Positions 1 to 64,000 of a stretch of 64,000 nucleotides of DNA are shown here, in pieces; position 1 is the stretch's first letter; every line of letters starts with the position of its first letter. Below the pieces are notes generated by a model. That model did no database searches and was not told the DNA's origin. It worked only from the letters and a program-made list of their open reading frames with translations. The position numbers were made by a program, and so were the translations under genes. The DNA comes from Armatimonadota bacterium (lineage in GTDB: Bacteria; Armatimonadota; HRBIN16): assembly GCA_963677485.1 (NCBI GenBank), contig OY781964.1, forward strand, positions 384,001 to 448,000, read 5' to 3'.

Positions 1-411
1 GTTTGGAGCAGGCACATTGCATTGCCCCATATCGTTCTTACCCCAGCACACAACCGTGCCGTTGCCCTTCAACCCCACAGTGTGGTTCCATCCGGCAGCA
101 ATGGCGGTAAACCCTTGATTTGGCAGGGGCACATCACACTGACCGTCTGCGTTGTTACCCCAGGCAACCACAGTATGATTGTGCTTCAAGCCCACTGTAT
201 GAGTTGATCCTGCGGCTATGGCCATAAAGCCTGTCAGGTCACCTGGGACTATGCGATAAGAACCCCATGAGTCTATGGTTCCACTCCTTGGCCCAAGGGC
301 AATATTGAACGATCGCCCTGAAGCGAAAGATGTAGAACCGCAAATTACCAGTAACAGCAATGACAGCCACCATACTCTTTGAGTTGAAAGAAGTGCTTTC
401 GTAAGTCTCAC
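1..411 (-). CDS. RCC1/BLIP-II repeat secreted protein, 5' part (runs off the left edge)
   Basis: Not in the ORF track; translated by hand from GTG at 411 (GGAGG upstream). Hydrophobic signal (WWLSLLLLVICGSTSFA) followed by repeats FMAIAAGSTHTVGLKHNHTVVAWGNNADGQCDVP and FTAIAAGWNHTVGLKGNGTVVCWGKNDMGQCNVP, the RCC1-like pattern. Confidence 0.85.
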   Translation of the reverse strand, partial: MRLTKALLSTQRVWWLSLLLLVICGSTSFASGRSFNIALGPRSGTIDSWGSYRIVPGDLTGFMAIAAGSTHTVGLKHNHTVVAWGNNADGQCDVPLPNQGFTAIAAGWNHTVGLKGNGTVVCWGKNDMGQCNVPAPN

Positions 412-531
412 GGTATTGCCTCCCGGTTTCCTAGTAGTTCAAAATCTGTCACCAAAGTGTGGTGTGTCATTTGTCGTCGTCGGGTTCGTGCGTTTCCAGA
501 CATGAGCAATCTGTGGTCATGCGCCGATCTC

Positions 532-730
532 TCACTCGCCCCTGGCGCCGAAGCTTTGGTCGATCACTACGTAGTCAAACAGGTTCACCTGGCCATCGCC
601 GTTGACAAATGAGTAGACCGCAGTCTGATTCGGTATAACATTCGAAGCTTTGGCAGTAAGGAAGTGGGTGCAGGCCAGGGTGGTGCTCCATGGTGAGCGT
701 AGGTCAGTAGACAGTTGAAAACCAGCCAAA
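532..730 (-). pseudogene. Remnant of a secreted-protein C-terminus with a degenerate dockerin-like motif
   Basis: Frame ends VNGDGQVNLFDYVVIDQSFGARGE (dockerin/EF-hand-like). No credible start or N-terminal domain upstream. Confidence 0.5.
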
Positions 731-1217
731 GGTTCAGGCTGTAGACTGAGACAATCAGACACGGTAGGGTCTGACTGCATGGCGACGCCGGCTGTGTTTT
801 TCAAGCGATGACCTCTAGATATCTGTATTCAACTATCCATACCGCCGGTATTCTGGCTTTGGTATTACATGATATTGATGTTATAGGGTGATCGCCTTCA
901 AAAGGAGGGCAGGCTACTAGGATAGCCGTTGACAATATAGAACGTAATGGTTGAGCATATCAACTTGATTCGCTTGAACAAATTCAGCCGACTAAATAAC
1001 TGTGATGCTGTTACTAGTAGTAATAATACCAGTAATTCCGATATGCTTTGTCAGCTTTATGTACCCATTGTACCCTGTTCTATCTACAGGTCAAGTACCG
1101 CGTAGACAAATAACACAGATGCGCACGATTGTTATATAAAAACAAACAGCCACCTCAATCAGCCAATTGGTTCGCTGATTGAGGTGGCTGTCAATGGTAT
1201 CCAAACCGAAGCAGTAT

Positions 1218-2369
1218 CTACCGCTTCTGCGTGCGTCTCCGCTTGCGGAAAGCCCCTGGAGTGGCTCCAGTGCTCTTCTGGAACACCTTGGTGAAATAGC
1301 TCTGGTCGTTGAATCCGCTCTGGAAGCAGATGTCACTCAAGCTCTTGTCCGTCAGTGCCAGCATCTCCTTCGCCTTGTCGATGCGCATCTTCACCAACAT
1401 CTCAGTAAATGTGCGGCCGAACGCCTGTTTCAATGCACGGCTGAAATGCGTAGGTGACAGGCAGGCGATCTTCGCGGCGTCATCGCGGCTGATATCTTCC
1501 TGCATGTGCTCCTGCATCCACTTCACGGCGGCGCCCAGCATCACGCTGACCGGGTAGCGCTGCGAGGTGCCGATGGCATCCATAATCCGCTCCAGCATCT
1601 GAACCAGCCAGCGACAGATCGCCTCTTCACCTTCCAGCGAAGCCAAATCGCCGAAGGTGCTGTAGTTCACGCCCAGAAGCTCCACAGGGTCGGCGCCCGC
1701 TTCCACTGCGCTGCGGCTCATCATCACCACCAGTTCCAGCAGAAAGCTCTTCAGCACAGCCGGGCGGTTTCGCCCTACGTAATAAATGCCAACCAGCACA
1801 CGGTTGAGAATTTCACGCGCCGCTTTGCGGTCGCTCTGCTTGATGGCACTGATGAGTGAAGGCTCTTCGGCAAAGTATATTTCGCGGATACTGCGGAACC
1901 CGCTGGTCTTATGTTCAATGATCGCCTCGGCCCTCTCCGATTCGCGCAGGGCAGACATCCGGTGCATCTCCAGAAATGAGCTGTTGGTAATATTGTATTG
2001 TTCGCACATCGCCATCATGTCCAACGCCGCTTCATGCAGCCGCCTGTTAGCCCAGTCGGTTTCTGGCACACTCGCCATCAGCCCTCCTATCACCTTCTGG
2101 TTATACATCACAGGCACAGTCCATATGATGTTGCCTTCCATGCATAACTGTGAAAACGGCTCACCCCACCTGGCGGCCTCATCAATGGACTGGCGGCGCA
2201 AAGGTGTGCATTTTTCGCAGTAAACGCAATCTGAATGGCATTCATCGCCGCAGCGCACCAGTTCACCCATAGCGTCTAACACGACGCATTCAATCTGCCA
2301 CTTTTGGTTGTACACGCGACAGACTTCTGAGGCAACTGACAAGACCTGATCCTGTTTGATAGTAATCAT
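1218..2369 (-). CDS. AraC-family transcriptional regulator with N-terminal PocR-type ligand-binding domain
   Basis: C-terminal AraC double HTH (LSPTHFSRALK...GFNDQSYFTKVFQKSTGATPGAFR). N-terminal Cys-containing PocR-like region (C..C...GEPF..LC.EG...VPV). Start at ATG 2369 behind AAGGAG. Confidence 0.88.
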   Translation of the reverse strand: MITIKQDQVLSVASEVCRVYNQKWQIECVVLDAMGELVRCGDECHSDCVYCEKCTPLRRQSIDEAARWGEPFSQLCMEGNIIWTVPVMYNQKVIGGLMASVPETDWANRRLHEAALDMMAMCEQYNITNSSFLEMHRMSALRESERAEAIIEHKTSGFRSIREIYFAEEPSLISAIKQSDRKAAREILNRVLVGIYYVGRNRPAVLKSFLLELVVMMSRSAVEAGADPVELLGVNYSTFGDLASLEGEEAICRWLVQMLERIMDAIGTSQRYPVSVMLGAAVKWMQEHMQEDISRDDAAKIACLSPTHFSRALKQAFGRTFTEMLVKMRIDKAKEMLALTDKSLSDICFQSGFNDQSYFTKVFQKSTGATPGAFRKRRRTQKR

Positions 2370-2525
2370 GACCGAACACGCTCCTTGAGTGCGACTATTA
2401 CCAGAATGTAGGCACAGATATCCGACATGGCAGTACGATTTTACCATGTTTCGCATATTAAAAGCATCATAATATAGTTAGAAAGACATGAATTCAACAC
2501 CTGTTACACATGGAGATGACATAAA

Positions 2526-3887
2526 ATGACCGGAAAAGAGATACTTCTGAAAGCGCTCCACAATGAGGAGACGCCAAGAACACCATGGCTGCCATTCGTG
2601 GGATCACACGGCGGAAGCCTGATTGGTGAAACAGCCCATGAATATCTTACATCGGCAGACAAGCTGGTGTCAGGTCTGAGCAAGGCAATTGAGCTATATA
2701 GGCCGGATGGCTTACCTATTATATTTGACTTGCAACTGGAAGCAGAGATTTTGGGATGCGACATCGTATGGTCACAAGATGGCCCACCGTCCGTCGTCTC
2801 CCATCCGCTAGAGAAGGGTGAGCTGGCTGACCTTCCCGAATTCGACCTAAGCAAAGGCCGTTTCCCAATCATCGCGGAAGCCACCCGCAGGATGCGTGAG
2901 AAGGTCGGTGAGGATATCGCTCTGTATGGCCTCATCACCGGACCCTTCACCCTGGCACTGCACTTGATGGGCACCAACATCTTCATGGAGATGTATGACG
3001 AGCCCGAAAAAGTAGCGGAAGTGCTGGAGTTTTGCACCGAAGTCGGCAAGAAAGTGGCGGAGTTCTACCTCGCCAACGGCTGCGATGTCATCGCGGTGGT
3101 CGACCCTATGACCAGCCAGATTTCGCCCGTTCACTTCCAGGAGTATGTCGCACCTTACATGAATGCGATCTTCGATGATGTTCGCTCGAAAGGTGGTTAC
3201 AGCAGCATCTTTGTGTGCGGTAACGCCACCCGAAACCTTGAAGTGATGTCGCAAACACACTGTGACAACATCAGCGTAGACGAAAACATCGACATGAGTT
3301 ACCTGCGTGGGATCGCCGAAAAACACAACAAGTCGTTTGGCGGCAACCTGAAGCTGACGTTGGTTCTTCTTTTGGGCCAACCCAATGATGCCAAGCTGGA
3401 CACCATCCGATGCATGGACACCTGCGGTCAGAAGGGCTTCATCCTGGCCCCAGGGTGCGATATCCCATATGCCACACCGTCTGCCAACCTGCAGGCTGTG
3501 GCCGAGATGGTTCACAATGACTACGCCCGCAACACAGCCCGGGCAACCCTGATCGCACCAGCAATGAGTGCCTTTGAGGATATCAAACTACCAGACTACA
3601 GCCACGAGAAAGATACTATTCTGGACCTGATCACCCTGGACTCCTCCACATGCGCGCCATGCCAGTATATGGTGGCCGCGGCCAAAAAAGCCACGAGGGG
3701 CATGAAGGGTGTGGTGGTGCGTGAGCACAAGGTCACAACCCATGAGGGTATCGGCTACATGGTGAAACTGGGTGTGGCGAACATCCCCACGATATGTATC
3801 GATGGAGAGGCCAAATACATCTCCATCATCCCGACCCCAGGGGAGCTGCGAGCATCGATCGAACTGGCCAAAACGGCTAAAGGGTAG
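2526..3887 (+). CDS. Uroporphyrinogen decarboxylase/MtaA-like TIM-barrel protein fused to a C-terminal thioredoxin-like domain
   Basis: URO-D family motifs (LEAEILGC, GPFTLA, DP..SQISP, FILAPGCDIP) plus a C-terminal CxxC domain (STCAPCQYM...IPTICIDGE). Confidence 0.85.
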   Translation: MTGKEILLKALHNEETPRTPWLPFVGSHGGSLIGETAHEYLTSADKLVSGLSKAIELYRPDGLPIIFDLQLEAEILGCDIVWSQDGPPSVVSHPLEKGELADLPEFDLSKGRFPIIAEATRRMREKVGEDIALYGLITGPFTLALHLMGTNIFMEMYDEPEKVAEVLEFCTEVGKKVAEFYLANGCDVIAVVDPMTSQISPVHFQEYVAPYMNAIFDDVRSKGGYSSIFVCGNATRNLEVMSQTHCDNISVDENIDMSYLRGIAEKHNKSFGGNLKLTLVLLLGQPNDAKLDTIRCMDTCGQKGFILAPGCDIPYATPSANLQAVAEMVHNDYARNTARATLIAPAMSAFEDIKLPDYSHEKDTILDLITLDSSTCAPCQYMVAAAKKATRGMKGVVVREHKVTTHEGIGYMVKLGVANIPTICIDGEAKYISIIPTPGELRASIELAKTAKG

Positions 3888-3892
3888 TTGCG

Positions 3893-4798
3893 ATGATACC
3901 AATTGTGCTCATCACAGGGTTTCTGGGCAGCGGTAAAACCACGCTGCTCAAGAACATCATGCGCCAGAACAGCAACCGCAAGGTGGTCTACCTGGTAAAT
4001 GAGTTCTCAGCCCTTGATGTGGATGGGCAGCTAGCGTCTACCGGGAGTGACGACGTCGTCGCCATTCCCGGTGGCTCCATCTTCTGTAAATGCCTGGTGA
4101 CCACCTTTATGTATCACCTCAACCGTCTGCCCTCCGAATATGGCAGCCCCGAATCGCCGGTTGATGCTGTGGTGGTCGAAGCCAGCGGGATCAGCGATCC
4201 TGCAGTGATACAGTCCATGCTTAAAGAGACGAAGCTTGATGCCACATACCGCCTAGGCTCAGTGATCGCAGTGGTAGATCCCAACACCTATCCCAAGCTC
4301 GTGCATACCCTGCCCAATATCATCAACCAAATCAAATCGGCTGATACCATCATCATGAACAAGTCCGATATGTACACCTCCAAGCAGATTGATACGGCGG
4401 TAGAACTCGTACGCGAAAGCAACCCAACCGCCAGCCTGGTAGTGACACAGATGGCTGAGGTTGAGGTGGACATCATGCGCACAGTCACCGAACGAGAGAT
4501 CCATGGCGACTATGCTAAATGCGCCGACCCCAACTTCTGCAGTTTTGCGTTCATCCCCTCTGCGAAGCTGACTTCTGAAAAACTGCAAAAAGCCGTAACC
4601 GGGTTGGGCGAGGCGCTCTACCGGTTAAAAGGTGTCATTACGGTAGACGGGCAGCTTCTGTATATTGACTTCAGCACGCATGGCTGGAGCGAGCCGGTAG
4701 TGGTCAACGGACTGACACCTTCCCTGGCCATCATTGGCCGAGGTAAAGACAGGCATCGCATTGACTCATGGATAGCCGTCCACCAGCTCCGAGCCTGA
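3893..4798 (+). CDS. CobW/COG0523-family metal-chaperone GTPase
   Basis: ITGFLGSGKTT Walker A, VNEF, GSIFCKC (variant of GCxCC), VEASG, NKSD, C-terminal RLKG. Confidence 0.9.
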   Translation: MIPIVLITGFLGSGKTTLLKNIMRQNSNRKVVYLVNEFSALDVDGQLASTGSDDVVAIPGGSIFCKCLVTTFMYHLNRLPSEYGSPESPVDAVVVEASGISDPAVIQSMLKETKLDATYRLGSVIAVVDPNTYPKLVHTLPNIINQIKSADTIIMNKSDMYTSKQIDTAVELVRESNPTASLVVTQMAEVEVDIMRTVTEREIHGDYAKCADPNFCSFAFIPSAKLTSEKLQKAVTGLGEALYRLKGVITVDGQLLYIDFSTHGWSEPVVVNGLTPSLAIIGRGKDRHRIDSWIAVHQLRA

Positions 4799-4888
4799 TC
4801 GGTCCACCCTCGTACGTCCTAATCTGCAGTAATATCAGCACATTTTGCCTGTATTGATTCAATACTTGCGATAGGGTGCCCCATAAAA

Positions 4889-4917
4889 GGTAACATCAGA
4901 ACAGGCTATCTCGTCTA
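4889..4917 (+). promoter_or_regulatory. Putative ECF sigma-factor promoter for the DUF4139 pair
   Basis: GGTAAC-N17-CGTCTA about 60 nt upstream of ATG 4980, matching the generic ECF AAC/CGT pattern. Confidence 0.4.
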
Positions 4918-4979
4918 CCCTATACAGAGAACAAAGATGAGGCGGCCTTAACTGCCTTGTCCAGGAGGACACCTGACTG

Positions 4980-6437
4980 ATGAAACACCTATTCGTTGCC
5001 ATATGTGCAACAGCCATATCTGCCAGCTCAATGGCACAAATTGTAAGTACACCCGACCAAACATCCGGCGTTGCCATGACTGTTTATAATGGTGGTTTTG
5101 CGGTAGTACGCGAAAACCGGACACTCGACCTCAAGATGGGAATGAACGCTCTTCGCTTTGAAGGAGTGGCTCAGAGGATTGACCCCACCAGCATCAGCAT
5201 CAAATCCATCACCGCCCCTGCTGAATTAGCGGTGCGCGAGCAAAACTACCAATATGATCTTCTAAACCCCACCAGCATCCTCAGTAAGAGCATGGGTCAG
5301 ACAATCCGCATCAAGCAAATGAACCCCAAAGGTTCCACCACGATTCTAGAAGGCAAACTGATGAACCCGCCGGTGGCGGTCGTAGCGAACACCGACGCAG
5401 GTGGTGGTGGCAACACCTACCAGGGACTGGTGCTGCAGAAATCGGACGGCACCCTGGTGTTGAACCCCGCAGGCGAAGTGATGATCGACGCACTCCCTTC
5501 TGGTCTGGTGAGCCAACCCAGCCTGTTATGGCTTCTCGATGTGGGTAAAGCGGGCAAGCACAACACTGAAGTCAGTTACATGACCGAAGGGATCACCTGG
5601 AAGGCCGATTATGTGGCTGTGGTAAACAAGGACGAAAATGCCCTGGACCTCACCGGTTGGGTCACCATTGACAACCGCAGCGGGGCCACCTACAAAGATG
5701 CCAACCTGCAGTTGATGGCTGGCGATGTCCGCCGAGTGCAGGATCAGAACGTTGCATACGCACCTCGTTCATCATCGATGCGAACTATGGCAGCACCCAG
5801 CGGCGGCTTCCAGGAGCAGAGTTTCTTCGAGTATCACCTCTACACGCTCGACGGTCAGACTACCGTCGCTCAGAATGAAACTAAGCAGATGAACCTGCTT
5901 TCGGCGAACAACGTCAAGACCAACCGACGGCTGATCTTCGATGCCACCAAGCGCAGCCAACGTCCTGGCCAGGGCGGCAGCACCGGCGAAGGAAAACTGG
6001 CCATCATGCTGGAAATCAAGAACGACAAGGCCAGCAACATGGGTATGCCCCTACCAAAGGGCAAAGTGCGCGTTTACAAAGCAGACAACAACGGTGCGCT
6101 GCAGTTCATTGGCGAAGACCTGATCGACCACACACCCAAAGATGAGATGGTGCGCTGTTACATCGGCGACGCCTTTGACGTGGTGGGCACCCGCACTCAG
6201 ACCAACATGAAGCAGATATCTGACCGTGTGCAAGAAGCCAGTTACTCGGTGAATATCCGAAACCGCAAGGATGTGGCTGTAGATGCCACCGTAGTGGAGC
6301 GGTTCTACAACGACTGGGAAATCATCGAAAAAAGCCAGGATTTCAAAAAGATCGATTCCCGAACCGCTGAGTTCCCTGTCAGCATCCCCGCCGGTAAAGA
6401 GGTGACCGTCACCTACACCGTGCGTACGAACTGGTAG
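4980..6437 (+). CDS. DUF4139/DUF4140-family secreted protein, copy 1
   Basis: Signal peptide; motifs TVYN.GFAVVRE, EQNYQYDL, WKADY, NRSG..Y.DA.LQL.AGD, EYHLY, PLPKGKVRVY, F.GED.IDHTP. Confidence 0.88.
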   Translation: MKHLFVAICATAISASSMAQIVSTPDQTSGVAMTVYNGGFAVVRENRTLDLKMGMNALRFEGVAQRIDPTSISIKSITAPAELAVREQNYQYDLLNPTSILSKSMGQTIRIKQMNPKGSTTILEGKLMNPPVAVVANTDAGGGGNTYQGLVLQKSDGTLVLNPAGEVMIDALPSGLVSQPSLLWLLDVGKAGKHNTEVSYMTEGITWKADYVAVVNKDENALDLTGWVTIDNRSGATYKDANLQLMAGDVRRVQDQNVAYAPRSSSMRTMAAPSGGFQEQSFFEYHLYTLDGQTTVAQNETKQMNLLSANNVKTNRRLIFDATKRSQRPGQGGSTGEGKLAIMLEIKNDKASNMGMPLPKGKVRVYKADNNGALQFIGEDLIDHTPKDEMVRCYIGDAFDVVGTRTQTNMKQISDRVQEASYSVNIRNRKDVAVDATVVERFYNDWEIIEKSQDFKKIDSRTAEFPVSIPAGKEVTVTYTVRTNW

Positions 6438-6479
6438 CCAGAATATCACAGCGGCTTAAAACAAGGAGAATATACAACA

Positions 6480-7940
6480 ATGAATAAACCACTGATCGCA
6501 TTAGCGACCTTCGCCATCTCGGTTTCCGCAATGGCACAGATAGTCAGCACACCAGAACAAACTAAAGGTGTGGCAATGACAGTCTATAATGGCGGTTTTG
6601 CCGTCGTGCGCGAAAACCGCGTGCTTGATCTCAAGAAAGGTGTCAACAGCCTGCGTTATGAAGGCGTAGCGGAACGCATCGACCCTACCAGCATCAGTAT
6701 CAAGTCGGTGACAGCCCCTACCGGACTCACCGTGCGCGAGCAGAACTATCAATATGATCTGCTTAACCCCACCAGCATCCTAAATAAGAGCGTGGGCCAA
6801 AATATCCGAATCAAGCAGATGGGTCCTACCGGTGCCATCACTATGCTGGAGGGTAAGCTGCTCAATCCGCCGGTAGCCGTCGTGGCGAATACCGACGCAG
6901 GCGGGGGTGGCAACACCTACCAGGGCTTGGTGCTGCAAACCAAAGATGGCAAGCTCGTGCTTAATCCGGTGGGTGAAGTGATGATCAACTCCCTTCCTGA
7001 CGGTTTAGTGAGCCGACCTAGTCTGATGTGGCTGTTGGATGTCAGTAAAGAGGGCAAACACAACACTGAAGTCAGCTACATGACCGAAGGTATTACCTGG
7101 AAAGCCGACTACGTGGCTGTGGTGAATAAGGACGAAAACGCACTGGACCTCACCGGCTGGGTGACCATTGACAACCGCAGCGGAGCCACCTACAAGGACG
7201 CCAACCTGCAGCTCATGGCCGGCGATGTGCGCCGTGTTCAAGAGAACCAGAACTACATGATGGACGAAATGACCATGGTGAAAACTGCAGGCGGGATGGG
7301 TGGAGGCGGCTTCCAGGAGCAGAGCTTCTTCGAATATCACCTGTATACGCTGGATGGCCAGACCACAGTGGCGCAGAACGAAACCAAGCAGATGAATCTG
7401 CTTTCGGCGAACAACGTCAAAACCAACCGACGGCTGATCTTCGATGCTACCAAGATAAACCGGCGCCCTGGTCAGGGCGGCAGCACCGGCGAAGGCAAGC
7501 TGGCTATCATGCTGGAAATCAAGAACGACAAGGCCAGCAACATGGGCATGCCCCTTCCCAAAGGCAAGGTGCGCGTCTACAAAGCCGACAACAATGGTGC
7601 TCTGCAGTTCATTGGCGAGGACCTGATCGACCACACACCCAAAGACGAGATGGTACGCTGCTATATCGGCGATGCCTTCGATGTGGTCGGCACCCGCACT
7701 CAGACCAACATGAAACAGATATCTGACCGTGTGCAAGAAACCAGCTATGAAGTGAACATCCGCAACCGCAAAGAAACAGCGGTCGATGCCACCATCGTAG
7801 AGCGGCTCTGGGGCACATGGGACGTGATCGCCAAGAGTCAGGATTTCAAAAAGATAGACGCCAGCACGATAGAGTTCCCCGTCAGCATCCCTGCTGGCAA
7901 GGAGATCACCGTCAGCTACACCGTGCGCACAAGCTGGTAG
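6480..7940 (+). CDS. DUF4139/DUF4140-family secreted protein, copy 2 (tandem paralogue)
   Basis: Same motifs; long protein stretches identical to copy 1. Confidence 0.88.
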   Translation: MNKPLIALATFAISVSAMAQIVSTPEQTKGVAMTVYNGGFAVVRENRVLDLKKGVNSLRYEGVAERIDPTSISIKSVTAPTGLTVREQNYQYDLLNPTSILNKSVGQNIRIKQMGPTGAITMLEGKLLNPPVAVVANTDAGGGGNTYQGLVLQTKDGKLVLNPVGEVMINSLPDGLVSRPSLMWLLDVSKEGKHNTEVSYMTEGITWKADYVAVVNKDENALDLTGWVTIDNRSGATYKDANLQLMAGDVRRVQENQNYMMDEMTMVKTAGGMGGGGFQEQSFFEYHLYTLDGQTTVAQNETKQMNLLSANNVKTNRRLIFDATKINRRPGQGGSTGEGKLAIMLEIKNDKASNMGMPLPKGKVRVYKADNNGALQFIGEDLIDHTPKDEMVRCYIGDAFDVVGTRTQTNMKQISDRVQETSYEVNIRNRKETAVDATIVERLWGTWDVIAKSQDFKKIDASTIEFPVSIPAGKEITVSYTVRTSW

Positions 7941-7962
7941 AGACCGGCTACTGAGCTTCAAA

Positions 7963-7999
7963 CACCCGGGCAGGGGGTTTCCTCTGCCCGGGTGATTTT
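7963..7999 (+). terminator. Intrinsic terminator after the DUF4139 pair (possibly bidirectional)
   Basis: CACCCGGGCAG...CTGCCCGGGTG followed by ATTTT, between convergent genes. Confidence 0.75.
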
Positions 8000-8459
8000 A
8001 TGAGGGTATTGCACGCTTCAATATCGCAGCGACGATGCCGTATTCATCACCCTCTAAAAGACCAAGCTCATTGTGTGTGATGTCAATCCCTTTGCCAAGT
8101 TTACTAGTCCATTTGCCATCGGGTAGTTGCCTTGCCATATGTGTGGGGATGTTACCATCGGCATAAATTGCCACTTTTTCATATCCTGACTCCAGGCCCG
8201 CTTCACCACATAATTCATACCCTAGAGCTCCGAACGCTTTACAGAAATTCGCTACAGTGGTAGACCTGATTGAGATAGGCCAATAACTAAAAAGGCCCAA
8301 GCCATCTGCTTTCGAAGGCCACCAGTTCAAACTCTGTTCACCTGCAGCCCATGCCACACAGTTATATAACGGACTTGCGGCACTAGTAAGCTGGCAGTTC
8401 TCGGCGTTTAGCTTAGGAAACACGGACTGCAACGTCACCCATTCAGAATCCACAGCCAA
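7998..8459 (-). CDS. Small papain-fold-like hypothetical protein (resembles DUF7689)
   Basis: YNCVAWA, WWP, EKVAIY, THMARQ..DGKWTSKLG give a Cys...His arrangement. TTG start directly follows the upstream stop. Confidence 0.7.
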   Translation of the reverse strand: MAVDSEWVTLQSVFPKLNAENCQLTSAASPLYNCVAWAAGEQSLNWWPSKADGLGLFSYWPISIRSTTVANFCKAFGALGYELCGEAGLESGYEKVAIYADGNIPTHMARQLPDGKWTSKLGKGIDITHNELGLLEGDEYGIVAAILKRAIPS

Positions 8460-8825
8460 CTAATACCAGCCTCTGCTGCCAGCATAGGTCAGCCAGGTAT
8501 CGCGCATCTTTAACATGTCACCAGCGTCTTCGTCTTTTACAGGATTTTCACCAGTGATCATACTTAATGCATAAAACCAGTGGTCCACTTCAGTCTGCAG
8601 CTCTTTGAAAATCAATGGTAACGCAGCAGGGCCCATGCCAATAATCATGACATAACAGGGATGGCTCACAATCTTATCAATGGATGACATGTAGCGAGTT
8701 TCACGTTTCCATCGTTTCGTACACCGGCGAAATCTCGCAACAAGCTGCGAATTCCCCTCTCGATAACCTAATGGTAGCTGCGTTTGTGTAGGTATAACGA
8801 CCACGGGAGCATTGTCGTCTGTCAT
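8460..8825 (-). CDS. Conserved small helical hypothetical protein, partner of the downstream gene
   Basis: ATG 8825 behind GGAGGAG; W..ET...SS....HP.Y..IIGMG...PLI..EL....HWF.AL..ITGENPV pattern. Confidence 0.75.
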   Translation of the reverse strand: MTDDNAPVVVIPTQTQLPLGYREGNSQLVARFRRCTKRWKRETRYMSSIDKIVSHPCYVMIIGMGPAALPLIFKELQTEVDHWFYALSMITGENPVKDEDAGDMLKMRDTWLTYAGSRGWY

Positions 8826-9067
8826 CCTTGTCTCCTCCTGGTAATAACGGAGAGAACACCAAGCCAATGCAGGGCGTCTGTCTTATTATGGAATTATATC
8901 ATGAATCAAGTCAACGACGTATGAACCGTAACACACGATATTGCTGCCAAAGATGCCATCACACGTGTTTGTCACCCTACAGATGTGCTATATTCTAACA
9001 AATAGGCAAGTGTAGCTATAGGCCACACGCAGTCACTATATCCATCTTACGAACAAGGACTACTTAC

Positions 9068-10039
9068 ATGCGTAAAGACTATTCGGTCATTCTCGGCAAC
9101 CTGGGGAATACCTGCGACCGGTTCTGCTCCAGTTACAAAACCAACCCAGACACTTGGGACATGCTGAAATCAGCCGCCGCGATCCCCCATGTCACCGGCA
9201 TCGAGCTGGTGGGCACCTGGGACATCCGCCCTGATAACCTGAAGCAGATGAAATCCGCGCTTCAAGACTTGAACTTGAAGTGCGTCTCGATCATCCCCGA
9301 CCTGTTCGCAAACCCTGTGTTCTGGAAGGGGGCTTACAGCAGCAAAGAAGCCTCCGTCCGTCAGACCGCCATGGACTACAGCCGCCAGATGGCCGACATC
9401 GCGTTGGAGCTGGACTGCCAGGTGCTGAATATCTGGCCAGGGCAGGACGGCTACGACTATCTACTGACCGCGGACTACGCCCAGGAGCGCGAGTGGGAAT
9501 GCGACGCCATGCGCCAACTAGCCACGGAATATCCGCAGATTCAATGGGCACTGGAATACAAGCCCAAAGAGCCCCGCACCCACAGTTACATGGCCCGCAT
9601 GGCGGACACCCTGCTGCTGGCCCAAGAAACCGGCTGCAAGAATGTGGGCATCACCATCGATACCGGCCACGCCTTCGTGGCGGGTGAAGTGGTCGCCGAA
9701 TCGATCGTGCTGGCGCAGCGCGGCGGTAACAGACTGATGCACATGCACTTCAACGACAACTACGCATCCTGGGATGACGACATGATCGTGGGCACGGTGC
9801 ATAGCATCGCCTACATCGAAATGCTCTACTGGCTCGACCGCACCCAATATAGCGGCTGGCTCTCGATGGATCAGTATCCCTATCGTGAAGATGCCGCGGG
9901 CGCCATCGGCGAGAGCATCGCCTGGGTGGTTCGCTACCAGGAAGTGATGGAGGCAAACAAGACGGCGATCGATGAGCTGCTCAAGCTTGGCGATCCCGTG
10001 GCCACCTCCCGTTTCCTTCGGAAAGTGCTGCTGGGCTAG
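9068..10039 (+). CDS. Xylose isomerase-like TIM-barrel sugar isomerase/epimerase
   Basis: WPGQDG, LEYKPKEPR, IDTGH, HFNDN...DDD, MDQYP metal-ligand motifs of the XylA/RhaI-like superfamily. Confidence 0.85.
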   Translation: MRKDYSVILGNLGNTCDRFCSSYKTNPDTWDMLKSAAAIPHVTGIELVGTWDIRPDNLKQMKSALQDLNLKCVSIIPDLFANPVFWKGAYSSKEASVRQTAMDYSRQMADIALELDCQVLNIWPGQDGYDYLLTADYAQEREWECDAMRQLATEYPQIQWALEYKPKEPRTHSYMARMADTLLLAQETGCKNVGITIDTGHAFVAGEVVAESIVLAQRGGNRLMHMHFNDNYASWDDDMIVGTVHSIAYIEMLYWLDRTQYSGWLSMDQYPYREDAAGAIGESIAWVVRYQEVMEANKTAIDELLKLGDPVATSRFLRKVLLG

Positions 10040-10053
10040 AACCCGCAACCATG

Positions 10054-10096
10054 CATCTGTGCCCCACGCCAGATTGACGTGGGGCACAGATGTTTT
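10054..10096 (+). terminator. Intrinsic terminator
   Basis: 15 bp perfect stem CATCTGTGCCCCACG/CGTGGGGCACAGATG followed by TTTT. Confidence 0.85.
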
Positions 10097-10190
10097 AACC
10101 GTAGCGTAGTATTCGAAAGCAATAGTCTATAGCTGACCCTTGCCTACCCGTAGGTTGATCTACCGCAGGTAGATATCAGCTTTTTGAGAG

Positions 10191-11030
10191 TTACTTCCTC
10201 GCCACCATCACCAGATGGTCCCCCGCCTCCGTCAGGCCCGGTGAGGTACACCAGCGCAGTTCTGCTTCTACCAGCAGTTGCCACAGTACGGGATTGGCGT
10301 AGGCGCGCTCGAGTAGGGCCTGGTCTACCGTCGCTAGGAATCCACCGCTATATTCTGCCACCACCTCTGCCCCGTGCGCCTGACACAGCGCCAGCACATC
10401 GTTCCGCGTCATGAGGTGCACCAAGTGATTGTATGTGATCGGATAGCGAACGCCATCCTGCAGGCCGGTCTCCAGAATCCACCGCGCCGCCTCCAGCCCC
10501 AGCGTGTCGAATTCGTCCATTGCCCCTTCAAAATACGTATGCACCGCTCCTGGCAGGCACATCAATCCCAGCAGCAGCACGCCACCTGGGCGTAACACTC
10601 GCAACATCTCTCGAAAGGCATCCTCCTCCTTATCGAAAAGGTAATTAAACGCTCCGCCGATGCAAACCACCGCGTCAAAGCACTCATCCGCAAATACCGA
10701 GAGATCGCATATATCCGTCTCGCGCCACTCCGCAATGCGTTCAACAAGCCCCAACTCCGTCATCTTCGCGCGGTTGAAGGCCAACTGTTCCGGCGTCAGG
10801 TCGGTCACCACCAGGTAGCCTGCCAGCTCTGCCAAGTCCTTGGTAAACCGACCCGACCCCGACCCCACCTCCAGCACGGCGTCGCCGGGTTGAATGTGCC
10901 GGAGAATCACCTGCCGATGGGCCTCATACATCAACTTCCCCCGCGGTGTCGCTTCCAGCCGCGCCCATTCCGCCTCCGCCCGCACCCCATACCGCGCCTT
11001 CACCTGCGCCGGATCGTAGATACCGCTCAT
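10191..11030 (-). CDS. Class I SAM-dependent methyltransferase
   Basis: VLEVGSGSGRF, FDAVVC, LRVLRPGG; ATG 11030 behind GGAGG. Confidence 0.88.
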   Translation of the reverse strand: MSGIYDPAQVKARYGVRAEAEWARLEATPRGKLMYEAHRQVILRHIQPGDAVLEVGSGSGRFTKDLAELAGYLVVTDLTPEQLAFNRAKMTELGLVERIAEWRETDICDLSVFADECFDAVVCIGGAFNYLFDKEEDAFREMLRVLRPGGVLLLGLMCLPGAVHTYFEGAMDEFDTLGLEAARWILETGLQDGVRYPITYNHLVHLMTRNDVLALCQAHGAEVVAEYSGGFLATVDQALLERAYANPVLWQLLVEAELRWCTSPGLTEAGDHLVMVARK

Positions 11031-11043
11031 CGCCACACCTCCT

Positions 11044-11177
11044 AAAAATTAAAAATTCCCTCCCGCGTCTCCGGGAAGGGGATCATCAAACGCCAAACCT
11101 CCGGGTACGCGTCACATCATCTAGCTAATCGGCACTAGTACTGTATGTGAGCACGCATATTCATCCCCTCAAGTATA
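11044..11177 (-). promoter_or_regulatory. Putative leader-peptide transcription attenuator (uORF, antiterminator, terminator)
   Basis: On the minus strand: TATACT, then uORF MNMRAHIQY-TAG (11164-11135), then GACGCGTACCCGGAGG partly complementary to hairpin CCCTTCCCG-GAGACG-CGGGAGGG, then TTTTT just before the methyltransferase RBS. Confidence 0.6.
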
Positions 11178-11290
11178 AAGGTATCAATCGCTAAGATCTA
11201 TATCCCGTATGCTGAAACATAGTTGCTGACCATCAGACCACCCCAGCACAGTCGCACAAAAGGCACAATAGCTCGGGGCACATTCACCGA

Positions 11291-12250
11291 TCAACGGCCC
11301 TTCCTGCGGGCTGCCGTCTCAGCCAACATCTCCTGAAGTATCTTGTAATAGACATACGGATCATCACCCGGGTATTTGTTGTACTCCACGCTGGTTCCGC
11401 TGGTGTCAGCAATCCCCCAGTTGATGCCGTCACATACATCGTCATATGAGCCAAACACCACGTAGTGGTCGGCCTTCAACGCCCAGGCGATCCGCTTGCG
11501 CCACTGATCCGCGCTGATGTGCTTCCATGGGTCACTGGGCGCCACGCCGCTGGTAGGAGCCACAAACCGCACCTTGCCATCTGCACTCTGTGAATAGTTG
11601 CGGTATCCCCAGCCGTCCGACTTACCGGGCAGGATCGGGTCATTCACCTGCGTGGTGCCCATATGGAATTTGGATAGATAGGTCTTGTGGGCGGTGGGAG
11701 CCGTGTTGTATCTGGGCCACCACATCTCAGCCGGGTTAAATATGATCAGCATAGGCCGGTCATCGCCGTTCCCATACCGCCGGTAGGTCTTGTCCTTCGC
11801 CCAGTTTTCCAGCGTGTATTTCGCCTTCTCGTTCCAAAACGCCATGTCGCCGGCGGCTCCGATGAACAGAAAGAACTGCATCTGCTTCTCTCGGCAAACC
11901 TGCTGGATGTTGTCCACCATCGGCTTATATTCATCCCAGAACTGGTTCCACTGCGAGTCGTTAGTCATGTCGATCGACACCGTGTGGATACCCGCATCTT
12001 TTATCTTCTGCATCACATCGCGAACCTGGCTGATGTCTCCGTAGTCATGCGCTGGATTCCACTGCCCGTTGACCAGGAACTTGATGCCTCGGTTGGTGGA
12101 CCTGCAGCAAATCAACACATGGCACACGGGATGACCGGAACCCACCTCAGGCTCCTCGTCCGCTGACTTGGCAGAGGCGGGAACTGCGGTCAGTATCCCG
12201 ATCAGGCAGAGGGTGGCGAAAAAGAACAGCGTGAACATGGCATTCTCCAT
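11291..12250 (-). CDS. Secreted hypothetical protein, probable glycoside-hydrolase-like TIM barrel
   Basis: Signal peptide; DAGI..V.IDMTN, DDRPMLI, SYDD and DPYVYY..L resemble GH71/GH99/DUF5010-like barrels. Confidence 0.6.
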   Translation of the reverse strand: MENAMFTLFFFATLCLIGILTAVPASAKSADEEPEVGSGHPVCHVLICCRSTNRGIKFLVNGQWNPAHDYGDISQVRDVMQKIKDAGIHTVSIDMTNDSQWNQFWDEYKPMVDNIQQVCREKQMQFFLFIGAAGDMAFWNEKAKYTLENWAKDKTYRRYGNGDDRPMLIIFNPAEMWWPRYNTAPTAHKTYLSKFHMGTTQVNDPILPGKSDGWGYRNYSQSADGKVRFVAPTSGVAPSDPWKHISADQWRKRIAWALKADHYVVFGSYDDVCDGINWGIADTSGTSVEYNKYPGDDPYVYYKILQEMLAETAARRKGR

Positions 12251-12430
12251 TGGCTAATATTGCGATAGCAGCCCGCACTTTACAGCATGCTGCCCATGCC
12301 TTAAGTCTACCTGCATATATGGAGCCAGGCAAGCTGCTTGAGGCGTGTCCATCACAGAAGGAATTCCGCCATCGCAGCGCGAATCATGATTTGCATGACC
12401 CTGTATTTTACCTTGGAGAAAGAGACTCAC

Positions 12431-14416
12431 ATGACAAAACTAGATATTCATCCCCCCTATTTTGGGGCCGCATACTACCCTGAGGACTGGCCCGTAGGCC
12501 TGCAGGACGAAGATATCCGCCTGATGAAAGAGGCGGGTATGAACTTGATGCGCATCGGCGAGTTCGCCTGGAGCCGCATGGAGCCCGAGGAGGGCCGGTT
12601 CGACTTCGGCTGGCTGCACGACATCGTCGATAAGCTCGCCACGAACGGCATCGGCACCATCATGTGTACCCCCACCGCCACACCGCCCATCTGGGCAGTG
12701 CGACGATACCCTGAGGTGCTTTACGTCAACGCCGACGGCGTGCGCTTGGACCATGGCGGTCGGCGCCACTACTGCCCAAATGACCCGGTCTACCGCCGGC
12801 TATCGGAGACGATCGCAGCTGAGATGGCGAACGAGTTCGCCGATGATCCGGCGATCGTTGGATGGCAGATTGACAACGAGATATTTGCTGCTGAGGGTGT
12901 ATCTTGCGCTTGCCCTACCTGCATGCGACTGTTCCACGACTTTCTGCGCGACCGCTACGGCACCATCAAGGCGCTGAACGAGGCCTGGTGCCTGACCCTC
13001 TGGAGCCAGGAGTATCAGGCATTCGGGCAGATCCCTTCGCTGAAGAAGAACGTCTGGCAGAACCCAAGCCTCATCGCAGCATGGAGCGAGTTCGGCAACA
13101 AATCTTATGTGGAATACACCTGGGCACAGGCCGACATCCTTCATGCCTGCGATGCAAAAATGGTCAGTACCAACGTCATGTGCATCCCGGGTTTTGACCA
13201 CTACGAGGTGGCTAAGAAGCTGGATGTGGTGATGTATGACCACTATAACTTCGGACCCACGGTGCGAGATGCCGCCTTCTGGTTCGACCTGATCCGCCCG
13301 ATTAAACCCCATCAGCCATACTGGAATGTGGAGACCTGCACCAACTTCAATGGGTCCATCATTGCCTGCCCACGCCAGATCGCCGGTTATACCACCATGA
13401 ACACATGGATGAGCTACATGATGGGCGGCGAGCACAACGGTTATTGGCTGTGGCGTCAACACCGTGCTGGTCACGAGCAGATGCATGGTTACGTGGTGGA
13501 CAGCCACGGTCGGAAGCCATGGTACTGGCACGAGGTGGTGAAGGTATCCGAAGGGCTGAAGGCGAACGCGGATCTGCTCAACGGCACAAAGCTGACCAAC
13601 AGCGGGTTCGCAATCCACTACACGAACCTGGCATATAACAACTTCAAGGCTCTGCCGTTGGTTTACGGCCCCAACATGCAGGAGCGCATCGTGAAAGAGG
13701 TCTACCTGCCGCTCACAGGCGCGCAGTTCCGGCCGGATGTCATCGACAGCGAAGCAGACTTGAATCACTACAAGATGGTCTACACGCCATATATGCAGTG
13801 GCTCGATGAGGACGGTCTTACCGCACGCTTGAAGGCCTGGATTGAAGATGGTGGTACCTGGATCGCTGGCGCCATGAGCGATATCCGCGACCAGCACCTC
13901 AGCAAGTTCCCCGACAGCCCGTTCAGTGTGCTGGAGGAATGGGGTGGAGTCTACTGTGAGCAACAGATACAGGCAGAGGGTCAGCCGGTTGCCATTAAAC
14001 TGGCGGACGGCCGCACTGGAACCGGCAATGTATGGTGCAACGCCTTCTCGCTGCGCGGGGCTGAAGCTTTGGCTCACTACACCGAGTATCCCGCCGAAGG
14101 GCTGGCTGCGGTGACCGTAAAGCCGATGGGAAAAGGGCGCGTGGTCATTCTGGGTTGCATGCCCGATCCCGAGAGCCTGATCACCATCATGAAGATGCTG
14201 GGTGAGCCCATCAACGTGCAGCCTGTGACGGATGCCAGCCCCAACGTGCTGGTGGTACCGCGCTCTGGAGCCGCAGGAGAAGCGTGGGGTGTGATGGAGA
14301 TTGAGGCGAAGGCAGGGGAACTCACACTGCCGAAACCCATGACCGACATGCTGTCCGGTGTGCGCTACGAGGGCACCATCACGCTGGAACCCTACCAGGT
14401 TCTGCTGCTGGTGTAA
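12431..14416 (+). CDS. GH42 beta-galactosidase
   Basis: GAAYYPEDW, GEFAWS.MEP.EG.FDF.WL, TPTATPP, WQIDNE, CACPTC, E.MHG, trimerisation domain; ATG 12431. Confidence 0.92.
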   Translation: MTKLDIHPPYFGAAYYPEDWPVGLQDEDIRLMKEAGMNLMRIGEFAWSRMEPEEGRFDFGWLHDIVDKLATNGIGTIMCTPTATPPIWAVRRYPEVLYVNADGVRLDHGGRRHYCPNDPVYRRLSETIAAEMANEFADDPAIVGWQIDNEIFAAEGVSCACPTCMRLFHDFLRDRYGTIKALNEAWCLTLWSQEYQAFGQIPSLKKNVWQNPSLIAAWSEFGNKSYVEYTWAQADILHACDAKMVSTNVMCIPGFDHYEVAKKLDVVMYDHYNFGPTVRDAAFWFDLIRPIKPHQPYWNVETCTNFNGSIIACPRQIAGYTTMNTWMSYMMGGEHNGYWLWRQHRAGHEQMHGYVVDSHGRKPWYWHEVVKVSEGLKANADLLNGTKLTNSGFAIHYTNLAYNNFKALPLVYGPNMQERIVKEVYLPLTGAQFRPDVIDSEADLNHYKMVYTPYMQWLDEDGLTARLKAWIEDGGTWIAGAMSDIRDQHLSKFPDSPFSVLEEWGGVYCEQQIQAEGQPVAIKLADGRTGTGNVWCNAFSLRGAEALAHYTEYPAEGLAAVTVKPMGKGRVVILGCMPDPESLITIMKMLGEPINVQPVTDASPNVLVVPRSGAAGEAWGVMEIEAKAGELTLPKPMTDMLSGVRYEGTITLEPYQVLLLV

Positions 14417-14422
14417 GTGACG

Positions 14423-14454
14423 TGCTTCCGTTGGATGCCTGTTCAACGGAAGCA
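14423..14454 (+). terminator. Hairpin after GH42
   Basis: TGCTTCCGTTG/CAACGGAAGCA inverted repeat, no clear U-tract. Confidence 0.5.
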
Positions 14455-14699
14455 GCATCACAAATGTTGTCGGATTTGATGCATGTGTTGCATTAACTGC
14501 TGCGATATCGCGATGCTAATGTCATAAATGCGAGTATAGCCATACTGTAACCATAGAAGCATAAACCAGGAATCTGCTTGTCACGAATGCGTGATTGCAA
14601 GAAAGCCACTGTGAAGGATCGATGCGAGCCCTGCTCGTGTCTTCATACTGACTTTACTTTAATGATGAGCAAGCGGGTTTCTGCGAGAGGATGTCATAG

Positions 14700-17600
14700 A
14701 TGCAAATCGGAGCTTCATCAATCGCTACCACGAATGACACTTGGGTGTTGAAAAACACCCGACTACGCGTCATTGTATCTAAAACTACTGGCCAAATCAT
14801 ATCATTGGTGACTGATAAGGAGCTGCTCGCGGCTCCTGCTGCAATCGTGCTAGTTGACACGGTCGATAACAAGACACTCACATATACAGATGGTGTGATC
14901 AACAAAGGTTCTACGACATCATCTGGCAACCGCGCCATCCTGACATACTCACTGGTATACGGGAATAGTTATACAGCCACCACAACTCTGACATGCACAC
15001 CAGATGCGGTACGGTGGGATGTAGAACTCAGCACCACTCTGACCCCTGACCGTGAGATGAAAATCACTTACGATTTGCCGATCTTGTCTAGTGCAGATGA
15101 AGCTTTTTGGGCTGCCCCCGGATTGCCTGCCAAGATTGCAGACATGCGCACCCAGATACTCGAATACAGGACAACTACATACCTGCCGTGGGTCTGCCTA
15201 TACGGACAAAAAACTGACCATGGGCTGTCTCTGATCGCCCCACCAGATGTGCCAAAGCCCGGGCTGACATTCTTCATGGAGACTGCAGACAACCCGAAGC
15301 GAATGCGAGTATCAAACCATCACTTGCGTGTTGGTGCGTCAAAACCGACCAAGTCCTCGTTATTCCTGGTACCACACGAAGGGGATTGGCGGCCTGGTCT
15401 AGCATAGTTAAGCTCCTCATACCCTGAGTTTTTTCAACCGGTCTCAAGACGAGTTAGGTCAGGTGAAGGCTGGTATACTGTCGGTTCACCATACCTCGAT
15501 GAAGCAGTCATCAAGGATGCTGCATCTCGAGGCGTGACCTGGCAAGAACTCCATAGTCACTTTCCGTTTTATGGAGTTTATCTTCCCGACAAACCAGATT
15601 GGGCTAATGCGATGGATCAGGACGATATTAGCATCGACCGCTGGGAGAGAGATGATGCCCCGGATCGACCCAGAAACAGCGTTGATAACATGCGGGCAAA
15701 AATGGTCCTATGGCACAAATATGGTATCCAGGTGTATATCTACATACAAACATTCGAGGCATGGACACAATATGCCTTGAAATACTTCAAGGATGATATC
15801 ACTCATGATGCAGATGGAAAACCATGCTACTCTTGGCAGTTCACCAATCTGATGAACCCGGATCCTGCATATCCATGGGGAAAGGCGATACAAAAGCAGC
15901 TCGATAACATCATCAACGCATACCCTGATGTCGATGGCATATTCCTGGATCGAGACGACTACCGCGATTATGACTTTTCGCACAGTGACGGCCTTACGAT
16001 GCAGGGCAACAGACCATGTTACATGCTCGCCTTCGCCCAGGAGAAGGCATTGCAGATGTTGCGCCCTAAACTCCACAAACGCGACAAGGGTATTTGGACT
16101 AATGGTCCTACAAACCTTGAGGTTTGTAGTGGCATCGACGGTATCATGACCGAAGCCGTTGGAGCCCTCGCAAACCAAACTCAGTTCTTTGGTGTCGACC
16201 GGCCCATGATCTGCCTTCCGTATGACGCCACAGTAGCTGCCACTGAGATTAAACTGAAAGGATGTATGACTGGAGGCTATTTCCCGGCCGTATCTGAGAC
16301 ATCTGTTGGCAGTCCGTCTCGCGCCCTTGAGGCCAAATATGTGCCTCTCTTTAAGTTGATGAAGGGACGTAAATGGGTTTTGAATGCTCATGCCATTCAA
16401 GCCCCTGACGGCGTCAGCCCCAACCTCTTCAAGGCCACAAACGGTGACTATCTTGCAGCGGTGATCAGTGATCAGGGCACGTTGATTGTTCCTGACGGAT
16501 CCTGCCCAGTCATATCACACGACATTGAGGTTAGCATATCTGTCACCAACCCACAAGCCATTCGATATTGCTACCAGTTGTCCCCTGACTTCCAGGGAGT
16601 TACCGAGCTGCCCATCACCCGAACCGGTCAAACCCTCAAAGTCACCATACCGATTCTCATTTCAGGATCGATGTTGGTCTTTTCATCCGAGCGGCGGTAT
16701 GACACGACGCGACAGTCGATCCCCTTGCTCGTGAGAGGCGCGTCCAACACGCTGCGCTTGAAGTCGGCAATAAAGGGAGCGGTATCTGTCCAAACTCCAT
16801 GGGGTTCCTTCAACTCCAAAGCAGCCAGTGCCGACATTACAACGGTACCGATCGATGTGCCTGCGTCAGCCAGTGGAGAGGTGTTACTCAATCTCACAGC
16901 AAATGGCAAAATCTCCATGCTGTCAGCCTGGATAGTAAACCCAGTAGAGCTGGTCCTACCGCAGGAACCACCGTTTATCCGAGATGTGAAGGGATCCGAC
17001 ATTCCCATCCAAGTGACGAACTATACCAACCAGCCGCAGCCGATCACCGTCTCAGGATCCTTCTCAGAGGGCAAAGGAAGCATAGGTCCCCAGCGCACGA
17101 AGCTAGTATTGAAGCCTATGGAGACAAAGGTAATTCCTTATCACGTTGACCCAAGTACCCGACAGGCTGTGATCACATGGAACCTCGAAAATAACCAACA
17201 GTCACGGAGTTACGTGATGCCATTGGGTTCATTCACCAAGTTCCAAAGCAGCGACATGTTCCACGATGACTTTTCATGCAACAACATGAGTAGATGGGCG
17301 AAAACTGACGGTTTGTGGGTAGTAAAAGATGGCACAGCTCAAGGCCGCGGGCCCATCCACGCTGGCTACATCGGGGATGCTCACTGGAGCGACTACGAGG
17401 TAGAGACGTCTACTTGCATGCAAGGAAGCGAGCTGCCAGAGATAACTTGGGTGAAGTCCTATATCCATGTACGAATGACATCGCAAAACAACTACTACAG
17501 GTTTGGCGTTCACGGTGACGCAGGGATATTGGAACTCAGTAAAATTGTCAACGGCGAATGGGCTCAACTTGTAGTGCGTCCATTCGACATACCGATGGGT

Positions 17601-17777
17601 AAGTGGATCACACTACGAGTAGCTGTGAAAGGTTCCGATATAAAATGCTATGCTGACGGTAAGCTAGTATGCCAGGCGACCGATACATCGCATCCAAAAG
17701 GCGGTATCGCCATCGGTGTTTTCGACAACCAGATGATCAATCTGTACAAGCATGTCGTAGTTCGACGAGTCGACTAG
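14700..17777 (+). pseudogene. Large glycoside-hydrolase-like protein with C-terminal DUF1080/ConA-like domain, interrupted by an in-frame TAG at 15405-15407
   Basis: ORFs 14700-15407 and 15534-17777 share a frame and read EGDWRPGLA*LSSSYPEFFQP with no other stop. DGIFLDR barrel motif; C-terminal WSDYEVE...W.TLRVAVKG..I.CY.DG...GGIAI domain. Confidence 0.7.
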
Positions 17778-17891
17778 CGCAGATCACCGTGACCGAGGGG
17801 GTAGAACCCCCAGGTCTATTACCCACACACGAGTTTAGAATTCAGGTAATGGAGTATACAAACCGCCTCACGTGTTAGTGGTCGTCCGGAC

Positions 17892-18062
17892 ACCCACGAA
17901 GTGGGTAGGATTCTTTATAGCCAGGGGTGAGCGAAGCGATACCCCTGGTAAAGGAGCCTCTTCCTACCCCGAAGTGGGTCAGTTCCACATTTAGATGTGT
18001 ACGGATGCAGACCCACTTCGGGGTAAGTCGTTGTCATTACTTTCCACGGGTTGCGCTGACGC
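17892..18062. repeat. Palindromic REP-like element, family B (ACCCACGAAGTGGGT type)
   Basis: ACCCAC-GAA-GTGGGT hairpin, CCAGGGGT...ACCCCTGG hairpin, and TACCCCGAAGTGGGTC...GACCCACTTCGGGGTA inverted pair. Confidence 0.7.
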
Positions 18063-18076
18063 TTTTATGTAACTAG

Positions 18077-18246
18077 GTTGGCTATGTCCGGGGCGGTCTG
18101 CCAGTACGCCTTCGGAGGCCACTGTCTATAGACCGCGCCGGTCTTGTTCCCGACACATATCTTTTAGGGCTATCCGCCAGACCGGCGCGGTCTTGAGCCT
18201 TGTGCATCCGCTAGCCACCGCACAGACCGCCCCGGACATAGGCAAC
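18077..18246. repeat. ~170 bp nested inverted-repeat element (MITE/REPIN-like), family A copy 1
   Basis: Outer IR CTATGTCCGGGGCGGTCTG/CAGACCGCCCCGGACATAG; inner IR AGACCGCGCCGGTCT/AGACCGGCGCGGTCT. Opposite orientation to copies 2 and 3. Confidence 0.85.
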
Positions 18247-18405
18247 ACTTGACTGCAAAAAGGGCGAACTGCTATTCGCATATCTCTTTATCGACTCAGC
18301 GTGACGCATCAGTTACACCATGGGCTGCCGTGCCAGCACGGGCAGGTGCTTACCAATGGGTAATCGAGGCGGGGTAGTAACCCCTCGGCACAGTTTAGAT
18401 ACAGG

Positions 18406-19428
18406 CTACATCTCCCGATCCACCGCCAGGGCCACGCGCCGCATTTGGCCCATCAACTCCTCAAAATTCTCGGGCTTCAGGCTTTGCGGACCATCGCTCA
18501 GCGCATGGGCTGGGTCGTTATGAACCTCCACCAGCACACCATCGGCACCGGCGGCCACGCCCGCCTTCGCGATACTGCCCACATAGTCCCAGTGGCCAGT
18601 GGCGTGACTCGGGTCGATAGCCACCGGAAGGTGCGTCCATTGCTTCAACACCGGGATGGCGTTGATGTCCGTGGTGTTGCGGCAGCTATCCTCAAACGTG
18701 GTGATGCCGCGCTCGCAGAGCACGACCTTTTCGTTGCCCTCCGCCATGATGTATTCGGCCGACATCAGCAGGTCCTTGATCTTGCTGCCAGGGCCGCGTT
18801 TCAGAAGCACAGGGTAGCCGGTGGCCCCCACCTTCTTCAACAGCGAAAAGTTCTGCATGTTGCGCGCGCCAATCTGCAGCATATCCGCATAATGACAGAT
18901 CAGCTCAATCTGATCGGCATCCATCACTTCGGTAATGATCGGCAGGCCTGTCTCTTCACGGGCGGTGGCCAGTATCTTCAGACCCTCCTCGCCCAGCCCT
19001 TGAAAGGCATACGGCGAGGTGCGTGGTTTGAAAGCTCCGCCGCGTAACATGCTGGCACCGGAGGCCTTCACTTTGTGGGCCAAGGTCACCGTCTGCTCCT
19101 CAGACTCCACGCTGCAAGGGCCAGCCACAATCACCACCTTAGTGCCGCCAAAGGCCACGTCACGCACATGCACCACCGAGTTTTCGGGTCGATAGTGACG
19201 TGAAGCAAGCTTCCATAAATCGGAGATCAGCTCCACGCGCGCCACGCCGTCCATCGACTGGAAGTGCTCTACCAGGTCGGCTTTGCGCACATCCAGCTCA
19301 CCCAACACGGCGATGACCTTGCGCTGCACGCCCGGGTTGGTGAACGGCCGGAAGCCGATTTTCGTGATGGCAGCCTTGACCGCCTTGACCTCTTTATCTG
19401 TTGCCGCGGGACTCATGATGATGATCAT
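18406..19428 (-). CDS. aroF: DAHP synthase type I-beta with N-terminal regulatory domain
   Basis: AGPCSVES, RGGAFKPRTSPYAFQGLG, QIGARNMQNF, LKRG, CERGI, DPSHATG, EVH..P..ALSDG.QSL. Confidence 0.95.
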   Translation of the reverse strand: MIIIMSPAATDKEVKAVKAAITKIGFRPFTNPGVQRKVIAVLGELDVRKADLVEHFQSMDGVARVELISDLWKLASRHYRPENSVVHVRDVAFGGTKVVIVAGPCSVESEEQTVTLAHKVKASGASMLRGGAFKPRTSPYAFQGLGEEGLKILATAREETGLPIITEVMDADQIELICHYADMLQIGARNMQNFSLLKKVGATGYPVLLKRGPGSKIKDLLMSAEYIMAEGNEKVVLCERGITTFEDSCRNTTDINAIPVLKQWTHLPVAIDPSHATGHWDYVGSIAKAGVAAGADGVLVEVHNDPAHALSDGPQSLKPENFEELMGQMRRVALAVDREM

Positions 19429-19528
19429 ATATATTGGCCTCGTTTATCTTCATTGTATGAGATGCACCAAAAACAGCACACCTGAATCTATTGTACCTTC
19501 TGAGGCCGGCTCAATTCCTTTTCCAAAC

Positions 19529-19568
19529 ATGCAGGCCTCAGAAACCATTACGCTTCTGAGGCCTGCAT
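19529..19568 (-). terminator. Terminator hairpin after the GH29 cluster
   Basis: 15 bp perfect stem ATGCAGGCCTCAGAA/TTCTGAGGCCTGCAT, then GTTT on the minus strand. Confidence 0.7.
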
Positions 19569-19604
19569 CTTACGTACTACACCACCAATGTGATGTGGCG
19601 GGGG

Positions 19605-20900
19605 CTACTTCAGGAACAGCTCGATCACCGGTACGGTGACGTTGGGCTTCTGCACCGGCAGGCGCAGAGTCAGCACATTGGAGGCCACGTCGTTACCGCC
19701 TTGCCACTCTGGCCGCGCGGCCATCAGCACCTCTGAGCCGTCATTCAGCAACTGAGCATACTCGACCTTGCCTGCAAAGCCGTCAAGATGCAGCTCCACA
19801 AATGGCCATGCGAACACGTGCACATACATGCGGTTTGTGTCCGGGTTGTAGGTCAGCCGGCAATCCTGCGGTGTTTGGAAGCCTTCGGGAGCCTGGGTGC
19901 AGCCATAAATGGAGCGGTTGTGACGGCGCATCCACTGCCCCATCGCCTTGAGTCGGCTGAGAGCACGCTCGTCGAACTCGCCTCGGCCAGTCGGCCCCAC
20001 GTTCAGCAGCAGGTTCCCACCCTTACTCACTGTGTCGACCAGCATCTGAATAAGCTGCTCTTCGCTCTTCCAGCTCGATTCGTCGCGGTGGTAGCCCCAG
20101 CTTCCGCTGAAGGTCTGGCAGGCTTCCCATACCACTTTCTGACCATCGTAGGTCACCCACTCGCGGGGTTGGAACTGCTCCGGGGTCTTCATATCCCATC
20201 CGTAGGGCAGATCCAGACGGTCATCCAGCATGATGTTAGGTGCCAGTTCGCGGATCATCTTCAGCAGCTCATCGCTGCGCCAGTCATCGTGCCCTTTACC
20301 CTCGGGACCAGAGCCTGGGAAGCTGAAGTCAAACCACATTACGTCCACAGGACCATAGCCGGTCAGCAGCTCACGCACCTGGTTGTGCAGATAGGTGGCG
20401 TATTTCTGCTGGTCGCGGCTCTGGTTCATCTCAGCACGGTTAGGAGCATTGCGATACGGCCCAATATAGGGGTCGATCATATACTCAGGATGGTGCCAGT
20501 CGATCAAGGAATGATACAGACCCGTGCGTAGGCCATGACCTCGGAAAGCATCCACCATCGGACGCAACAGATCACGCTTGGCGGGGGTGTTGGTGGCCTT
20601 ATAATCGGTGTACTCGGAATCCCACAGACAGAACCCCTCGTGGTGCTTGGTGGTGATGACGAAGTATTTCATTCCCGCCTCTTCGGCAGCGGAGGCCCAG
20701 ATCTCGGGGTCATAAAGATCGGGATCAAAATGCTTGAAATAGGTGTCATACCGTGAGTCGGGTATCTCTTCGTTATGCTTCAGCCACTCGTGCCGCGCGC
20801 CCATGGCATACAGCCCCCAGTGGATGAACATGCCGAAACGGTCCTGGGTAAACCATTTGGTATCGCCGTGCATTTTTGTGTAATCTTGTCCGTCGCTCAT
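19605..20900 (-). CDS. GH29 alpha-L-fucosidase, no signal peptide (cytoplasmic)
   Basis: RFGMFIHWGLY, TTKHHEGFCLW, MWFD nucleophile, WEACQT, GGNLLLNVGP. Confidence 0.95.
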   Translation of the reverse strand: MSDGQDYTKMHGDTKWFTQDRFGMFIHWGLYAMGARHEWLKHNEEIPDSRYDTYFKHFDPDLYDPEIWASAAEEAGMKYFVITTKHHEGFCLWDSEYTDYKATNTPAKRDLLRPMVDAFRGHGLRTGLYHSLIDWHHPEYMIDPYIGPYRNAPNRAEMNQSRDQQKYATYLHNQVRELLTGYGPVDVMWFDFSFPGSGPEGKGHDDWRSDELLKMIRELAPNIMLDDRLDLPYGWDMKTPEQFQPREWVTYDGQKVVWEACQTFSGSWGYHRDESSWKSEEQLIQMLVDTVSKGGNLLLNVGPTGRGEFDERALSRLKAMGQWMRRHNRSIYGCTQAPEGFQTPQDCRLTYNPDTNRMYVHVFAWPFVELHLDGFAGKVEYAQLLNDGSEVLMAARPEWQGGNDVASNVLTLRLPVQKPNVTVPVIELFLK

Positions 20901-20969
20901 GTCGTCCTCCGAATGAGTAATATAGTTGTAGGTTCACCTATTCTAGTATGAATCCTGCATGATGGCAAC

Positions 20970-22730
20970 TCACTGAACGGGTGTCAGCTTGATGTGACGC
21001 AGGTTGACGGGTGACCAGTTTTGCGCCACGGCGTGAACCTGCAAGGCTGTCTTGCCCGTTGCTGTAATCTGCAGATTGCCCAACTCCAGCGCTTGGAACT
21101 TATCGTATCCACCGGTGTTTGGGATTCTGGCCGTCAGCTTGTCGTTGCCGATGCCCACCTCGATCTGTGTCTCGCCGGTGGTGGCGACCTCAGCCGTCAA
21201 TCGATACTTTCCGGGTTTGACCGCCTGGAAAGGCCACTGGAGCCAGTCGCTGCTTACGGTCCAAAATCCGATGCAGCTCTGGCCTGCCACATTCTCTACC
21301 TGAATCTGGTTCCCCACCAGTTCGGCGTTATCAGCCTGCAGCAATAGCGAGCCATCTGCGTTCTGCTGCTGAACTGGATTTTCGACGACAGGCTTTCCCG
21401 CAATGCGCAGCACGACCGTCGAGGAATACGGGTCAGTCGGCTTAGCGGGCAGACTCACCACCACACCGGATTCGGAAGATGCGGTCGCGAGCTTCATCCC
21501 GCCATGCAGCAGGCTGGCCCCCAACACGCGGTTTTTCAGTCCAGGAACCAGTAGCTTGCCATCTACAGGCCAGTCATACACATGCAGATACAGCGTGGTG
21601 TTACTTTTAGCCTTCTTAATGGTGCATCGACCCCATGGAAGGCTCTTAAACGGACTGGGCGAGGTGCCGTAGATCGCCTTCGAATTAACCTTCATCCACT
21701 CACCCACTTGCTGCAGCCGATCGGTGATGTCCTCAGGCACCTGCCCCAGCGAATCCGGCCCGATGTTCAACAAGAAGTTGCCACCCTTGCTCGCGATGTC
21801 AATCAAATTGCGCACGAGCATCTCGGAGCTTTTCCAGTTCTGGTCGTAGCTTTTGTATCCCCAGGTGTCGTTGATGGTCATGCAGGTTTCCCAGTCGCGG
21901 TTCTTAAATCCCGTGGCTGGCACAAACTGCTCGGGCGTTTCGGAGTCGCCTTGTATCCCACCGCCAAGCCGGTTGTTGATGATGATGCCTGGCTGGAGTT
22001 TCAACAACGGCAGGAACAGCTCCGCGCGCTCTTTAGTCATCTGCACGGGCACATCGAACCACAGGATCGATATCTTGCCGTAGTTGCTGAGTATCTCCTT
22101 GACCTGCGGCACGCATTTGGTTTTGAGGTAGAGGTCAATGTTCTTCTGCTCATCGGGTCCGAAATCCCAGGTGTTGCCCACACCGTTGGGTTCGTGCCAG
22201 TCAAACGCCTGCGAATAATAGAACCCCAACCTCAGCCCATGCTTTTTGCACGCTGCCGCCAGCTCCTTCAGCGGGTCGCGTTGGAAGGGTGTGGCGTCGT
22301 GGATGTTGAACGGGCTGGCTTTTGAGGGATACATCGCGAATCCCTCGTGGTGCTTGCTGGTGATCACGATGTACTTCATCCCCGCGTTCTTGGCCATCTT
22401 GACAATGGCCTCCGCGTCGAATTTGACCGGGTTGAACTTTTCGGCCAGCTTCGCATACTCCGCAGCAGGGATTTTAGCGGCGAACTGGATCCACTCACCC
22501 AGAGGGTGCGTATCCACCCTCTGGCCGTTCCAACTCCCGGCGGCCTGAGCGTATAGTCCCCAATGGATGAACATCCCGAACCGCGCTTCACGCCACCACT
22601 TCATGCGAACATCGCGCTGAGCCGGCGTCTCACCGTTGTATGACGGGGTGACCTGAGCCGACGTGATGCTCGCGGCCATCAATCCACAAACAATTACAGT
22701 CAAGATGCGACGAAGTGCAGAGCTTTTCAT
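20970..22730 (-). CDS. Secreted GH29 alpha-L-fucosidase with C-terminal beta-sandwich (CBM6/35-like)
   Basis: Signal peptide; FGMFIHWG, SKHHEGF, LWFD, WETCMT, GGNFLLNIGP; C-terminal IGFW...W.F...PGKY...TGGYDKF domain. Confidence 0.93.
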   Translation of the reverse strand: MKSSALRRILTVIVCGLMAASITSAQVTPSYNGETPAQRDVRMKWWREARFGMFIHWGLYAQAAGSWNGQRVDTHPLGEWIQFAAKIPAAEYAKLAEKFNPVKFDAEAIVKMAKNAGMKYIVITSKHHEGFAMYPSKASPFNIHDATPFQRDPLKELAAACKKHGLRLGFYYSQAFDWHEPNGVGNTWDFGPDEQKNIDLYLKTKCVPQVKEILSNYGKISILWFDVPVQMTKERAELFLPLLKLQPGIIINNRLGGGIQGDSETPEQFVPATGFKNRDWETCMTINDTWGYKSYDQNWKSSEMLVRNLIDIASKGGNFLLNIGPDSLGQVPEDITDRLQQVGEWMKVNSKAIYGTSPSPFKSLPWGRCTIKKAKSNTTLYLHVYDWPVDGKLLVPGLKNRVLGASLLHGGMKLATASSESGVVVSLPAKPTDPYSSTVVLRIAGKPVVENPVQQQNADGSLLLQADNAELVGNQIQVENVAGQSCIGFWTVSSDWLQWPFQAVKPGKYRLTAEVATTGETQIEVGIGNDKLTARIPNTGGYDKFQALELGNLQITATGKTALQVHAVAQNWSPVNLRHIKLTPVQ

Positions 22731-22747
22731 ATCAAACTCGTTTCTAG

Positions 22748-24442
22748 CTATTGAGCTAACTGGTAGTTAATTTCGTAGATGGTTGGGCCATCGGTCGCAT
22801 TCATGATGACCATCCTGGCTCTGTTGGTTTGCACAGCCGGGAAGGAGGCACTGAAGCTCGGACCAACCGTCCCACCACGATACACCGTCACCCATTTACC
22901 GTTCACTTGAACCTGTATAAGGAATGGCTCGATCCGATCGATGGCTTCGCCGATACTCACCCCGTTGATGGTCACTGGCTTGTAAAACTGCCGCTCAATC
23001 CAGGCGTGTTTGACTCCAGCATCGGTTGCCCAGCGGCTGCCGGATGAGCCGTCAAACGCCTTTTCCGCCTGGTAGTCCTCTTGATTTGAATACACATTGG
23101 ATGCCGTCGCCTTAATGCCAGAGGGCAGTCCCACCGGTATGATAGAAGCCGCATTTCCATCGAGTTTCAGCACAACCACCGTGTCGATCGCATCGTGGTC
23201 GGCAGGTTCTACCCACACGGATACACCCTTGGAGGCCTGCCTTACACGCACCTTGCCGCCGTTCAACAGCCGCGCTGAGCGTATCTTGCGTGAGATCGCG
23301 GGTAGGTTAATACTGCCATCCTGCCATTTGAAGACGTGCAGATACACGTTACTTCCCTGGTAGGTGCTGGCTCCCCAGGTGCCCGGTTTGTATGGCCCTC
23401 CGCGGGTGCCGTAGATGGTCTTGCCGTTTACCGCCAGCCAGTCACCCATCTGCTTTAACCGCTCCACCTGCCGCGGTTCAATCTCGCCGGTGGGCATCGG
23501 CCCAACATTAAACAGCAGGTTACCATCGCCGCCGGCGCAGCGGATAAGCGTCTGCAGGCACTGCTCTAGCGACTTCATCGTGTCATGCGGATTCCAGGCC
23601 CACTGGTTGCAGATCGTCATGCAACTCTCCCATGGACGCTGGTTCTGGAACACGCCGATGGTTTGCTCCGGGGTGTCGAAGTCCTCCGGCAGACGGTTGC
23701 GGTTATTGATGAGTATATTTGGCTGCAGCTCACGAGCCATTTTGTTCAGTGCCAGCGAGTCGTAGTCCTCCGCCGTTCCCATCAGACCGTCATACCACAG
23801 CACATCGATCACTCCGTAGTTCGTCAGCAGCTCGCGAACCTGCTGCTTAAGGTACTGCTGGTATTTCGCATGTCGGTCGGTGTAAGCGTCTGCATTGTGC
23901 CAATCTGGCTGGGAGTAATACACGCCAAACTTAAAACCCGCCCTGTGACACGCATCGGCCAGCTCTTTCACGATGTCGCGTCGGAAAGGGCTCTCAGGTG
24001 ATGTGATTTTGTAGTCACTCGCTTTGGTATCAAACATGCTGAAGCCATCATGGTGTCGGCTGGTGAGGATCATGTATTTCATCCCTGCAGCCTTGGCAAT
24101 CGCCACCCATTCATCCGCATTGAACTTCACGGGGTTAAACTTCTTGTATAGATTATCATACACATCCACAGGAATCTGCGTGCCGGTCGAACCAAGTCCT
24201 CTGCGCTCACCGCCCCGCGACCACCCGATCTCGGTGCCCATCAGGCTGACCGGACCCCAGTGCATGAACAACCCAAACCGGGCATCACGCCACCATTGGA
24301 TGCGCGCCTGATACTGCGCGGGCGTCTCGTTGATCGACTTAACCGGAACGTCGGCAGCGGGTGCCGCCTGAACAATAGTTACTAGTAACAGCATCACTGA
24401 TGCTGCATGTAATAGTGCCTTACGGGTGTCTGAAATCCTCAT
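22748..24442 (-). CDS. Secreted GH29 alpha-L-fucosidase with C-terminal F5/8 (CBM32) domain
   Basis: Signal peptide; FGLFMHWG, SRHHDGF, LWYD, WESCMT; ATASN...AFDG..GSRWA discoidin motif. Confidence 0.93.
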   Translation of the reverse strand: MRISDTRKALLHAASVMLLLVTIVQAAPAADVPVKSINETPAQYQARIQWWRDARFGLFMHWGPVSLMGTEIGWSRGGERRGLGSTGTQIPVDVYDNLYKKFNPVKFNADEWVAIAKAAGMKYMILTSRHHDGFSMFDTKASDYKITSPESPFRRDIVKELADACHRAGFKFGVYYSQPDWHNADAYTDRHAKYQQYLKQQVRELLTNYGVIDVLWYDGLMGTAEDYDSLALNKMARELQPNILINNRNRLPEDFDTPEQTIGVFQNQRPWESCMTICNQWAWNPHDTMKSLEQCLQTLIRCAGGDGNLLFNVGPMPTGEIEPRQVERLKQMGDWLAVNGKTIYGTRGGPYKPGTWGASTYQGSNVYLHVFKWQDGSINLPAISRKIRSARLLNGGKVRVRQASKGVSVWVEPADHDAIDTVVVLKLDGNAASIIPVGLPSGIKATASNVYSNQEDYQAEKAFDGSSGSRWATDAGVKHAWIERQFYKPVTINGVSIGEAIDRIEPFLIQVQVNGKWVTVYRGGTVGPSFSASFPAVQTNRARMVIMNATDGPTIYEINYQLAQ

Positions 24443-24633
24443 ATTGTTGGCCTCTGGTTGTGGTGTCTTGATCGCGCAGATCGTACGTCATTGTCACATA
24501 TGATACACGAAAACATGGGTTGGCACAATCGAGGATGGTGCTCTCATACGCAGTATTTGGAAGATGATTCGTAACTACCCAGCCATAGGCATGCATTGGT
24601 TCACGATCGGTAATGGTGATGTAGCTTCCGGCG

Positions 24634-24670
24634 CCCATAAAGTGGGTAAGATTCCTATAGCCACGAGTAA
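24634..24670. repeat. Degenerate partial copy of family B repeat
   Basis: CCCATAAAGTGGGTAAGATTCCTATAGCCA versus CCCACGAAGTGGGTAGGATTCTTTATAGCCA at 17893. Confidence 0.6.
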
Positions 24671-24756
24671 GCACCCGCCCATACTATAACGGAAGCGTCC
24701 TGCTGAGGCGACATATAGATGGGTGATGAGTCGTTCGCCTGTTTTTTAATGCAAGC

Positions 24757-24925
24757 GTTGCCTATGCCCGGGGCGGTCTGTGCGGTGGCTTTCGGGTGCA
24801 GAAGGCTCGAGACCGCGCCGGTCTGGCGGATAGCCCCCTGGTTTGGTTTCGAGAACAAGACCGGCGCGGTCTATAAACAGTGGCCTTCCCAGGCGTACTG
24901 ACAGACCGCCCCGGACATAGCCAAC
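24757..24925. repeat. Nested inverted-repeat element, family A copy 2
   Basis: Same outer and inner IRs; spacers are reverse-complement homologues of copy 1 spacers. Confidence 0.85.
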
Positions 24926-25057
24926 CAAGTACCAGCGCAACACACGGATAGATGACCATCTCAGAGGTATAATGCGAATGGACACTCGCCGAGTAGGATC
25001 CATTTGTCGCCATGGATAACTTTCCGTAAATAAACACAAGTCACTTAAGGGAACAGG

Positions 25058-26407
25058 ATGAAACGAACTATTCTGTATGTCTTCATCGGGCTTCTTCTAT
25101 TGAGCGTCGTTGCGTGGGTCATTCAGCCAAAACCGAGCACAGATGGCAAAATACCGCTGGTTTGGTGTACCGACGATAACCCCGTAAGGCGGGAGCAATA
25201 CAGCCTCTTTAACAAACAAAACAAAGAGCTGAGCCTCAGCCTCGACCCCAAAACCACCATCGACAAGATCATCGTGCAGGCCATCGCTGGCGTAGGTCCC
25301 GACCTGTTCGACTGCCACACGATTGCTGAGTTCCCCATGTGCGTAAAGTCGGGAATCGCCTGGGATGTGACGGATGAGTTTAAAAAGGCCGGCATCGATG
25401 TGATGAAAGACCAGTGGCCTGTGATGCGCCCCTACTTCCTATATAAAGGCCGGGTATACGGATGCGCCACCAACACGTCGTCTAACGCGATCTGGTTCAA
25501 TAAAGATATTTTTGACAAATACCATGAGCCATACCCTAAAGGTGACTGGACGTGGGATCAATTCATCCCCGTAGCACAGCGTCTGACCATACGTGACAAG
25601 CGCGGTCGTGCCACACAGTTTGGGTTCATCTTCGATATCCCGCTGGTCTGGCAGCAGTTCATCTGGCAGTGGGGTGGCCGCGTGTTCAATGACGATGGTA
25701 CCAAATGCATCATGGATAGCCCGGAAGCCATCGCGGGGATTCAATTCATCCACGACCTGATCTACAAATACCGCGTATCCCCTAACCCGGTGGAGGAACA
25801 GGCAGCCAGTCAAGGCGGATGGGGCTCGGGAAGCATCACCTTGTTCGGTGCGAACCGATCTGCCATGGCGAACGGCGGCAGATGGTGGCTGTGCAGCCTG
25901 CGCGGTTACGAAGGTCTGCGGCTGGGAGCGGTGCAAAGCCCTTATAGCAAACACAAAATTTTCTACGGGTATGGTAAATCAACTCTGGTCAACAAGAACA
26001 GCCCGCACCGGAAAGAGGCTTTAAAATACCTGATCTACCTGAACAGCCAGGGGTATAACGAGCTGATCAACAGCACGGCTGACGGCCTGGCCCCGGTGAA
26101 AAAGTTCAGTTACACGGACAAATACCTGCACGATCCCAAATACCCAAACGAGGACTACAACGCGGTTTGGCGTGACATCATGAACTTCGCGAAACCCGAT
26201 GAAACCAGCCCATTCGTGCAGTTGAACATCGTGCAGCGGATCGTCACCAAACAGCTTGACCTGGTGAAGACCAACCAAAAGAGCAGCGCGGATGCCATGC
26301 GCACCGCGGCCAAGCAGATCAACGAAGAGATACAAAAGAGCCTGGCGGAAGACCCCGCCCTGAAAGCCCGCTATGACAAGCTGATCGCTGCGAGGGGGAG
26401 CCGCTGA
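25058..26407 (+). CDS. Carbohydrate ABC transporter substrate-binding protein
   Basis: N-terminal membrane anchor; GPDLF, WFNKDIFDK, WTWDQF, QWGG motifs of family 1 SBPs. Confidence 0.92.
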   Translation: MKRTILYVFIGLLLLSVVAWVIQPKPSTDGKIPLVWCTDDNPVRREQYSLFNKQNKELSLSLDPKTTIDKIIVQAIAGVGPDLFDCHTIAEFPMCVKSGIAWDVTDEFKKAGIDVMKDQWPVMRPYFLYKGRVYGCATNTSSNAIWFNKDIFDKYHEPYPKGDWTWDQFIPVAQRLTIRDKRGRATQFGFIFDIPLVWQQFIWQWGGRVFNDDGTKCIMDSPEAIAGIQFIHDLIYKYRVSPNPVEEQAASQGGWGSGSITLFGANRSAMANGGRWWLCSLRGYEGLRLGAVQSPYSKHKIFYGYGKSTLVNKNSPHRKEALKYLIYLNSQGYNELINSTADGLAPVKKFSYTDKYLHDPKYPNEDYNAVWRDIMNFAKPDETSPFVQLNIVQRIVTKQLDLVKTNQKSSADAMRTAAKQINEEIQKSLAEDPALKARYDKLIAARGSR

Positions 26408-26408
26408 C

Positions 26409-27365
26409 ATGAAACTACGCAGAAAAGAGCTGTTCACATCTCTGGCTTTTCTGATGCCCAACTTCCTGGGCTTCTTGATCTTCACCGCGGGGCCGGTGGT
26501 TTTTTCGCTCATCGTCGCCTTCACCAACTGGAATCTGCAGCAGACTGTGCCGTTCCGGTTCAACGGCCTGACCAACTTTAACCATCTATTCCATGACCCG
26601 CAGTTTTGGGTCTATTTCGCCAACACCATCTACTTCCTTCTCGGCATCCCAATCTCCATCGCGGGCAGCCTGATACTGGCCATCCTGCTCAGTCAGAAGC
26701 TGAAGGGTATCACCGCCTACCGCACGATGTTCTACCTGCCCAGCTTCACCGCGGGCGTGGCGCTCATGATCCTGTGGAAGAACCTCTACAACCCCGACTT
26801 CGGCCCCATCAACGCCGCGTTAAGCACCATCGCCAACACCTTCAACCTGCATTTCACCCCACCGCAGTGGTTGATTTCTACTCACAACATTGTGGGGCTT
26901 GACATCGAGCAGGTGCGGCTGGTGATCACCCAGTGGGGTATCGGCGCCCGTGACGCCATCATGATCATGGGCATCTGGACAGCAGTCGGCGGCAGCAACA
27001 TGCTGCTCTACCTGGCGGCTTTGACCAACATCCCGGAGGAGCTGGTAGAGGCCGCGCAGCTTGACGGTGCGGGCAAGTGGGGCATCTTCCGCAACGTCAC
27101 CTGGCCGCAACTCGCTCCCACCACCTTCTTTATCGTGGTGATGAGCTTCATTGGCGGTCTTCAAGGCGGATTTGAGCAGGCGAAAGTGATGACCGCCGGT
27201 GGTCCTGCCGGCACCACCACCACGATCGCCTACTACATCTACACCAAGGCATTTGAGGAGTTCCAGATCGGGTATGCCTCGGCTGTCTCCTGGGTGCTAT
27301 TTGCCATCATCTTCGCCATCACACTGGTGAACTGGAGAATTGGAAACAGGGAGGTGAACTACTAA
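26409..27365 (+). CDS. Carbohydrate ABC transporter permease 1
   Basis: Multiple TM helices; EAAQLDGA (EAA loop), GYASA. Confidence 0.95.
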   Translation: MKLRRKELFTSLAFLMPNFLGFLIFTAGPVVFSLIVAFTNWNLQQTVPFRFNGLTNFNHLFHDPQFWVYFANTIYFLLGIPISIAGSLILAILLSQKLKGITAYRTMFYLPSFTAGVALMILWKNLYNPDFGPINAALSTIANTFNLHFTPPQWLISTHNIVGLDIEQVRLVITQWGIGARDAIMIMGIWTAVGGSNMLLYLAALTNIPEELVEAAQLDGAGKWGIFRNVTWPQLAPTTFFIVVMSFIGGLQGGFEQAKVMTAGGPAGTTTTIAYYIYTKAFEEFQIGYASAVSWVLFAIIFAITLVNWRIGNREVNY

Positions 27366-28210
27366 TGGGCAGCAAACAACCAAAAGGGCACTGGAGCGGG
27401 CAAGGCAAACGGGCCGTGGGCAGCCATACCGTGCTGATGCTGGTGGCCATCACCATGCTGGTGCCGTTCCTGTGGATGGTATTCTCAAGCTTTAAGGCAC
27501 TGCCTGAGGTGGAGAGCATCAACCCGTTCCCCAGCAAGTGGCATCCCGAAAACTACCTGTCGGTGTTCCAGCAGATCCCGTTTGGCCGGTATTACTTCAA
27601 CTCGGTGTTCGTGGCCGCATGGGTCACCTTCTTGACTTGTATGACCAGCAGCCTGGCGGCGTTCGCCTTCTCGCGGATGCAGTGGAAGGGTCGTGACACC
27701 ATCTTCAAGCTCTATCTGGGCACGATGATGATCCCGGGCGTGGTCACCATGATCCCCAACTACACCTTGATGGTCAAGCTGCACATGCTGGATTCCTACA
27801 TAGGACTGATTGTACCCGCGGCTTTCTCGGCGTTTGGGGTTTTCCTGCTGAGGCAGTTCATGATGACCATCCCGCCGGCTCTGGATGAGGCGGCCACTCT
27901 GGACGGTGCCAGCAAGTGGCAGATTTTCAAGGAGATCATACTACCCTTGTCGCAGGCAGGCCTTGTCACCCTGGCAATATTCACTTTCCTGGGCACATAC
28001 GGCAGCTTCTACTGGCCGCTGATTCTCATAAAAAGCCAGCACCTGCGCACGCTGCCCATCGGTATGCTCTACTTCGACACGGTGTATGGCCGCCAAACCA
28101 ACCTGATCATGGCCGCCAGCGTGATGAACATCGTTCCGCTGATCATCCTGTTCATCAGCAGCCAGAAGTATATCGTGAAAGGCATCCAAATGGGCGCCGT
28201 CAAGGGGTAA
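27365..28210 (+). CDS. Carbohydrate ABC transporter permease 2
   Basis: EAATLDGA, WPLI, GAVKG C-terminus; TAATG overlap with the upstream gene. Confidence 0.95.
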   Translation: MGSKQPKGHWSGQGKRAVGSHTVLMLVAITMLVPFLWMVFSSFKALPEVESINPFPSKWHPENYLSVFQQIPFGRYYFNSVFVAAWVTFLTCMTSSLAAFAFSRMQWKGRDTIFKLYLGTMMIPGVVTMIPNYTLMVKLHMLDSYIGLIVPAAFSAFGVFLLRQFMMTIPPALDEAATLDGASKWQIFKEIILPLSQAGLVTLAIFTFLGTYGSFYWPLILIKSQHLRTLPIGMLYFDTVYGRQTNLIMAASVMNIVPLIILFISSQKYIVKGIQMGAVKG

Positions 28211-28244
28211 ATTGGGGTTACCGGAGTTGTCGGCTTATCGGCTC

Positions 28245-28473
28245 GTAGGGGCGTCCCTTGTGGGCGCCCACTAGCATTCCGCAAAGTTGTGAAAATGTGT
28301 CATTATTAATATGCAACACCCCTCGCGCCTAACAGCTTCGGCTGACTGCGAAATTCGAGGGGTTCTTTTTTATATCTGCCATCCCCTTCCGTGCCATCCG
28401 TCCCAACCGCGTAATCCGTGGTTCAGACATGCACGGGCGACCATGAAGGGCGGCCACGGGGGGCCGCCCCTAC
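28245..28473. repeat. Inverted pair of GTAG-type REP sequences (family C)
   Basis: GTAGGGGCGTCCCTTGTGGGCGCCC (28245-28269) and GGGCGGCCACGGGGGGCCGCCCCTAC (28448-28473), with a partial unit at 28435. Confidence 0.75.
28317..28371 (+). terminator. Terminator of the ABC operon
   Basis: ACCCCTCG...CGAGGGGT stem enclosing CAGC-TTCG-GCTG, followed by TCTTTTTT. Confidence 0.6.
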
Positions 28474-29441
28474 GGTCTTACCTTCGCATCCAGCTCCAGC
28501 TCGAACAGCAGCTCCTCACGGCAGATGTCGGCCTGCACGAACAGGCAGTGGCCCAACGGCACCTGGTTGATTACGCAATACCGCCTGAACAGCTCCGCAT
28601 ACTCAGGCCTTTTGCAGTAGGCGATCGCCCGTGTGGTGTGACACCAATCCATGCCGCGGGATGTCAGGATCGCCTTGACTACCTGCATGGTCAGTTCAAT
28701 CTGCTTCTGTGGGTCGTCTTGATGTGCACTCAACCCGTGCGGGTCGATGCTGGCGGTACCGGAGATCATCAACTGACGCTCCGAGTCTGTTTCGATCTCG
28801 ACCGCCCGGCTGAAACTGCTGCGGTAGTGCAGTGCCGAGTTTTGCAACGGCGACTCCACCGCACGTATCCGCACAGAGTTCTCCTTCGGAACGACAGCCA
28901 GTATCCCCGCCACACACGCTCTGCCAAGGTGGTTGCCCAGACCAATCCCTGTGCTGGCGGGCACCAGTCCGTCCAGCACGCCATGATCAACAAAATATTC
29001 CGTGCGGATGGCGTTGAACTCGTCATACCACACCAGTAAGTCATCAAGATAGAACCAAGTGCGCACCACGTCGCGCCAACTCATCCCCGCTTGCTGTAGT
29101 GCCAGCTCCGCGTTCTCAAACAGTTGTTGGGTCTGCAACCCACGCGGTGCCGCCAGGTCGCCACACACACTCCATAACCAAGCCACACGGGCGGTTGGCG
29201 TTTCAACCCAGCATCCCTGTCGTCGGCCGTTCAACTTTATGGGATGCAGTTCGGCACCAGAATTAGTAAAACTCTGTGCACCGCCATCGCAGCCTGGAGC
29301 CGAACCATTTGGACGTAATGGCATCAGATTCGGATCCATAGATGACGGATGGTCAGAAAAACTAAGACCGCCCACCGACTGCTTTTCAACCAGATCGTCC
29401 GATCCTAAGCACGGTATCTTCATGTTCTCTTCCAGACTCAC
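28470..29441 (-). CDS. Rid/YjgF-fold protein of the FkbO/Hyg5 (chorismatase-like) or endoribonuclease L-PSP type
   Basis: VVRTWFYL, PASTGIG, SFSRA, ISGTASID, ADICREELLFELE; GTG start overlaps the upstream TGA. Confidence 0.75.
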   Translation of the reverse strand: MSLEENMKIPCLGSDDLVEKQSVGGLSFSDHPSSMDPNLMPLRPNGSAPGCDGGAQSFTNSGAELHPIKLNGRRQGCWVETPTARVAWLWSVCGDLAAPRGLQTQQLFENAELALQQAGMSWRDVVRTWFYLDDLLVWYDEFNAIRTEYFVDHGVLDGLVPASTGIGLGNHLGRACVAGILAVVPKENSVRIRAVESPLQNSALHYRSSFSRAVEIETDSERQLMISGTASIDPHGLSAHQDDPQKQIELTMQVVKAILTSRGMDWCHTTRAIAYCKRPEYAELFRRYCVINQVPLGHCLFVQADICREELLFELELDAKVRP

Positions 29442-31339
29442 AGCGACAGCACATACTCCGCAAGATCACCCAACTGCTGCTTCGAGAGATTCGAGGTCAT
29501 GCCGTGCTTATCACCCTTGTTGTGCGTGGTCAGCACCGACATCATATCAGCCGCACTGCCGTCATTCAGATACGGAGCGGTACGCCACACCTCTACCAGC
29601 GAGCTGGTATCGAACTTAAGATTAGCCTCGTTATACACCCCCATGCCCACATTGTATGCCTTTAAATTTGTGTAATACGGGCCAGAATGACAGTTCGCGC
29701 AACCAGCCTGCGTAAACAGCTTTTTGCCCCGCAACGCGCTGGCGGAGAGTTTTCCATGCTGCAGGTAAGGGCTCTTCACGGGCTGCATGCCGGTAAGATA
29801 ACTGTCAATGGCCTTTGCGTCCGATTCGGGACGGCTGGCAAACTGTATGAACTTCATCCCAGCCCGGACGGCAGTTTCCGCTTTATCTCGCACAGCCAGA
29901 CTCATCACCGGCGGGGTCTTGTGACTAAGCAGCATACTGCGTGTATTTTTGGGGTTGCCCATACCATCGTTCATCAGATCCCAGTTAAGGCTGTCAGCTC
30001 GCGAATCCGGGTGACAACTGGCACAACTCTGCCAGTTCTCATAGCACATCGTGCCGTCGTTGAACAGCATCTCGCCGCGGCGTGACTGGCTAATGACAGT
30101 CTGCTTCACCAGCGGCCAGCGGCCAGCCAACGCAGACAGGTCGAGGCGATAGATCTCGATATCCTGCGTAAAGGTATTAGCAACAAACGCATTCTGGCCA
30201 ACCACGCAGATCACACGGGGGCCGTTGCCTTTGAGTGTCACCCGTTGACGAAGCCCATTCAAAAAGGCCAGATCATCCGGTACCCCGTTGGGGTCAGCGC
30301 ATCGTTCCAACTTACGATGAAGGGCGATACGGTCGATCACGGTCAGCTCCTGCGCACCCGCGGAACTCACCAGCAGCTTCTTGCCATCGGCCGTGACCGA
30401 AACAGCCCACGGGTTTGCGGATCCTCTGTTCACATCATCCAGCAGCACAGTGTTAAGATACTGGCGTTTGGCGATGTCTAGCACGCTCAGTGCGTTGGTG
30501 TTCATCCAGCCGCGGTCCAGTTGGGTTGTGGGCATGCCGTAACGCGCAAGGATGTGCGTAATGTAGGCGAATTTGCCATCCGGCGAGATGGCCAGACCAC
30601 GAACCCCACTGCTGCCATTCGGCAACAGCACGTTCTTAATGACCCTCGGGCTACGGAGGTCTACCAATGTCACTCCGGCCGCCACATAGTTGGCATCAGC
30701 AGCCTGGGTGGGCAGATGGTTCGCTACCACGGCCGTACGACCATCTGGCGTCACGCCGACCGCAACTGGCTCGCGCAAGCACTTGATCCGAGCCACCAGC
30801 TTCGACTTGCTCAGATCAACCAGGGCCAGCTCATTCTGGAACCTCAGACAGACCGCCGCCATCTTGCCGTTCGCGTAGAGTGCGGGCGACATCGGTGTGT
30901 GCCCGAGCAGCACAGAGGCGATTCTCTTCCCTGAACGAGTGTCATAGGTGTTAAGCACGCCATCGGATTCACCCTCCGCCACATACAGCTTCTGGCTGTT
31001 CTGGCTAAGGACGATCCCATGCGCCGGCTGAGAGGTAGTGATCATCCGAAGCTGCTTGTGGCTCTGGCTGTTCCAGACCAGCAGCTCCGAGCTGCGGTCA
31101 GACGCCACATAGAGCAGTTTGCCGTCGGGCGAAGCCAACATGGCCGATACTGAAAACAGCCGTCCCGCATCAACCGCTTGAGCCTGCATCAGCAAAGCGG
31201 TTGTAGTCGCAACCATCACAGTGACCACGATGATTGTGGCACGTATAATCCGGTTCTTTGCCATGCCAGTCTGCGGCTTGACGATATGTATGAGCATTTC
31301 TTTCATCTGTTGAAATCTAGTTTTCTTCATGTCTACCAT
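29438..31339 (-). CDS. YVTN-type beta-propeller fused to a di-heme cytochrome c peroxidase-like domain (hydrazine synthase beta/gamma-like architecture)
   Basis: Signal/anchor; propeller repeats (SPDGKLLYVA, TPDGRTAVVAN, SPDGKFAYIT); CASCH (30011-30025), CANCH (29687-29701), TAPYLNDGS. Confidence 0.85.
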   Translation of the reverse strand: MVDMKKTRFQQMKEMLIHIVKPQTGMAKNRIIRATIIVVTVMVATTTALLMQAQAVDAGRLFSVSAMLASPDGKLLYVASDRSSELLVWNSQSHKQLRMITTSQPAHGIVLSQNSQKLYVAEGESDGVLNTYDTRSGKRIASVLLGHTPMSPALYANGKMAAVCLRFQNELALVDLSKSKLVARIKCLREPVAVGVTPDGRTAVVANHLPTQAADANYVAAGVTLVDLRSPRVIKNVLLPNGSSGVRGLAISPDGKFAYITHILARYGMPTTQLDRGWMNTNALSVLDIAKRQYLNTVLLDDVNRGSANPWAVSVTADGKKLLVSSAGAQELTVIDRIALHRKLERCADPNGVPDDLAFLNGLRQRVTLKGNGPRVICVVGQNAFVANTFTQDIEIYRLDLSALAGRWPLVKQTVISQSRRGEMLFNDGTMCYENWQSCASCHPDSRADSLNWDLMNDGMGNPKNTRSMLLSHKTPPVMSLAVRDKAETAVRAGMKFIQFASRPESDAKAIDSYLTGMQPVKSPYLQHGKLSASALRGKKLFTQAGCANCHSGPYYTNLKAYNVGMGVYNEANLKFDTSSLVEVWRTAPYLNDGSAADMMSVLTTHNKGDKHGMTSNLSKQQLGDLAEYVLSL

Positions 31340-34300
31340 TGGTATTTCATCTTACACCATGGCATGGCGGCCTCAAGCGTCGCTTTTTGCTCCGCGGTAA
31401 GGTCGGTTCCCGCTGTGTTCAACTCCACCAACCCTTTAAGCTGCGTGACCACAGGAAAAATGCGGTCATATGTCAGTTCTGGGTTTGCCCCGATGGTCAG
31501 CCACTTCATCGACTGCATGGACAACAACGGTGTGATGTCGGTCAGGTGGTTACCCTCCAGCGTCAGGTAGTTCATCTTTGTCATTTTGCTGATTGGGGTC
31601 AGGTCGCGAATTTCAGCGTTGTGAGCGTCCAGATAGCTCAGGCTCACACACCCCTCAAGCGGACGCAGGTCAGTAACCCCAGTCACATTGATTGCGATGC
31701 CCTCAAGCTGCGGAAGCTGTCGACAGACGCTGATGTCGGTGACCGGGCAATCGTAGAAATAGGCCTTCTTCAGTTTCTTGCACGCTCCCATGGGTGAGAT
31801 GTCCTTCAAGCCCGGGTTGCTGTAAGCCCACAGGTGCTCGAGGTTGGGCAGCATACGCACGAATTCGATGTTAGTCAGCGCGACATCCGTAAACCCGATG
31901 TGCGTGATGTTCGTCAGCTTTTTTAGGAAAGAAAAGTCGGTAAAGTGGTTCTTGCCTTTACGGGCCTTCTTCTGCTCCTCTGACATAAATGGGTCGTTGG
32001 ATGCGTTCAGGTCTACCAACGACGTCAGCTCAGACAGTGGAGATAGGTCAGTCAGCAGGTTATCGCTGACATTCAGCTTCTGCAGATTCTCAAACTGCGC
32101 CAGATCGCCGATATCTGTAAGCTGTTGGCCCACTAGGTTCAGTTCCACAATCGACAGCACGTCTTCTCTGGTCACAATGTCCTTACCGAGTTGCTCTTGC
32201 ACTACACGTAAAATGGTCGGATTCATACTGATCGATACCCCTTCATCCTTCAACGCGGTCGGCATGTCGTTGCCGAATACCTCCACCTCAGTCAGAGCAC
32301 ACCAACCGACCGGCTCCGTCTGCACGAGGTTGTTGATCCGCACATAGCTAGTCTGTCGCTTGGCGAATTTGAACTCCTGAGCTGCCGCATCGGCCTTCAA
32401 CGTGATCGGCACCCTGCTGCCATCCGAAAACTCCAGAACAGCGCTATCCCACACCTTGTCATGCGGGAAGTCGGCCCGCACGGTGATCCTCACGCTGTCC
32501 ACCGACACACTTCGTCCGAACTCCACCTTCCACCAGCCGTCTTTCACCTGCTCAGGTCCCCAGCTTTGGAACGGCCAGTTGCCATGACCTGCATTCTGTG
32601 TGAAGCCGTCAATGGCATTCCTGGCAGCAAATATCGGCTCATTGCGGCACTCGCTGTTGCTGCTGGCGTGAGGATAACTGCCCGAAACTCCGCGCACATC
32701 GAAGGGGTTCAGGGCCAGATTTCGCCTGGCACTCACCTCTTGTTGTGTCGCCGCACGCGCCATGATGGTGTGCGCCGCCGCTTGTATCAGGCTGGGCGGA
32801 TAGGCTTGAGCACTCCGCACCGGCAGCGGTACAACAACCACGCCTTCGGGGTTATAGACCAAACTCTCAGGCGCATCCTTTCCGAACCGAACCCAGATAA
32901 ATTTCGGGCCGTAGATCAGCACCTGGTCACCAGGACGATAGGCATGACTGATGACAAGACTGCCAGGTTTGCTGTAGTCATCGATGGTTTGCAGGCCGGT
33001 TTGGTCGGCACTTAGATATTCGATCCGCACAGCATTGACGTCATTGATGGGCTTTTTACCGATCGAAAGCAGGGTGTCGGCGATGTTTCGCTGCTCCAGA
33101 GCCTCACCACGCATCCGCTTGGCCAGGAAGTGCATATATTTCTCGGTCTCATCGTCGTTCCAGGTATTGGCCTCAATGTAGTCGCCGCTGAAGGGCACCA
33201 GCAGATCGATCCAGCAAGCCAGCGTATCACGCTCATCCTGGGTGAGTTTGACACCCCCATGTCCTCGGTCCAGCTTGGCGAGCAGCTTGCTGGTCGCCGC
33301 ACCAGCCGAGTAAGGCGGCAGCATTGACGGAACGCTCTGAGGACTGATCCAGTTCACCAGTTCCGTAGACCGGCCTCTCTGCGTGAGTGCCATATAACTA
33401 TCGGTAAACCGCCGCACTTGGTCACCTTCTACGGGTAGCCCAAGCAGGCTGAACGGATGGCCCGACTTAGGGGGCTCTTTAATGGCATACAGCCCCACAT
33501 CGATATACTGCCCGCCGATGGTTTGATGGCAGCTCACAGCCAGCGTATTGGCGCCCTGCTTGAGGGCCGAGAAAGCATCGTTCACCGCAGCGACCGCCTT
33601 GTAGTTCGTGATGAATCCCTGAGCCGCAAAAATCTGCTTGCCGTTCAACACCACGCGCACATCTTCGTCAAAACTTAAATAGACCACTAGCCGCTTCATC
33701 TCATCCGATTTGTCCACGTTGAACTGACGCCGCATCCAAATGTCCGGAGTGTTCCACGGACTGCCCAGCCCGCTCTCGATATTGTTGGTGCCGAAGCCGG
33801 CCTTCGCTTTGGCCCATTTCGAAGCATCAAAGTTTTCGGCTTCCCAACCCGCACCGGGATTGTTGGTAGTATACGACCACTCCGAGCCAATCGTTGAAAG
33901 GCTGATGGCATTATTACGGTTGAAGTTATCGACCTCATCGGAATGCAATGCTGCTCCGCGGTTGTCATGACACCGTGTGCAGTTCCGGTCCATAATAGGT
34001 TGGACATCCTTGTTGAAGCTAAATCCATGAACGGGTCGGCGGAGGAATGGCTTCAACTTCTCCACCCCCTGCTTCATCGCCAGACTGCGTCCACTGTATC
34101 GAGCTGGTGCAGAGTTTTTGGATTCATGGCAGCCTGTGCAGGAGAACTTCTCTCCCGGCTGGAGGGTGGTCCAGCTGCGCATGGTCTGCACGACCTCGCC
34201 TTTGGCATCCACGGCCTGGAAGTAAACCGGCCTACGCGCGGGCACCTCGAACATGGCACTGCCATCCTCCTGCACGGTTGCCTCGCCCAGCACGATCTTC

Positions 34301-35991
34301 GGATCCCAACTGGTATTGTCCACCCCGATGGGCGTGCTCACCAGTGCACCGCCCGCGGGACCATTATTACTGTTACTCTTCACGCCCGCCGCGCGGTAGT
34401 CCAAAGCTACCACCCGCAGCTTCTTCACTGTGCCCCGCTTGATGTCCTTCAAACCAGGCCCTGAATAGACATCGTGGAGGTAGTAACTGCCCGTGGTCTT
34501 GGTGTAGTCTACGGCAGATGGCCTCACCAGAGGTGTTTTTCGCTTCATGACCGGAACCGGCTGATTGCTGGATATTGAAGCATCCCAACTTAGCAGCTCG
34601 CGGTTCCCGTTCACGTCCACTAGATAGATTCCATAAGCGTTAGGCGCCGGTGATGCCCAGCCCTTCGGCAGATAACTCACCAGGAAATGCTGATCGTCAA
34701 CCGCATAGGGGTATTGGAACAACTCGCCATCCTGACCATAGGCATCGATTCGGTCCGCAGGTGTGTTCCGCACCGGGGCTATGAGCTGCACCCCCTCATT
34801 TTCCTGCCGACCTTTTGCCGGATCGATAATCGCCAGCTTTCCACCCTGCCGCGAATGATGCCCGGTGAGTATTGCGATCACCTTGCCGCTGTCACCCAGG
34901 CCTCGGGCCTGGATGATGGTGGTGGGGAACCAGGAGTTGTTGCCGTAGTATTCGGTCTGCTCCGTACCATCAGCATTCATCTGGAACAGCGGCTGCGGGA
35001 AAAGCTGACCGCGGTCGTTGTATTCCCAGCGGGTGTAAGTAATTCGCCCATCAGGCAGCACGGAGGGGTAGTTATCGTGAACTTGGTCAAAGGTCAGCCG
35101 ACGCATCAGTTTCCCGTCTGCGTTACAAGTATAAAGGTTGCTGACTTCCGTCCACCAGCAATCCACCGTCTGCACCGCGCGTGAGCTATTGAATACAATG
35201 TCGCCGCTGGGCAGATAGGTCCCCTCATAGTCAGCAAATCCCAATCCGTCTGTCAGTTGCCGCATCTTACTGGAGCTCAGGTTCCATTCATAAAGGTGAT
35301 AATCGTCGGTCACATCGGACTGTTTCATAGAAAACAGCAGTTTGGTGCCGTCGTAGGAGATGTTCGGGTTTCGGATCACACCGCCCGTCTTGAACAGGGT
35401 TTGCTCTTTGCCATACAGACCATCCATCTTCAGTAGGCACAACTCGCCCCCAGGCATAAAGTTGCGTTCGGCTTGTGCGTCGGACTGTCCTTCGGTATAG
35501 GCGTAGTGCGAGCCACCCATGTTGTAGTGCTTCGCGAAGGCGATCGTAGTGATGCCGCCTTTTATCATGGGCATTAGCCGTTTGGCCCGACGCAGCTCAC
35601 ACGCCTTGATGTATAGGCTCAGGCGTTGCTCCGAGTTGGCGCACTTCGACAGTGCAGCGGAGATCGGCTTCGCCTCGCCGCCTAGCTGAGCGATCACCGA
35701 GACCATCATCGCCTGCTCAGTTTTGACACCATCGGAAGCACTCAGCAAGGCCTCCGGTATACCCTTCATATCCTGCATCACCCAGTCGCACAGAATCGGG
35801 TATCGGCCGGCCAGCCGGTTCCAGTCGGCTCCTGTCAGACGCATGGCCACTACGTCCTTGGGCCAGGCGATTTTCTGGGCGGCCATGCTCATTGGTGCAG
35901 ATTGGGCTATCGCCTGCAGTGCTAACAGAGTTAATAATGCCGCGAGCCAAAAGGCGGTTATGGGATTATGATTTTTATGAAAGTGGCGCAA
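31333..35991 (-). CDS. Hydrazine synthase alpha subunit-related secreted protein with two c-hemes, two carbohydrate-binding-like domains and C-terminal LRRs
   Basis: Signal peptide; TolB-like propeller (DGRITYTRWEY, MNADGT..EYYGNN); HZS-alpha middle domain (LGEATVQEDGSAMFEVPA..PVYFQAVD...VQTMRSW..LQPGE..SCTGCHE); CTRCH; internalin-like LRRs. Confidence 0.85.
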   Translation of the reverse strand: MRHFHKNHNPITAFWLAALLTLLALQAIAQSAPMSMAAQKIAWPKDVVAMRLTGADWNRLAGRYPILCDWVMQDMKGIPEALLSASDGVKTEQAMMVSVIAQLGGEAKPISAALSKCANSEQRLSLYIKACELRRAKRLMPMIKGGITTIAFAKHYNMGGSHYAYTEGQSDAQAERNFMPGGELCLLKMDGLYGKEQTLFKTGGVIRNPNISYDGTKLLFSMKQSDVTDDYHLYEWNLSSSKMRQLTDGLGFADYEGTYLPSGDIVFNSSRAVQTVDCWWTEVSNLYTCNADGKLMRRLTFDQVHDNYPSVLPDGRITYTRWEYNDRGQLFPQPLFQMNADGTEQTEYYGNNSWFPTTIIQARGLGDSGKVIAILTGHHSRQGGKLAIIDPAKGRQENEGVQLIAPVRNTPADRIDAYGQDGELFQYPYAVDDQHFLVSYLPKGWASPAPNAYGIYLVDVNGNRELLSWDASISSNQPVPVMKRKTPLVRPSAVDYTKTTGSYYLHDVYSGPGLKDIKRGTVKKLRVVALDYRAAGVKSNSNNGPAGGALVSTPIGVDNTSWDPKIVLGEATVQEDGSAMFEVPARRPVYFQAVDAKGEVVQTMRSWTTLQPGEKFSCTGCHESKNSAPARYSGRSLAMKQGVEKLKPFLRRPVHGFSFNKDVQPIMDRNCTRCHDNRGAALHSDEVDNFNRNNAISLSTIGSEWSYTTNNPGAGWEAENFDASKWAKAKAGFGTNNIESGLGSPWNTPDIWMRRQFNVDKSDEMKRLVVYLSFDEDVRVVLNGKQIFAAQGFITNYKAVAAVNDAFSALKQGANTLAVSCHQTIGGQYIDVGLYAIKEPPKSGHPFSLLGLPVEGDQVRRFTDSYMALTQRGRSTELVNWISPQSVPSMLPPYSAGAATSKLLAKLDRGHGGVKLTQDERDTLACWIDLLVPFSGDYIEANTWNDDETEKYMHFLAKRMRGEALEQRNIADTLLSIGKKPINDVNAVRIEYLSADQTGLQTIDDYSKPGSLVISHAYRPGDQVLIYGPKFIWVRFGKDAPESLVYNPEGVVVVPLPVRSAQAYPPSLIQAAAHTIMARAATQQEVSARRNLALNPFDVRGVSGSYPHASSNSECRNEPIFAARNAIDGFTQNAGHGNWPFQSWGPEQVKDGWWKVEFGRSVSVDSVRITVRADFPHDKVWDSAVLEFSDGSRVPITLKADAAAQEFKFAKRQTSYVRINNLVQTEPVGWCALTEVEVFGNDMPTALKDEGVSISMNPTILRVVQEQLGKDIVTREDVLSIVELNLVGQQLTDIGDLAQFENLQKLNVSDNLLTDLSPLSELTSLVDLNASNDPFMSEEQKKARKGKNHFTDFSFLKKLTNITHIGFTDVALTNIEFVRMLPNLEHLWAYSNPGLKDISPMGACKKLKKAYFYDCPVTDISVCRQLPQLEGIAINVTGVTDLRPLEGCVSLSYLDAHNAEIRDLTPISKMTKMNYLTLEGNHLTDITPLLSMQSMKWLTIGANPELTYDRIFPVVTQLKGLVELNTAGTDLTAEQKATLEAAMPWCKMKYQW

Positions 35992-36123
35992 GTTGTGAAG
36001 GCCTCCAGCGGATGATGGGCAAATATGCCTAACAGACTATTCTGCGTGAGACCTTGGTTATCCTGCATGGGGATCGGAAACATCGAGGCAAAGGTATGTA
36101 GTTCCACGCCATATTCATCTAGC

Positions 36124-36288
36124 GTTGCCTAAGTCCGGGGCGGTCTTGCCCGACGTTAGCGGCTGCAGAAAGCATAAGACCGCGCCGGTCTGGCGGACAG
36201 CCATAGAGATTGGTGTCGGGAACAAGACCGGCGCGGTCAATAGTCAGCAGGCTTTATGGGCGTACTGACAGACCGCCCCGGACATAGG
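36124..36288. repeat. Nested inverted-repeat element, family A copy 3
   Basis: CTAAGTCCGGGGCGGTCT...AGACCGCGCCGGTCT...AGACCGGCGCGGTC...CAGACCGCCCCGGACATAG, ending a few nt from the fumC stop. Confidence 0.85.
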
Positions 36289-36292
36289 AAAT

Positions 36293-37690
36293 CTACGACA
36301 CGATCCCGCCTTCGGTCATCGGGCGAGGATCCAGCAGCCTGTCCAGTTCTTCAGCCGTCAGCTCGGTATCCTCCAGCGCCACATCCTTCAGGCTCCGGCC
36401 CTCCGCATAAGCGCGTTTGGCCAGCTTGGCGGCTTTGTCGTAGCCGATCACCGGGTTGAGAGCGGTGACCAAGATAGGATTTTTGCCCACTAGGTCGGTG
36501 ATGCGTGCCTCATTTACGGTGAAGCCTGCGATCGCCTTATCGGCCAGCACCACAGCCACCTTGCCCAGGATGTCGATGCTGTTCAGCAGATTATGGGCGA
36601 TCAATGGCAGCATCACATTTAGCTGGAAGTTACCCAGCAGATTTCCCACTTGAACGGATGCGTTGTTGCCGATCACCTGGCCACAAACCATCATGGTGGC
36701 TTCGCAGATCACAGGGTTGACCTTGCCTGGCATGATGGAGCTGCCGGGCTGCAGGTTGGGCAGCGCGATCTCGCCGATACCAGCAATCGGGCCGCTGTTC
36801 ATCCAGCGAAGGTCATTCGCGATCTTCAATAGCGCGGTGGCACTGGTAGCCAGTTGGCCGCTCAGCTCCGTGGCGCTGTCCATCGAGCTTTGGTATGCAA
36901 AGTGGTTGCTGGCTTCTGCAAACGGCAATCCCGTCAACACAGCCAGCTTCGCAGCGAATCCGGCGGCAAAGCCCGGAATGGCGTTGATACCAGTGCCCAC
37001 CGCGGTGCCGCCAAGGGCCAGCATACACACCCGCGGCAGCGTCTCTTTGATCCGCTGCACACTCTGATCCATCTGGTAAGCCCATCCACCGATCTCCTGG
37101 CTCATACGCACCGGCATGGCATCCATCAGGTGTGTGCGGCCGGTTTTGGTCACACCGTCCAGCTCAGATGCGCGCTTCTTCATCACTTCGCTCAGGTGGC
37201 TCAACCCAGGAAGCAGCACTTCGGAAGCCTCGATTGCGGCGGCCACATGGATTGCGGTGGGGATCACGTCGTTCGAACTCTGGCCCATGTTCACATGGTC
37301 GTTGGGATGCACCAGTTTGCTGCCGAACTCGCCGCCCATCAATTGCGTGGCGCGGTTTGCGATGACCTCATTGGTGTTCATGTTGGTGGAGGTGCCAGAT
37401 CCGGTCTGGTAGATGTCAATCGGGAACTGGCCGTCCAGCTTGCCGTCGATCACCTCTTGAGCGGCTTTCATGATCGCCTCAGCCTTATCGGCAGGCAGAC
37501 CGCCCATGTCGGCATTGGTAGCAGCGGCACAGTATTTAACCAGTCCGAGTGCCTTGATGAAGGAGCGCGAGAACTTGATCCCACTGATGGGGAAGTTGTC
37601 TACTGCTCGCTGTGTTTGGGCGGCATAAAGCACATCGGCAGGAACCTGCACCTCACCCATCGAGTCTTTTTCAATACGGAAATCGGCCAT
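36293..37690 (-). CDS. fumC: Class II fumarate hydratase
   Basis: RIEKDSMG, QTGSGTSTNMN.NEV, HPNDHVN.GQSSND, KTGRTHLMDA, GSSIMPGKVNP. Confidence 0.95.
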   Translation of the reverse strand: MADFRIEKDSMGEVQVPADVLYAAQTQRAVDNFPISGIKFSRSFIKALGLVKYCAAATNADMGGLPADKAEAIMKAAQEVIDGKLDGQFPIDIYQTGSGTSTNMNTNEVIANRATQLMGGEFGSKLVHPNDHVNMGQSSNDVIPTAIHVAAAIEASEVLLPGLSHLSEVMKKRASELDGVTKTGRTHLMDAMPVRMSQEIGGWAYQMDQSVQRIKETLPRVCMLALGGTAVGTGINAIPGFAAGFAAKLAVLTGLPFAEASNHFAYQSSMDSATELSGQLATSATALLKIANDLRWMNSGPIAGIGEIALPNLQPGSSIMPGKVNPVICEATMMVCGQVIGNNASVQVGNLLGNFQLNVMLPLIAHNLLNSIDILGKVAVVLADKAIAGFTVNEARITDLVGKNPILVTALNPVIGYDKAAKLAKRAYAEGRSLKDVALEDTELTAEELDRLLDPRPMTEGGIVS

Positions 37691-37847
37691 TATATGGAAT
37701 ACCTCTTATCATCGTGTTCATATGTCCGACGCATGTGCCCGTTTGGCTGATCACGTCGTCCACGATTCTATTGTATCCCAACGGCTGTTGGCGGTGAGTC
37801 ACTGAAGCACCTGGCAGCTTACGCATGAAGTCTGCTATGTAAAATTC

Positions 37848-40800
37848 TTATGCTGACGATCCGTGGAGAGCCTGCCGTATCATTTCAGATAACCCACTCA
37901 TTGTAAACGGCTTTTGGATGAACGAAACACCATCTTCCAGCTTTCCGTGGTGGGCGATCACATCGGAAGTATACCCTGACATAAACATGCGTTTGACGCG
38001 AGGATACTGTAGCTTGATGTGCCCAGCTAGATCGCGTCCGTTCATCTCCGGCATCACGACATCCGTCAACAACAAGTCGATTTTGCCTGTGTAGGCCGCC
38101 GCTGCTTCAATGGCTTTCAGTGGGGATTGTGCCGCGACCACGGTGTATCCCAGCCGCTCAAGCATGATCCGTGTCATACGCAAAATGCTAGGCTCATCTT
38201 CCACGAGCAGGATGGTCTCATGGCCACCGATAATCTGCTCATGTTGATCACCGTTGCCAGAAACCACATCATCACCCGCATATCGTGGCAAATAGATCGT
38301 AAAAGTGGTGCCCTGCCCCAGTTTACTCTTAACCTCGATGAGCCCGCCGTTTTGTTTGACCGCACCGTATACCGTTGAAAGGCCCAGGCCAGTTCCCTCC
38401 CCCACGCCCTTTGTGGTAAAAAATGGCTCGAATACACGTTCGATTGTTGGCTTGTCCATGCCCTGACCTGTATCGGTTACCGACAACCAGACATAGTCAC
38501 CCGGTGATAAGCCTGAATGCAGCGGGCTATTGCTCTCGTCGATCGTGCTGATGCCAGTCTTGATTGTGATGGTGCCCACATCCGTGATGGCATCACGTGC
38601 ATTCACACATAGATTAGCCAGTATTTGGTCTATCTGTGACGGATCTGCTTTCACGAACCAAAGGTGAGGATATGGTAAAAACTGGAGTGTTACCGATTCG
38701 CCTACAAGCCGCTCCAGCATCTTCGACATATTCGCGATGGTCACATTGAGATCCAGCACTTTGGGTTGTATCGTCTGCTTCCGTGCGAAAGCCAGTAACT
38801 GGCGCGTTAGATCTGCAGAACGGTTAGCCGCTGACCGGATTTCGGCCAGGTCATCATATAGTGGATGGCTGGGGTATAACTGCTCAATGGCCATCTGTGT
38901 ATGACCCAATATGACCCCCAGCATGTTATTGAAGTCGTGCGCAACCCCGCCAGCCAGTCTTCCAACAGATTCCATCTTTAGAGCATGGCTTAGTTTCTCT
39001 TCTAGTTTCGTCTTTTCTTCTTCAGACTTTTTCCGTGCGGTCACATCGGAGATGAGTGATGCAAACTGGCCGACTGCAGGCTGGAATGCGGTCACCTCAA
39101 AATACTTATCAAGAGCCGCTGAGTAGTTTTCAAATGTGATTGGTTCGCCTGTTAAAGCTACCTGTCCGTATGTATCTATCCAGTATTGTTCCACAGTGGG
39201 TACCACATCCAGCACGGTCCTGCCGATGATTTGACCAGCGTTAAAGCCTGTTAAGCGTTCGTATGCTGGATTGACTGCGATGAAGCGGTAGTCGACAGGC
39301 TTTCCAGATTCATTACAGATGATCTCGTGCAGTGCCAAACCTGTCTGCATCTGCTGGAACAACGTCTTGTAGTCTTCTTCTGCCCGTCGTTGAGCAGTAA
39401 TGTCGCGGTTTAGTGACAGCACCGACCGGACCTGGCCTTCTGCATCAAACTCTGGCACCAGTCTGCAATTATAAACATGAGTGCTATTGTGATTCTCAAA
39501 CACGAACTCTGTCTCAAATGGGGAGCCATTTACAAAAACGCGATCAATAGCGCTTTCCCAGAACGAACACTGTTCAGCTAGAAACCCCATTTCTCTGGGT
39601 GTTTTACCAATGAAAGCCGATACAGGCAGATGAACTGAGGTCGTGATATTGTTTGATATATATAGGTGTCGGCATTGTCTGTCAAACCTGATAACAATAT
39701 CGGGTAAACCCTCGACTAATACCCTGTGTGAAGCTTCACTTTCACGCAAGGCCTCTTCCACTCGCTTTCGTTCCGATATATCACGTATTGTGACCAACAC
39801 ACGAGCCTGTCCGCCTATCTCGGAACTTCGAATGGTGATATCGGACCAGAAAAGCTCGCCGGATTTCTTCCGTGACAGCCACTCAAAGGATGGTGTTTTA
39901 CCCGACAGCGCCTGTTGTATATACGGCGTGACATCAGCTTGTGTATAATTCGGAGTTCCTGCACTCAATGAGCCGCTCTCAAGAGAACAAGCCTCAGCCT
40001 TCGATGCATACCCAAACAACTCCAGCATCGGTTGATTCACATCAACAATCGCCCAGGTCTCAGCATCACGGATTAGTATCGCATCGGCGGTGGCGTTAAA
40101 TATCTCACGGTATTTACGTTCACTCTCCTGCAGGGCATCTTCTACCCTCTTCTGCTCGGTGATATCCTGGGCATAGCCCGACAGCGAGACCACCGCGCCG
40201 TTCTCGTCTTTGACACACTCTCCGCCTTCCGCCCGAATCACATGCACCGAATGATCAGGCCAGATCACACGGAAGATTGCGGGTGCTGTCAAACCTGTCG
40301 CAATGACCGCCTCGTTCGCACTTGCCACGATGTTGCGATCGTCAGGATGTACCGACCGGTTAATCACATCAGCTAGATCACCCGAAAAACTCTCTTTGCT
40401 CAGCCCATGCACATGATACATACCTTCAGACCAATCCAGCTTGTTCGTCTTTGGATACCATGTCCAGCTACCCATCTTGGCGACCTTCTGAGCTTGATTC
40501 AAGTTCGCTTCAGATCGGACTAAAGCAGATTCAGCCCTGTTACGAGCTGTTAAATCAAGACCATAGGCATAGTTGATGTCACCCAGTGTGATGTATCCCC
40601 ACAAGACATCACGGGTGGTGCCGTCCCTGCAGGTCACCACCGCCTTCATAGGTTCTATCGGCTGCTGGGTGTTGATCGCCTTTTCTACACGCCTGTTCCA
40701 CTCATCGGCCATAGACTGCCGGTAATCAGGGTCCGGGTAAGCCAGCGGCCACCACTCCGCGGTTGACGGGATGTCTTCTTGTGTGTATCCAAACATAGCC

Positions 40801-41966
40801 ACCATTGTCGGGTTGACATACTGGGTCACCTGCTCCAAACCAGTTGTGACATAGATTGCTAGGGGTACGGTGTCAACCACGGCTCGAAGTTGCTTTTCGC
40901 TCCGTTTCAATGCCTCGTCTTGAAGCTTATGGGCAGTGATATCCTGCACAGTACCCATTAAACGAACCGGGCGACCCTGCTCATCTTTTTCCGTGCGTCC
41001 GATTTCGTTCACCCAGATAACGCGACCATCAGCCAACAATACACGGTGTTCGATCTCATAGTGGCTTTGGTTCTCAAGTGATTGTCGATACACAGTGTCC
41101 ACACTACTTCTGTCATCTGGGTGTACGAGCTGCAAAAATTGATCATATGTAGCAGTAAAACTCGCAGGGTCCTTTTCCAATATTGCGTATATGCCTGGTG
41201 ACCATGTAAGCTCACCGGATGGTATGTCCAACTCCCAGCGGCCCATGCGTGCGGTATCTTGCGCGTCTTGCAGTTTCGCTTCGCTTTCAATCAACTGACG
41301 CGTCACATCACGCTGTTCAGCGAGTGCCTGCATCAGATGCACTTTGTGATAGCTGATTGAGGCAATGAAGTCGGCGAGCAAAGCGTAGAATGACATTGCC
41401 GCTTCCATTGTTTCATGGCTCCAACGCGGTACACGCTCTAGCGCGGCAAGGTATTCCTGCTCATCAAACCCGTATTTTTTTGCCTGCTGTCGGAACAGAT
41501 TATAATCCAACTCTTCATTTTCAAAGAAGAACTGACTAATGAACACATTGCCGATATGCCTGCCATCAGCCACAATGGGCGTCATCATATCCCACATGTT
41601 GTTTTCGCATCGGTACGATTTGAACTCACCCACACGAACGCCTGAAGATAAGTTGACATCGCTGGTCAGGCAGTGACAGCTCGTCTCAGGGCAGACTCTG
41701 TGGAATTTGGTGCAGATGTCCTGCCAGCCCACTTTCACTAGCACATTGCCATCAATGTCCAGTATGCCAATGCCGATATGGGTAAGACGATAGAACTGTT
41801 CCATCATCATCTGGAGGGCTGAGCAATCCACGATGTCGCTTAGGCCAAGTATCTTCTCGCCTATCTGGAGGGTATTCAACAAACTAGAGGCGTGTGGAAG
41901 TGCCGACCCATCAGTGTTAATGTTCGGGTCGGAGTCCGATAGCTCATGGTCGTCATTTATAGCCAT
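37848..41966 (-). CDS. Cytoplasmic hybrid histidine kinase: PocR, multiple PAS, HisKA, HATPase, REC
   Basis: PocR (GWQDICTKFHR...YRC.N.MWD..TPI), about six PAS/PAC units, GGVAHDFNN, NARDA, FFTTK..G.GTGLGL, receiver TDVVMP; ATG 41966 behind GGAGG. Confidence 0.93.
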   Translation of the reverse strand: MAINDDHELSDSDPNINTDGSALPHASSLLNTLQIGEKILGLSDIVDCSALQMMMEQFYRLTHIGIGILDIDGNVLVKVGWQDICTKFHRVCPETSCHCLTSDVNLSSGVRVGEFKSYRCENNMWDMMTPIVADGRHIGNVFISQFFFENEELDYNLFRQQAKKYGFDEQEYLAALERVPRWSHETMEAAMSFYALLADFIASISYHKVHLMQALAEQRDVTRQLIESEAKLQDAQDTARMGRWELDIPSGELTWSPGIYAILEKDPASFTATYDQFLQLVHPDDRSSVDTVYRQSLENQSHYEIEHRVLLADGRVIWVNEIGRTEKDEQGRPVRLMGTVQDITAHKLQDEALKRSEKQLRAVVDTVPLAIYVTTGLEQVTQYVNPTMVAMFGYTQEDIPSTAEWWPLAYPDPDYRQSMADEWNRRVEKAINTQQPIEPMKAVVTCRDGTTRDVLWGYITLGDINYAYGLDLTARNRAESALVRSEANLNQAQKVAKMGSWTWYPKTNKLDWSEGMYHVHGLSKESFSGDLADVINRSVHPDDRNIVASANEAVIATGLTAPAIFRVIWPDHSVHVIRAEGGECVKDENGAVVSLSGYAQDITEQKRVEDALQESERKYREIFNATADAILIRDAETWAIVDVNQPMLELFGYASKAEACSLESGSLSAGTPNYTQADVTPYIQQALSGKTPSFEWLSRKKSGELFWSDITIRSSEIGGQARVLVTIRDISERKRVEEALRESEASHRVLVEGLPDIVIRFDRQCRHLYISNNITTSVHLPVSAFIGKTPREMGFLAEQCSFWESAIDRVFVNGSPFETEFVFENHNSTHVYNCRLVPEFDAEGQVRSVLSLNRDITAQRRAEEDYKTLFQQMQTGLALHEIICNESGKPVDYRFIAVNPAYERLTGFNAGQIIGRTVLDVVPTVEQYWIDTYGQVALTGEPITFENYSAALDKYFEVTAFQPAVGQFASLISDVTARKKSEEEKTKLEEKLSHALKMESVGRLAGGVAHDFNNMLGVILGHTQMAIEQLYPSHPLYDDLAEIRSAANRSADLTRQLLAFARKQTIQPKVLDLNVTIANMSKMLERLVGESVTLQFLPYPHLWFVKADPSQIDQILANLCVNARDAITDVGTITIKTGISTIDESNSPLHSGLSPGDYVWLSVTDTGQGMDKPTIERVFEPFFTTKGVGEGTGLGLSTVYGAVKQNGGLIEVKSKLGQGTTFTIYLPRYAGDDVVSGNGDQHEQIIGGHETILLVEDEPSILRMTRIMLERLGYTVVAAQSPLKAIEAAAAYTGKIDLLLTDVVMPEMNGRDLAGHIKLQYPRVKRMFMSGYTSDVIAHHGKLEDGVSFIQKPFTMSGLSEMIRQALHGSSA

Positions 41967-42152
41967 ACGATCCTCCATCTGTCTAATATCGGTATGTATA
42001 AGTTCATGAACCTTGACCCGTGTCAAATAAGCTCGCTATTGTACACACTTTACCCTGTATGGATGCCTTTGTATACATCACACCGAAAATCAGCCGGTGA
42101 TCACCTGTATCATGACTAAAATCTATCTACCAATCGGTGATGGACTGCTTGT

Positions 42153-45100
42153 CTAGTGAGCAGGGGCAGCAAGCACTTCACGAACTTTCAATGCCAGATC
42201 ATTGGCTAGGAACGGCTTCGACAGGAAGTGAACCTGGTCCATATCCATGCCATGGTGTGCGATCACATCAGCCGGATAACCTGACATGAACAACAGCTTG
42301 AGGTCGGGGTATAGCTGTTTCAGGTGTTGTGCCATCTGCCAGCCATTCATTTCAGGCATCACCACGTCAGATATAAGCACCTGTATGGATCCCTCATGTT
42401 GTTTTGCCTGCTTGATAGCAGCAAGAGGTGAATGGGCTGCGATCACGGTATAACCCATCCGTTCAAGCAGCGACTTAGTCATCTTCAGAATAGCAGTTTC
42501 GTCCTCAACCAGCAGAATGGTTTCCTGCCCTGTGGTATCCGGAATGGATTGAGCCGGCGCGTGGTTCGGCTGTATCTCTCCCAGATAGCGAGGGAGATAG
42601 ATCGTGATACTGGTGCCGCGCCCAGCCTCGCTATTTACCTCAAGGAACCCATGATTCTGCTTGACGGAGCCATATACTGTTGCCAGACCCAGCCCAGTAC
42701 CTTCACCCACCTCCTTTGTGGTAAAGAATGGCTCAAACATCAAGGCCTGCGTCGACTTGTCCATGCCACGACCATCATCACTGATGGATAATGCAACATA
42801 CTCACCGGGATGTAAATCGGGTTGATGTAAACAATAATCGTCGTCTATCACCGCATTTCGCGTCTTAATAGTGATCTGCCCCGTGTCATCAATGGCATCT
42901 CTGGCATTGATACATAGATTGATGATCATCTGGTCAACATGCGAGGAATCTGCTTTCACAAGCCAGATATCGGGCTGCGGTTGCCAGTTAAGTGACGTGT
43001 TTTCGCCGATCAACCTGCCAAGCATCTTCATCAGGTGCTCAACGGTGTCATTCAAACTGATGACCTTGGCCATGACGGTCTGCTTACGTGCAAACGCCAG
43101 CAACTGTCTGGTGAGGTCAGCGGAACGCTCGGCCGCGGCATTTATCTCGGTTATGTCATCATGCAGGGGATGTTCTGGATTCAATTGCGCCAAAACAATC
43201 TGCGCGTGACCAATAATCACACTCAGCATATTATTGAAGTCATGGGCAACACCGCCAGCAAGCCGTCCAACAGATTCTAGCTTCAGTGCTTGCTGAAGTT
43301 GCTCCTTGAGCCGGTCTTTTTCTTCTTCCGCCTGTGCCAGCTCTGTGATGTCCAACATGCATAGTAATGCCTGAACTTGAATACCGGATTGTATCAGGGC
43401 CGTCGCGGCCAACAGAACCACATTTCTATCTTGGTCACCATGACGCAACGTGGTTCGGTGTTCGATGTTTTTATGGCTTCTACCCGTTTCCAGCGTGTCA
43501 TCAATCGCCTTGCGTAATGCACAACTTGCGCAGGATGGCCCGTATCCGCAGCCGCGCGGGTCATCTTTGGCATTGACACACCCAAACACGCCGCATGCTC
43601 GCCCGCCAAAGAGTTCCTTCTCAGTGAGGTTCAGAAACGAGTGAAATTCGGCATTGGCATACTGAATACAACTGTTCGCATCAAGCACACACATCATCAC
43701 CGGTGCATTGTCGTATATCGCACGTATCTCAGCTCTGCTATGAGTTAATATTTCCTCTGCTAATTTCCGCTCTGTGATGTCCTGTATGGTGCCAATCAGC
43801 CTGATGGGGTTACCCTCATCATCATAGTCAAACTGGCCTATTGCCCAAACCCAGCGCACCTGTCCATCACTTGGCCTTATGACTTTATAGTCCATGTCAA
43901 AGCGTGACCGATCTTTGATGGCTTGATGATAACAGTCAAGCGATTTTTGGCGGTATTCTGGTACGATTAGCGTTCCCCAATGGTCGACATCCCTGATAAA
44001 CTCATCATCAATGCCAAATATCTGATCAAGCACGGAGGAACTCCTCCAAGCGCCTGTCTTGATATCTGTAACGAAATACCCCAGACGTGCGACCTCCTGA
44101 GCCTGATTCAAGATGCGTTCAGATTCGCGCAGTGCCTGTTCTGCCTTCACTAGATTCGATACGTCGACACCCACACCAATCAGGTAACGCTCGTTATTAC
44201 GTATAAGTTCCGCACCATTCAGTAAAAATGGGATACGGCGGCCATCCTTTGTCACCAGTTCGGATGTAATGGTGGCTAGTCCTGTATTTTCCGATTCGGC
44301 AAGGGTTGTTTTCAATGCATCATGATTTTCCGATGCATGGAAGTCGAACACCGATCGCCCCAACATTTCGCCATGCTCATATCCAAAAATCACTTCGTGT
44401 TGCCGGTTCCACATCACCAGCTTCATATCAGGAAATGAATAGAGGTAGAAGATGCCCGGAATGCTGTTCATGACCGCATGAATGAACGACTGCTCCTGCA
44501 GCAGCTCCTTTTCGGTTGCTATTCGAACAACCGCCTCACGCCGCAGTTGCCTGTTAATGCGATGGATATAGGCGGTCACCGAAGTAATCAGCGCCAGCAC
44601 AAATCCGATGCTTATCAGCATGACATACAAACGGTGCAGGTTAACTGGTTGTGGGTTTGGGTTGTAAAGGAAACCGGTTAAGTCAACATCGCGTTTCATC
44701 ATACCAATATCCGCGTATGTATCGGCGATATGCTTCCATCGGCCGGGGTACATATAGCCAATCTCTACCAAATCAGTAGACATAAGCGAATCCATCTGGC
44801 GGGCTTCAAACCAGTAATAATCCCGGCTGTGGTGTTTGGAGTATTTCGATAGAATGAGATCCGCGATCTCCTTTTTATGCATCATGGCATACTGCCAGCC
44901 CTTGAGGCTGGCTGAACGGAAAGACTTCACCCGTGCGGGATGATCTTTCAACTCAGCTTCGGTGGTAAACAAGTTATCACCATAGAAATCTATGCCGGCC
45001 GACCTGGGTGTGTATATCTGGTAAGGAACATGGGCACGGTTCAGGTAGTATGGCTGGTTAGTGACGTAGCCCGCAATAGCAAACACATTACCGTCAATCA

Positions 45101-45668
45101 GATCTTTTGGATCGTAGCTGTGCTCCACTCGATGTATCCGGTCAACAGGAATGCCTTCAGCCTTCAAATAGGCGATCAGCTCATCGGATTGAGGTTCCAG
45201 CATCACCCGCCTGCCAACGATGTTGTGCAGACCCTGCGTAGCGGATTCTTGGCGGGCTATCAACACATATGGAGAGTGTTGGAAAATAACCGCCAACGCC
45301 ACTACCGGTTTGCCCGCTTGGCGTGCCAGTATCAGGCTGCTGGTGCCAACGCCATACTGAGCTTTCCCGCTTAATACATTCTGAAGTGGGTCCGTGCCGG
45401 GGGTGGCCTCCAGGATTTTGACATCAAGACCAGCTTGGCGGTAATAACCCTTCTCCGCAGCCGCATAGTACCCAGCGAACTGGAAGGCGTGCGTCCACTT
45501 CAATTGAAGGGTCACACACTGTAGAACTTGATCATCGGAGCGGACCAATGTAGAACAGGTCACCAACAAGGATACAAGCAGTGTTGCGAGTGTCGAGTAT
45601 ATGCGCAGTTTATGTCTCATAGTAGATGAAACCAGGCTGCGGCTGAATTTCTGCTGCGAGATCGACAT
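42153..45668 (-). CDS. Membrane hybrid histidine kinase with NMT1/THI5-like periplasmic binding domain, PAS and REC
   Basis: LQLKW.H.FQFAGYYAA..KGYY, DFYGD.LF, SLKGW.YA; TM helix; PAS; AHDFNN; receiver SDVVMP. Confidence 0.93.
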   Translation of the reverse strand: MSISQQKFSRSLVSSTMRHKLRIYSTLATLLVSLLVTCSTLVRSDDQVLQCVTLQLKWTHAFQFAGYYAAAEKGYYRQAGLDVKILEATPGTDPLQNVLSGKAQYGVGTSSLILARQAGKPVVALAVIFQHSPYVLIARQESATQGLHNIVGRRVMLEPQSDELIAYLKAEGIPVDRIHRVEHSYDPKDLIDGNVFAIAGYVTNQPYYLNRAHVPYQIYTPRSAGIDFYGDNLFTTEAELKDHPARVKSFRSASLKGWQYAMMHKKEIADLILSKYSKHHSRDYYWFEARQMDSLMSTDLVEIGYMYPGRWKHIADTYADIGMMKRDVDLTGFLYNPNPQPVNLHRLYVMLISIGFVLALITSVTAYIHRINRQLRREAVVRIATEKELLQEQSFIHAVMNSIPGIFYLYSFPDMKLVMWNRQHEVIFGYEHGEMLGRSVFDFHASENHDALKTTLAESENTGLATITSELVTKDGRRIPFLLNGAELIRNNERYLIGVGVDVSNLVKAEQALRESERILNQAQEVARLGYFVTDIKTGAWRSSSVLDQIFGIDDEFIRDVDHWGTLIVPEYRQKSLDCYHQAIKDRSRFDMDYKVIRPSDGQVRWVWAIGQFDYDDEGNPIRLIGTIQDITERKLAEEILTHSRAEIRAIYDNAPVMMCVLDANSCIQYANAEFHSFLNLTEKELFGGRACGVFGCVNAKDDPRGCGYGPSCASCALRKAIDDTLETGRSHKNIEHRTTLRHGDQDRNVVLLAATALIQSGIQVQALLCMLDITELAQAEEEKDRLKEQLQQALKLESVGRLAGGVAHDFNNMLSVIIGHAQIVLAQLNPEHPLHDDITEINAAAERSADLTRQLLAFARKQTVMAKVISLNDTVEHLMKMLGRLIGENTSLNWQPQPDIWLVKADSSHVDQMIINLCINARDAIDDTGQITIKTRNAVIDDDYCLHQPDLHPGEYVALSISDDGRGMDKSTQALMFEPFFTTKEVGEGTGLGLATVYGSVKQNHGFLEVNSEAGRGTSITIYLPRYLGEIQPNHAPAQSIPDTTGQETILLVEDETAILKMTKSLLERMGYTVIAAHSPLAAIKQAKQHEGSIQVLISDVVMPEMNGWQMAQHLKQLYPDLKLLFMSGYPADVIAHHGMDMDQVHFLSKPFLANDLALKVREVLAAPAH

Positions 45669-46109
45669 AACGTATACACCTGCTTACTGAATGAGAGATA
45701 CGAATAGGGACAGCCACATCAGGCTGTCTTCCCATGTGATCATATCATCGCCTGTCACTGACTTTCGGTCGACATACATATCTATAAACAACATCCACCA
45801 GACGGCAAACAGCTTCGTTATTGTTGATCTGTCACAACCCTCTTGATTCTATGTTACCCGCTGACGCGTGCTATTTAGCATCCATGGCGCGACAGCATGA
45901 CCGAATTTACGCACAATCTGAGAGCTAATGAGCCATCTGCCGTTTCCATCACTTGAGCCTCATAAGCGAACCAAAATGATCGTAACCAGGCAAACATTCA
46001 AGCCGTTTGGGTAACATGATAGAAAGAGGCTGAGTTGGGCGAACATAGGAACGGTGAAACCCCAACGGCTGTGAGCCCCGCTGACCTCACGAGCTTTACA
46101 GGAGACGCT

Positions 46110-47141
46110 ATGCAACAACTCGCCCATACCGGTATCCGATCGGTCAGTATCCAAACGCCGGAGATGCCCAGGCTGGCCGATCATCAAGCCATCATACGCA
46201 TCCTGCAGGTAGGCATCTGTGGTTCAGAGCTGCACCTCTATCGCCATGGCGACATCGGCGGACGGTCCAGTCAGCAGCCCTTCGTAAGCGGTCATGAGTG
46301 TGTAGGCTTGGTAGATCAAGTTGATGCAGAGTATGCCCATCTGTTGGGTCAGCGTGTGATAGTCGATCCAGCCATACCCTGTATGAAGTGCCCGGTCTGC
46401 CTGCAGGGTAACTATAACCTGTGCCCTGATATTAAGTTCCTTGGACTGCCTCCTACCCCAGGAGCCTTTTCAGAGTATTTATCCCATCCTGCCTCCCTTC
46501 TTACCGTGGCGCCCGATAGCTTGAGTGACGATGAAGCTGTGCTGTGTGAGCCGTTCGCCATCGCCCTTCACGCCGTGGAACTGGCGAAGCCTCGGCCGGC
46601 CCAAACCGCTGTGATACTGGGCAGCGGTACCATGGGCCTCTGTGTGCTGATCATCCTGCAGCATATGGGCGTCCAAACTGCATTATGTACGGATTTAGTA
46701 GATGACCGGCTGAAAATGGCAGAATCGATTGGTGCAGAGCTATGTGCTAATCCTAAATGCGATGATGTGGAGCAGACCGCACGCGAACAAACAGACGCGC
46801 GTGGATACGATATGGTGTTTGAATGTGCAGGTAGCGCTCAGACATACTGGCAGTCTGCCCGCATCTGCACCCCTGGCGGGCGCGTGATCGTTGTAGGGAG
46901 CTCAGCCGACGGGAAGATGACCTTTGACAACAACGTCGCGAGGCGATCGGGGTTGGATATACGAATGGTCAGGAGGAGTCGTCACACCCTGCAAAGGGCG
47001 ATGATGGTAGCTCAGACCAAAGGATGTGCATTGAAACAGCTCGCCACCCACCATTTCGCCATCGAGGAGGCCGACAGGGCATTCAAGCTGGCAGACGAGA
47101 TGCGCGATGGAGTGATCCGAGCCATGGTTCGATTAGCATAG
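46110..47141 (+). CDS. Zinc-dependent (sorbitol/threonine-type) dehydrogenase
   Basis: GICGSE, GHE, C..C..C.......C structural Zn site, GSGTMG; ATG 46110 behind GGAG. Confidence 0.9.
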   Translation: MQQLAHTGIRSVSIQTPEMPRLADHQAIIRILQVGICGSELHLYRHGDIGGRSSQQPFVSGHECVGLVDQVDAEYAHLLGQRVIVDPAIPCMKCPVCLQGNYNLCPDIKFLGLPPTPGAFSEYLSHPASLLTVAPDSLSDDEAVLCEPFAIALHAVELAKPRPAQTAVILGSGTMGLCVLIILQHMGVQTALCTDLVDDRLKMAESIGAELCANPKCDDVEQTAREQTDARGYDMVFECAGSAQTYWQSARICTPGGRVIVVGSSADGKMTFDNNVARRSGLDIRMVRRSRHTLQRAMMVAQTKGCALKQLATHHFAIEEADRAFKLADEMRDGVIRAMVRLA

Positions 47142-47274
47142 CGGTTTTATACCCAATCACGTATAATGTCTCATATATGTTCTGTGAAACAAGACACAGT
47201 ATTTTATTGGCTTGCTGCAGTACATCGCTCAGATAATCTATGTTGGGTGCTAACAGGCACTCTGAGGTGGGTAC

Positions 47275-50200
47275 GTGGGTAAACACAACGGACTAAAGTT
47301 TCCTGTTTGGTTATCATGGACATCGATTATCTCGGCTATACTTGTCATCGCCGCCGGATCATTTCATATCACTTTAACCCTAAAGTATCGTCAAAGCATG
47401 GTGCCTGATCTTTTCGCTATTGCTGGTCTATTGCTGGTCATCTTATCCCTAACCCTCGCACGCTGGCATATCATTAAAAGCGCTCATTATAAACAGGCAT
47501 ATGAAACCGCGCTTCAAAAACAAACTCTGACACAGCACTATCAATCACTCATCCAAAATGCTGGTGACATCATCCTTCTAACTAACACAGATATGCGCAT
47601 AATAGATGCTAATGAGCTGGCTGAGCAAACCTACGGATATTCCCGCGACCAGTTACTGCGCATGAGAATATATGATCTAGTCTCTGGTGACCAGAAAGAT
47701 GCTAGTTATGCTAGAGCGGAGCGACTGAAAGAGGAAGACATCCTGGCCTTTGACAGCCAGCATCGGAAGCAAAATGGGGAGTTAATTTATGTTGAAGGCC
47801 GTGCACGCAAAATCGACGCGGCGGGAAAACCATATATCCAGCTCATCATGCGTGATACCACCCAGAGGATACAAGAGCTAATTCGGCTTAAACGCAATGA
47901 GGCGTTACTTACTGAACTTTTGAATCATCTGTCCGGAATGACATATTTTGTCAACCAGCAAGGCGAGTTTGTATATATGAACCAGACACTAGCTGAGTTC
48001 CTGGGTGTCGACAGCACCAACCGAGAGAGCTGGAGCAATATCGACCACCCACTGCTCCCTCTGCTGCAATGTGACGAAAGGCAGAAGCAAGAACTCGCTC
48101 GTTATCAGAACACCTCCTCCGAAATTCAGTTAGCAGATGGAAATCATCTCAAGCACTACCTTCTCCGGCAGTTTGTTGTTCCGCAGCTTGATGGGCCTGA
48201 CTGGCTGGGTGGTATCGTGCTAGATATTACCCAGAGGAAACAGTCTGAGCTCCAGCTGCAGCGGATGAACCTGATTTATGCCACACTAAGCCAGATCAAT
48301 GAGGCTATTTCAAAGGTGACAGACACCACAGGATTGTACCAAACGGTGTGCGATGTGGCTGCTGAGTATGGAAAATCAAGTCTTGCCTGGATTGGTTCAT
48401 ATGATGATCAATTATCTGCTTTGACTCCACTGGCATGGTCAGGTCGCCCACATGAATACGTCAATATCGTCACCGCACGCGCATCTGGATTAATGCGTAA
48501 TATCGACCCTGTTTTTTCTGCCGTCGACTCGAAAAAAGCAGTTTGCGCTAACAACATAGCTTCAGGTGCATACAGCCCTGGCGAAACGCTTCTTCACTCA
48601 CAGGATATCCATAGTGCCGCCGCCGTACCGATACTGGATGGAAACAACGTGATAGGTGTGCTGGCACTCTACCAGCGAGAGCCAGATTTTTTCGGCGAGC
48701 AGGAGCTTCATCTGCTTGATAAAATCGGCATCAATATCTCATTTGGACTAGACAGCATCGGAAAGAAGCAGCAACAGCATCAGCTTGAGGAGATTGTGGT
48801 CAACTCCCCTGCTGTCGCGTTCCGATGGATGAATGTAAAAGGGTGGCCTGTTACCTACGTTTCAGACAATGTCACGCAGCTAGGTATCGATGTTGCATAT
48901 TTCATCGAAGAAGGATACCCGTATTCAAGTATCATACATCCCGATGACCTGCATGACGTAGAGGATGCATTCGCAAACTACCTTGATGATCACAAGGGTA
49001 TATACCTCAACAACTACAGAATAGTTGACCAAGCAGGTGTCACAAGGTGGGTAGAAGAGCGAAGCTGGATTGTTGAGGACGCATCCATCAACAACCAATA
49101 CATCATGGGTATTGTGATGGACATCACCCAGCAGAAGCTGATTGAACAAAGTCAGGCAGAAAGTGAGCAGCGTTATTATGCGGTTTTTAACAACCTGCAC
49201 ACAGTGATGCTAGTGGTGGATCCAAGCACAGGTTATATCATCGATGCTAATCCTGCAGCAGTGGATTACTACGGTTGGCCGAAAGAGCAGATGCTTTTGA
49301 TGAATATGTCAAGTATCAACACCCTGCCCGCAGGTCAACAAGCTGATGCCATGGCAAATGCAGTAAAGCAGACACAAAATCATTTTCAATTCATGCATCG
49401 GCGGGCTAATGGCAAAACAAGTGATGTCGAAGTTTACAGCACCCCAATCATTGTTCAAGGTCAAACGCTTCTATATTCCATCATTCGTGATGTCACCGAT
49501 AGAGTGACTGCCGAAGAAATGAAGCAAAGAGAAGAACAACGGCAGATTCAAACCTCAAAAATGGAGACCATTGGGCAGCTTTCAAGCGGCATCGCTCACG
49601 ACTTCAACAACTTATTGACCGTGATCACAGGATTTATCGACATCATGATGGCGGAATCCGACGTAAACAGCCCACTCTACTCTGAGATGACTGAGGTCAA
49701 GAGTGCCAGCGATAAGGCGGCATCACTGACGAAGCAGCTTTTGGCGTTCAGCCGCAAGCAGACCCTCGAAAAGAAGCCGGTAAATGTCAATAATCTCATC
49801 ACTTCCAACAAAAAAATGATCAGCCGTTTAATCGGGGAAGACATAATGGTTGATATGACACTTGCACCTGGTGTTCTGATGGCCTCTGTGGATGAAGGGC
49901 AGTTGGATCAAGTGATTCTCAATCTGGCCACTAACGCGCGTGATGCCATGCCTAACGGAGGGAAGCTGCGTATTGTGACGGATGTCATCACCATCACCAA
50001 GGATGATATCTCATTTGGAACCGAGGCTATGGAGGGACGATACATTAAGATCACAGTGGCCGACACTGGTACCGGCATGGATGAAGCGACCTGTTCACGC
50101 ATCTTTGAGCCTTTCTTCACAACGAAAGACGAAGGAAAAGGGACTGGTTTGGGGCTGGCCACCTGTTACGGCATCATGAAGCAACATGAAGGCTGGATTT

Positions 50201-50685
50201 CGGTTTCCAGCGCAATTGGGGCTGGCACCGAATTCTATCTGTACCTACCTGCACTTGATGAACCTCAGGGTCACAGTAAGACAACCACCTCTGCAGCTTC
50301 GTTGCCTCATGGAGATGGGTATACGATATTGCTGGTTGAAGATGAGATCGCCGTGCAGCGTATGTCCATGAAGGTTCTCGAACGGTTCGGGTATGTGGTG
50401 GTATCGGCATCCGATGGTGTTGAAGCCCTATCTATCTACCAAAAGGAGTCATCGCGTTTCGATCTGGTACTAAGTGATGTGGTCATGCCCAACATGGATG
50501 GACTTACTCTGATCAACCACATTCAGGGCATCAACCCAATGCAAAAGATCATCCTGAACAGCGGCTACACCGATGACAAAGTGGACTGGAATAGTATTGA
50601 GAGCAGAAATATCACATTCCTTCACAAGCCATTTACTGTAGAAAAGCTCATCACCACGGTACACCAGGTGATTACAGGAACATAA
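47275..50685 (+). CDS. Membrane hybrid histidine kinase, PAS/GAF, REC
   Basis: Two N-terminal TM helices, PAS, GAF, GIAHDFNN, NARDA, GTGLGL, SDVVMP. Confidence 0.93.
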   Translation: MGKHNGLKFPVWLSWTSIISAILVIAAGSFHITLTLKYRQSMVPDLFAIAGLLLVILSLTLARWHIIKSAHYKQAYETALQKQTLTQHYQSLIQNAGDIILLTNTDMRIIDANELAEQTYGYSRDQLLRMRIYDLVSGDQKDASYARAERLKEEDILAFDSQHRKQNGELIYVEGRARKIDAAGKPYIQLIMRDTTQRIQELIRLKRNEALLTELLNHLSGMTYFVNQQGEFVYMNQTLAEFLGVDSTNRESWSNIDHPLLPLLQCDERQKQELARYQNTSSEIQLADGNHLKHYLLRQFVVPQLDGPDWLGGIVLDITQRKQSELQLQRMNLIYATLSQINEAISKVTDTTGLYQTVCDVAAEYGKSSLAWIGSYDDQLSALTPLAWSGRPHEYVNIVTARASGLMRNIDPVFSAVDSKKAVCANNIASGAYSPGETLLHSQDIHSAAAVPILDGNNVIGVLALYQREPDFFGEQELHLLDKIGINISFGLDSIGKKQQQHQLEEIVVNSPAVAFRWMNVKGWPVTYVSDNVTQLGIDVAYFIEEGYPYSSIIHPDDLHDVEDAFANYLDDHKGIYLNNYRIVDQAGVTRWVEERSWIVEDASINNQYIMGIVMDITQQKLIEQSQAESEQRYYAVFNNLHTVMLVVDPSTGYIIDANPAAVDYYGWPKEQMLLMNMSSINTLPAGQQADAMANAVKQTQNHFQFMHRRANGKTSDVEVYSTPIIVQGQTLLYSIIRDVTDRVTAEEMKQREEQRQIQTSKMETIGQLSSGIAHDFNNLLTVITGFIDIMMAESDVNSPLYSEMTEVKSASDKAASLTKQLLAFSRKQTLEKKPVNVNNLITSNKKMISRLIGEDIMVDMTLAPGVLMASVDEGQLDQVILNLATNARDAMPNGGKLRIVTDVITITKDDISFGTEAMEGRYIKITVADTGTGMDEATCSRIFEPFFTTKDEGKGTGLGLATCYGIMKQHEGWISVSSAIGAGTEFYLYLPALDEPQGHSKTTTSAASLPHGDGYTILLVEDEIAVQRMSMKVLERFGYVVVSASDGVEALSIYQKESSRFDLVLSDVVMPNMDGLTLINHIQGINPMQKIILNSGYTDDKVDWNSIESRNITFLHKPFTVEKLITTVHQVITGT

Positions 50686-50808
50686 CGGCTTGGTTATCAA
50701 AACGGCTAACATCGTGTTTTTGGTGTCATTTTGATACAGTAATAGTAGATACTAGCCGTTGCGGAGCACTTTCTTAGCACCGTAAGACGCGGCACAGGAA
50801 GGAACACA

Positions 50809-51300
50809 ATGGCAGCCAAATCTGGAGATACCGTACGCGTTCACTACATCGGCTCATTAGAAGATGGCTCGATATTCGATTCAAGTGAAGGCCGCGACCC
50901 GTTGGAATTCGAGCTCGGTTCCGGCATGGTCATCCCCGGCTTCGACGAGGGGATCCTGAACATGAATATCGGCGATAAAAAGAAAGTCACCATCCCATGC
51001 GATCAGGCCTATGGACCCAGCCGTGAAGAGATGGTCATTAAAGTGCCTCGTCCACAGTTCCCAGATCATATCGAACCCGAAGAGGGTCTCGAATTGATGC
51101 TGCAAGGACCCGGTGGGCAGCCACTTCCTGCCCGCATTACCAAGGTTGGCCTTGATGAAGTTTGGATCGACGCCAACCATCCGCTGGCGGACAAAACTCT
51201 AATCTTTGACCTTGAGCTGGTGGGCATCGACCCCAAGTCCAAGATCATCATGCCCGGTGATGATGGCCCAGCACCCAAGATCATCATGCCAGGCAACTAA
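50809..51300 (+). CDS. FKBP-type peptidyl-prolyl isomerase (SlyD/SlpA-like)
   Basis: V.VHY.G.L.DG..FDSS, VIPGF, AYG, DANHPLA.K.L.F. Confidence 0.93.
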   Translation: MAAKSGDTVRVHYIGSLEDGSIFDSSEGRDPLEFELGSGMVIPGFDEGILNMNIGDKKKVTIPCDQAYGPSREEMVIKVPRPQFPDHIEPEEGLELMLQGPGGQPLPARITKVGLDEVWIDANHPLADKTLIFDLELVGIDPKSKIIMPGDDGPAPKIIMPGN

Positions 51301-51320
51301 GCCTCACCCGTAGTTACCAT

Positions 51321-51360
51321 AGCCCGCACCGGTTGTTTCAACCGGTGCGGGCTTTGTTTT
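51321..51360 (+). terminator. Intrinsic terminator
   Basis: AGCCCGCACCGGTTG/CAACCGGTGCGGGCT followed by TTGTTT. Confidence 0.85.
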
Positions 51361-51370
51361 CGAAGGTCAT

Positions 51371-51430
51371 CGGACGGATTCGGCGGATCGGACCGATCAC
51401 CATAATCCGGCCAATCCGCTTGATCCGTCG
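51371..51430. repeat. 9-nt-period CGGAT/ATCCG palindromic repeat (family D)
   Basis: GACGGATT CGGCGGATC GGACCGATC ... AATCCGGCC AATCCGCTT GATCCGTC. Confidence 0.6.
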
Positions 51431-51446
51431 TATGCTAAACCAAACC

Positions 51447-52148
51447 TTACAGTAGCTTCCAGCTCTTCAATATCGTGCGCTCATCGTCAGGGTTGTTCGC
51501 TTTACGAAACCGTGCCCCTCGCACCCCGTTGACCCGCGCGTAGCAACGTGCCCAGGTGGTGTGGCGTTCCAGAACCCCGTCGATCAAACTGAGGTACATG
51601 GAGCTGTTCGTCGCCCAATCCCAGACCATACCGCCGACCATCGCCGATGGGGCTTGCTTCATCACAGGTTGCTCTTCTGCACTGTTACGGGCATACACCC
51701 TTAATGCCACCGGCTTGCACTTGCTGAAACCCACTGCGATCTCATCACAGCGGTTATTGTAGGGATTATCCGCATGGCCCTTCACATAGTTCCACTGCAC
51801 ACGGCTAGAACTCAGGCTATCAAGCTCAATCCACAAGTCTTTATTTAGCACGGGCTGACCATCTGCTTTTTGCCAACCTCGGCGTTTCCATCCAGCTATC
51901 CAACTGGTGATGCCATTCTTTAAATACTGGCTGTCTGTGTATATCACCGCGGTAGCATCTGCGGGGATGTGCTTCAATGCTTCAATCGCCGCGCTCATTT
52001 CCATACGGTTGTTGGTGGTGTCAGGGTCGTGCCCGCCCAGCTCTTCCAGCCGATCAGGCCATGCGATAATCGCCGCCCAGCCACCAGGACCAGGGTTGCC
52101 AGCGCACGCGCCGTCGGTATAGATAGTGATATTATCGATGGTTCCCAC
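51447..52148 (-). CDS. rnhA: Ribonuclease HI with C-terminal viroplasmin/hybrid-binding-like domain
   Basis: YTDGAC.GNPGPGGW, TTNNRME, TDSQY, WK..GW, N.DLW, VKGH, N.RCD; tail TW..C...V.G..GARFRK. Confidence 0.9.
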   Translation of the reverse strand: MGTIDNITIYTDGACAGNPGPGGWAAIIAWPDRLEELGGHDPDTTNNRMEMSAAIEALKHIPADATAVIYTDSQYLKNGITSWIAGWKRRGWQKADGQPVLNKDLWIELDSLSSSRVQWNYVKGHADNPYNNRCDEIAVGFSKCKPVALRVYARNSAEEQPVMKQAPSAMVGGMVWDWATNSSMYLSLIDGVLERHTTWARCYARVNGVRGARFRKANNPDDERTILKSWKLL

Positions 52149-52242
52149 TCCTTGGATTTATGCATCCAGTATATTTTACCAAGCCAAGCCAGTGATAATG
52201 ATATAATGGCATCAAGACCAGTCACACATCATGAGGTGTTCG

Positions 52243-53721
52243 ATGCGTATACTCGCGATTCTACTGTTTGTTTTCGCCGCACAGATGGCCGCCATGGGAG
52301 GCGTCACCACCGTCAAGCCCGAAGGACAACCCAACAAGGTACTGTTGAATCCAGACATGGGCTTTGTGCTGTATGAGAACTACCCCGTTGATCAGCGCAA
52401 GGATGGCTCCTCAGTGATGGTCACCGAACCGAACGAGCGGTTTCCCTTGGTCCACCATGTCGCGGTGATGTTCACCTGGGCCGATGTAGAGACGGCTCCG
52501 GGTGTTTACGACTGGAGCAAGGTCGACAAAGCCTACGACTACTGGAGAAGCAAAGCCAAGCACATCCAGCTTCGCATGAGTACCGAGACGCTGCTCTGGT
52601 GGGCACAAATGAACCCGCCCGGCGGACAGGGCATCCCGCCGTGGGTTCTGGCCAAAATCCCTGCTGATCAGCGGCAAGACCGCGTGTGGGCACCGAATGT
52701 CACCTACCCGGTGGTGGACGCCAACAACAAGTTCTACCGCCAGCGGTTGAGTTCGTTCCTGAAGGAAGTCAAACACCATTTTGACAAACAGCGTCCTGTG
52801 ACCACCATCGACCTGCGGGCTTACGGTCTGTGGGGTGAGTGGCACACCGGTTACCAGTACACCAGCCTTGCTAAGCGCAGAGAGGCATTGAAGTGGATCA
52901 TCGATATTTTCTGCCGAACCTTCCCAGATCACCCGCTGTTACTGAGCGCCTCGCATGACCCGGATACGCCCGCGGAGTATCACAACGGCCCTAACAACCG
53001 GTATGACGAGGCCTTCACCAAATACTACGACCAGTATCTGCAGCACTCCTGCTTCGATTATGCCCTCACCAAGAGGGGCCTCAGCTTCCGCCGTGACGGC
53101 TGCGGCGGGGCCGTGACATCCAACGAGCGAAAACTGATCGACACAGCCTTCACGCAGTATCTGCGCGCGCCGATGATCAGCGAGTTTGTGGTGGGATATG
53201 GCGAGGCGAAAGCGGTGGGCCAGCACATGGTGCAGTGGTTCATGGATGATGCGCTCACGCTGCATCCGAACTACATCAGCATGATGGGCTTTGGGGATTT
53301 TTACCGTGAGCAGCGTCCCTTGATGGAGTATGCTCTTACGCGCATGGGCTACCGGTTCGTGCCTTTGCAGATCAGCTACACCAACGAACTGAGTGCTGGG
53401 CAGGACTTCACTATCGAAAGCCTCTGGCAGAACCAAGGCACCGGCCGGGCTTTAGTGAACTATGAACTCGAGCTGAATATCTACAGCCGCAACGGACGCG
53501 CTACGAGGAACATCCCGTTAGGTAAAACCGGCTGTGATAAGTGGATCGCAGGGCGTGAATACCAGTTCAAAAAGAGCTTCCGCTTCCCTTCACTGGCACC
53601 TGGATCGTATAGGGTCGGTCTGCGCATGGTTGACCCCCGCACCGGTGGCCCCATCCAGTTGCCGATGAAGCTGATTTCAAAAAGCGGCACCATCATCCTG
53701 GGTGACATAGAAGTGAAGTAG
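52243..53721 (+). CDS. Secreted DUF4832-type protein with GH35/42-like barrel
   Basis: Signal peptide; LLNP.MG, W..VE..PGVYDW, GLWGEWH, RMGYRF. Confidence 0.7.
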   Translation: MRILAILLFVFAAQMAAMGGVTTVKPEGQPNKVLLNPDMGFVLYENYPVDQRKDGSSVMVTEPNERFPLVHHVAVMFTWADVETAPGVYDWSKVDKAYDYWRSKAKHIQLRMSTETLLWWAQMNPPGGQGIPPWVLAKIPADQRQDRVWAPNVTYPVVDANNKFYRQRLSSFLKEVKHHFDKQRPVTTIDLRAYGLWGEWHTGYQYTSLAKRREALKWIIDIFCRTFPDHPLLLSASHDPDTPAEYHNGPNNRYDEAFTKYYDQYLQHSCFDYALTKRGLSFRRDGCGGAVTSNERKLIDTAFTQYLRAPMISEFVVGYGEAKAVGQHMVQWFMDDALTLHPNYISMMGFGDFYREQRPLMEYALTRMGYRFVPLQISYTNELSAGQDFTIESLWQNQGTGRALVNYELELNIYSRNGRATRNIPLGKTGCDKWIAGREYQFKKSFRFPSLAPGSYRVGLRMVDPRTGGPIQLPMKLISKSGTIILGDIEVK

Positions 53722-53735
53722 GCTTAATGGCATAA

Positions 53736-53786
53736 GGCGGATTGGTCGGATTGGATCGATCAATCATCCGTCCAATCCGTCCGATT
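53736..53786. repeat. 9-nt-period CGGAT/ATCCG palindromic repeat (family D)
   Basis: CGGATTGGT CGGATTGGA TCGAT ... ATCCGTCCA ATCCGTCCG AT between convergent genes. Confidence 0.6.
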
Positions 53787-53792
53787 ACGCCC

Positions 53793-54674
53793 CTACCCCA
53801 GCTCGCGGTTTGCCATCAGCTCCAGCACCTTCACGCAGGCACTGTAGTCCTCATCGCCCCAGCCCTGTGCCATGGCGGTGATCATCATCTCGCGGGCGAG
53901 TGCTGTGAAGGGGATGGGCAGACTGTTGCTCTTCGCGGTCTGTTCCGCCAGGTCAAGGTCTTTGACCATGTGCCGGATGAAGAAGTTGGGGGTGAAGTCG
54001 CGAGCCAGCAGCTTGCCGCTTTTGTTTTTCCACATCGGGCAGGCCATGGCGGTCTGCTGAAGCATCTCCAGCCAGTATTTAGGATCCACACCCGCCGCGG
54101 AGGCAAACAACAGGCTCTGACCAAGCCCCAGCATCATGTGGGACAGCATCATGTTGAAGGCCAGCTTACATCCGGCTGCCTGCTGCACTGTTTCATGTGG
54201 CCATATCTGCGCACAGAAGCTGCGCCACACCGGCTCCGCTTTGGCGATCGCAGCAGGATTGCCGCCCGGGTAGACCCACAGTGTGCCAGCCGCGATCTGA
54301 GGAACCGAACCGAGCACCGGGGCCTGCAGGTAATACCGTCCCGTGCCTTCATAGGCGCTGGCCATCTCACCCGCCATGTCCGGCGTGATGGTGCTCATTT
54401 CGCTGTGGACAGCCCCTTCGGGCAGATGTGCCAAGATGCCATCAGCTCCCAGCGTAACAGCGCTCACCGCTTCAGGGTTGGTGACCATGCTGATCACCAC
54501 CTCGCTGCCATCGGCTGTTCCGCCCGGGGTATCGCACCACACCGCACCCAGATCAACCAACGGCTGCGCCTTTTGCTTCGTGCGGTTCCAAACCTTCAGG
54601 CCGTGGCCAGCTTCCAGGATCTTCAGTCCCATAGCTCCGCCCATCATGCCCGTACCCACTAATCCTACCTGCAT
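53793..54674 (-). CDS. Beta-hydroxyacid dehydrogenase (3-hydroxyisobutyrate/tartronate semialdehyde reductase family)
   Basis: GLVGTGMMG, WNRT, MSTI, APVLGS, KLAFN, KDLDLA. Confidence 0.9.
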   Translation of the reverse strand: MQVGLVGTGMMGGAMGLKILEAGHGLKVWNRTKQKAQPLVDLGAVWCDTPGGTADGSEVVISMVTNPEAVSAVTLGADGILAHLPEGAVHSEMSTITPDMAGEMASAYEGTGRYYLQAPVLGSVPQIAAGTLWVYPGGNPAAIAKAEPVWRSFCAQIWPHETVQQAAGCKLAFNMMLSHMMLGLGQSLLFASAAGVDPKYWLEMLQQTAMACPMWKNKSGKLLARDFTPNFFIRHMVKDLDLAEQTAKSNSLPIPFTALAREMMITAMAQGWGDEDYSACVKVLELMANRELG

Positions 54675-54781
54675 TCGTGTCTCCTTTTCCGATATGCTCA
54701 ATGCTTTTGATATGCCATACTGCGGTTACATCATACTGCCGGACATCCCATTCCGCAAACGGGCGGAGGTGTCAGCCATGA

Positions 54782-55837
54782 CTATCTGGTCGGTATCGTC
54801 AAGGACCCCGGCGTCGGAGTTCCCACCAATGAAACCTTCGAGAATCGGCTGGCGAAATTATAATATCCCACAAACTCCCAGCCGAAACCCGCCGAGGCAA
54901 GGTAGTAGTCCTGCGGGTCACCGACAGCCGGATTGAGTGCCTTCGCAGATCGTAAGGAAGTGATGAAATCCACCTCAATATGACGTGGCGGAGCTCCAAT
55001 GTCCAAAGGCTTGTCTGTTTTGCTGATGAACAGACCTTGTCCGAACTGATCTACCCCGATGTTTTCCCGGTAAGATGGAGGATAGTCGGTATAGAGATTC
55101 TGAACGAGGAATAGGCAAGCGAAGGGATTGGCCGTTCTGCGAAGTATGACACAAACATAGAGACTGGCGTTTTTCCAGGAACCAAGCCAGCCATCAAGCT
55201 GTTTGGCCCTCGGCACATCAACATCCGCTGTGAACTTCAAGCATGAGAAGCGTCCCATGTCCACCAACTGCTTGAAATTCTGGCCTACTAGGTAGTGCGG
55301 CCAGGTGTCGTAAGCCCATTTCGGGCTGTTATCTGTGGCCACATTTCGGATTTCGTTCTTCGTGTTGCCATATATCACAAGGGTTCCATGCCGGTTGCTG
55401 TCAAACCCATGCATCACCAATGGCTTCCCACTCAGCCTGTTCACGCTCTCAATCCGCAAGCGTGAATGGGTGTTCTCACGCAACTCCGCATTGATCTCCA
55501 TGCGGTAGATCGCCAAGTCTTCGCCATCAGCCAGGTGGATATCCGGTGCAATCTCCATGGGACCTTTGTGGAGGCCTTCGGTCAAGCTCCAATATTTTCC
55601 CTTGTCCACAGGGGCACCGTGATCGGGCCAGGTGTGGATGCGATATCCTTTCGGCGGCGTGACGTAACGAGTGATATCACCCAGGCGCAAGTCGGCTGGG
55701 AGCCCATTTCGATTGGCGTCGCCGGTCCAACTCGCTCCGCTCCATTCGGCCCGCAGACCTTTGGTGAACTCACGGTCCTGAAGCAGTTCGATCGGCTTAG
55801 CCTCTTGCTTGAGCTTGGGATTAGCGTAAAATGGCAC
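54782..55837 (-). CDS. Hypothetical protein, coupled to the upstream URO-D-like gene
   Basis: 351-codon ORF; GTG overlaps the upstream TAG; WPHYLVGQ and GFGWE motifs; no family recognised with confidence. Confidence 0.6.
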   Translation of the reverse strand: MPFYANPKLKQEAKPIELLQDREFTKGLRAEWSGASWTGDANRNGLPADLRLGDITRYVTPPKGYRIHTWPDHGAPVDKGKYWSLTEGLHKGPMEIAPDIHLADGEDLAIYRMEINAELRENTHSRLRIESVNRLSGKPLVMHGFDSNRHGTLVIYGNTKNEIRNVATDNSPKWAYDTWPHYLVGQNFKQLVDMGRFSCLKFTADVDVPRAKQLDGWLGSWKNASLYVCVILRRTANPFACLFLVQNLYTDYPPSYRENIGVDQFGQGLFISKTDKPLDIGAPPRHIEVDFITSLRSAKALNPAVGDPQDYYLASAGFGWEFVGYYNFASRFSKVSLVGTPTPGSLTIPTR

Positions 55838-57039
55838 TAGTATTTCCCTACTTGTTGGATCGCAGACATGATCAACCGCATACCAGTGAGTCGCGAGCCG
55901 TTGTTGGTGCTGCCTGCAGTGCCAAATACCAGTCCGCGATGTTCTCTGGCCTGCTCATAGTCACGCAGCAACTCAGCGACCATGTTCGTCTCCTCGTTAC
56001 GGCTGAAGGTAAACGGCGCAAGCTGACCCAAAATCACCGCTTTCGGCAGATGCTGGCGAATTTCCGATACTGTCACGGTGGGACCGAAGTTCGCCCAGGT
56101 CATGCCGAGTTTGCCAAGAACCGGCAGATGGTGTGCCATATCGGAGTCAGAATGCTGCCCGCGCATATCGCCTGGGTTGGGCGAATACCGGTCAAACACC
56201 GCCTTCAAGATGGGATAGCCAAAGAACTCATACATGCGAGGGTTCAACAGGCAGCAGTTGTCATCAGCCCAACCCCAGCCGTGCGGAGCGGTCTCAGGAG
56301 TATAACCAGCCTCCTCATCTAACACGCGGGCTCTCTCAAGGATCGCTCGCAGGATCAAATCGCGAAACCTACCGGCTAGCTCCGGGTTATCGAGAATGAG
56401 GTATAGCAACTCCTCCGCGCCATACACAGATGCTGCAAAGGTGATGGGGCCACGCTGACCGCGATACAGAGGAACTTTGGCACCGGCCGCCAGCAGCCGT
56501 TGCTTCTCCTCACTCCAGTTAGCCGGTAACATGAACTCGCGCAGGTTCTCTAGCCTGGCTTCCACCCGATCAAGCAAGGCTTGTAACTCATTCTCGCCGT
56601 GTGCCGACTGCTCCAGCCAGAACGAACGGTCATGCCAGACATTTCTGGCTTCGAATATGTCATAGAGTTCCTTGATGGGCGGCCACTGCAGAGACAGATC
56701 GGGCATGGTTTCCGATAACAGCCGGCGGCCTACGATCTTCTCGGCAAGGTCGTTGTATTGCCTGGATATCTCCACCCGCCAGGCGTGATCGTGCTCCATA
56801 CGGTACCAGTTCTCGGAGGTTTCGGGGATGCCCAGCTCATCAAACACACAGTCGATGGCCATACCGATGCCCAGCGGGACCTGAGGGCAGTCTACCGACC
56901 ATGGGTCGCGCATCGCCTCAGCCTGATCGGCCCAGAACCGGTCGAGGTCGACAGGTGCCAGCCCCCCAGCCGCAGGGGCCTGGTGGACGAAGACTTCGGC
57001 TTGCTTCCGCAGCCGCGGCTCAGGCTGATTTGGTAGCAT
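55837..57039 (-). CDS. Uroporphyrinogen decarboxylase-family protein (divergent)
   Basis: RGPITFA..VYG, ADDNCCLLNP.MYE.F..P, HSDS, I.GQL.P. Confidence 0.75.
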   Translation of the reverse strand: MLPNQPEPRLRKQAEVFVHQAPAAGGLAPVDLDRFWADQAEAMRDPWSVDCPQVPLGIGMAIDCVFDELGIPETSENWYRMEHDHAWRVEISRQYNDLAEKIVGRRLLSETMPDLSLQWPPIKELYDIFEARNVWHDRSFWLEQSAHGENELQALLDRVEARLENLREFMLPANWSEEKQRLLAAGAKVPLYRGQRGPITFAASVYGAEELLYLILDNPELAGRFRDLILRAILERARVLDEEAGYTPETAPHGWGWADDNCCLLNPRMYEFFGYPILKAVFDRYSPNPGDMRGQHSDSDMAHHLPVLGKLGMTWANFGPTVTVSEIRQHLPKAVILGQLAPFTFSRNEETNMVAELLRDYEQAREHRGLVFGTAGSTNNGSRLTGMRLIMSAIQQVGKY

Positions 57040-57162
57040 ATGTGATTCCCTCCATGCTCAAGGTGATGCCGTGTTGAGTCATTATTCTGACTATATATAC
57101 CGCATCAAAGTGTAAAATTCCTGCCAAATGAACACCCATATGACTGTCGACAGATCTGGGTG

Positions 57163-59589
57163 CTAGATCGCAGGTTCCGTACTGGTGTCATAAGTGTCGC
57201 GTGATTTCATTTGCGTAACCACTGAGAAGAATACCAACACAGCAATTGACACTAGGCTCATCAGCGATCCTAGCAATAGTCCTGGTGGGAAATAGGTAAA
57301 CTCAATATCGTGCATTCCCGCTGGGACCATAAGACCAACAAATCCTAGATTCAACTTTTCAATAGTTGCAGGTTGTCCATCAAGCCGTGCAGTCCAGCCC
57401 TTGTCCCATGGGACACTGAAAAACAGCATTCCTGGTTTATTCATCTCGATTTTAGCTGTGAAACCACGGCTGTTGGCAGTAAATCCTAAACAGGCATTCC
57501 GTCTCCGCGCTTGGACATCAGCCACGATTGATGAAGTGCTTGTCATCGGGTGGTTTAAATCACTAAAGGGCTTCAAATACTGGCCGAACTTGGTCTTCTG
57601 TTCATTATCAAGCAGCACCGCATGTAGTAATAGCCGGTCGGCATGTGTTCGATGTCTATTGACATCATCAAGCGTGCAATATGTATCATATGCCATGCCC
57701 ATTGGTATGTAGTGGTTGTTTAAGTACAGTATTGAGGATCTGTTCATCTTAACTGGAGTAAATCCCCAAGGCTTGTATGAAATGTGATCTGGGTCATAGT
57801 TGATATAGTACTTTACTGACAGGAGTGCCCGTAGGGCAGGCCTGTCATACGGCATTAAAAATGCTGGATAAGAAGGTTTACCACAGCCCATGATCTCTTG
57901 AAAATCGGCCATGCTGGCACTTCTGACACTGATGAATGTGTTAGGTGTGGGTAGATTCGCAAATATCCCATAGTTCCGGATCTCGTGTGGGTAGTCGATG
58001 CGCCAATGGTATTCATTCGGCACGTTCTTGATGTCAATGTGATCCAAGACACGGTCAACTACATATTTCATATCTGTGGGATGTGCCATCGGACTGACCA
58101 CATTTATGACATCGCTGTTATGGAGTTGAACAAATACCATGGCATTGATCGCAGCCGTAGCCCCAACCACGGCAAGAACAAGCCGTGGTCCCCGGCGTTT
58201 GACCAGTATAAATCCCAATGCGATGTAGTTCAAGGCACACAAAGCCCAGGCAGACACCACATAGATGGGTCCACCCATGCAGATATCTGCCGCCATCTGC
58301 GTCCGATATTTGGTAAACCAATCAAGGCCCGTAGATCGCGATAATGCATCAAGATACCCGGGGTTTAGTGCAACAAGACCAAAAGGTAAAGTAAGCAAGA
58401 TGCATGCCGCTATTGCGATGGCGTATATTTTCCACAACAGTCTGCTCTGTATATGCTCTTGTCGGTTCAATATATCCGCCGTGCCAATTGCCATTATAAA
58501 AGCAAGCATATACCACCATCGGGTATAGAACGGCACAGTAAATGCCGAAAATGATGTGTTTGCCACCGGCACTAAAGTAATGACGAAACATGCAATGATC
58601 AGCCGTTGAAGCCATGTTCTTTGCCTGGCCAAATAAGCCATCACCAAAGTGATTCCGAAAACAGGCAGATATATACCCGTTGAAGTCCAGCTAGCGGTGT
58701 TCGCATAAAACGCGTGCTTCACCAACCCTTCGGGGGGCATCAAGAAAGATCGGATGATCTCTAAATACCGCATGGGTCTGAATAACAGCCAGCCGATTAG
58801 CCGCTTATCCGCCATCTCTGCTCGCGGATTTCCCATAACGCCCATCACACTAGGAACAAGCAAAACGGCAGCCACTCCAACCCCTATGATATAGCTGACA
58901 GCGAGTGTTGTTAGTAGTCGAATACGCCTGCCAACAAAATCGCTGTTAGTAATCACGCGAAACAGTAGGTATATCGCCAGAAATATGGTCTGACCGATGA
59001 AAAAGTAGTAGTTTATCATCGCATTAATGGCTATAGCTACCGCCAAAACGACGGGGCCATTCCTTCGATTACGAACCACCATCTCAATTCCTGCGACCAA
59101 CAAAGGAAACACCGAAATCACATCCATAAAATGAAACTGCAGGTTTATGATAGTGAATCCAGAAAATGTGTATAAGATAGCAGCCAGATACGCGCCACGC
59201 TTCGGCAAGAAGAAGCTGGACGCCCAAAAACAAGCAATCGCAGATACCATGATCTTAACTAAAATGGCGACACTCATCAGGTAAGGTATCCATGGTATTG
59301 GGAAGGGAACCAGCATCCAGAAATATGGGCTGCCAAGGGTGTAGTATGAAAAGGCCGTTATGGCGTTTTCACCCAATCCAACCAGGTGGCTCCACCAAGG
59401 AGCGCCCGTTGATATCAACCGCTTACATTCTATGATGAAGGCAACCTGCTGTTGGATGTAGTCATCACCCCGGATTAGGAACATTCCGTGGTTAAGAACC
59501 ATAGTGGGCAGCATCACCAGCAGAATTATCAGTCCTGCAAATAATGATATTTTAAGATAATCAGCCATACGAATTTTGTCTGCGATCAT
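57163..59589 (-). CDS. YfhO-family membrane protein (GT-C-like glycosyltransferase)
   Basis: Many TM helices; DY..QQ, YY.LGSP, LY.FSG, NYYFF; C-terminal FSVPWDKGW.A..DG...G.H.I.F.Y.P. Confidence 0.9.
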   Translation of the reverse strand: MIADKIRMADYLKISLFAGLIILLVMLPTMVLNHGMFLIRGDDYIQQQVAFIIECKRLISTGAPWWSHLVGLGENAITAFSYYTLGSPYFWMLVPFPIPWIPYLMSVAILVKIMVSAIACFWASSFFLPKRGAYLAAILYTFSGFTIINLQFHFMDVISVFPLLVAGIEMVVRNRRNGPVVLAVAIAINAMINYYFFIGQTIFLAIYLLFRVITNSDFVGRRIRLLTTLAVSYIIGVGVAAVLLVPSVMGVMGNPRAEMADKRLIGWLLFRPMRYLEIIRSFLMPPEGLVKHAFYANTASWTSTGIYLPVFGITLVMAYLARQRTWLQRLIIACFVITLVPVANTSFSAFTVPFYTRWWYMLAFIMAIGTADILNRQEHIQSRLLWKIYAIAIAACILLTLPFGLVALNPGYLDALSRSTGLDWFTKYRTQMAADICMGGPIYVVSAWALCALNYIALGFILVKRRGPRLVLAVVGATAAINAMVFVQLHNSDVINVVSPMAHPTDMKYVVDRVLDHIDIKNVPNEYHWRIDYPHEIRNYGIFANLPTPNTFISVRSASMADFQEIMGCGKPSYPAFLMPYDRPALRALLSVKYYINYDPDHISYKPWGFTPVKMNRSSILYLNNHYIPMGMAYDTYCTLDDVNRHRTHADRLLLHAVLLDNEQKTKFGQYLKPFSDLNHPMTSTSSIVADVQARRRNACLGFTANSRGFTAKIEMNKPGMLFFSVPWDKGWTARLDGQPATIEKLNLGFVGLMVPAGMHDIEFTYFPPGLLLGSLMSLVSIAVLVFFSVVTQMKSRDTYDTSTEPAI

Positions 59590-59646
59590 ACCAACCTCAC
59601 TACATCATATCCGTACTTAAGTTGAATACATACAACAAGTCGAACG

Positions 59647-61083
59647 TTAGGGATTCACGGTCACCAAGGCGCGGTAGCTGCGGTTGTCGAAATAGGCGTT
59701 CACATAAGCGGTGCCAGGATGGTCGGCAGTAAAGACCCCGTTGGGTGTGATCCGGCCCAATCTGCTGGAGAGCGTCCATATCACATCGCCTGCCACCACT
59801 TCGGGCACATCAAAGCCCATCAGGTTGAACTCCACTTGCTGACCAACAGACAGATCCACCGATCCAGGCCACACGCTAAAATCGGCTAAAGGTTGAAGGG
59901 TGCTAGGTTTAGTATAAAGAAGAAGCCCGTTGGCGACTGCACGTGGTGATGTATCACTTGGCTGGTTTGCCAGCCGTCCCCCATACAGTGCCATCGTGGT
60001 ACTTCCGCCGCCATCAAGGTTCATCGCGTTGACAGCCCCCAGCGACTTCATATAGCTCGCCAATTCGGCCATCGTCATGCCGGTTGCACCATCGCGTCGA
60101 CCGTCCACCGTCACCATCATCAGGCGTCCAAGCGCATCTATACCAACCGCAGTACGAGGGTGCCGTTTCTCAGTGATGTCATCTTTAAAGTTCTCTTGTG
60201 CGGCATCAATGTAGACAGAACCGTCGCGTACCAGCCACGGTCCCCCGCCAACCGCCCATAGGAGCTTGTTCCAGATATCACTATCAACCGCATTGCCAGG
60301 AGAAGCAGGCGAAACGCGGACACTGTCAGCCGGTTTCATAGAAAACTGTATGGTGATTTGTTTGCCTAGGATGGCGTCATCCAGCAGAGATGCACAGCTG
60401 CCTGTGAAGGCTAATAGCCACTCCGAACCACCGATATTGTAAGGCTCCATATTGGAGACACTTTCCACAGTCAGTGTATAACTATCGGGCCGTAGAATTT
60501 GAGGTGTGTTGGTAAACCTCAACACTTTCATTGCGGATTTCCCTGACATCGTTGGCCCATAAGCGGGTGTATACAACACACATTCATTGGGTCCTGCCGG
60601 CCTGTTGATGCCGCCCAGCTTCTGCACGCGGGCATCAGGCATCGTCACGGATCCGCCCCAGCCTGGCTGGCCTATCAGCAGATGGTGGGTGTCCGTAGCG
60701 GCAATCACCGCACGGTTGTTTCCGGGTTCACTGACATAATCGCCGCCTATCACACACAGGTTCAACGGGTCGCCAGTGAAAGGGAAATAGTCTCCATTAA
60801 CGCCCGCCACGGCATTCTTCCGCATTGTCAGCGAGGATATGGTCTCGCGGCCTTTGGTTACATCATCCTGCATCACAAAATCTTTAGCCAGCGCCGCGCT
60901 GATCCGCACGGAAGGGTTGTTCACGTCTGCAGTGATGATTTGGATGACTTGTGGCTTGCCGCTCACTACCCCTTCAAAACGTTGATACTCCACTCCATCA
61001 CCCAGTTGTCGGTAAAGCGGTTGAGCAGAGCCATACGAACAAATGAGGGCGACGGCAAGCAACAGGGGGCAGAGACGCATCAT
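59647..61083 (-). CDS. Phosphodiester glycosidase (NAGPA/DUF2233) family secreted protein with Ig-like tail
   Basis: GVNGDYF, GGGP.L, HPRTAVG, VDGR, NLDGGGSTT, R.VAN. Confidence 0.9.
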   Translation of the reverse strand: MMRLCPLLLAVALICSYGSAQPLYRQLGDGVEYQRFEGVVSGKPQVIQIITADVNNPSVRISAALAKDFVMQDDVTKGRETISSLTMRKNAVAGVNGDYFPFTGDPLNLCVIGGDYVSEPGNNRAVIAATDTHHLLIGQPGWGGSVTMPDARVQKLGGINRPAGPNECVLYTPAYGPTMSGKSAMKVLRFTNTPQILRPDSYTLTVESVSNMEPYNIGGSEWLLAFTGSCASLLDDAILGKQITIQFSMKPADSVRVSPASPGNAVDSDIWNKLLWAVGGGPWLVRDGSVYIDAAQENFKDDITEKRHPRTAVGIDALGRLMMVTVDGRRDGATGMTMAELASYMKSLGAVNAMNLDGGGSTTMALYGGRLANQPSDTSPRAVANGLLLYTKPSTLQPLADFSVWPGSVDLSVGQQVEFNLMGFDVPEVVAGDVIWTLSSRLGRITPNGVFTADHPGTAYVNAYFDNRSYRALVTVNP

Positions 61084-61089
61084 ATGTAT

Positions 61090-62190
61090 TTACCTGAACA
61101 GGTCAGGCTCCATCGCAATGGGCAGCTCCACACAGGAAATGTCAAACTCTTCGATTTGCAGTTCCGGCAGGTCGAGGTCAATGCGGTCCATGGCACTGCT
61201 GGCCACCAGGCTGCGCGGGTTGATATCCAGAGCACGCTGGTACAACTGGCGCGCCTTCCCCATCTTCTTCAGACCCTCAAAACACATCCCCATAAAGCCA
61301 AGTGCAATTTCCGTGTGTTCGTTGAAGTGCCCCTCGCCACAAGCCTCTATTTGGTCAGACCACTCACTCATCTCCACGAAATTACGAGATGGCAATAACC
61401 GTCGGGCAAAAGCACCCGCAGCCTCCCATATCGCTGCGCGCGGACGGTCAAAGGTTGGGTCTGCCTCAAATGCGCTTACGTAGCAGACAACTCCAGCCCG
61501 GGGCTTTCGGAACCGGCGGGTGTAGATTTCGCCCATGAAAGTCCACTGTTCGGCTGTCAGGTTTGGAAAATCAAGTACACGGCGGATGATCAGTGCGGCA
61601 TCGTAATGAAACCGGTGATTACTCAGTGTATCCGATGAAGAGAGCATGAGATCAATATTGCTATATTCGCTTAACCGTCTGGCCAAGGCAAATATTAAGC
61701 GTTTATCAAATCGGCGCACGATAGCAGCGTCAATGTACATCAGCACAAGCCTTTGCATCAACTGATCAATATTGAAACCTTCAGCCGATTCTCGATGTCT
61801 GACAGGGTCGGTTAAGCGAATTACCGTGCTCATCCACTCTTCATAGAGCTCGCCGTTGACATGAGGCGTGAACAGTGTCTGCAATATCTTGTAGGCCGTG
61901 TCGTAGGATGCATTTTCAGGTGCATGACCTCCGGGACGGTCTTCCATGGAGTAGCTAATGCTCATCAGCTCTCCGGCCATTGTCACAAATAGGTACAATC
62001 TGTCCGAAAACCCGTTCGAAATACGCATATCCCATCGCGCGCAGTCCGAATCGATAGGTTCCCTTTCAAAGCCTGCTTCATGCAGTTTGTCCGCCGAGCA
62101 TACCTGCCCTACAAACTGCATTTGCCAGGCCACAGTATACCATTCGTCTATGGGCAACACTCGGATGAGTTGGAATTGGCTATCATGCAT
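61090..62190 (-). CDS. Hypothetical protein with C-terminal TPR-like helices
   Basis: ALGFMG.CFE...A..LYQRALDINP and A..CY..AFE.DP patterns. Confidence 0.65.
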   Translation of the reverse strand: MHDSQFQLIRVLPIDEWYTVAWQMQFVGQVCSADKLHEAGFEREPIDSDCARWDMRISNGFSDRLYLFVTMAGELMSISYSMEDRPGGHAPENASYDTAYKILQTLFTPHVNGELYEEWMSTVIRLTDPVRHRESAEGFNIDQLMQRLVLMYIDAAIVRRFDKRLIFALARRLSEYSNIDLMLSSSDTLSNHRFHYDAALIIRRVLDFPNLTAEQWTFMGEIYTRRFRKPRAGVVCYVSAFEADPTFDRPRAAIWEAAGAFARRLLPSRNFVEMSEWSDQIEACGEGHFNEHTEIALGFMGMCFEGLKKMGKARQLYQRALDINPRSLVASSAMDRIDLDLPELQIEEFDISCVELPIAMEPDLFR

Positions 62191-62372
62191 GAATTAAAAC
62201 GAATGCCTCCTCAGGCAGTTGAATTCTCAACAGATTAATTATAACGAGTGTATCTATTAGTTTACCCGGCTGTCCCTATATATGACAGCAACAGAACAGT
62301 ATAGGAACTGTGCACCATGCTGATAGACGACAGATACCTGAACAATGTTCTACTAGCTATGACAACTACGAC

Positions 62373-62400
62373 AAAAAAGGGGATGCCTTAGCATCCCCTT
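62373..62400 (-). terminator. Intrinsic terminator of the rubrerythrin gene
   Basis: AAGGGGATGC/GCATCCCCTT stem with a T-run on the minus strand. Confidence 0.8.
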
Positions 62401-62423
62401 CAAATGGAAGATACCAGGGTGTA

Positions 62424-62963
62424 TTATGCGATCTCCAGGAAATCCTTCTCCATGGCTCCGCATATACTACAGTGACCAAATCCTAACACGGGTTCTACAT
62501 TGCCGCAATATGGGCAGACATACCAGGCTTTAGGAGCCTTCATCGATTCAAGATTGGCAAGGGCTGCGGTGTATAGTTTCGCATGAACGGCTTCTGCCTT
62601 CATGGCGTATGTGAAGATTTTAGCAGCCGCACGTTCACCCAACTTCTCTGCTTGTTCCAGAAACTCGGGATACATCTCGTCAGTCTCGTAAGTTTCACCA
62701 GTGATTCCGTGCTGTAGATTTTCGGCTGTGGTGCCTACTTCGGGTGGATTAATGGTGGCGACGGGCTCTTCACCAGCCTTCCGCACCAAATCACCCTCAC
62801 GAGTAAAGTGAATCTCCTCGGCCTTGCAGGTGCTGCGGAATAGTGAAGCCGCCGCGGCATAACCTTCGGCGTCGGCCTTCTTAGCGAAGGCTGCGTAAGC
62901 AGCATTAGCGTTGGATTCGCCATTAAATGCGGCTTTCAGATTGGCTAATGTCGTGTCATTCAT
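62424..62963 (-). CDS. rbr: Rubrerythrin
   Basis: AF.GES.A, AE..H twice, GETYE..MYP, C-terminal CPYCG...CSICG. Confidence 0.9.
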   Translation of the reverse strand: MNDTTLANLKAAFNGESNANAAYAAFAKKADAEGYAAAASLFRSTCKAEEIHFTREGDLVRKAGEEPVATINPPEVGTTAENLQHGITGETYETDEMYPEFLEQAEKLGERAAAKIFTYAMKAEAVHAKLYTAALANLESMKAPKAWYVCPYCGNVEPVLGFGHCSICGAMEKDFLEIA

Positions 62964-63098
62964 AAGTAATATATCCTCCTGCCGTTCTGCTATGTGCTAG
63001 CTGCGAGAACTGCATCTTATGGAAGTATACCTTAATCCCGGCTATTTATGTGTGGATTTGGTCGCCATTTCTGTAGAATCTAACGGAGGGTCATATGG

Positions 63099-64000
63099 AT
63101 GCGTATCATTTACACCACGATGCAGTCGCCGTTCTCGAAATCTGAGCCATTCATAACCAATGAACTGCTTGAGCTGCATCGTCAAGGCCACGATTTGCGG
63201 ATATACCCTTTGACGGTACCGAATATAACCAAATTCCCCATTCATCCAGATTTACAGCCATCAACCGTCGTGAAGCCCTACTGGCATCCCGCAATTCTGC
63301 TCACCGCAGCCAGGTTATTTTCTACTAGCCATCAAGCTCGGAAAATCGTGACGCTGATATTGTCATCAAGTAAGACGGTCCCTGTACTACTACGAAACAT
63401 CACTGTTATTCCGAAGGCCTTGTGGTTGTCAGAACAAGCCACCAGGTGGAAAGCAGATCACATCCATGCTCACTGGATCAACATGAGTGCCACCACCGCC
63501 ATGGTCGCCAGTGAGTTAAGTGGTATTCCCTTTAGCATCACCGCTCACAGGGGTGATATTGCGGACAACAACCTGCTGCAGATGAAAGCTGAGAAAGCGG
63601 CTTTCGTGCGTTTCATTGCCGACTTCAGCATGACAATGTATCGGGATAGGACGCAGAACCTAGAATCAGGCAAAGAAAACTTGGTGCGCCTGAACATGGG
63701 AGTATCTGTGCCAGAACAGATCGAACCATTCACCCCCATAACCCAGTTACGCATCTCCTGTCCTGCGAACTTCATACACATCAAAAACCAAAAAGTTCTC
63801 ATCGAAGCCGCGCGACTGCTCCAACAACAAGGGATAGCGGTTTCGCTGTTGTTAGCAGGCGACGGCCCTACCAGATCGGCTTGCATGAGGCTATGCCAGG
63901 ATTACCACCTAAATGCCGAATTCCCTGGTGTGATGCCTAACCAAAAAATACTGGATCTATATCGCGAGCGTAAAATAGACGTTGTGGTGCTCCCCTCCTC
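63099..64000 (+). CDS. GT4 glycosyltransferase (WcaL-like), runs off the right edge
   Basis: Not in the ORF track; manual translation from ATG 63099 (GGAGG upstream): MRIIYTTMQSPFSKSEPFITNELLEL...DHIHAHW...GIPFSITAHRGDI...AGDGP...VVLPS. Confidence 0.88.
   Translation, partial: MRIIYTTMQSPFSKSEPFITNELLELHRQGHDLRIYPLTVPNITKFPIHPDLQPSTVVKPYWHPAILLTAARLFSTSHQARKIVTLILSSSKTVPVLLRNITVIPKALWLSEQATRWKADHIHAHWINMSATTAMVASELSGIPFSITAHRGDIADNNLLQMKAEKAAFVRFIADFSMTMYRDRTQNLESGKENLVRLNMGVSVPEQIEPFTPITQLRISCPANFIHIKNQKVLIEAARLLQQQGIAVSLLLAGDGPTRSACMRLCQDYHLNAEFPGVMPNQKILDLYRERKIDVVVLPS

Follow-up and report, generated by a model that had tools for sequence, protein, structure and literature searches.

Hydrazine synthase-like di-haem proteins encoded beside a chorismatase-like protein in a predicted operon of an Armatimonadota bacterium

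Introduction

The closest characterised relative of the two exported proteins described here is the hydrazine synthase (HZS) of Kuenenia stuttgartiensis (PDB 5C2V/5C2W), whose alpha subunit combines a propeller, a middle domain and two c-type haems, whose beta subunit is a seven-bladed propeller, and whose gamma domain carries two haems. Co-located non-anammox genes for alpha and for a fused beta-gamma protein were published in 2025 with their function unassigned (Hagglund et al., PMC12758564), and "hzs-like" non-anammox homologues likewise appear in PMC10732223. The available text of PMC12758564 places its clade I to IV pairs in heterotrophic hosts, finds key HZS residues not conserved, and judges these homologues not to be true hydrazine synthases. 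That text mentions neither a third, chorismatase-like gene nor any expansion of alpha copy number. An earlier sequence-only reading of the DNA analysed here knew of no established function for HZS-alpha-like domains outside anammox bacteria, which still holds for the available parts of both papers even though homologues are now in print. Our literature search found no prior description of a chorismatase-like gene directly after beta-gamma, of genome-wide alpha/beta-gamma co-occurrence, or of an alpha expansion to as many as 35 places per genome versus one or two beta-gamma genes.

Results

The window, by which we mean the whole stretch of 64,000 nucleotides analysed, holds three minus-strand genes, and their overlaps were read directly from the DNA (Table 1). 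The gene 2 ATG lies within ...CAATGGTAG and gives a 7-base overlap with the gene 1 stop; a later in-frame Met is an alternative start, which would leave a gap of up to approximately 70 bases between genes 1 and 2. The gene 2 TGA and the gene 3 GTG share GTGA, a 4-base overlap. GGAGG stands 10 bases upstream of the TTG start of gene 1, and a terminator-like hairpin of the fumarase gene, found by consensus scan at 36191-36177, sets that upstream gene apart from gene 1. On the best reading, genes 1 to 3 (28470-35991, minus) form one co-transcribed operon.

Table 1. Coordinates of the genes, domains and motifs in the window
Feature	Position	Strand	Basis or remark
Three GH29 genes	19605-24442	minus	other transcription units than genes 1 to 3
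Sugar ABC binding protein and two permeases	25058-28210	plus	other transcription units than genes 1 to 3
Gene 3, cytoplasmic Rid-fold, chorismatase-like protein	28470-29441	minus	323-aa ORF, GTG start; profiles, solved-chain matches, invariant residues
Catalytic-type Glu314 of gene 3	28500-28502	minus	alignment
Gene 2, beta-gamma-fusion-like protein with signal or anchor helix	29438-31339	minus	633-aa ORF; profiles, 5c2v matches
Di-haem CCP-like/HZS-gamma-like domain, residues 415-633	29441-30097	minus	profiles, 5c2v_C match
CANCH, residues 547-551	29687-29701	minus	motif reading
CASCH, residues 439-443	30011-30025	minus	motif reading
Seven-bladed YVTN propeller, residues ~62-410	30110-31156	minus	model
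Gene 1, HZS-alpha-like di-haem protein, "type A" alpha	31333-35991	minus	1552-aa ORF, TTG start; Pfam, NCBIfam, fold match
Leucine-rich repeats (LRR), residues ~1260-1535	31387-32214	minus	Pfam LRR_4, matches to solved LRR proteins
Discoidin/DUF7402 domain, residues 1110-1239	32275-32664	minus	Pfam
Galactose-binding-like beta-sandwich insert, residues ~727-837	33481-33813	minus	model strands, Foldseek, NCBIfam
Haem alpha-II motif CTRCH, residues 671-675	33967-33981	minus	motif reading and alignments
Haem alpha-I motif CTGCH, residues 618-622	34126-34140	minus	motif reading and alignments
HZS_alpha middle domain, residues 520-623	34123-34434	minus	Pfam PF18582; aligned to 5c2v_A 450-562
TolB/PD40-type beta-propeller, residues ~149-505	34477-35547	minus	TolB-type profile matches, model, fold match
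N-terminal helical domain, residues 31-144	35560-35901	minus	AlphaFold2 model, helices 6-114 (model numbering, i.e., protein numbering minus 30)
Putative signal peptide, residues 1-30	35902-35991	minus	inferred by reading translation and upstream DNA
Upstream intergenic region	35992-36191	minus	hairpin, then presumed operon promoter region; consensus scans only

The domain content that the sequence-only reading had assigned to these genes was recovered throughout, with HZS_alpha, CCP_MauG and FkbO/Rid-type models all matching. For gene 1, the best solved fold match was 5c2v_A (E 4e-20, 688 aligned columns), followed by TolB (5e-10), and the same HZS chain was matched by sequence at E 4.3e-11 with both haem motifs aligned. 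Its middle domain matched Pfam HZS_alpha at E 3.5e-32 (111.3 bits; cut-off, 26.6). The haem alpha-I motif and the E623 and K625 that follow it were invariant in 60 of 60 type-A and 50 of 50 cross-type sequences, and the propeller Cys C278, located in DCWW, was invariant across all alpha types in the 50-sequence cross-type alignment. The galactose-binding-like insert is absent from most homologues (a gap in the A4 consensus); it gave Foldseek matches to GH2 N-terminal domains at ranks 33 to 46, and residues 699 to 821 gave a rhamnosidase-like NCBIfam match. Further downstream, DUF7402 scored 29.3 bits (cut-off, 27), two F5/8C models scored slightly below their cut-offs, and LRR_4 matched at E 2.9e-20.

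Gene 2 matched the NCBIfam models hydrazine_BC (E 2.5e-36), hydrazine_beta (2.4e-29) and hydrazine_gamma (3.1e-20) and the solved chains 5c2v_B (E 9.4e-24) and 5c2v_C (E 4.7e-17), and its top fold match was 5c2v_B (TMt 0.87). Its C-terminal domain of approximately 220 residues with two CxxCH motifs is common to the CCP/MauG/MbnH/RoxA superfamily, and Pfam CCP_MauG (28 bits; cut-off, 25.6) and Cytochrom_C were both above cut-offs, although the CCP_MauG match spans only positions 7 to 63 of 149. Weak NCBIfam matches were obtained to MbnH (2.8e-11), MauG-like (2.4e-09) and MauG (5.4e-07), whereas no solved CCP or MauG chain was matched at E 0.001. Unlike in that superfamily, the domain is fused to a propeller and its second-haem region aligns with HZS gamma. 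The profile E-values, and the matches to 5C2V in sequence and in fold, are far stronger than chance would produce. Judged by sequence comparison, gene 1 demonstrably encodes a homologue of HZS alpha, and gene 2 one of HZS beta and gamma, so the claim that this locus contains the parts of HZS, with beta and gamma fused, was borne out.

The locus also differs from Kuenenia HZS. Identity in the fold alignments is 16 to 22%; beta and gamma are fused and alpha comes first in gene order; alpha carries the additional N-terminal helical domain, sugar-binding-like insert, discoidin domain and LRRs; and the operon includes a chorismatase-like gene. HZS gamma-Cys165 falls in a 7-residue deletion of gene 2, and gamma-His144 aligns with Ser480, a position that is Trp in clades I to III in the available text of PMC12758564. 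According to the same text, an FG-GAP/CRTAC1 gene separates or adjoins the two genes of the pair in clades I to III, whereas genes 1 and 2 have none in either place, and clade I beta-gamma proteins have up to ten CxxCH motifs compared to the two found here. The genome of the window has a cytochrome c assembly gene and, in further contrast to the Kuenenia system, an oxygen reductase (a haem-copper oxidase); no anammox partner genes were found, and a search of this genome for multi-haem HAO/HDH-type matches gave none, with the control genomes equally silent.

The GH29 and sugar ABC transporter genes are present as the sequence-only reading had described, but they are separate transcription units, the transporter genes being convergent with gene 3. 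That reading had proposed a glycan or glycoconjugate as the target and had asked whether the triplet and its CAZyme context are conserved. The triplet does recur (see below), whereas the CAZyme/sugar neighbourhood is not conserved: of the 112 ORFs that flank beta-gamma homologues, at most 4 belonged to any one family, and of the 105 that flank window-type alpha homologues, at most 3 did. None of these 112 and 105 ORFs was an N-cycle gene. The proposed glycan link survives only in the lectin-like domains fused to alpha, which were present on approximately 40 of 120 window-type alpha homologues among the matches listed (hand count, Pfam). F5/8C was present on 7 of 50 alpha-likes encoded beside beta-gamma, and the accessory domains found on alphas comprised F5/8C, DUF7402, LamG, NPCBM and FGE/PvdO-like domains.

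In the phylum to which the window belongs, 151 genomes were sampled; 20 had HZS_alpha, 24 had beta-gamma and 18 had both, counts that overstate independence because genomes within one phylum are kin. Two genomes had alpha without beta-gamma, and the six with beta-gamma only gave distant matches (27 to 31% identity). Of 59 loci with sufficient flank, 42 had an alpha-like gene immediately upstream of beta-gamma; of 55 in which both flanks were available, 18 had the alpha/beta-gamma/chorismatase-like triplet. Two natural alpha-beta-gamma fusion ORFs were also found (P0276 and one in L163). Window-type alpha genes are mostly solitary: among 48 metagenome loci, only 4 had beta-gamma immediately downstream of alpha or fused to it, and among 33 loci, 6 had beta-gamma at any position. 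Genomes in the phylum sample had 1 to 26 alpha places versus 1 to 3 beta-gamma matches, and three genomes of other phyla had 6, 35 and 26 versus 2, 2 and 2. The alpha-likes beside beta-gamma fell into at least 11 clusters, every one with two or three CxxCH motifs. The analyses show that the two families co-occur in genomes, that alpha has diversified into many paralogue types at 1 to 35 places per genome, and that beta-gamma, with one or two genes, is highly conserved.

Truncated alpha (residues 518 to 945) and beta-gamma (62 to 633), modelled without haem, were co-folded in three runs with three controls. The median ipSAE was 0.73, a mark that 58 of 80 solved complexes and 2 of 110 mismatched pairs also attained, and the best control gave 0.00. 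The partner had a pLDDT of 85 or more; run-to-run contact agreement was at least 0%, and of the three runs one gave 0.00. The interface anticipated between the two proteins was thus predicted, although this success may reflect memory of the solved HZS complex. In the predicted contact, as in Kuenenia HZS, the alpha haem-I region faces the loop of beta together with the haem-I region of gamma. Predicted-interface residues of beta-gamma were more conserved than the remainder (0.83 versus 0.69; equalled by 3 of 10,000 random sets), and they include the propeller loop ...RGWMNTN (276 to 282), which consists of invariant columns. Conversely, alpha interface residues showed no extra conservation (0.54 versus 0.54 elsewhere).

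Gene 3 matched Pfam Ribonuc_L-PSP (E 5.6e-14), the NCBIfam FkbO/Hyg5 chorismatase model (E 2e-12) and solved chains of FkbO (4bps, E 6.3e-06) and Hyg5 (5ag3, E 7.3e-05). It shares the multi-domain Rid fold of FkbO and Hyg5 (PDB 4BPS and 5AG3; Hyg5, EC 4.1.3.45): its E314 corresponds in the alignment to Glu-334, which is essential in Hyg5, and G165, G228 and C307 align with the Gly/Gly/Cys positions described as the signature of Hyg5-type chorismatases (PMC7170507), all four residues being invariant in 24 sequences. It differs in scoring 47 bits against a family cut-off of 325, in the first domain, which is mostly lost in the window's lineage, and in adjoining genes for exported haem proteins rather than a natural-product cluster. 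Neither gene 3 nor its 23 aligned relatives had a signal peptide, in agreement with the cytoplasmic location assigned earlier. The coupling of gene 3 to gene 2 extends beyond the window: a chorismatase-like gene was directly downstream of beta-gamma in 36 of 74 loci, and the overlap was exactly 4 bases in six loci as well as in the window, demonstrating that the two are often translationally coupled. Of the 18 genomes holding alpha and beta-gamma, 14 have the gene and 4 lack it, so it is not obligatory. Ten of the 151 genomes have a member of the family but neither alpha nor beta-gamma; its neighbours there are either DUF1501 with a PPC-domain protein or a sugar kinase with an aminotransferase.

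Discussion

The simplest reading of genes 1 and 2 is a secreted four-haem pair. We put at about even probability the fuller proposal that the operon, one of a very large non-anammox family, encodes a cytoplasmic accessory enzyme together with an HZS-like four-haem oxidoreductase that is secreted, and makes no hydrazine. On the best reading this haem oxidoreductase would be modular and would work in the periplasm or at the surface, pairing a constant beta-gamma with exchangeable, substrate-specific alphas. Beta-gamma would be the constant redox core, in which haem gamma-II may serve as an electron relay and haem gamma-I may act on O2, H2O2, an N-oxide or another small co-substrate. Its most conserved loops would dock onto the haem alpha-I region of any alpha present, alpha being the putative catalytic subunit. 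In the window, the galactose-binding-like, discoidin and LRR domains could anchor alpha on a substrate or surface that bears glycans. The product of gene 3 may act in the cytoplasm and split a compound of the enol-pyruvyl-ether or enamine type, the predicted reaction being chorismate to hydroxybenzoate and pyruvate, and this could supply or remove a small molecule linked to the haem chemistry.

We consider it unlikely, though deserving of weight, that beta-gamma is instead a transient MauG/MbnH-like maturase that oxidatively installs a protein-derived cofactor or cross-link in each alpha, one candidate site being the invariant propeller Cys in DCWW. The ratio of as many as 35 alpha places to one or two beta-gamma genes, the solitary state of most window-type alpha genes, and the weak MbnH and MauG matches of the di-haem domain would all suit such an enzyme, as would the Cys itself, which lies beside two Trp in a strongly conserved alpha stretch of low model confidence. 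However, the two natural fusions argue for lasting 1:1 contact, gene 2 is matched by HZS gamma and, at E 0.001, by no solved CCP or MauG chain, and gene 3 is left without a role. Less probable again, and in our view doubtful, is a small nitrogen-oxide enzyme in which NO or nitrite is reduced at haem gamma-I and the resulting hydroxylamine, or a relative of it, is tunnelled to haem alpha-I, for detoxification or N assimilation and with no N-N bond made. HZS does precisely such chemistry, and the predicted interface resembles its tunnel; against this stand the lost gamma-Cys165 and gamma-His144, scores far below the HZS equivalog cut-offs, the lack of N-cycle genes among the flanking ORFs, and dozens of alphas with lectin-like, LRR and FGE/PvdO-like domains, which are hard to reconcile with one small inorganic substrate. 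The N-chemistry that the sequence-only reading had entertained is not favoured, because the HZS-specific residues testable here are absent.

There is a small chance that beta-gamma is a plain periplasmic peroxidase reducing H2O2 like bacterial CCP, with alpha as a mere di-haem electron donor; the Pfam CCP_MauG and Cytochrom_C matches and a host that respires oxygen agree with this, but the CCP_MauG match is partial, and the propellers, the many alphas, their binding domains and the coupled gene 3 would all go unexplained. A true hydrazine synthase, and with it a hidden anammox-type metabolism, shares only architecture and homology with this locus and is close to refuted by the gamma-Cys165 deletion, the haem-copper oxidase, the like conclusion in the available text of PMC12758564 for other non-anammox homologues, and NCBIfam scores far below cut-offs (alpha, 65 versus 800; beta-gamma, 125 versus 1250; beta, 103 versus 560; gamma, 72 versus 625).

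Organization of the three-gene unit

Gene 1 (HZS-alpha-like, hereafter alpha), gene 2 (resembling a beta-gamma fusion of hydrazine synthase, HZS) and gene 3 (a Rid-fold, chorismatase-like protein) occupy one stretch of the minus strand. The ATG of gene 2 lies within the final codons of gene 1, giving an overlap of 7 bases, the GTG of gene 3 shares 4 bases with the TGA of gene 2 (GTGA), and no other gene is present between the three ORFs. The ORFs, the profile matches and the positions of the CxxCH motifs confirm the initial observation, made from the sequence alone, of three overlapping minus-strand genes encoding these parts. Gene 1 starts with a TTG codon 10 bases 3' of a GGAGG. Approximately 185 bases 5' of gene 1 is a terminator-like hairpin belonging to the upstream fumarase gene, and gene 3 is convergent with a sugar ABC transporter operon on the plus strand, the two ending face to face, so that the triplet looks like its own transcription unit. 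The GH29 fucosidase genes and the ABC transporter are neighbors rather than operon partners. In the window's own genome, genes 1, 2 and 3 are each present exactly once, and a gene for cytochrome c assembly is also present. Among the other genes of the window (Table), the one encoding DAHP synthase is probably a housekeeping gene whose closeness to gene 3 is coincidental.

Table. Positions and composition of features in the window and in surveyed relatives (L, homologue locus; P, protein)
Feature	Position	Strand	Size or composition
Genes 1, 2 and 3 (three ORFs)	28470-35991	minus	1552, 633 and 323 codons
Gene 1, N-terminal parts in order			signal peptide, helical domain, TolB-type propeller, HZS_alpha middle domain
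Gene 1, haem motifs	residues 618-622 and 671-675		CxxCH
Gene 1, after the haem motifs			inserted galactose-binding-like sandwich (absent from most relatives), then helical end of conserved core
Gene 1, C-terminal parts			further beta-sandwich, discoidin/DUF7402 domain, leucine-rich repeats
Most conserved alpha stretch (DCWWTE ... YGNNSWFP)	residues ~275-354 of the gene 1 protein (P0001); window ~34930-35169		
Gene 2, parts in order			signal or anchor helix, seven-bladed YVTN propeller, di-haem domain
Gene 2, haem motifs (di-haem domain)	residues 439-443 and 547-551		CxxCH
DAHP synthase gene	18406-19428	minus	first shikimate-pathway step toward chorismate; ~9 kb from gene 3
Three tandem GH29 alpha-L-fucosidase genes	19605-24442	minus	C-terminal binding modules on two of the three: one CBM6/35-like, one F5/8 type C
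Two very large, adjoining hybrid histidine kinase genes	37848-42026 and 42153-45668	minus	one with PocR sensor domain and several PAS, the other with NMT1/THI5-like periplasmic binding domain
Alpha type with C-terminal FGE-sulfatase-fold domain	L018:2812-6345, L017:3815-7219, L033:5964-9299		these and 7 more of the 50 aligned alpha-likes (alignment A6)
Alpha and beta-gamma as one polypeptide	L163:9722-14167 and P0276		1481 and 1605 aa, two single ORFs

Relationship to hydrazine synthase

Hydrazine synthase has, to our knowledge, long been regarded as an enzyme nearly without relatives. When gene 2 was compared by sequence with the solved structures, it matched HZS beta (9.4e-24) and HZS gamma (4.7e-17), and gene 1 matched HZS alpha (4.3e-11) in an alignment that takes in both haem motifs. 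The window pair repeats the architecture of HZS, in which alpha combines a propeller, a middle domain and a pair of c-haems, beta is a propeller and gamma contains two haems. AlphaFold2 models were built from our own alignments for alpha residues 31-1100 (pLDDT 79.4) and for beta-gamma (pLDDT 77.0). The top Foldseek match of the alpha model was the alpha chain of the solved Kuenenia HZS (5c2v_A; E 4e-20, 688 columns), with TolB second (5e-10), and that of the beta-gamma model was the HZS beta chain (5c2v_B; E 1.2e-26, TMt 0.87). The likeness to Kuenenia HZS put forward in the sequence-only reading is borne out at the level of predicted structure, and the three profiles it had named were all matched: HZS_alpha (Pfam E 3.5e-32), CCP_MauG (PF03150; 28 versus a gathering score of 25.6 bits, over profile positions 7-63 of 149 only) and Rid/YjgF (PF01042; 52.6 versus 27.3 bits).

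That reading had also proposed a four-haem complex of the two proteins, and this is supported by a predicted interface. Cofolding of alpha residues 518-945 with beta-gamma residues 62-633 gave a median score of 0.73, versus 0.00 for the best control; 58 of 80 solved complexes attained that mark, as against 2 of 110 mismatched pairs. The pLDDT of the partner was at least 85, contact agreement between runs was at least 0%, and the score of one run out of three was 0.00. Because the HZS complex has already been solved, the pass may reflect likeness to it rather than prove binding. The predicted interface is made up of an invariant beta loop (...RGWMNTN), the part of gamma around NWD...NDGMGNPK and, on alpha, the loop that follows haem alpha-I. 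The interface residues of beta-gamma were more conserved than the remainder of the protein (a level reached by 3 of 10,000 random sets), and in the same test those of alpha had no excess conservation over the remainder.

Relatives of HZS outside anammox bacteria have been described. In the sections of Hagglund et al. 2025 (PMC12758564) used here, distant homologues with colocated alpha and fused beta-gamma genes are sorted into four clades, the key HZS residues are concluded not to be conserved in them, and no function is assigned; a part of Dalcin Martins et al. 2023 (PMC10732223) suggests that the "hzs-like" genes make up a wider family of enzymes. What was noticed from the sequence therefore belongs at its core, as far as these excerpts go, to a group that has been described and never characterized. 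Like the pairs in PMC12758564, the window alpha and fused beta-gamma genes are colocated, here adjacent and overlapping. According to the same sections, an FG-GAP/CRTAC1 gene lies between or beside the pair in clades I to III, and beta-gamma has extra N-terminal haem motifs in clades I and III. Unlike these clades, the window has no FG-GAP/CRTAC1 gene between its three ORFs, and its beta-gamma has two CxxCH motifs only, so the pair is compatible with clade IV as described there. No mention of a chorismatase-like partner of an HZS-like pair was found in the literature searched, PMC12758564 included.

Genomic partnership of the three genes

The three proteins had at least 6,781, 4,901 and 2,933 matches, respectively, at 45 to 60% identity across phyla, and the core of the family was 50 to 60% identical across phyla. 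Members were found in Planctomycetota, Verrucomicrobiota, Kiritimatiellia, Lentisphaerota, Hydrogenedentota, Armatimonadota and other groups. We surveyed 80 genome loci drawn from at least 594 confirmed beta-gamma stretches. An alpha-like gene was directly upstream of beta-gamma in 42 of the 59 loci with enough flank, often as two or three distinct alpha paralogues ahead of a single beta-gamma, and a chorismatase-like gene was directly downstream in 36 of 74. The 4-base overlap of the GTGA type between beta-gamma and gene 3 recurred in six loci. The full triplet, for which the sequence-only reading had suggested a survey of gene neighborhoods, was recovered in 18 of 55 loci.

Among 151 sampled genomes of the window's phylum, HZS_alpha was present in 20 and beta-gamma in 24; both were found together in 18, alpha alone in 2, and the six genomes with beta-gamma alone held distant matches. 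The chorismatase-like protein was encoded in 24 of the 151, comprising 14 of the 18 genomes with both partners and 10 with neither. Alpha had 1 to 26 genomic match positions per genome. In three genomes of other phyla, picked for holding a beta-gamma locus, there were 6, 35 and 26 alpha positions, two beta-gamma positions each, and 1, 0 and 1 chorismatase-like positions. These surveys demonstrate that alpha and beta-gamma are genomic partners, that one conserved beta-gamma is accompanied by many diversified alphas, and that beta-gamma is frequently coupled translationally to the chorismatase-like gene. Within the window's own family, the pair was present in two genera (two of two genomes each, besides the window's genome) and was not found in any of nine genomes of a third genus; this patchiness suggests that the module has been gained or lost as a unit.

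Diversity of the alpha proteins and their surroundings

The alpha-like proteins adjoining beta-gamma formed at least 11 clusters at 42% identity, with two or three CxxCH motifs in each. Across 50 of them, both haem motifs and one propeller cysteine (C278 in the window protein) were invariant, and accessory domains were of several kinds: FGE-sulfatase-like in 10, F5/8C in 7, LamG in 2 and NPCBM in 1. The FGE-sulfatase-like domains resemble PvdO more than true FGE, and for the FGE-fold type the best NCBIfam match of the C-terminal domain was the periplasmic dihydropyoverdine dehydrogenase PvdO. FGE has two cysteines at the corresponding site, and the one such alpha domain inspected has a single cysteine. 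Judged from sequence, this large alpha type joins a haem protein to an oxidase fold of the PvdO/FGE kind. The most conserved alpha stretch, modeled by AlphaFold2 with low confidence (pLDDT below 50 at model residues 289-324), may hold a cofactor, contact a haem or form part of an interface. The alpha type of gene 1 itself was mostly solitary across 80 metagenome loci, with beta-gamma fused to it or directly downstream in 4 of 48, and present at any position of the locus in 6 of 33. The two single ORFs that join alpha to beta-gamma are natural fusions, or else they arose from a one-base error of assembly where the two genes usually overlap by 4 bases.

The sequence-only reading had assigned the complex to a glycan or glycoconjugate. 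The complex is supported, as described above; the glycan link is weak, and a conserved sugar context was not found. Pfam families were tallied in the 112 nearest complete ORFs (at least 150 aa, of 437 candidates) at the 80 beta-gamma loci and in the 105 nearest ORFs (of 351) at 80 loci of the window-type alpha, and neither a conserved CAZyme or sugar context nor any other conserved neighbor family was detected, no family exceeding 4 of 112 or 3 of 105 flanking ORFs, respectively. These tallies are rough because ORF picking was greedy by length and sometimes took antisense ORFs, beta-gamma itself being kept in 75 of 81 loci. Sporadic operon genes at the surveyed loci encoded thioredoxin-like proteins (4 loci), IclR regulators (4 loci) and sulfatases (9).

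Gene 3 and its family

The gene 3 protein has no signal peptide. It matched two models, that of Rid in Pfam (E 5.6e-14) and that of the FkbO/Hyg5 chorismatases (E 2e-12), and it aligned with FkbO (4BPS) and Hyg5 (5AG3) across its last 200 residues. The dual assignment to the chorismatase and Rid families was upheld in part: gene 3 passed the Rid/YjgF gathering score and fell below the FkbO/Hyg5 cutoff (TIGR04444; 47 versus 325 bits). In the alignment to 5ag3_A, residues E314, G165, G228 and C307 pair with Hyg5 E334, G173, G240 and C327, the Hyg5 numbering of the last three being a hand count, and none of the four varies among 24 members of the family. In the part of PMC7170507 used here, Glu-334 of Hyg5 is the acid essential for protonation of the methylene of the enolpyruvyl group, and Gly/Gly/Cys is the signature of Hyg5-type (CH-II) chorismatases. 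Chorismate is the obvious first candidate for the substrate of gene 3. Most of the first of three Rid-like domains has been lost in the window's lineage, and the short form was found in five related sequences. Where members of this family occur without the haem pair, the gene either follows genes for a DUF1501 protein and a PPC-domain protein of ~765 aa (loci L082 and L085, and probably L086 and L087) or shares an operon with genes for a class-III aminotransferase and a sugar kinase of the FGGY family (locus L084).

Proposed function and alternatives

We propose a general model, whose chances we judge to be about even, in which a constant beta-gamma redox core works with a substrate-specific alpha and a cytoplasmic helper. 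Beta-gamma would be the common core and would dock on alpha at the side of haem alpha-I. Alpha would be the substrate-specific subunit, brought to a glycan-bearing target by its binding domains, which in the window are galactose-binding-like, discoidin and LRR domains. The gene 3 enzyme, in the cytoplasm, would make or remove a small enol-ether or enamine compound tied to the reaction.

It is also conceivable, if unlikely, that beta-gamma is a MauG-like maturase with the alphas as its clients; gene 2, which has the two CxxCH motifs of the PF03150 di-haem class, matched no CCP or MauG chain at an E value of 0.001 or less in a sequence search of all solved structures. A small N-oxide enzyme seems rather doubtful. 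That the pair is a plain peroxidase is very improbable; the CCP/MauG profile match covers only part of the profile.

The last alternative is a true hydrazine synthase. All four NCBIfam equivalog cutoffs were unmet: hydrazine_alpha (65 versus 800 bits), hydrazine_beta (102.6 versus 560), hydrazine_gamma (72.4 versus 625) and the hydrazine_BC fusion (125.1 versus 1250). The HAO-type multi-haem profile PF13447 had no match in the window's genome, nor in any control genome, and the genome-wide count of haem motifs by a DNA pattern, which matches all frames, was uninformative. In HZS alpha, haem-I is ligated by Tyr591 and the Zn site consists of His587 and Cys303; the alignment of gene 1 to 5c2v_A ends two residues past the CxxCH motif, and the invariant propeller cysteine C278 may be the counterpart of Cys303. 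According to the consulted sections of PMC12758564, HZS gamma has a third covalent haem link through Cys165, and His144 is near haem gamma-I. In the phmmer alignment to the gamma chain (5c2v_C), gamma-Cys165 (chain index 126) is among 7 residues deleted from the gene 2 protein and gamma-His144 (chain index 105) pairs with Ser480 of gene 2, this mapping being a hand count on the printed alignment and all such residue comparisons resting on alignments to solved chains. The equivalog scores far under the cutoffs, the deletion of Cys165, the serine in place of His144 and a haem-copper oxidase in the window's genome led us to reject this alternative, whose probability we take to be close to nil.

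Significance

The general model, with its constant beta-gamma and substrate-specific alphas, may be extended, as a quite unlikely and bolder idea, to a widespread, unrecognized extracellular haem-enzyme platform of which this operon, with one alpha, one beta-gamma and one helper, would be the minimal form. One beta-gamma "engine" would activate an oxidant for dozens of substrate-specific alphas (with lectin-like, LRR or PvdO/FGE-like domains), performing oxidative chemistry on glycans or other polymers as a haem-based counterpart to the copper LPMOs, and the coupled Hyg5-type chorismatase would make hydroxybenzoate from chorismate as a redox mediator or cosubstrate. The family is abundant, conserved and biochemically untouched, and its chemistry is probably one of general use to heterotrophic bacteria; the investment in alpha reaches 35 paralogues in some genomes. 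The present results also warn against taking "hzs-like" matches in metagenomes for a sign of anammox potential. Because genes 1, 2 and 3 are all single-copy, the window is the simplest case in which to study the system. Among 14 control genomes, Bacteroides thetaiotaomicron alone matched both HZS_alpha (over the cutoff) and the FkbO/Hyg5 model (under the cutoff), and it also matched hydrazine_BC. This species appears to carry the same families, and the matches suggest a genetically tractable host for direct study.
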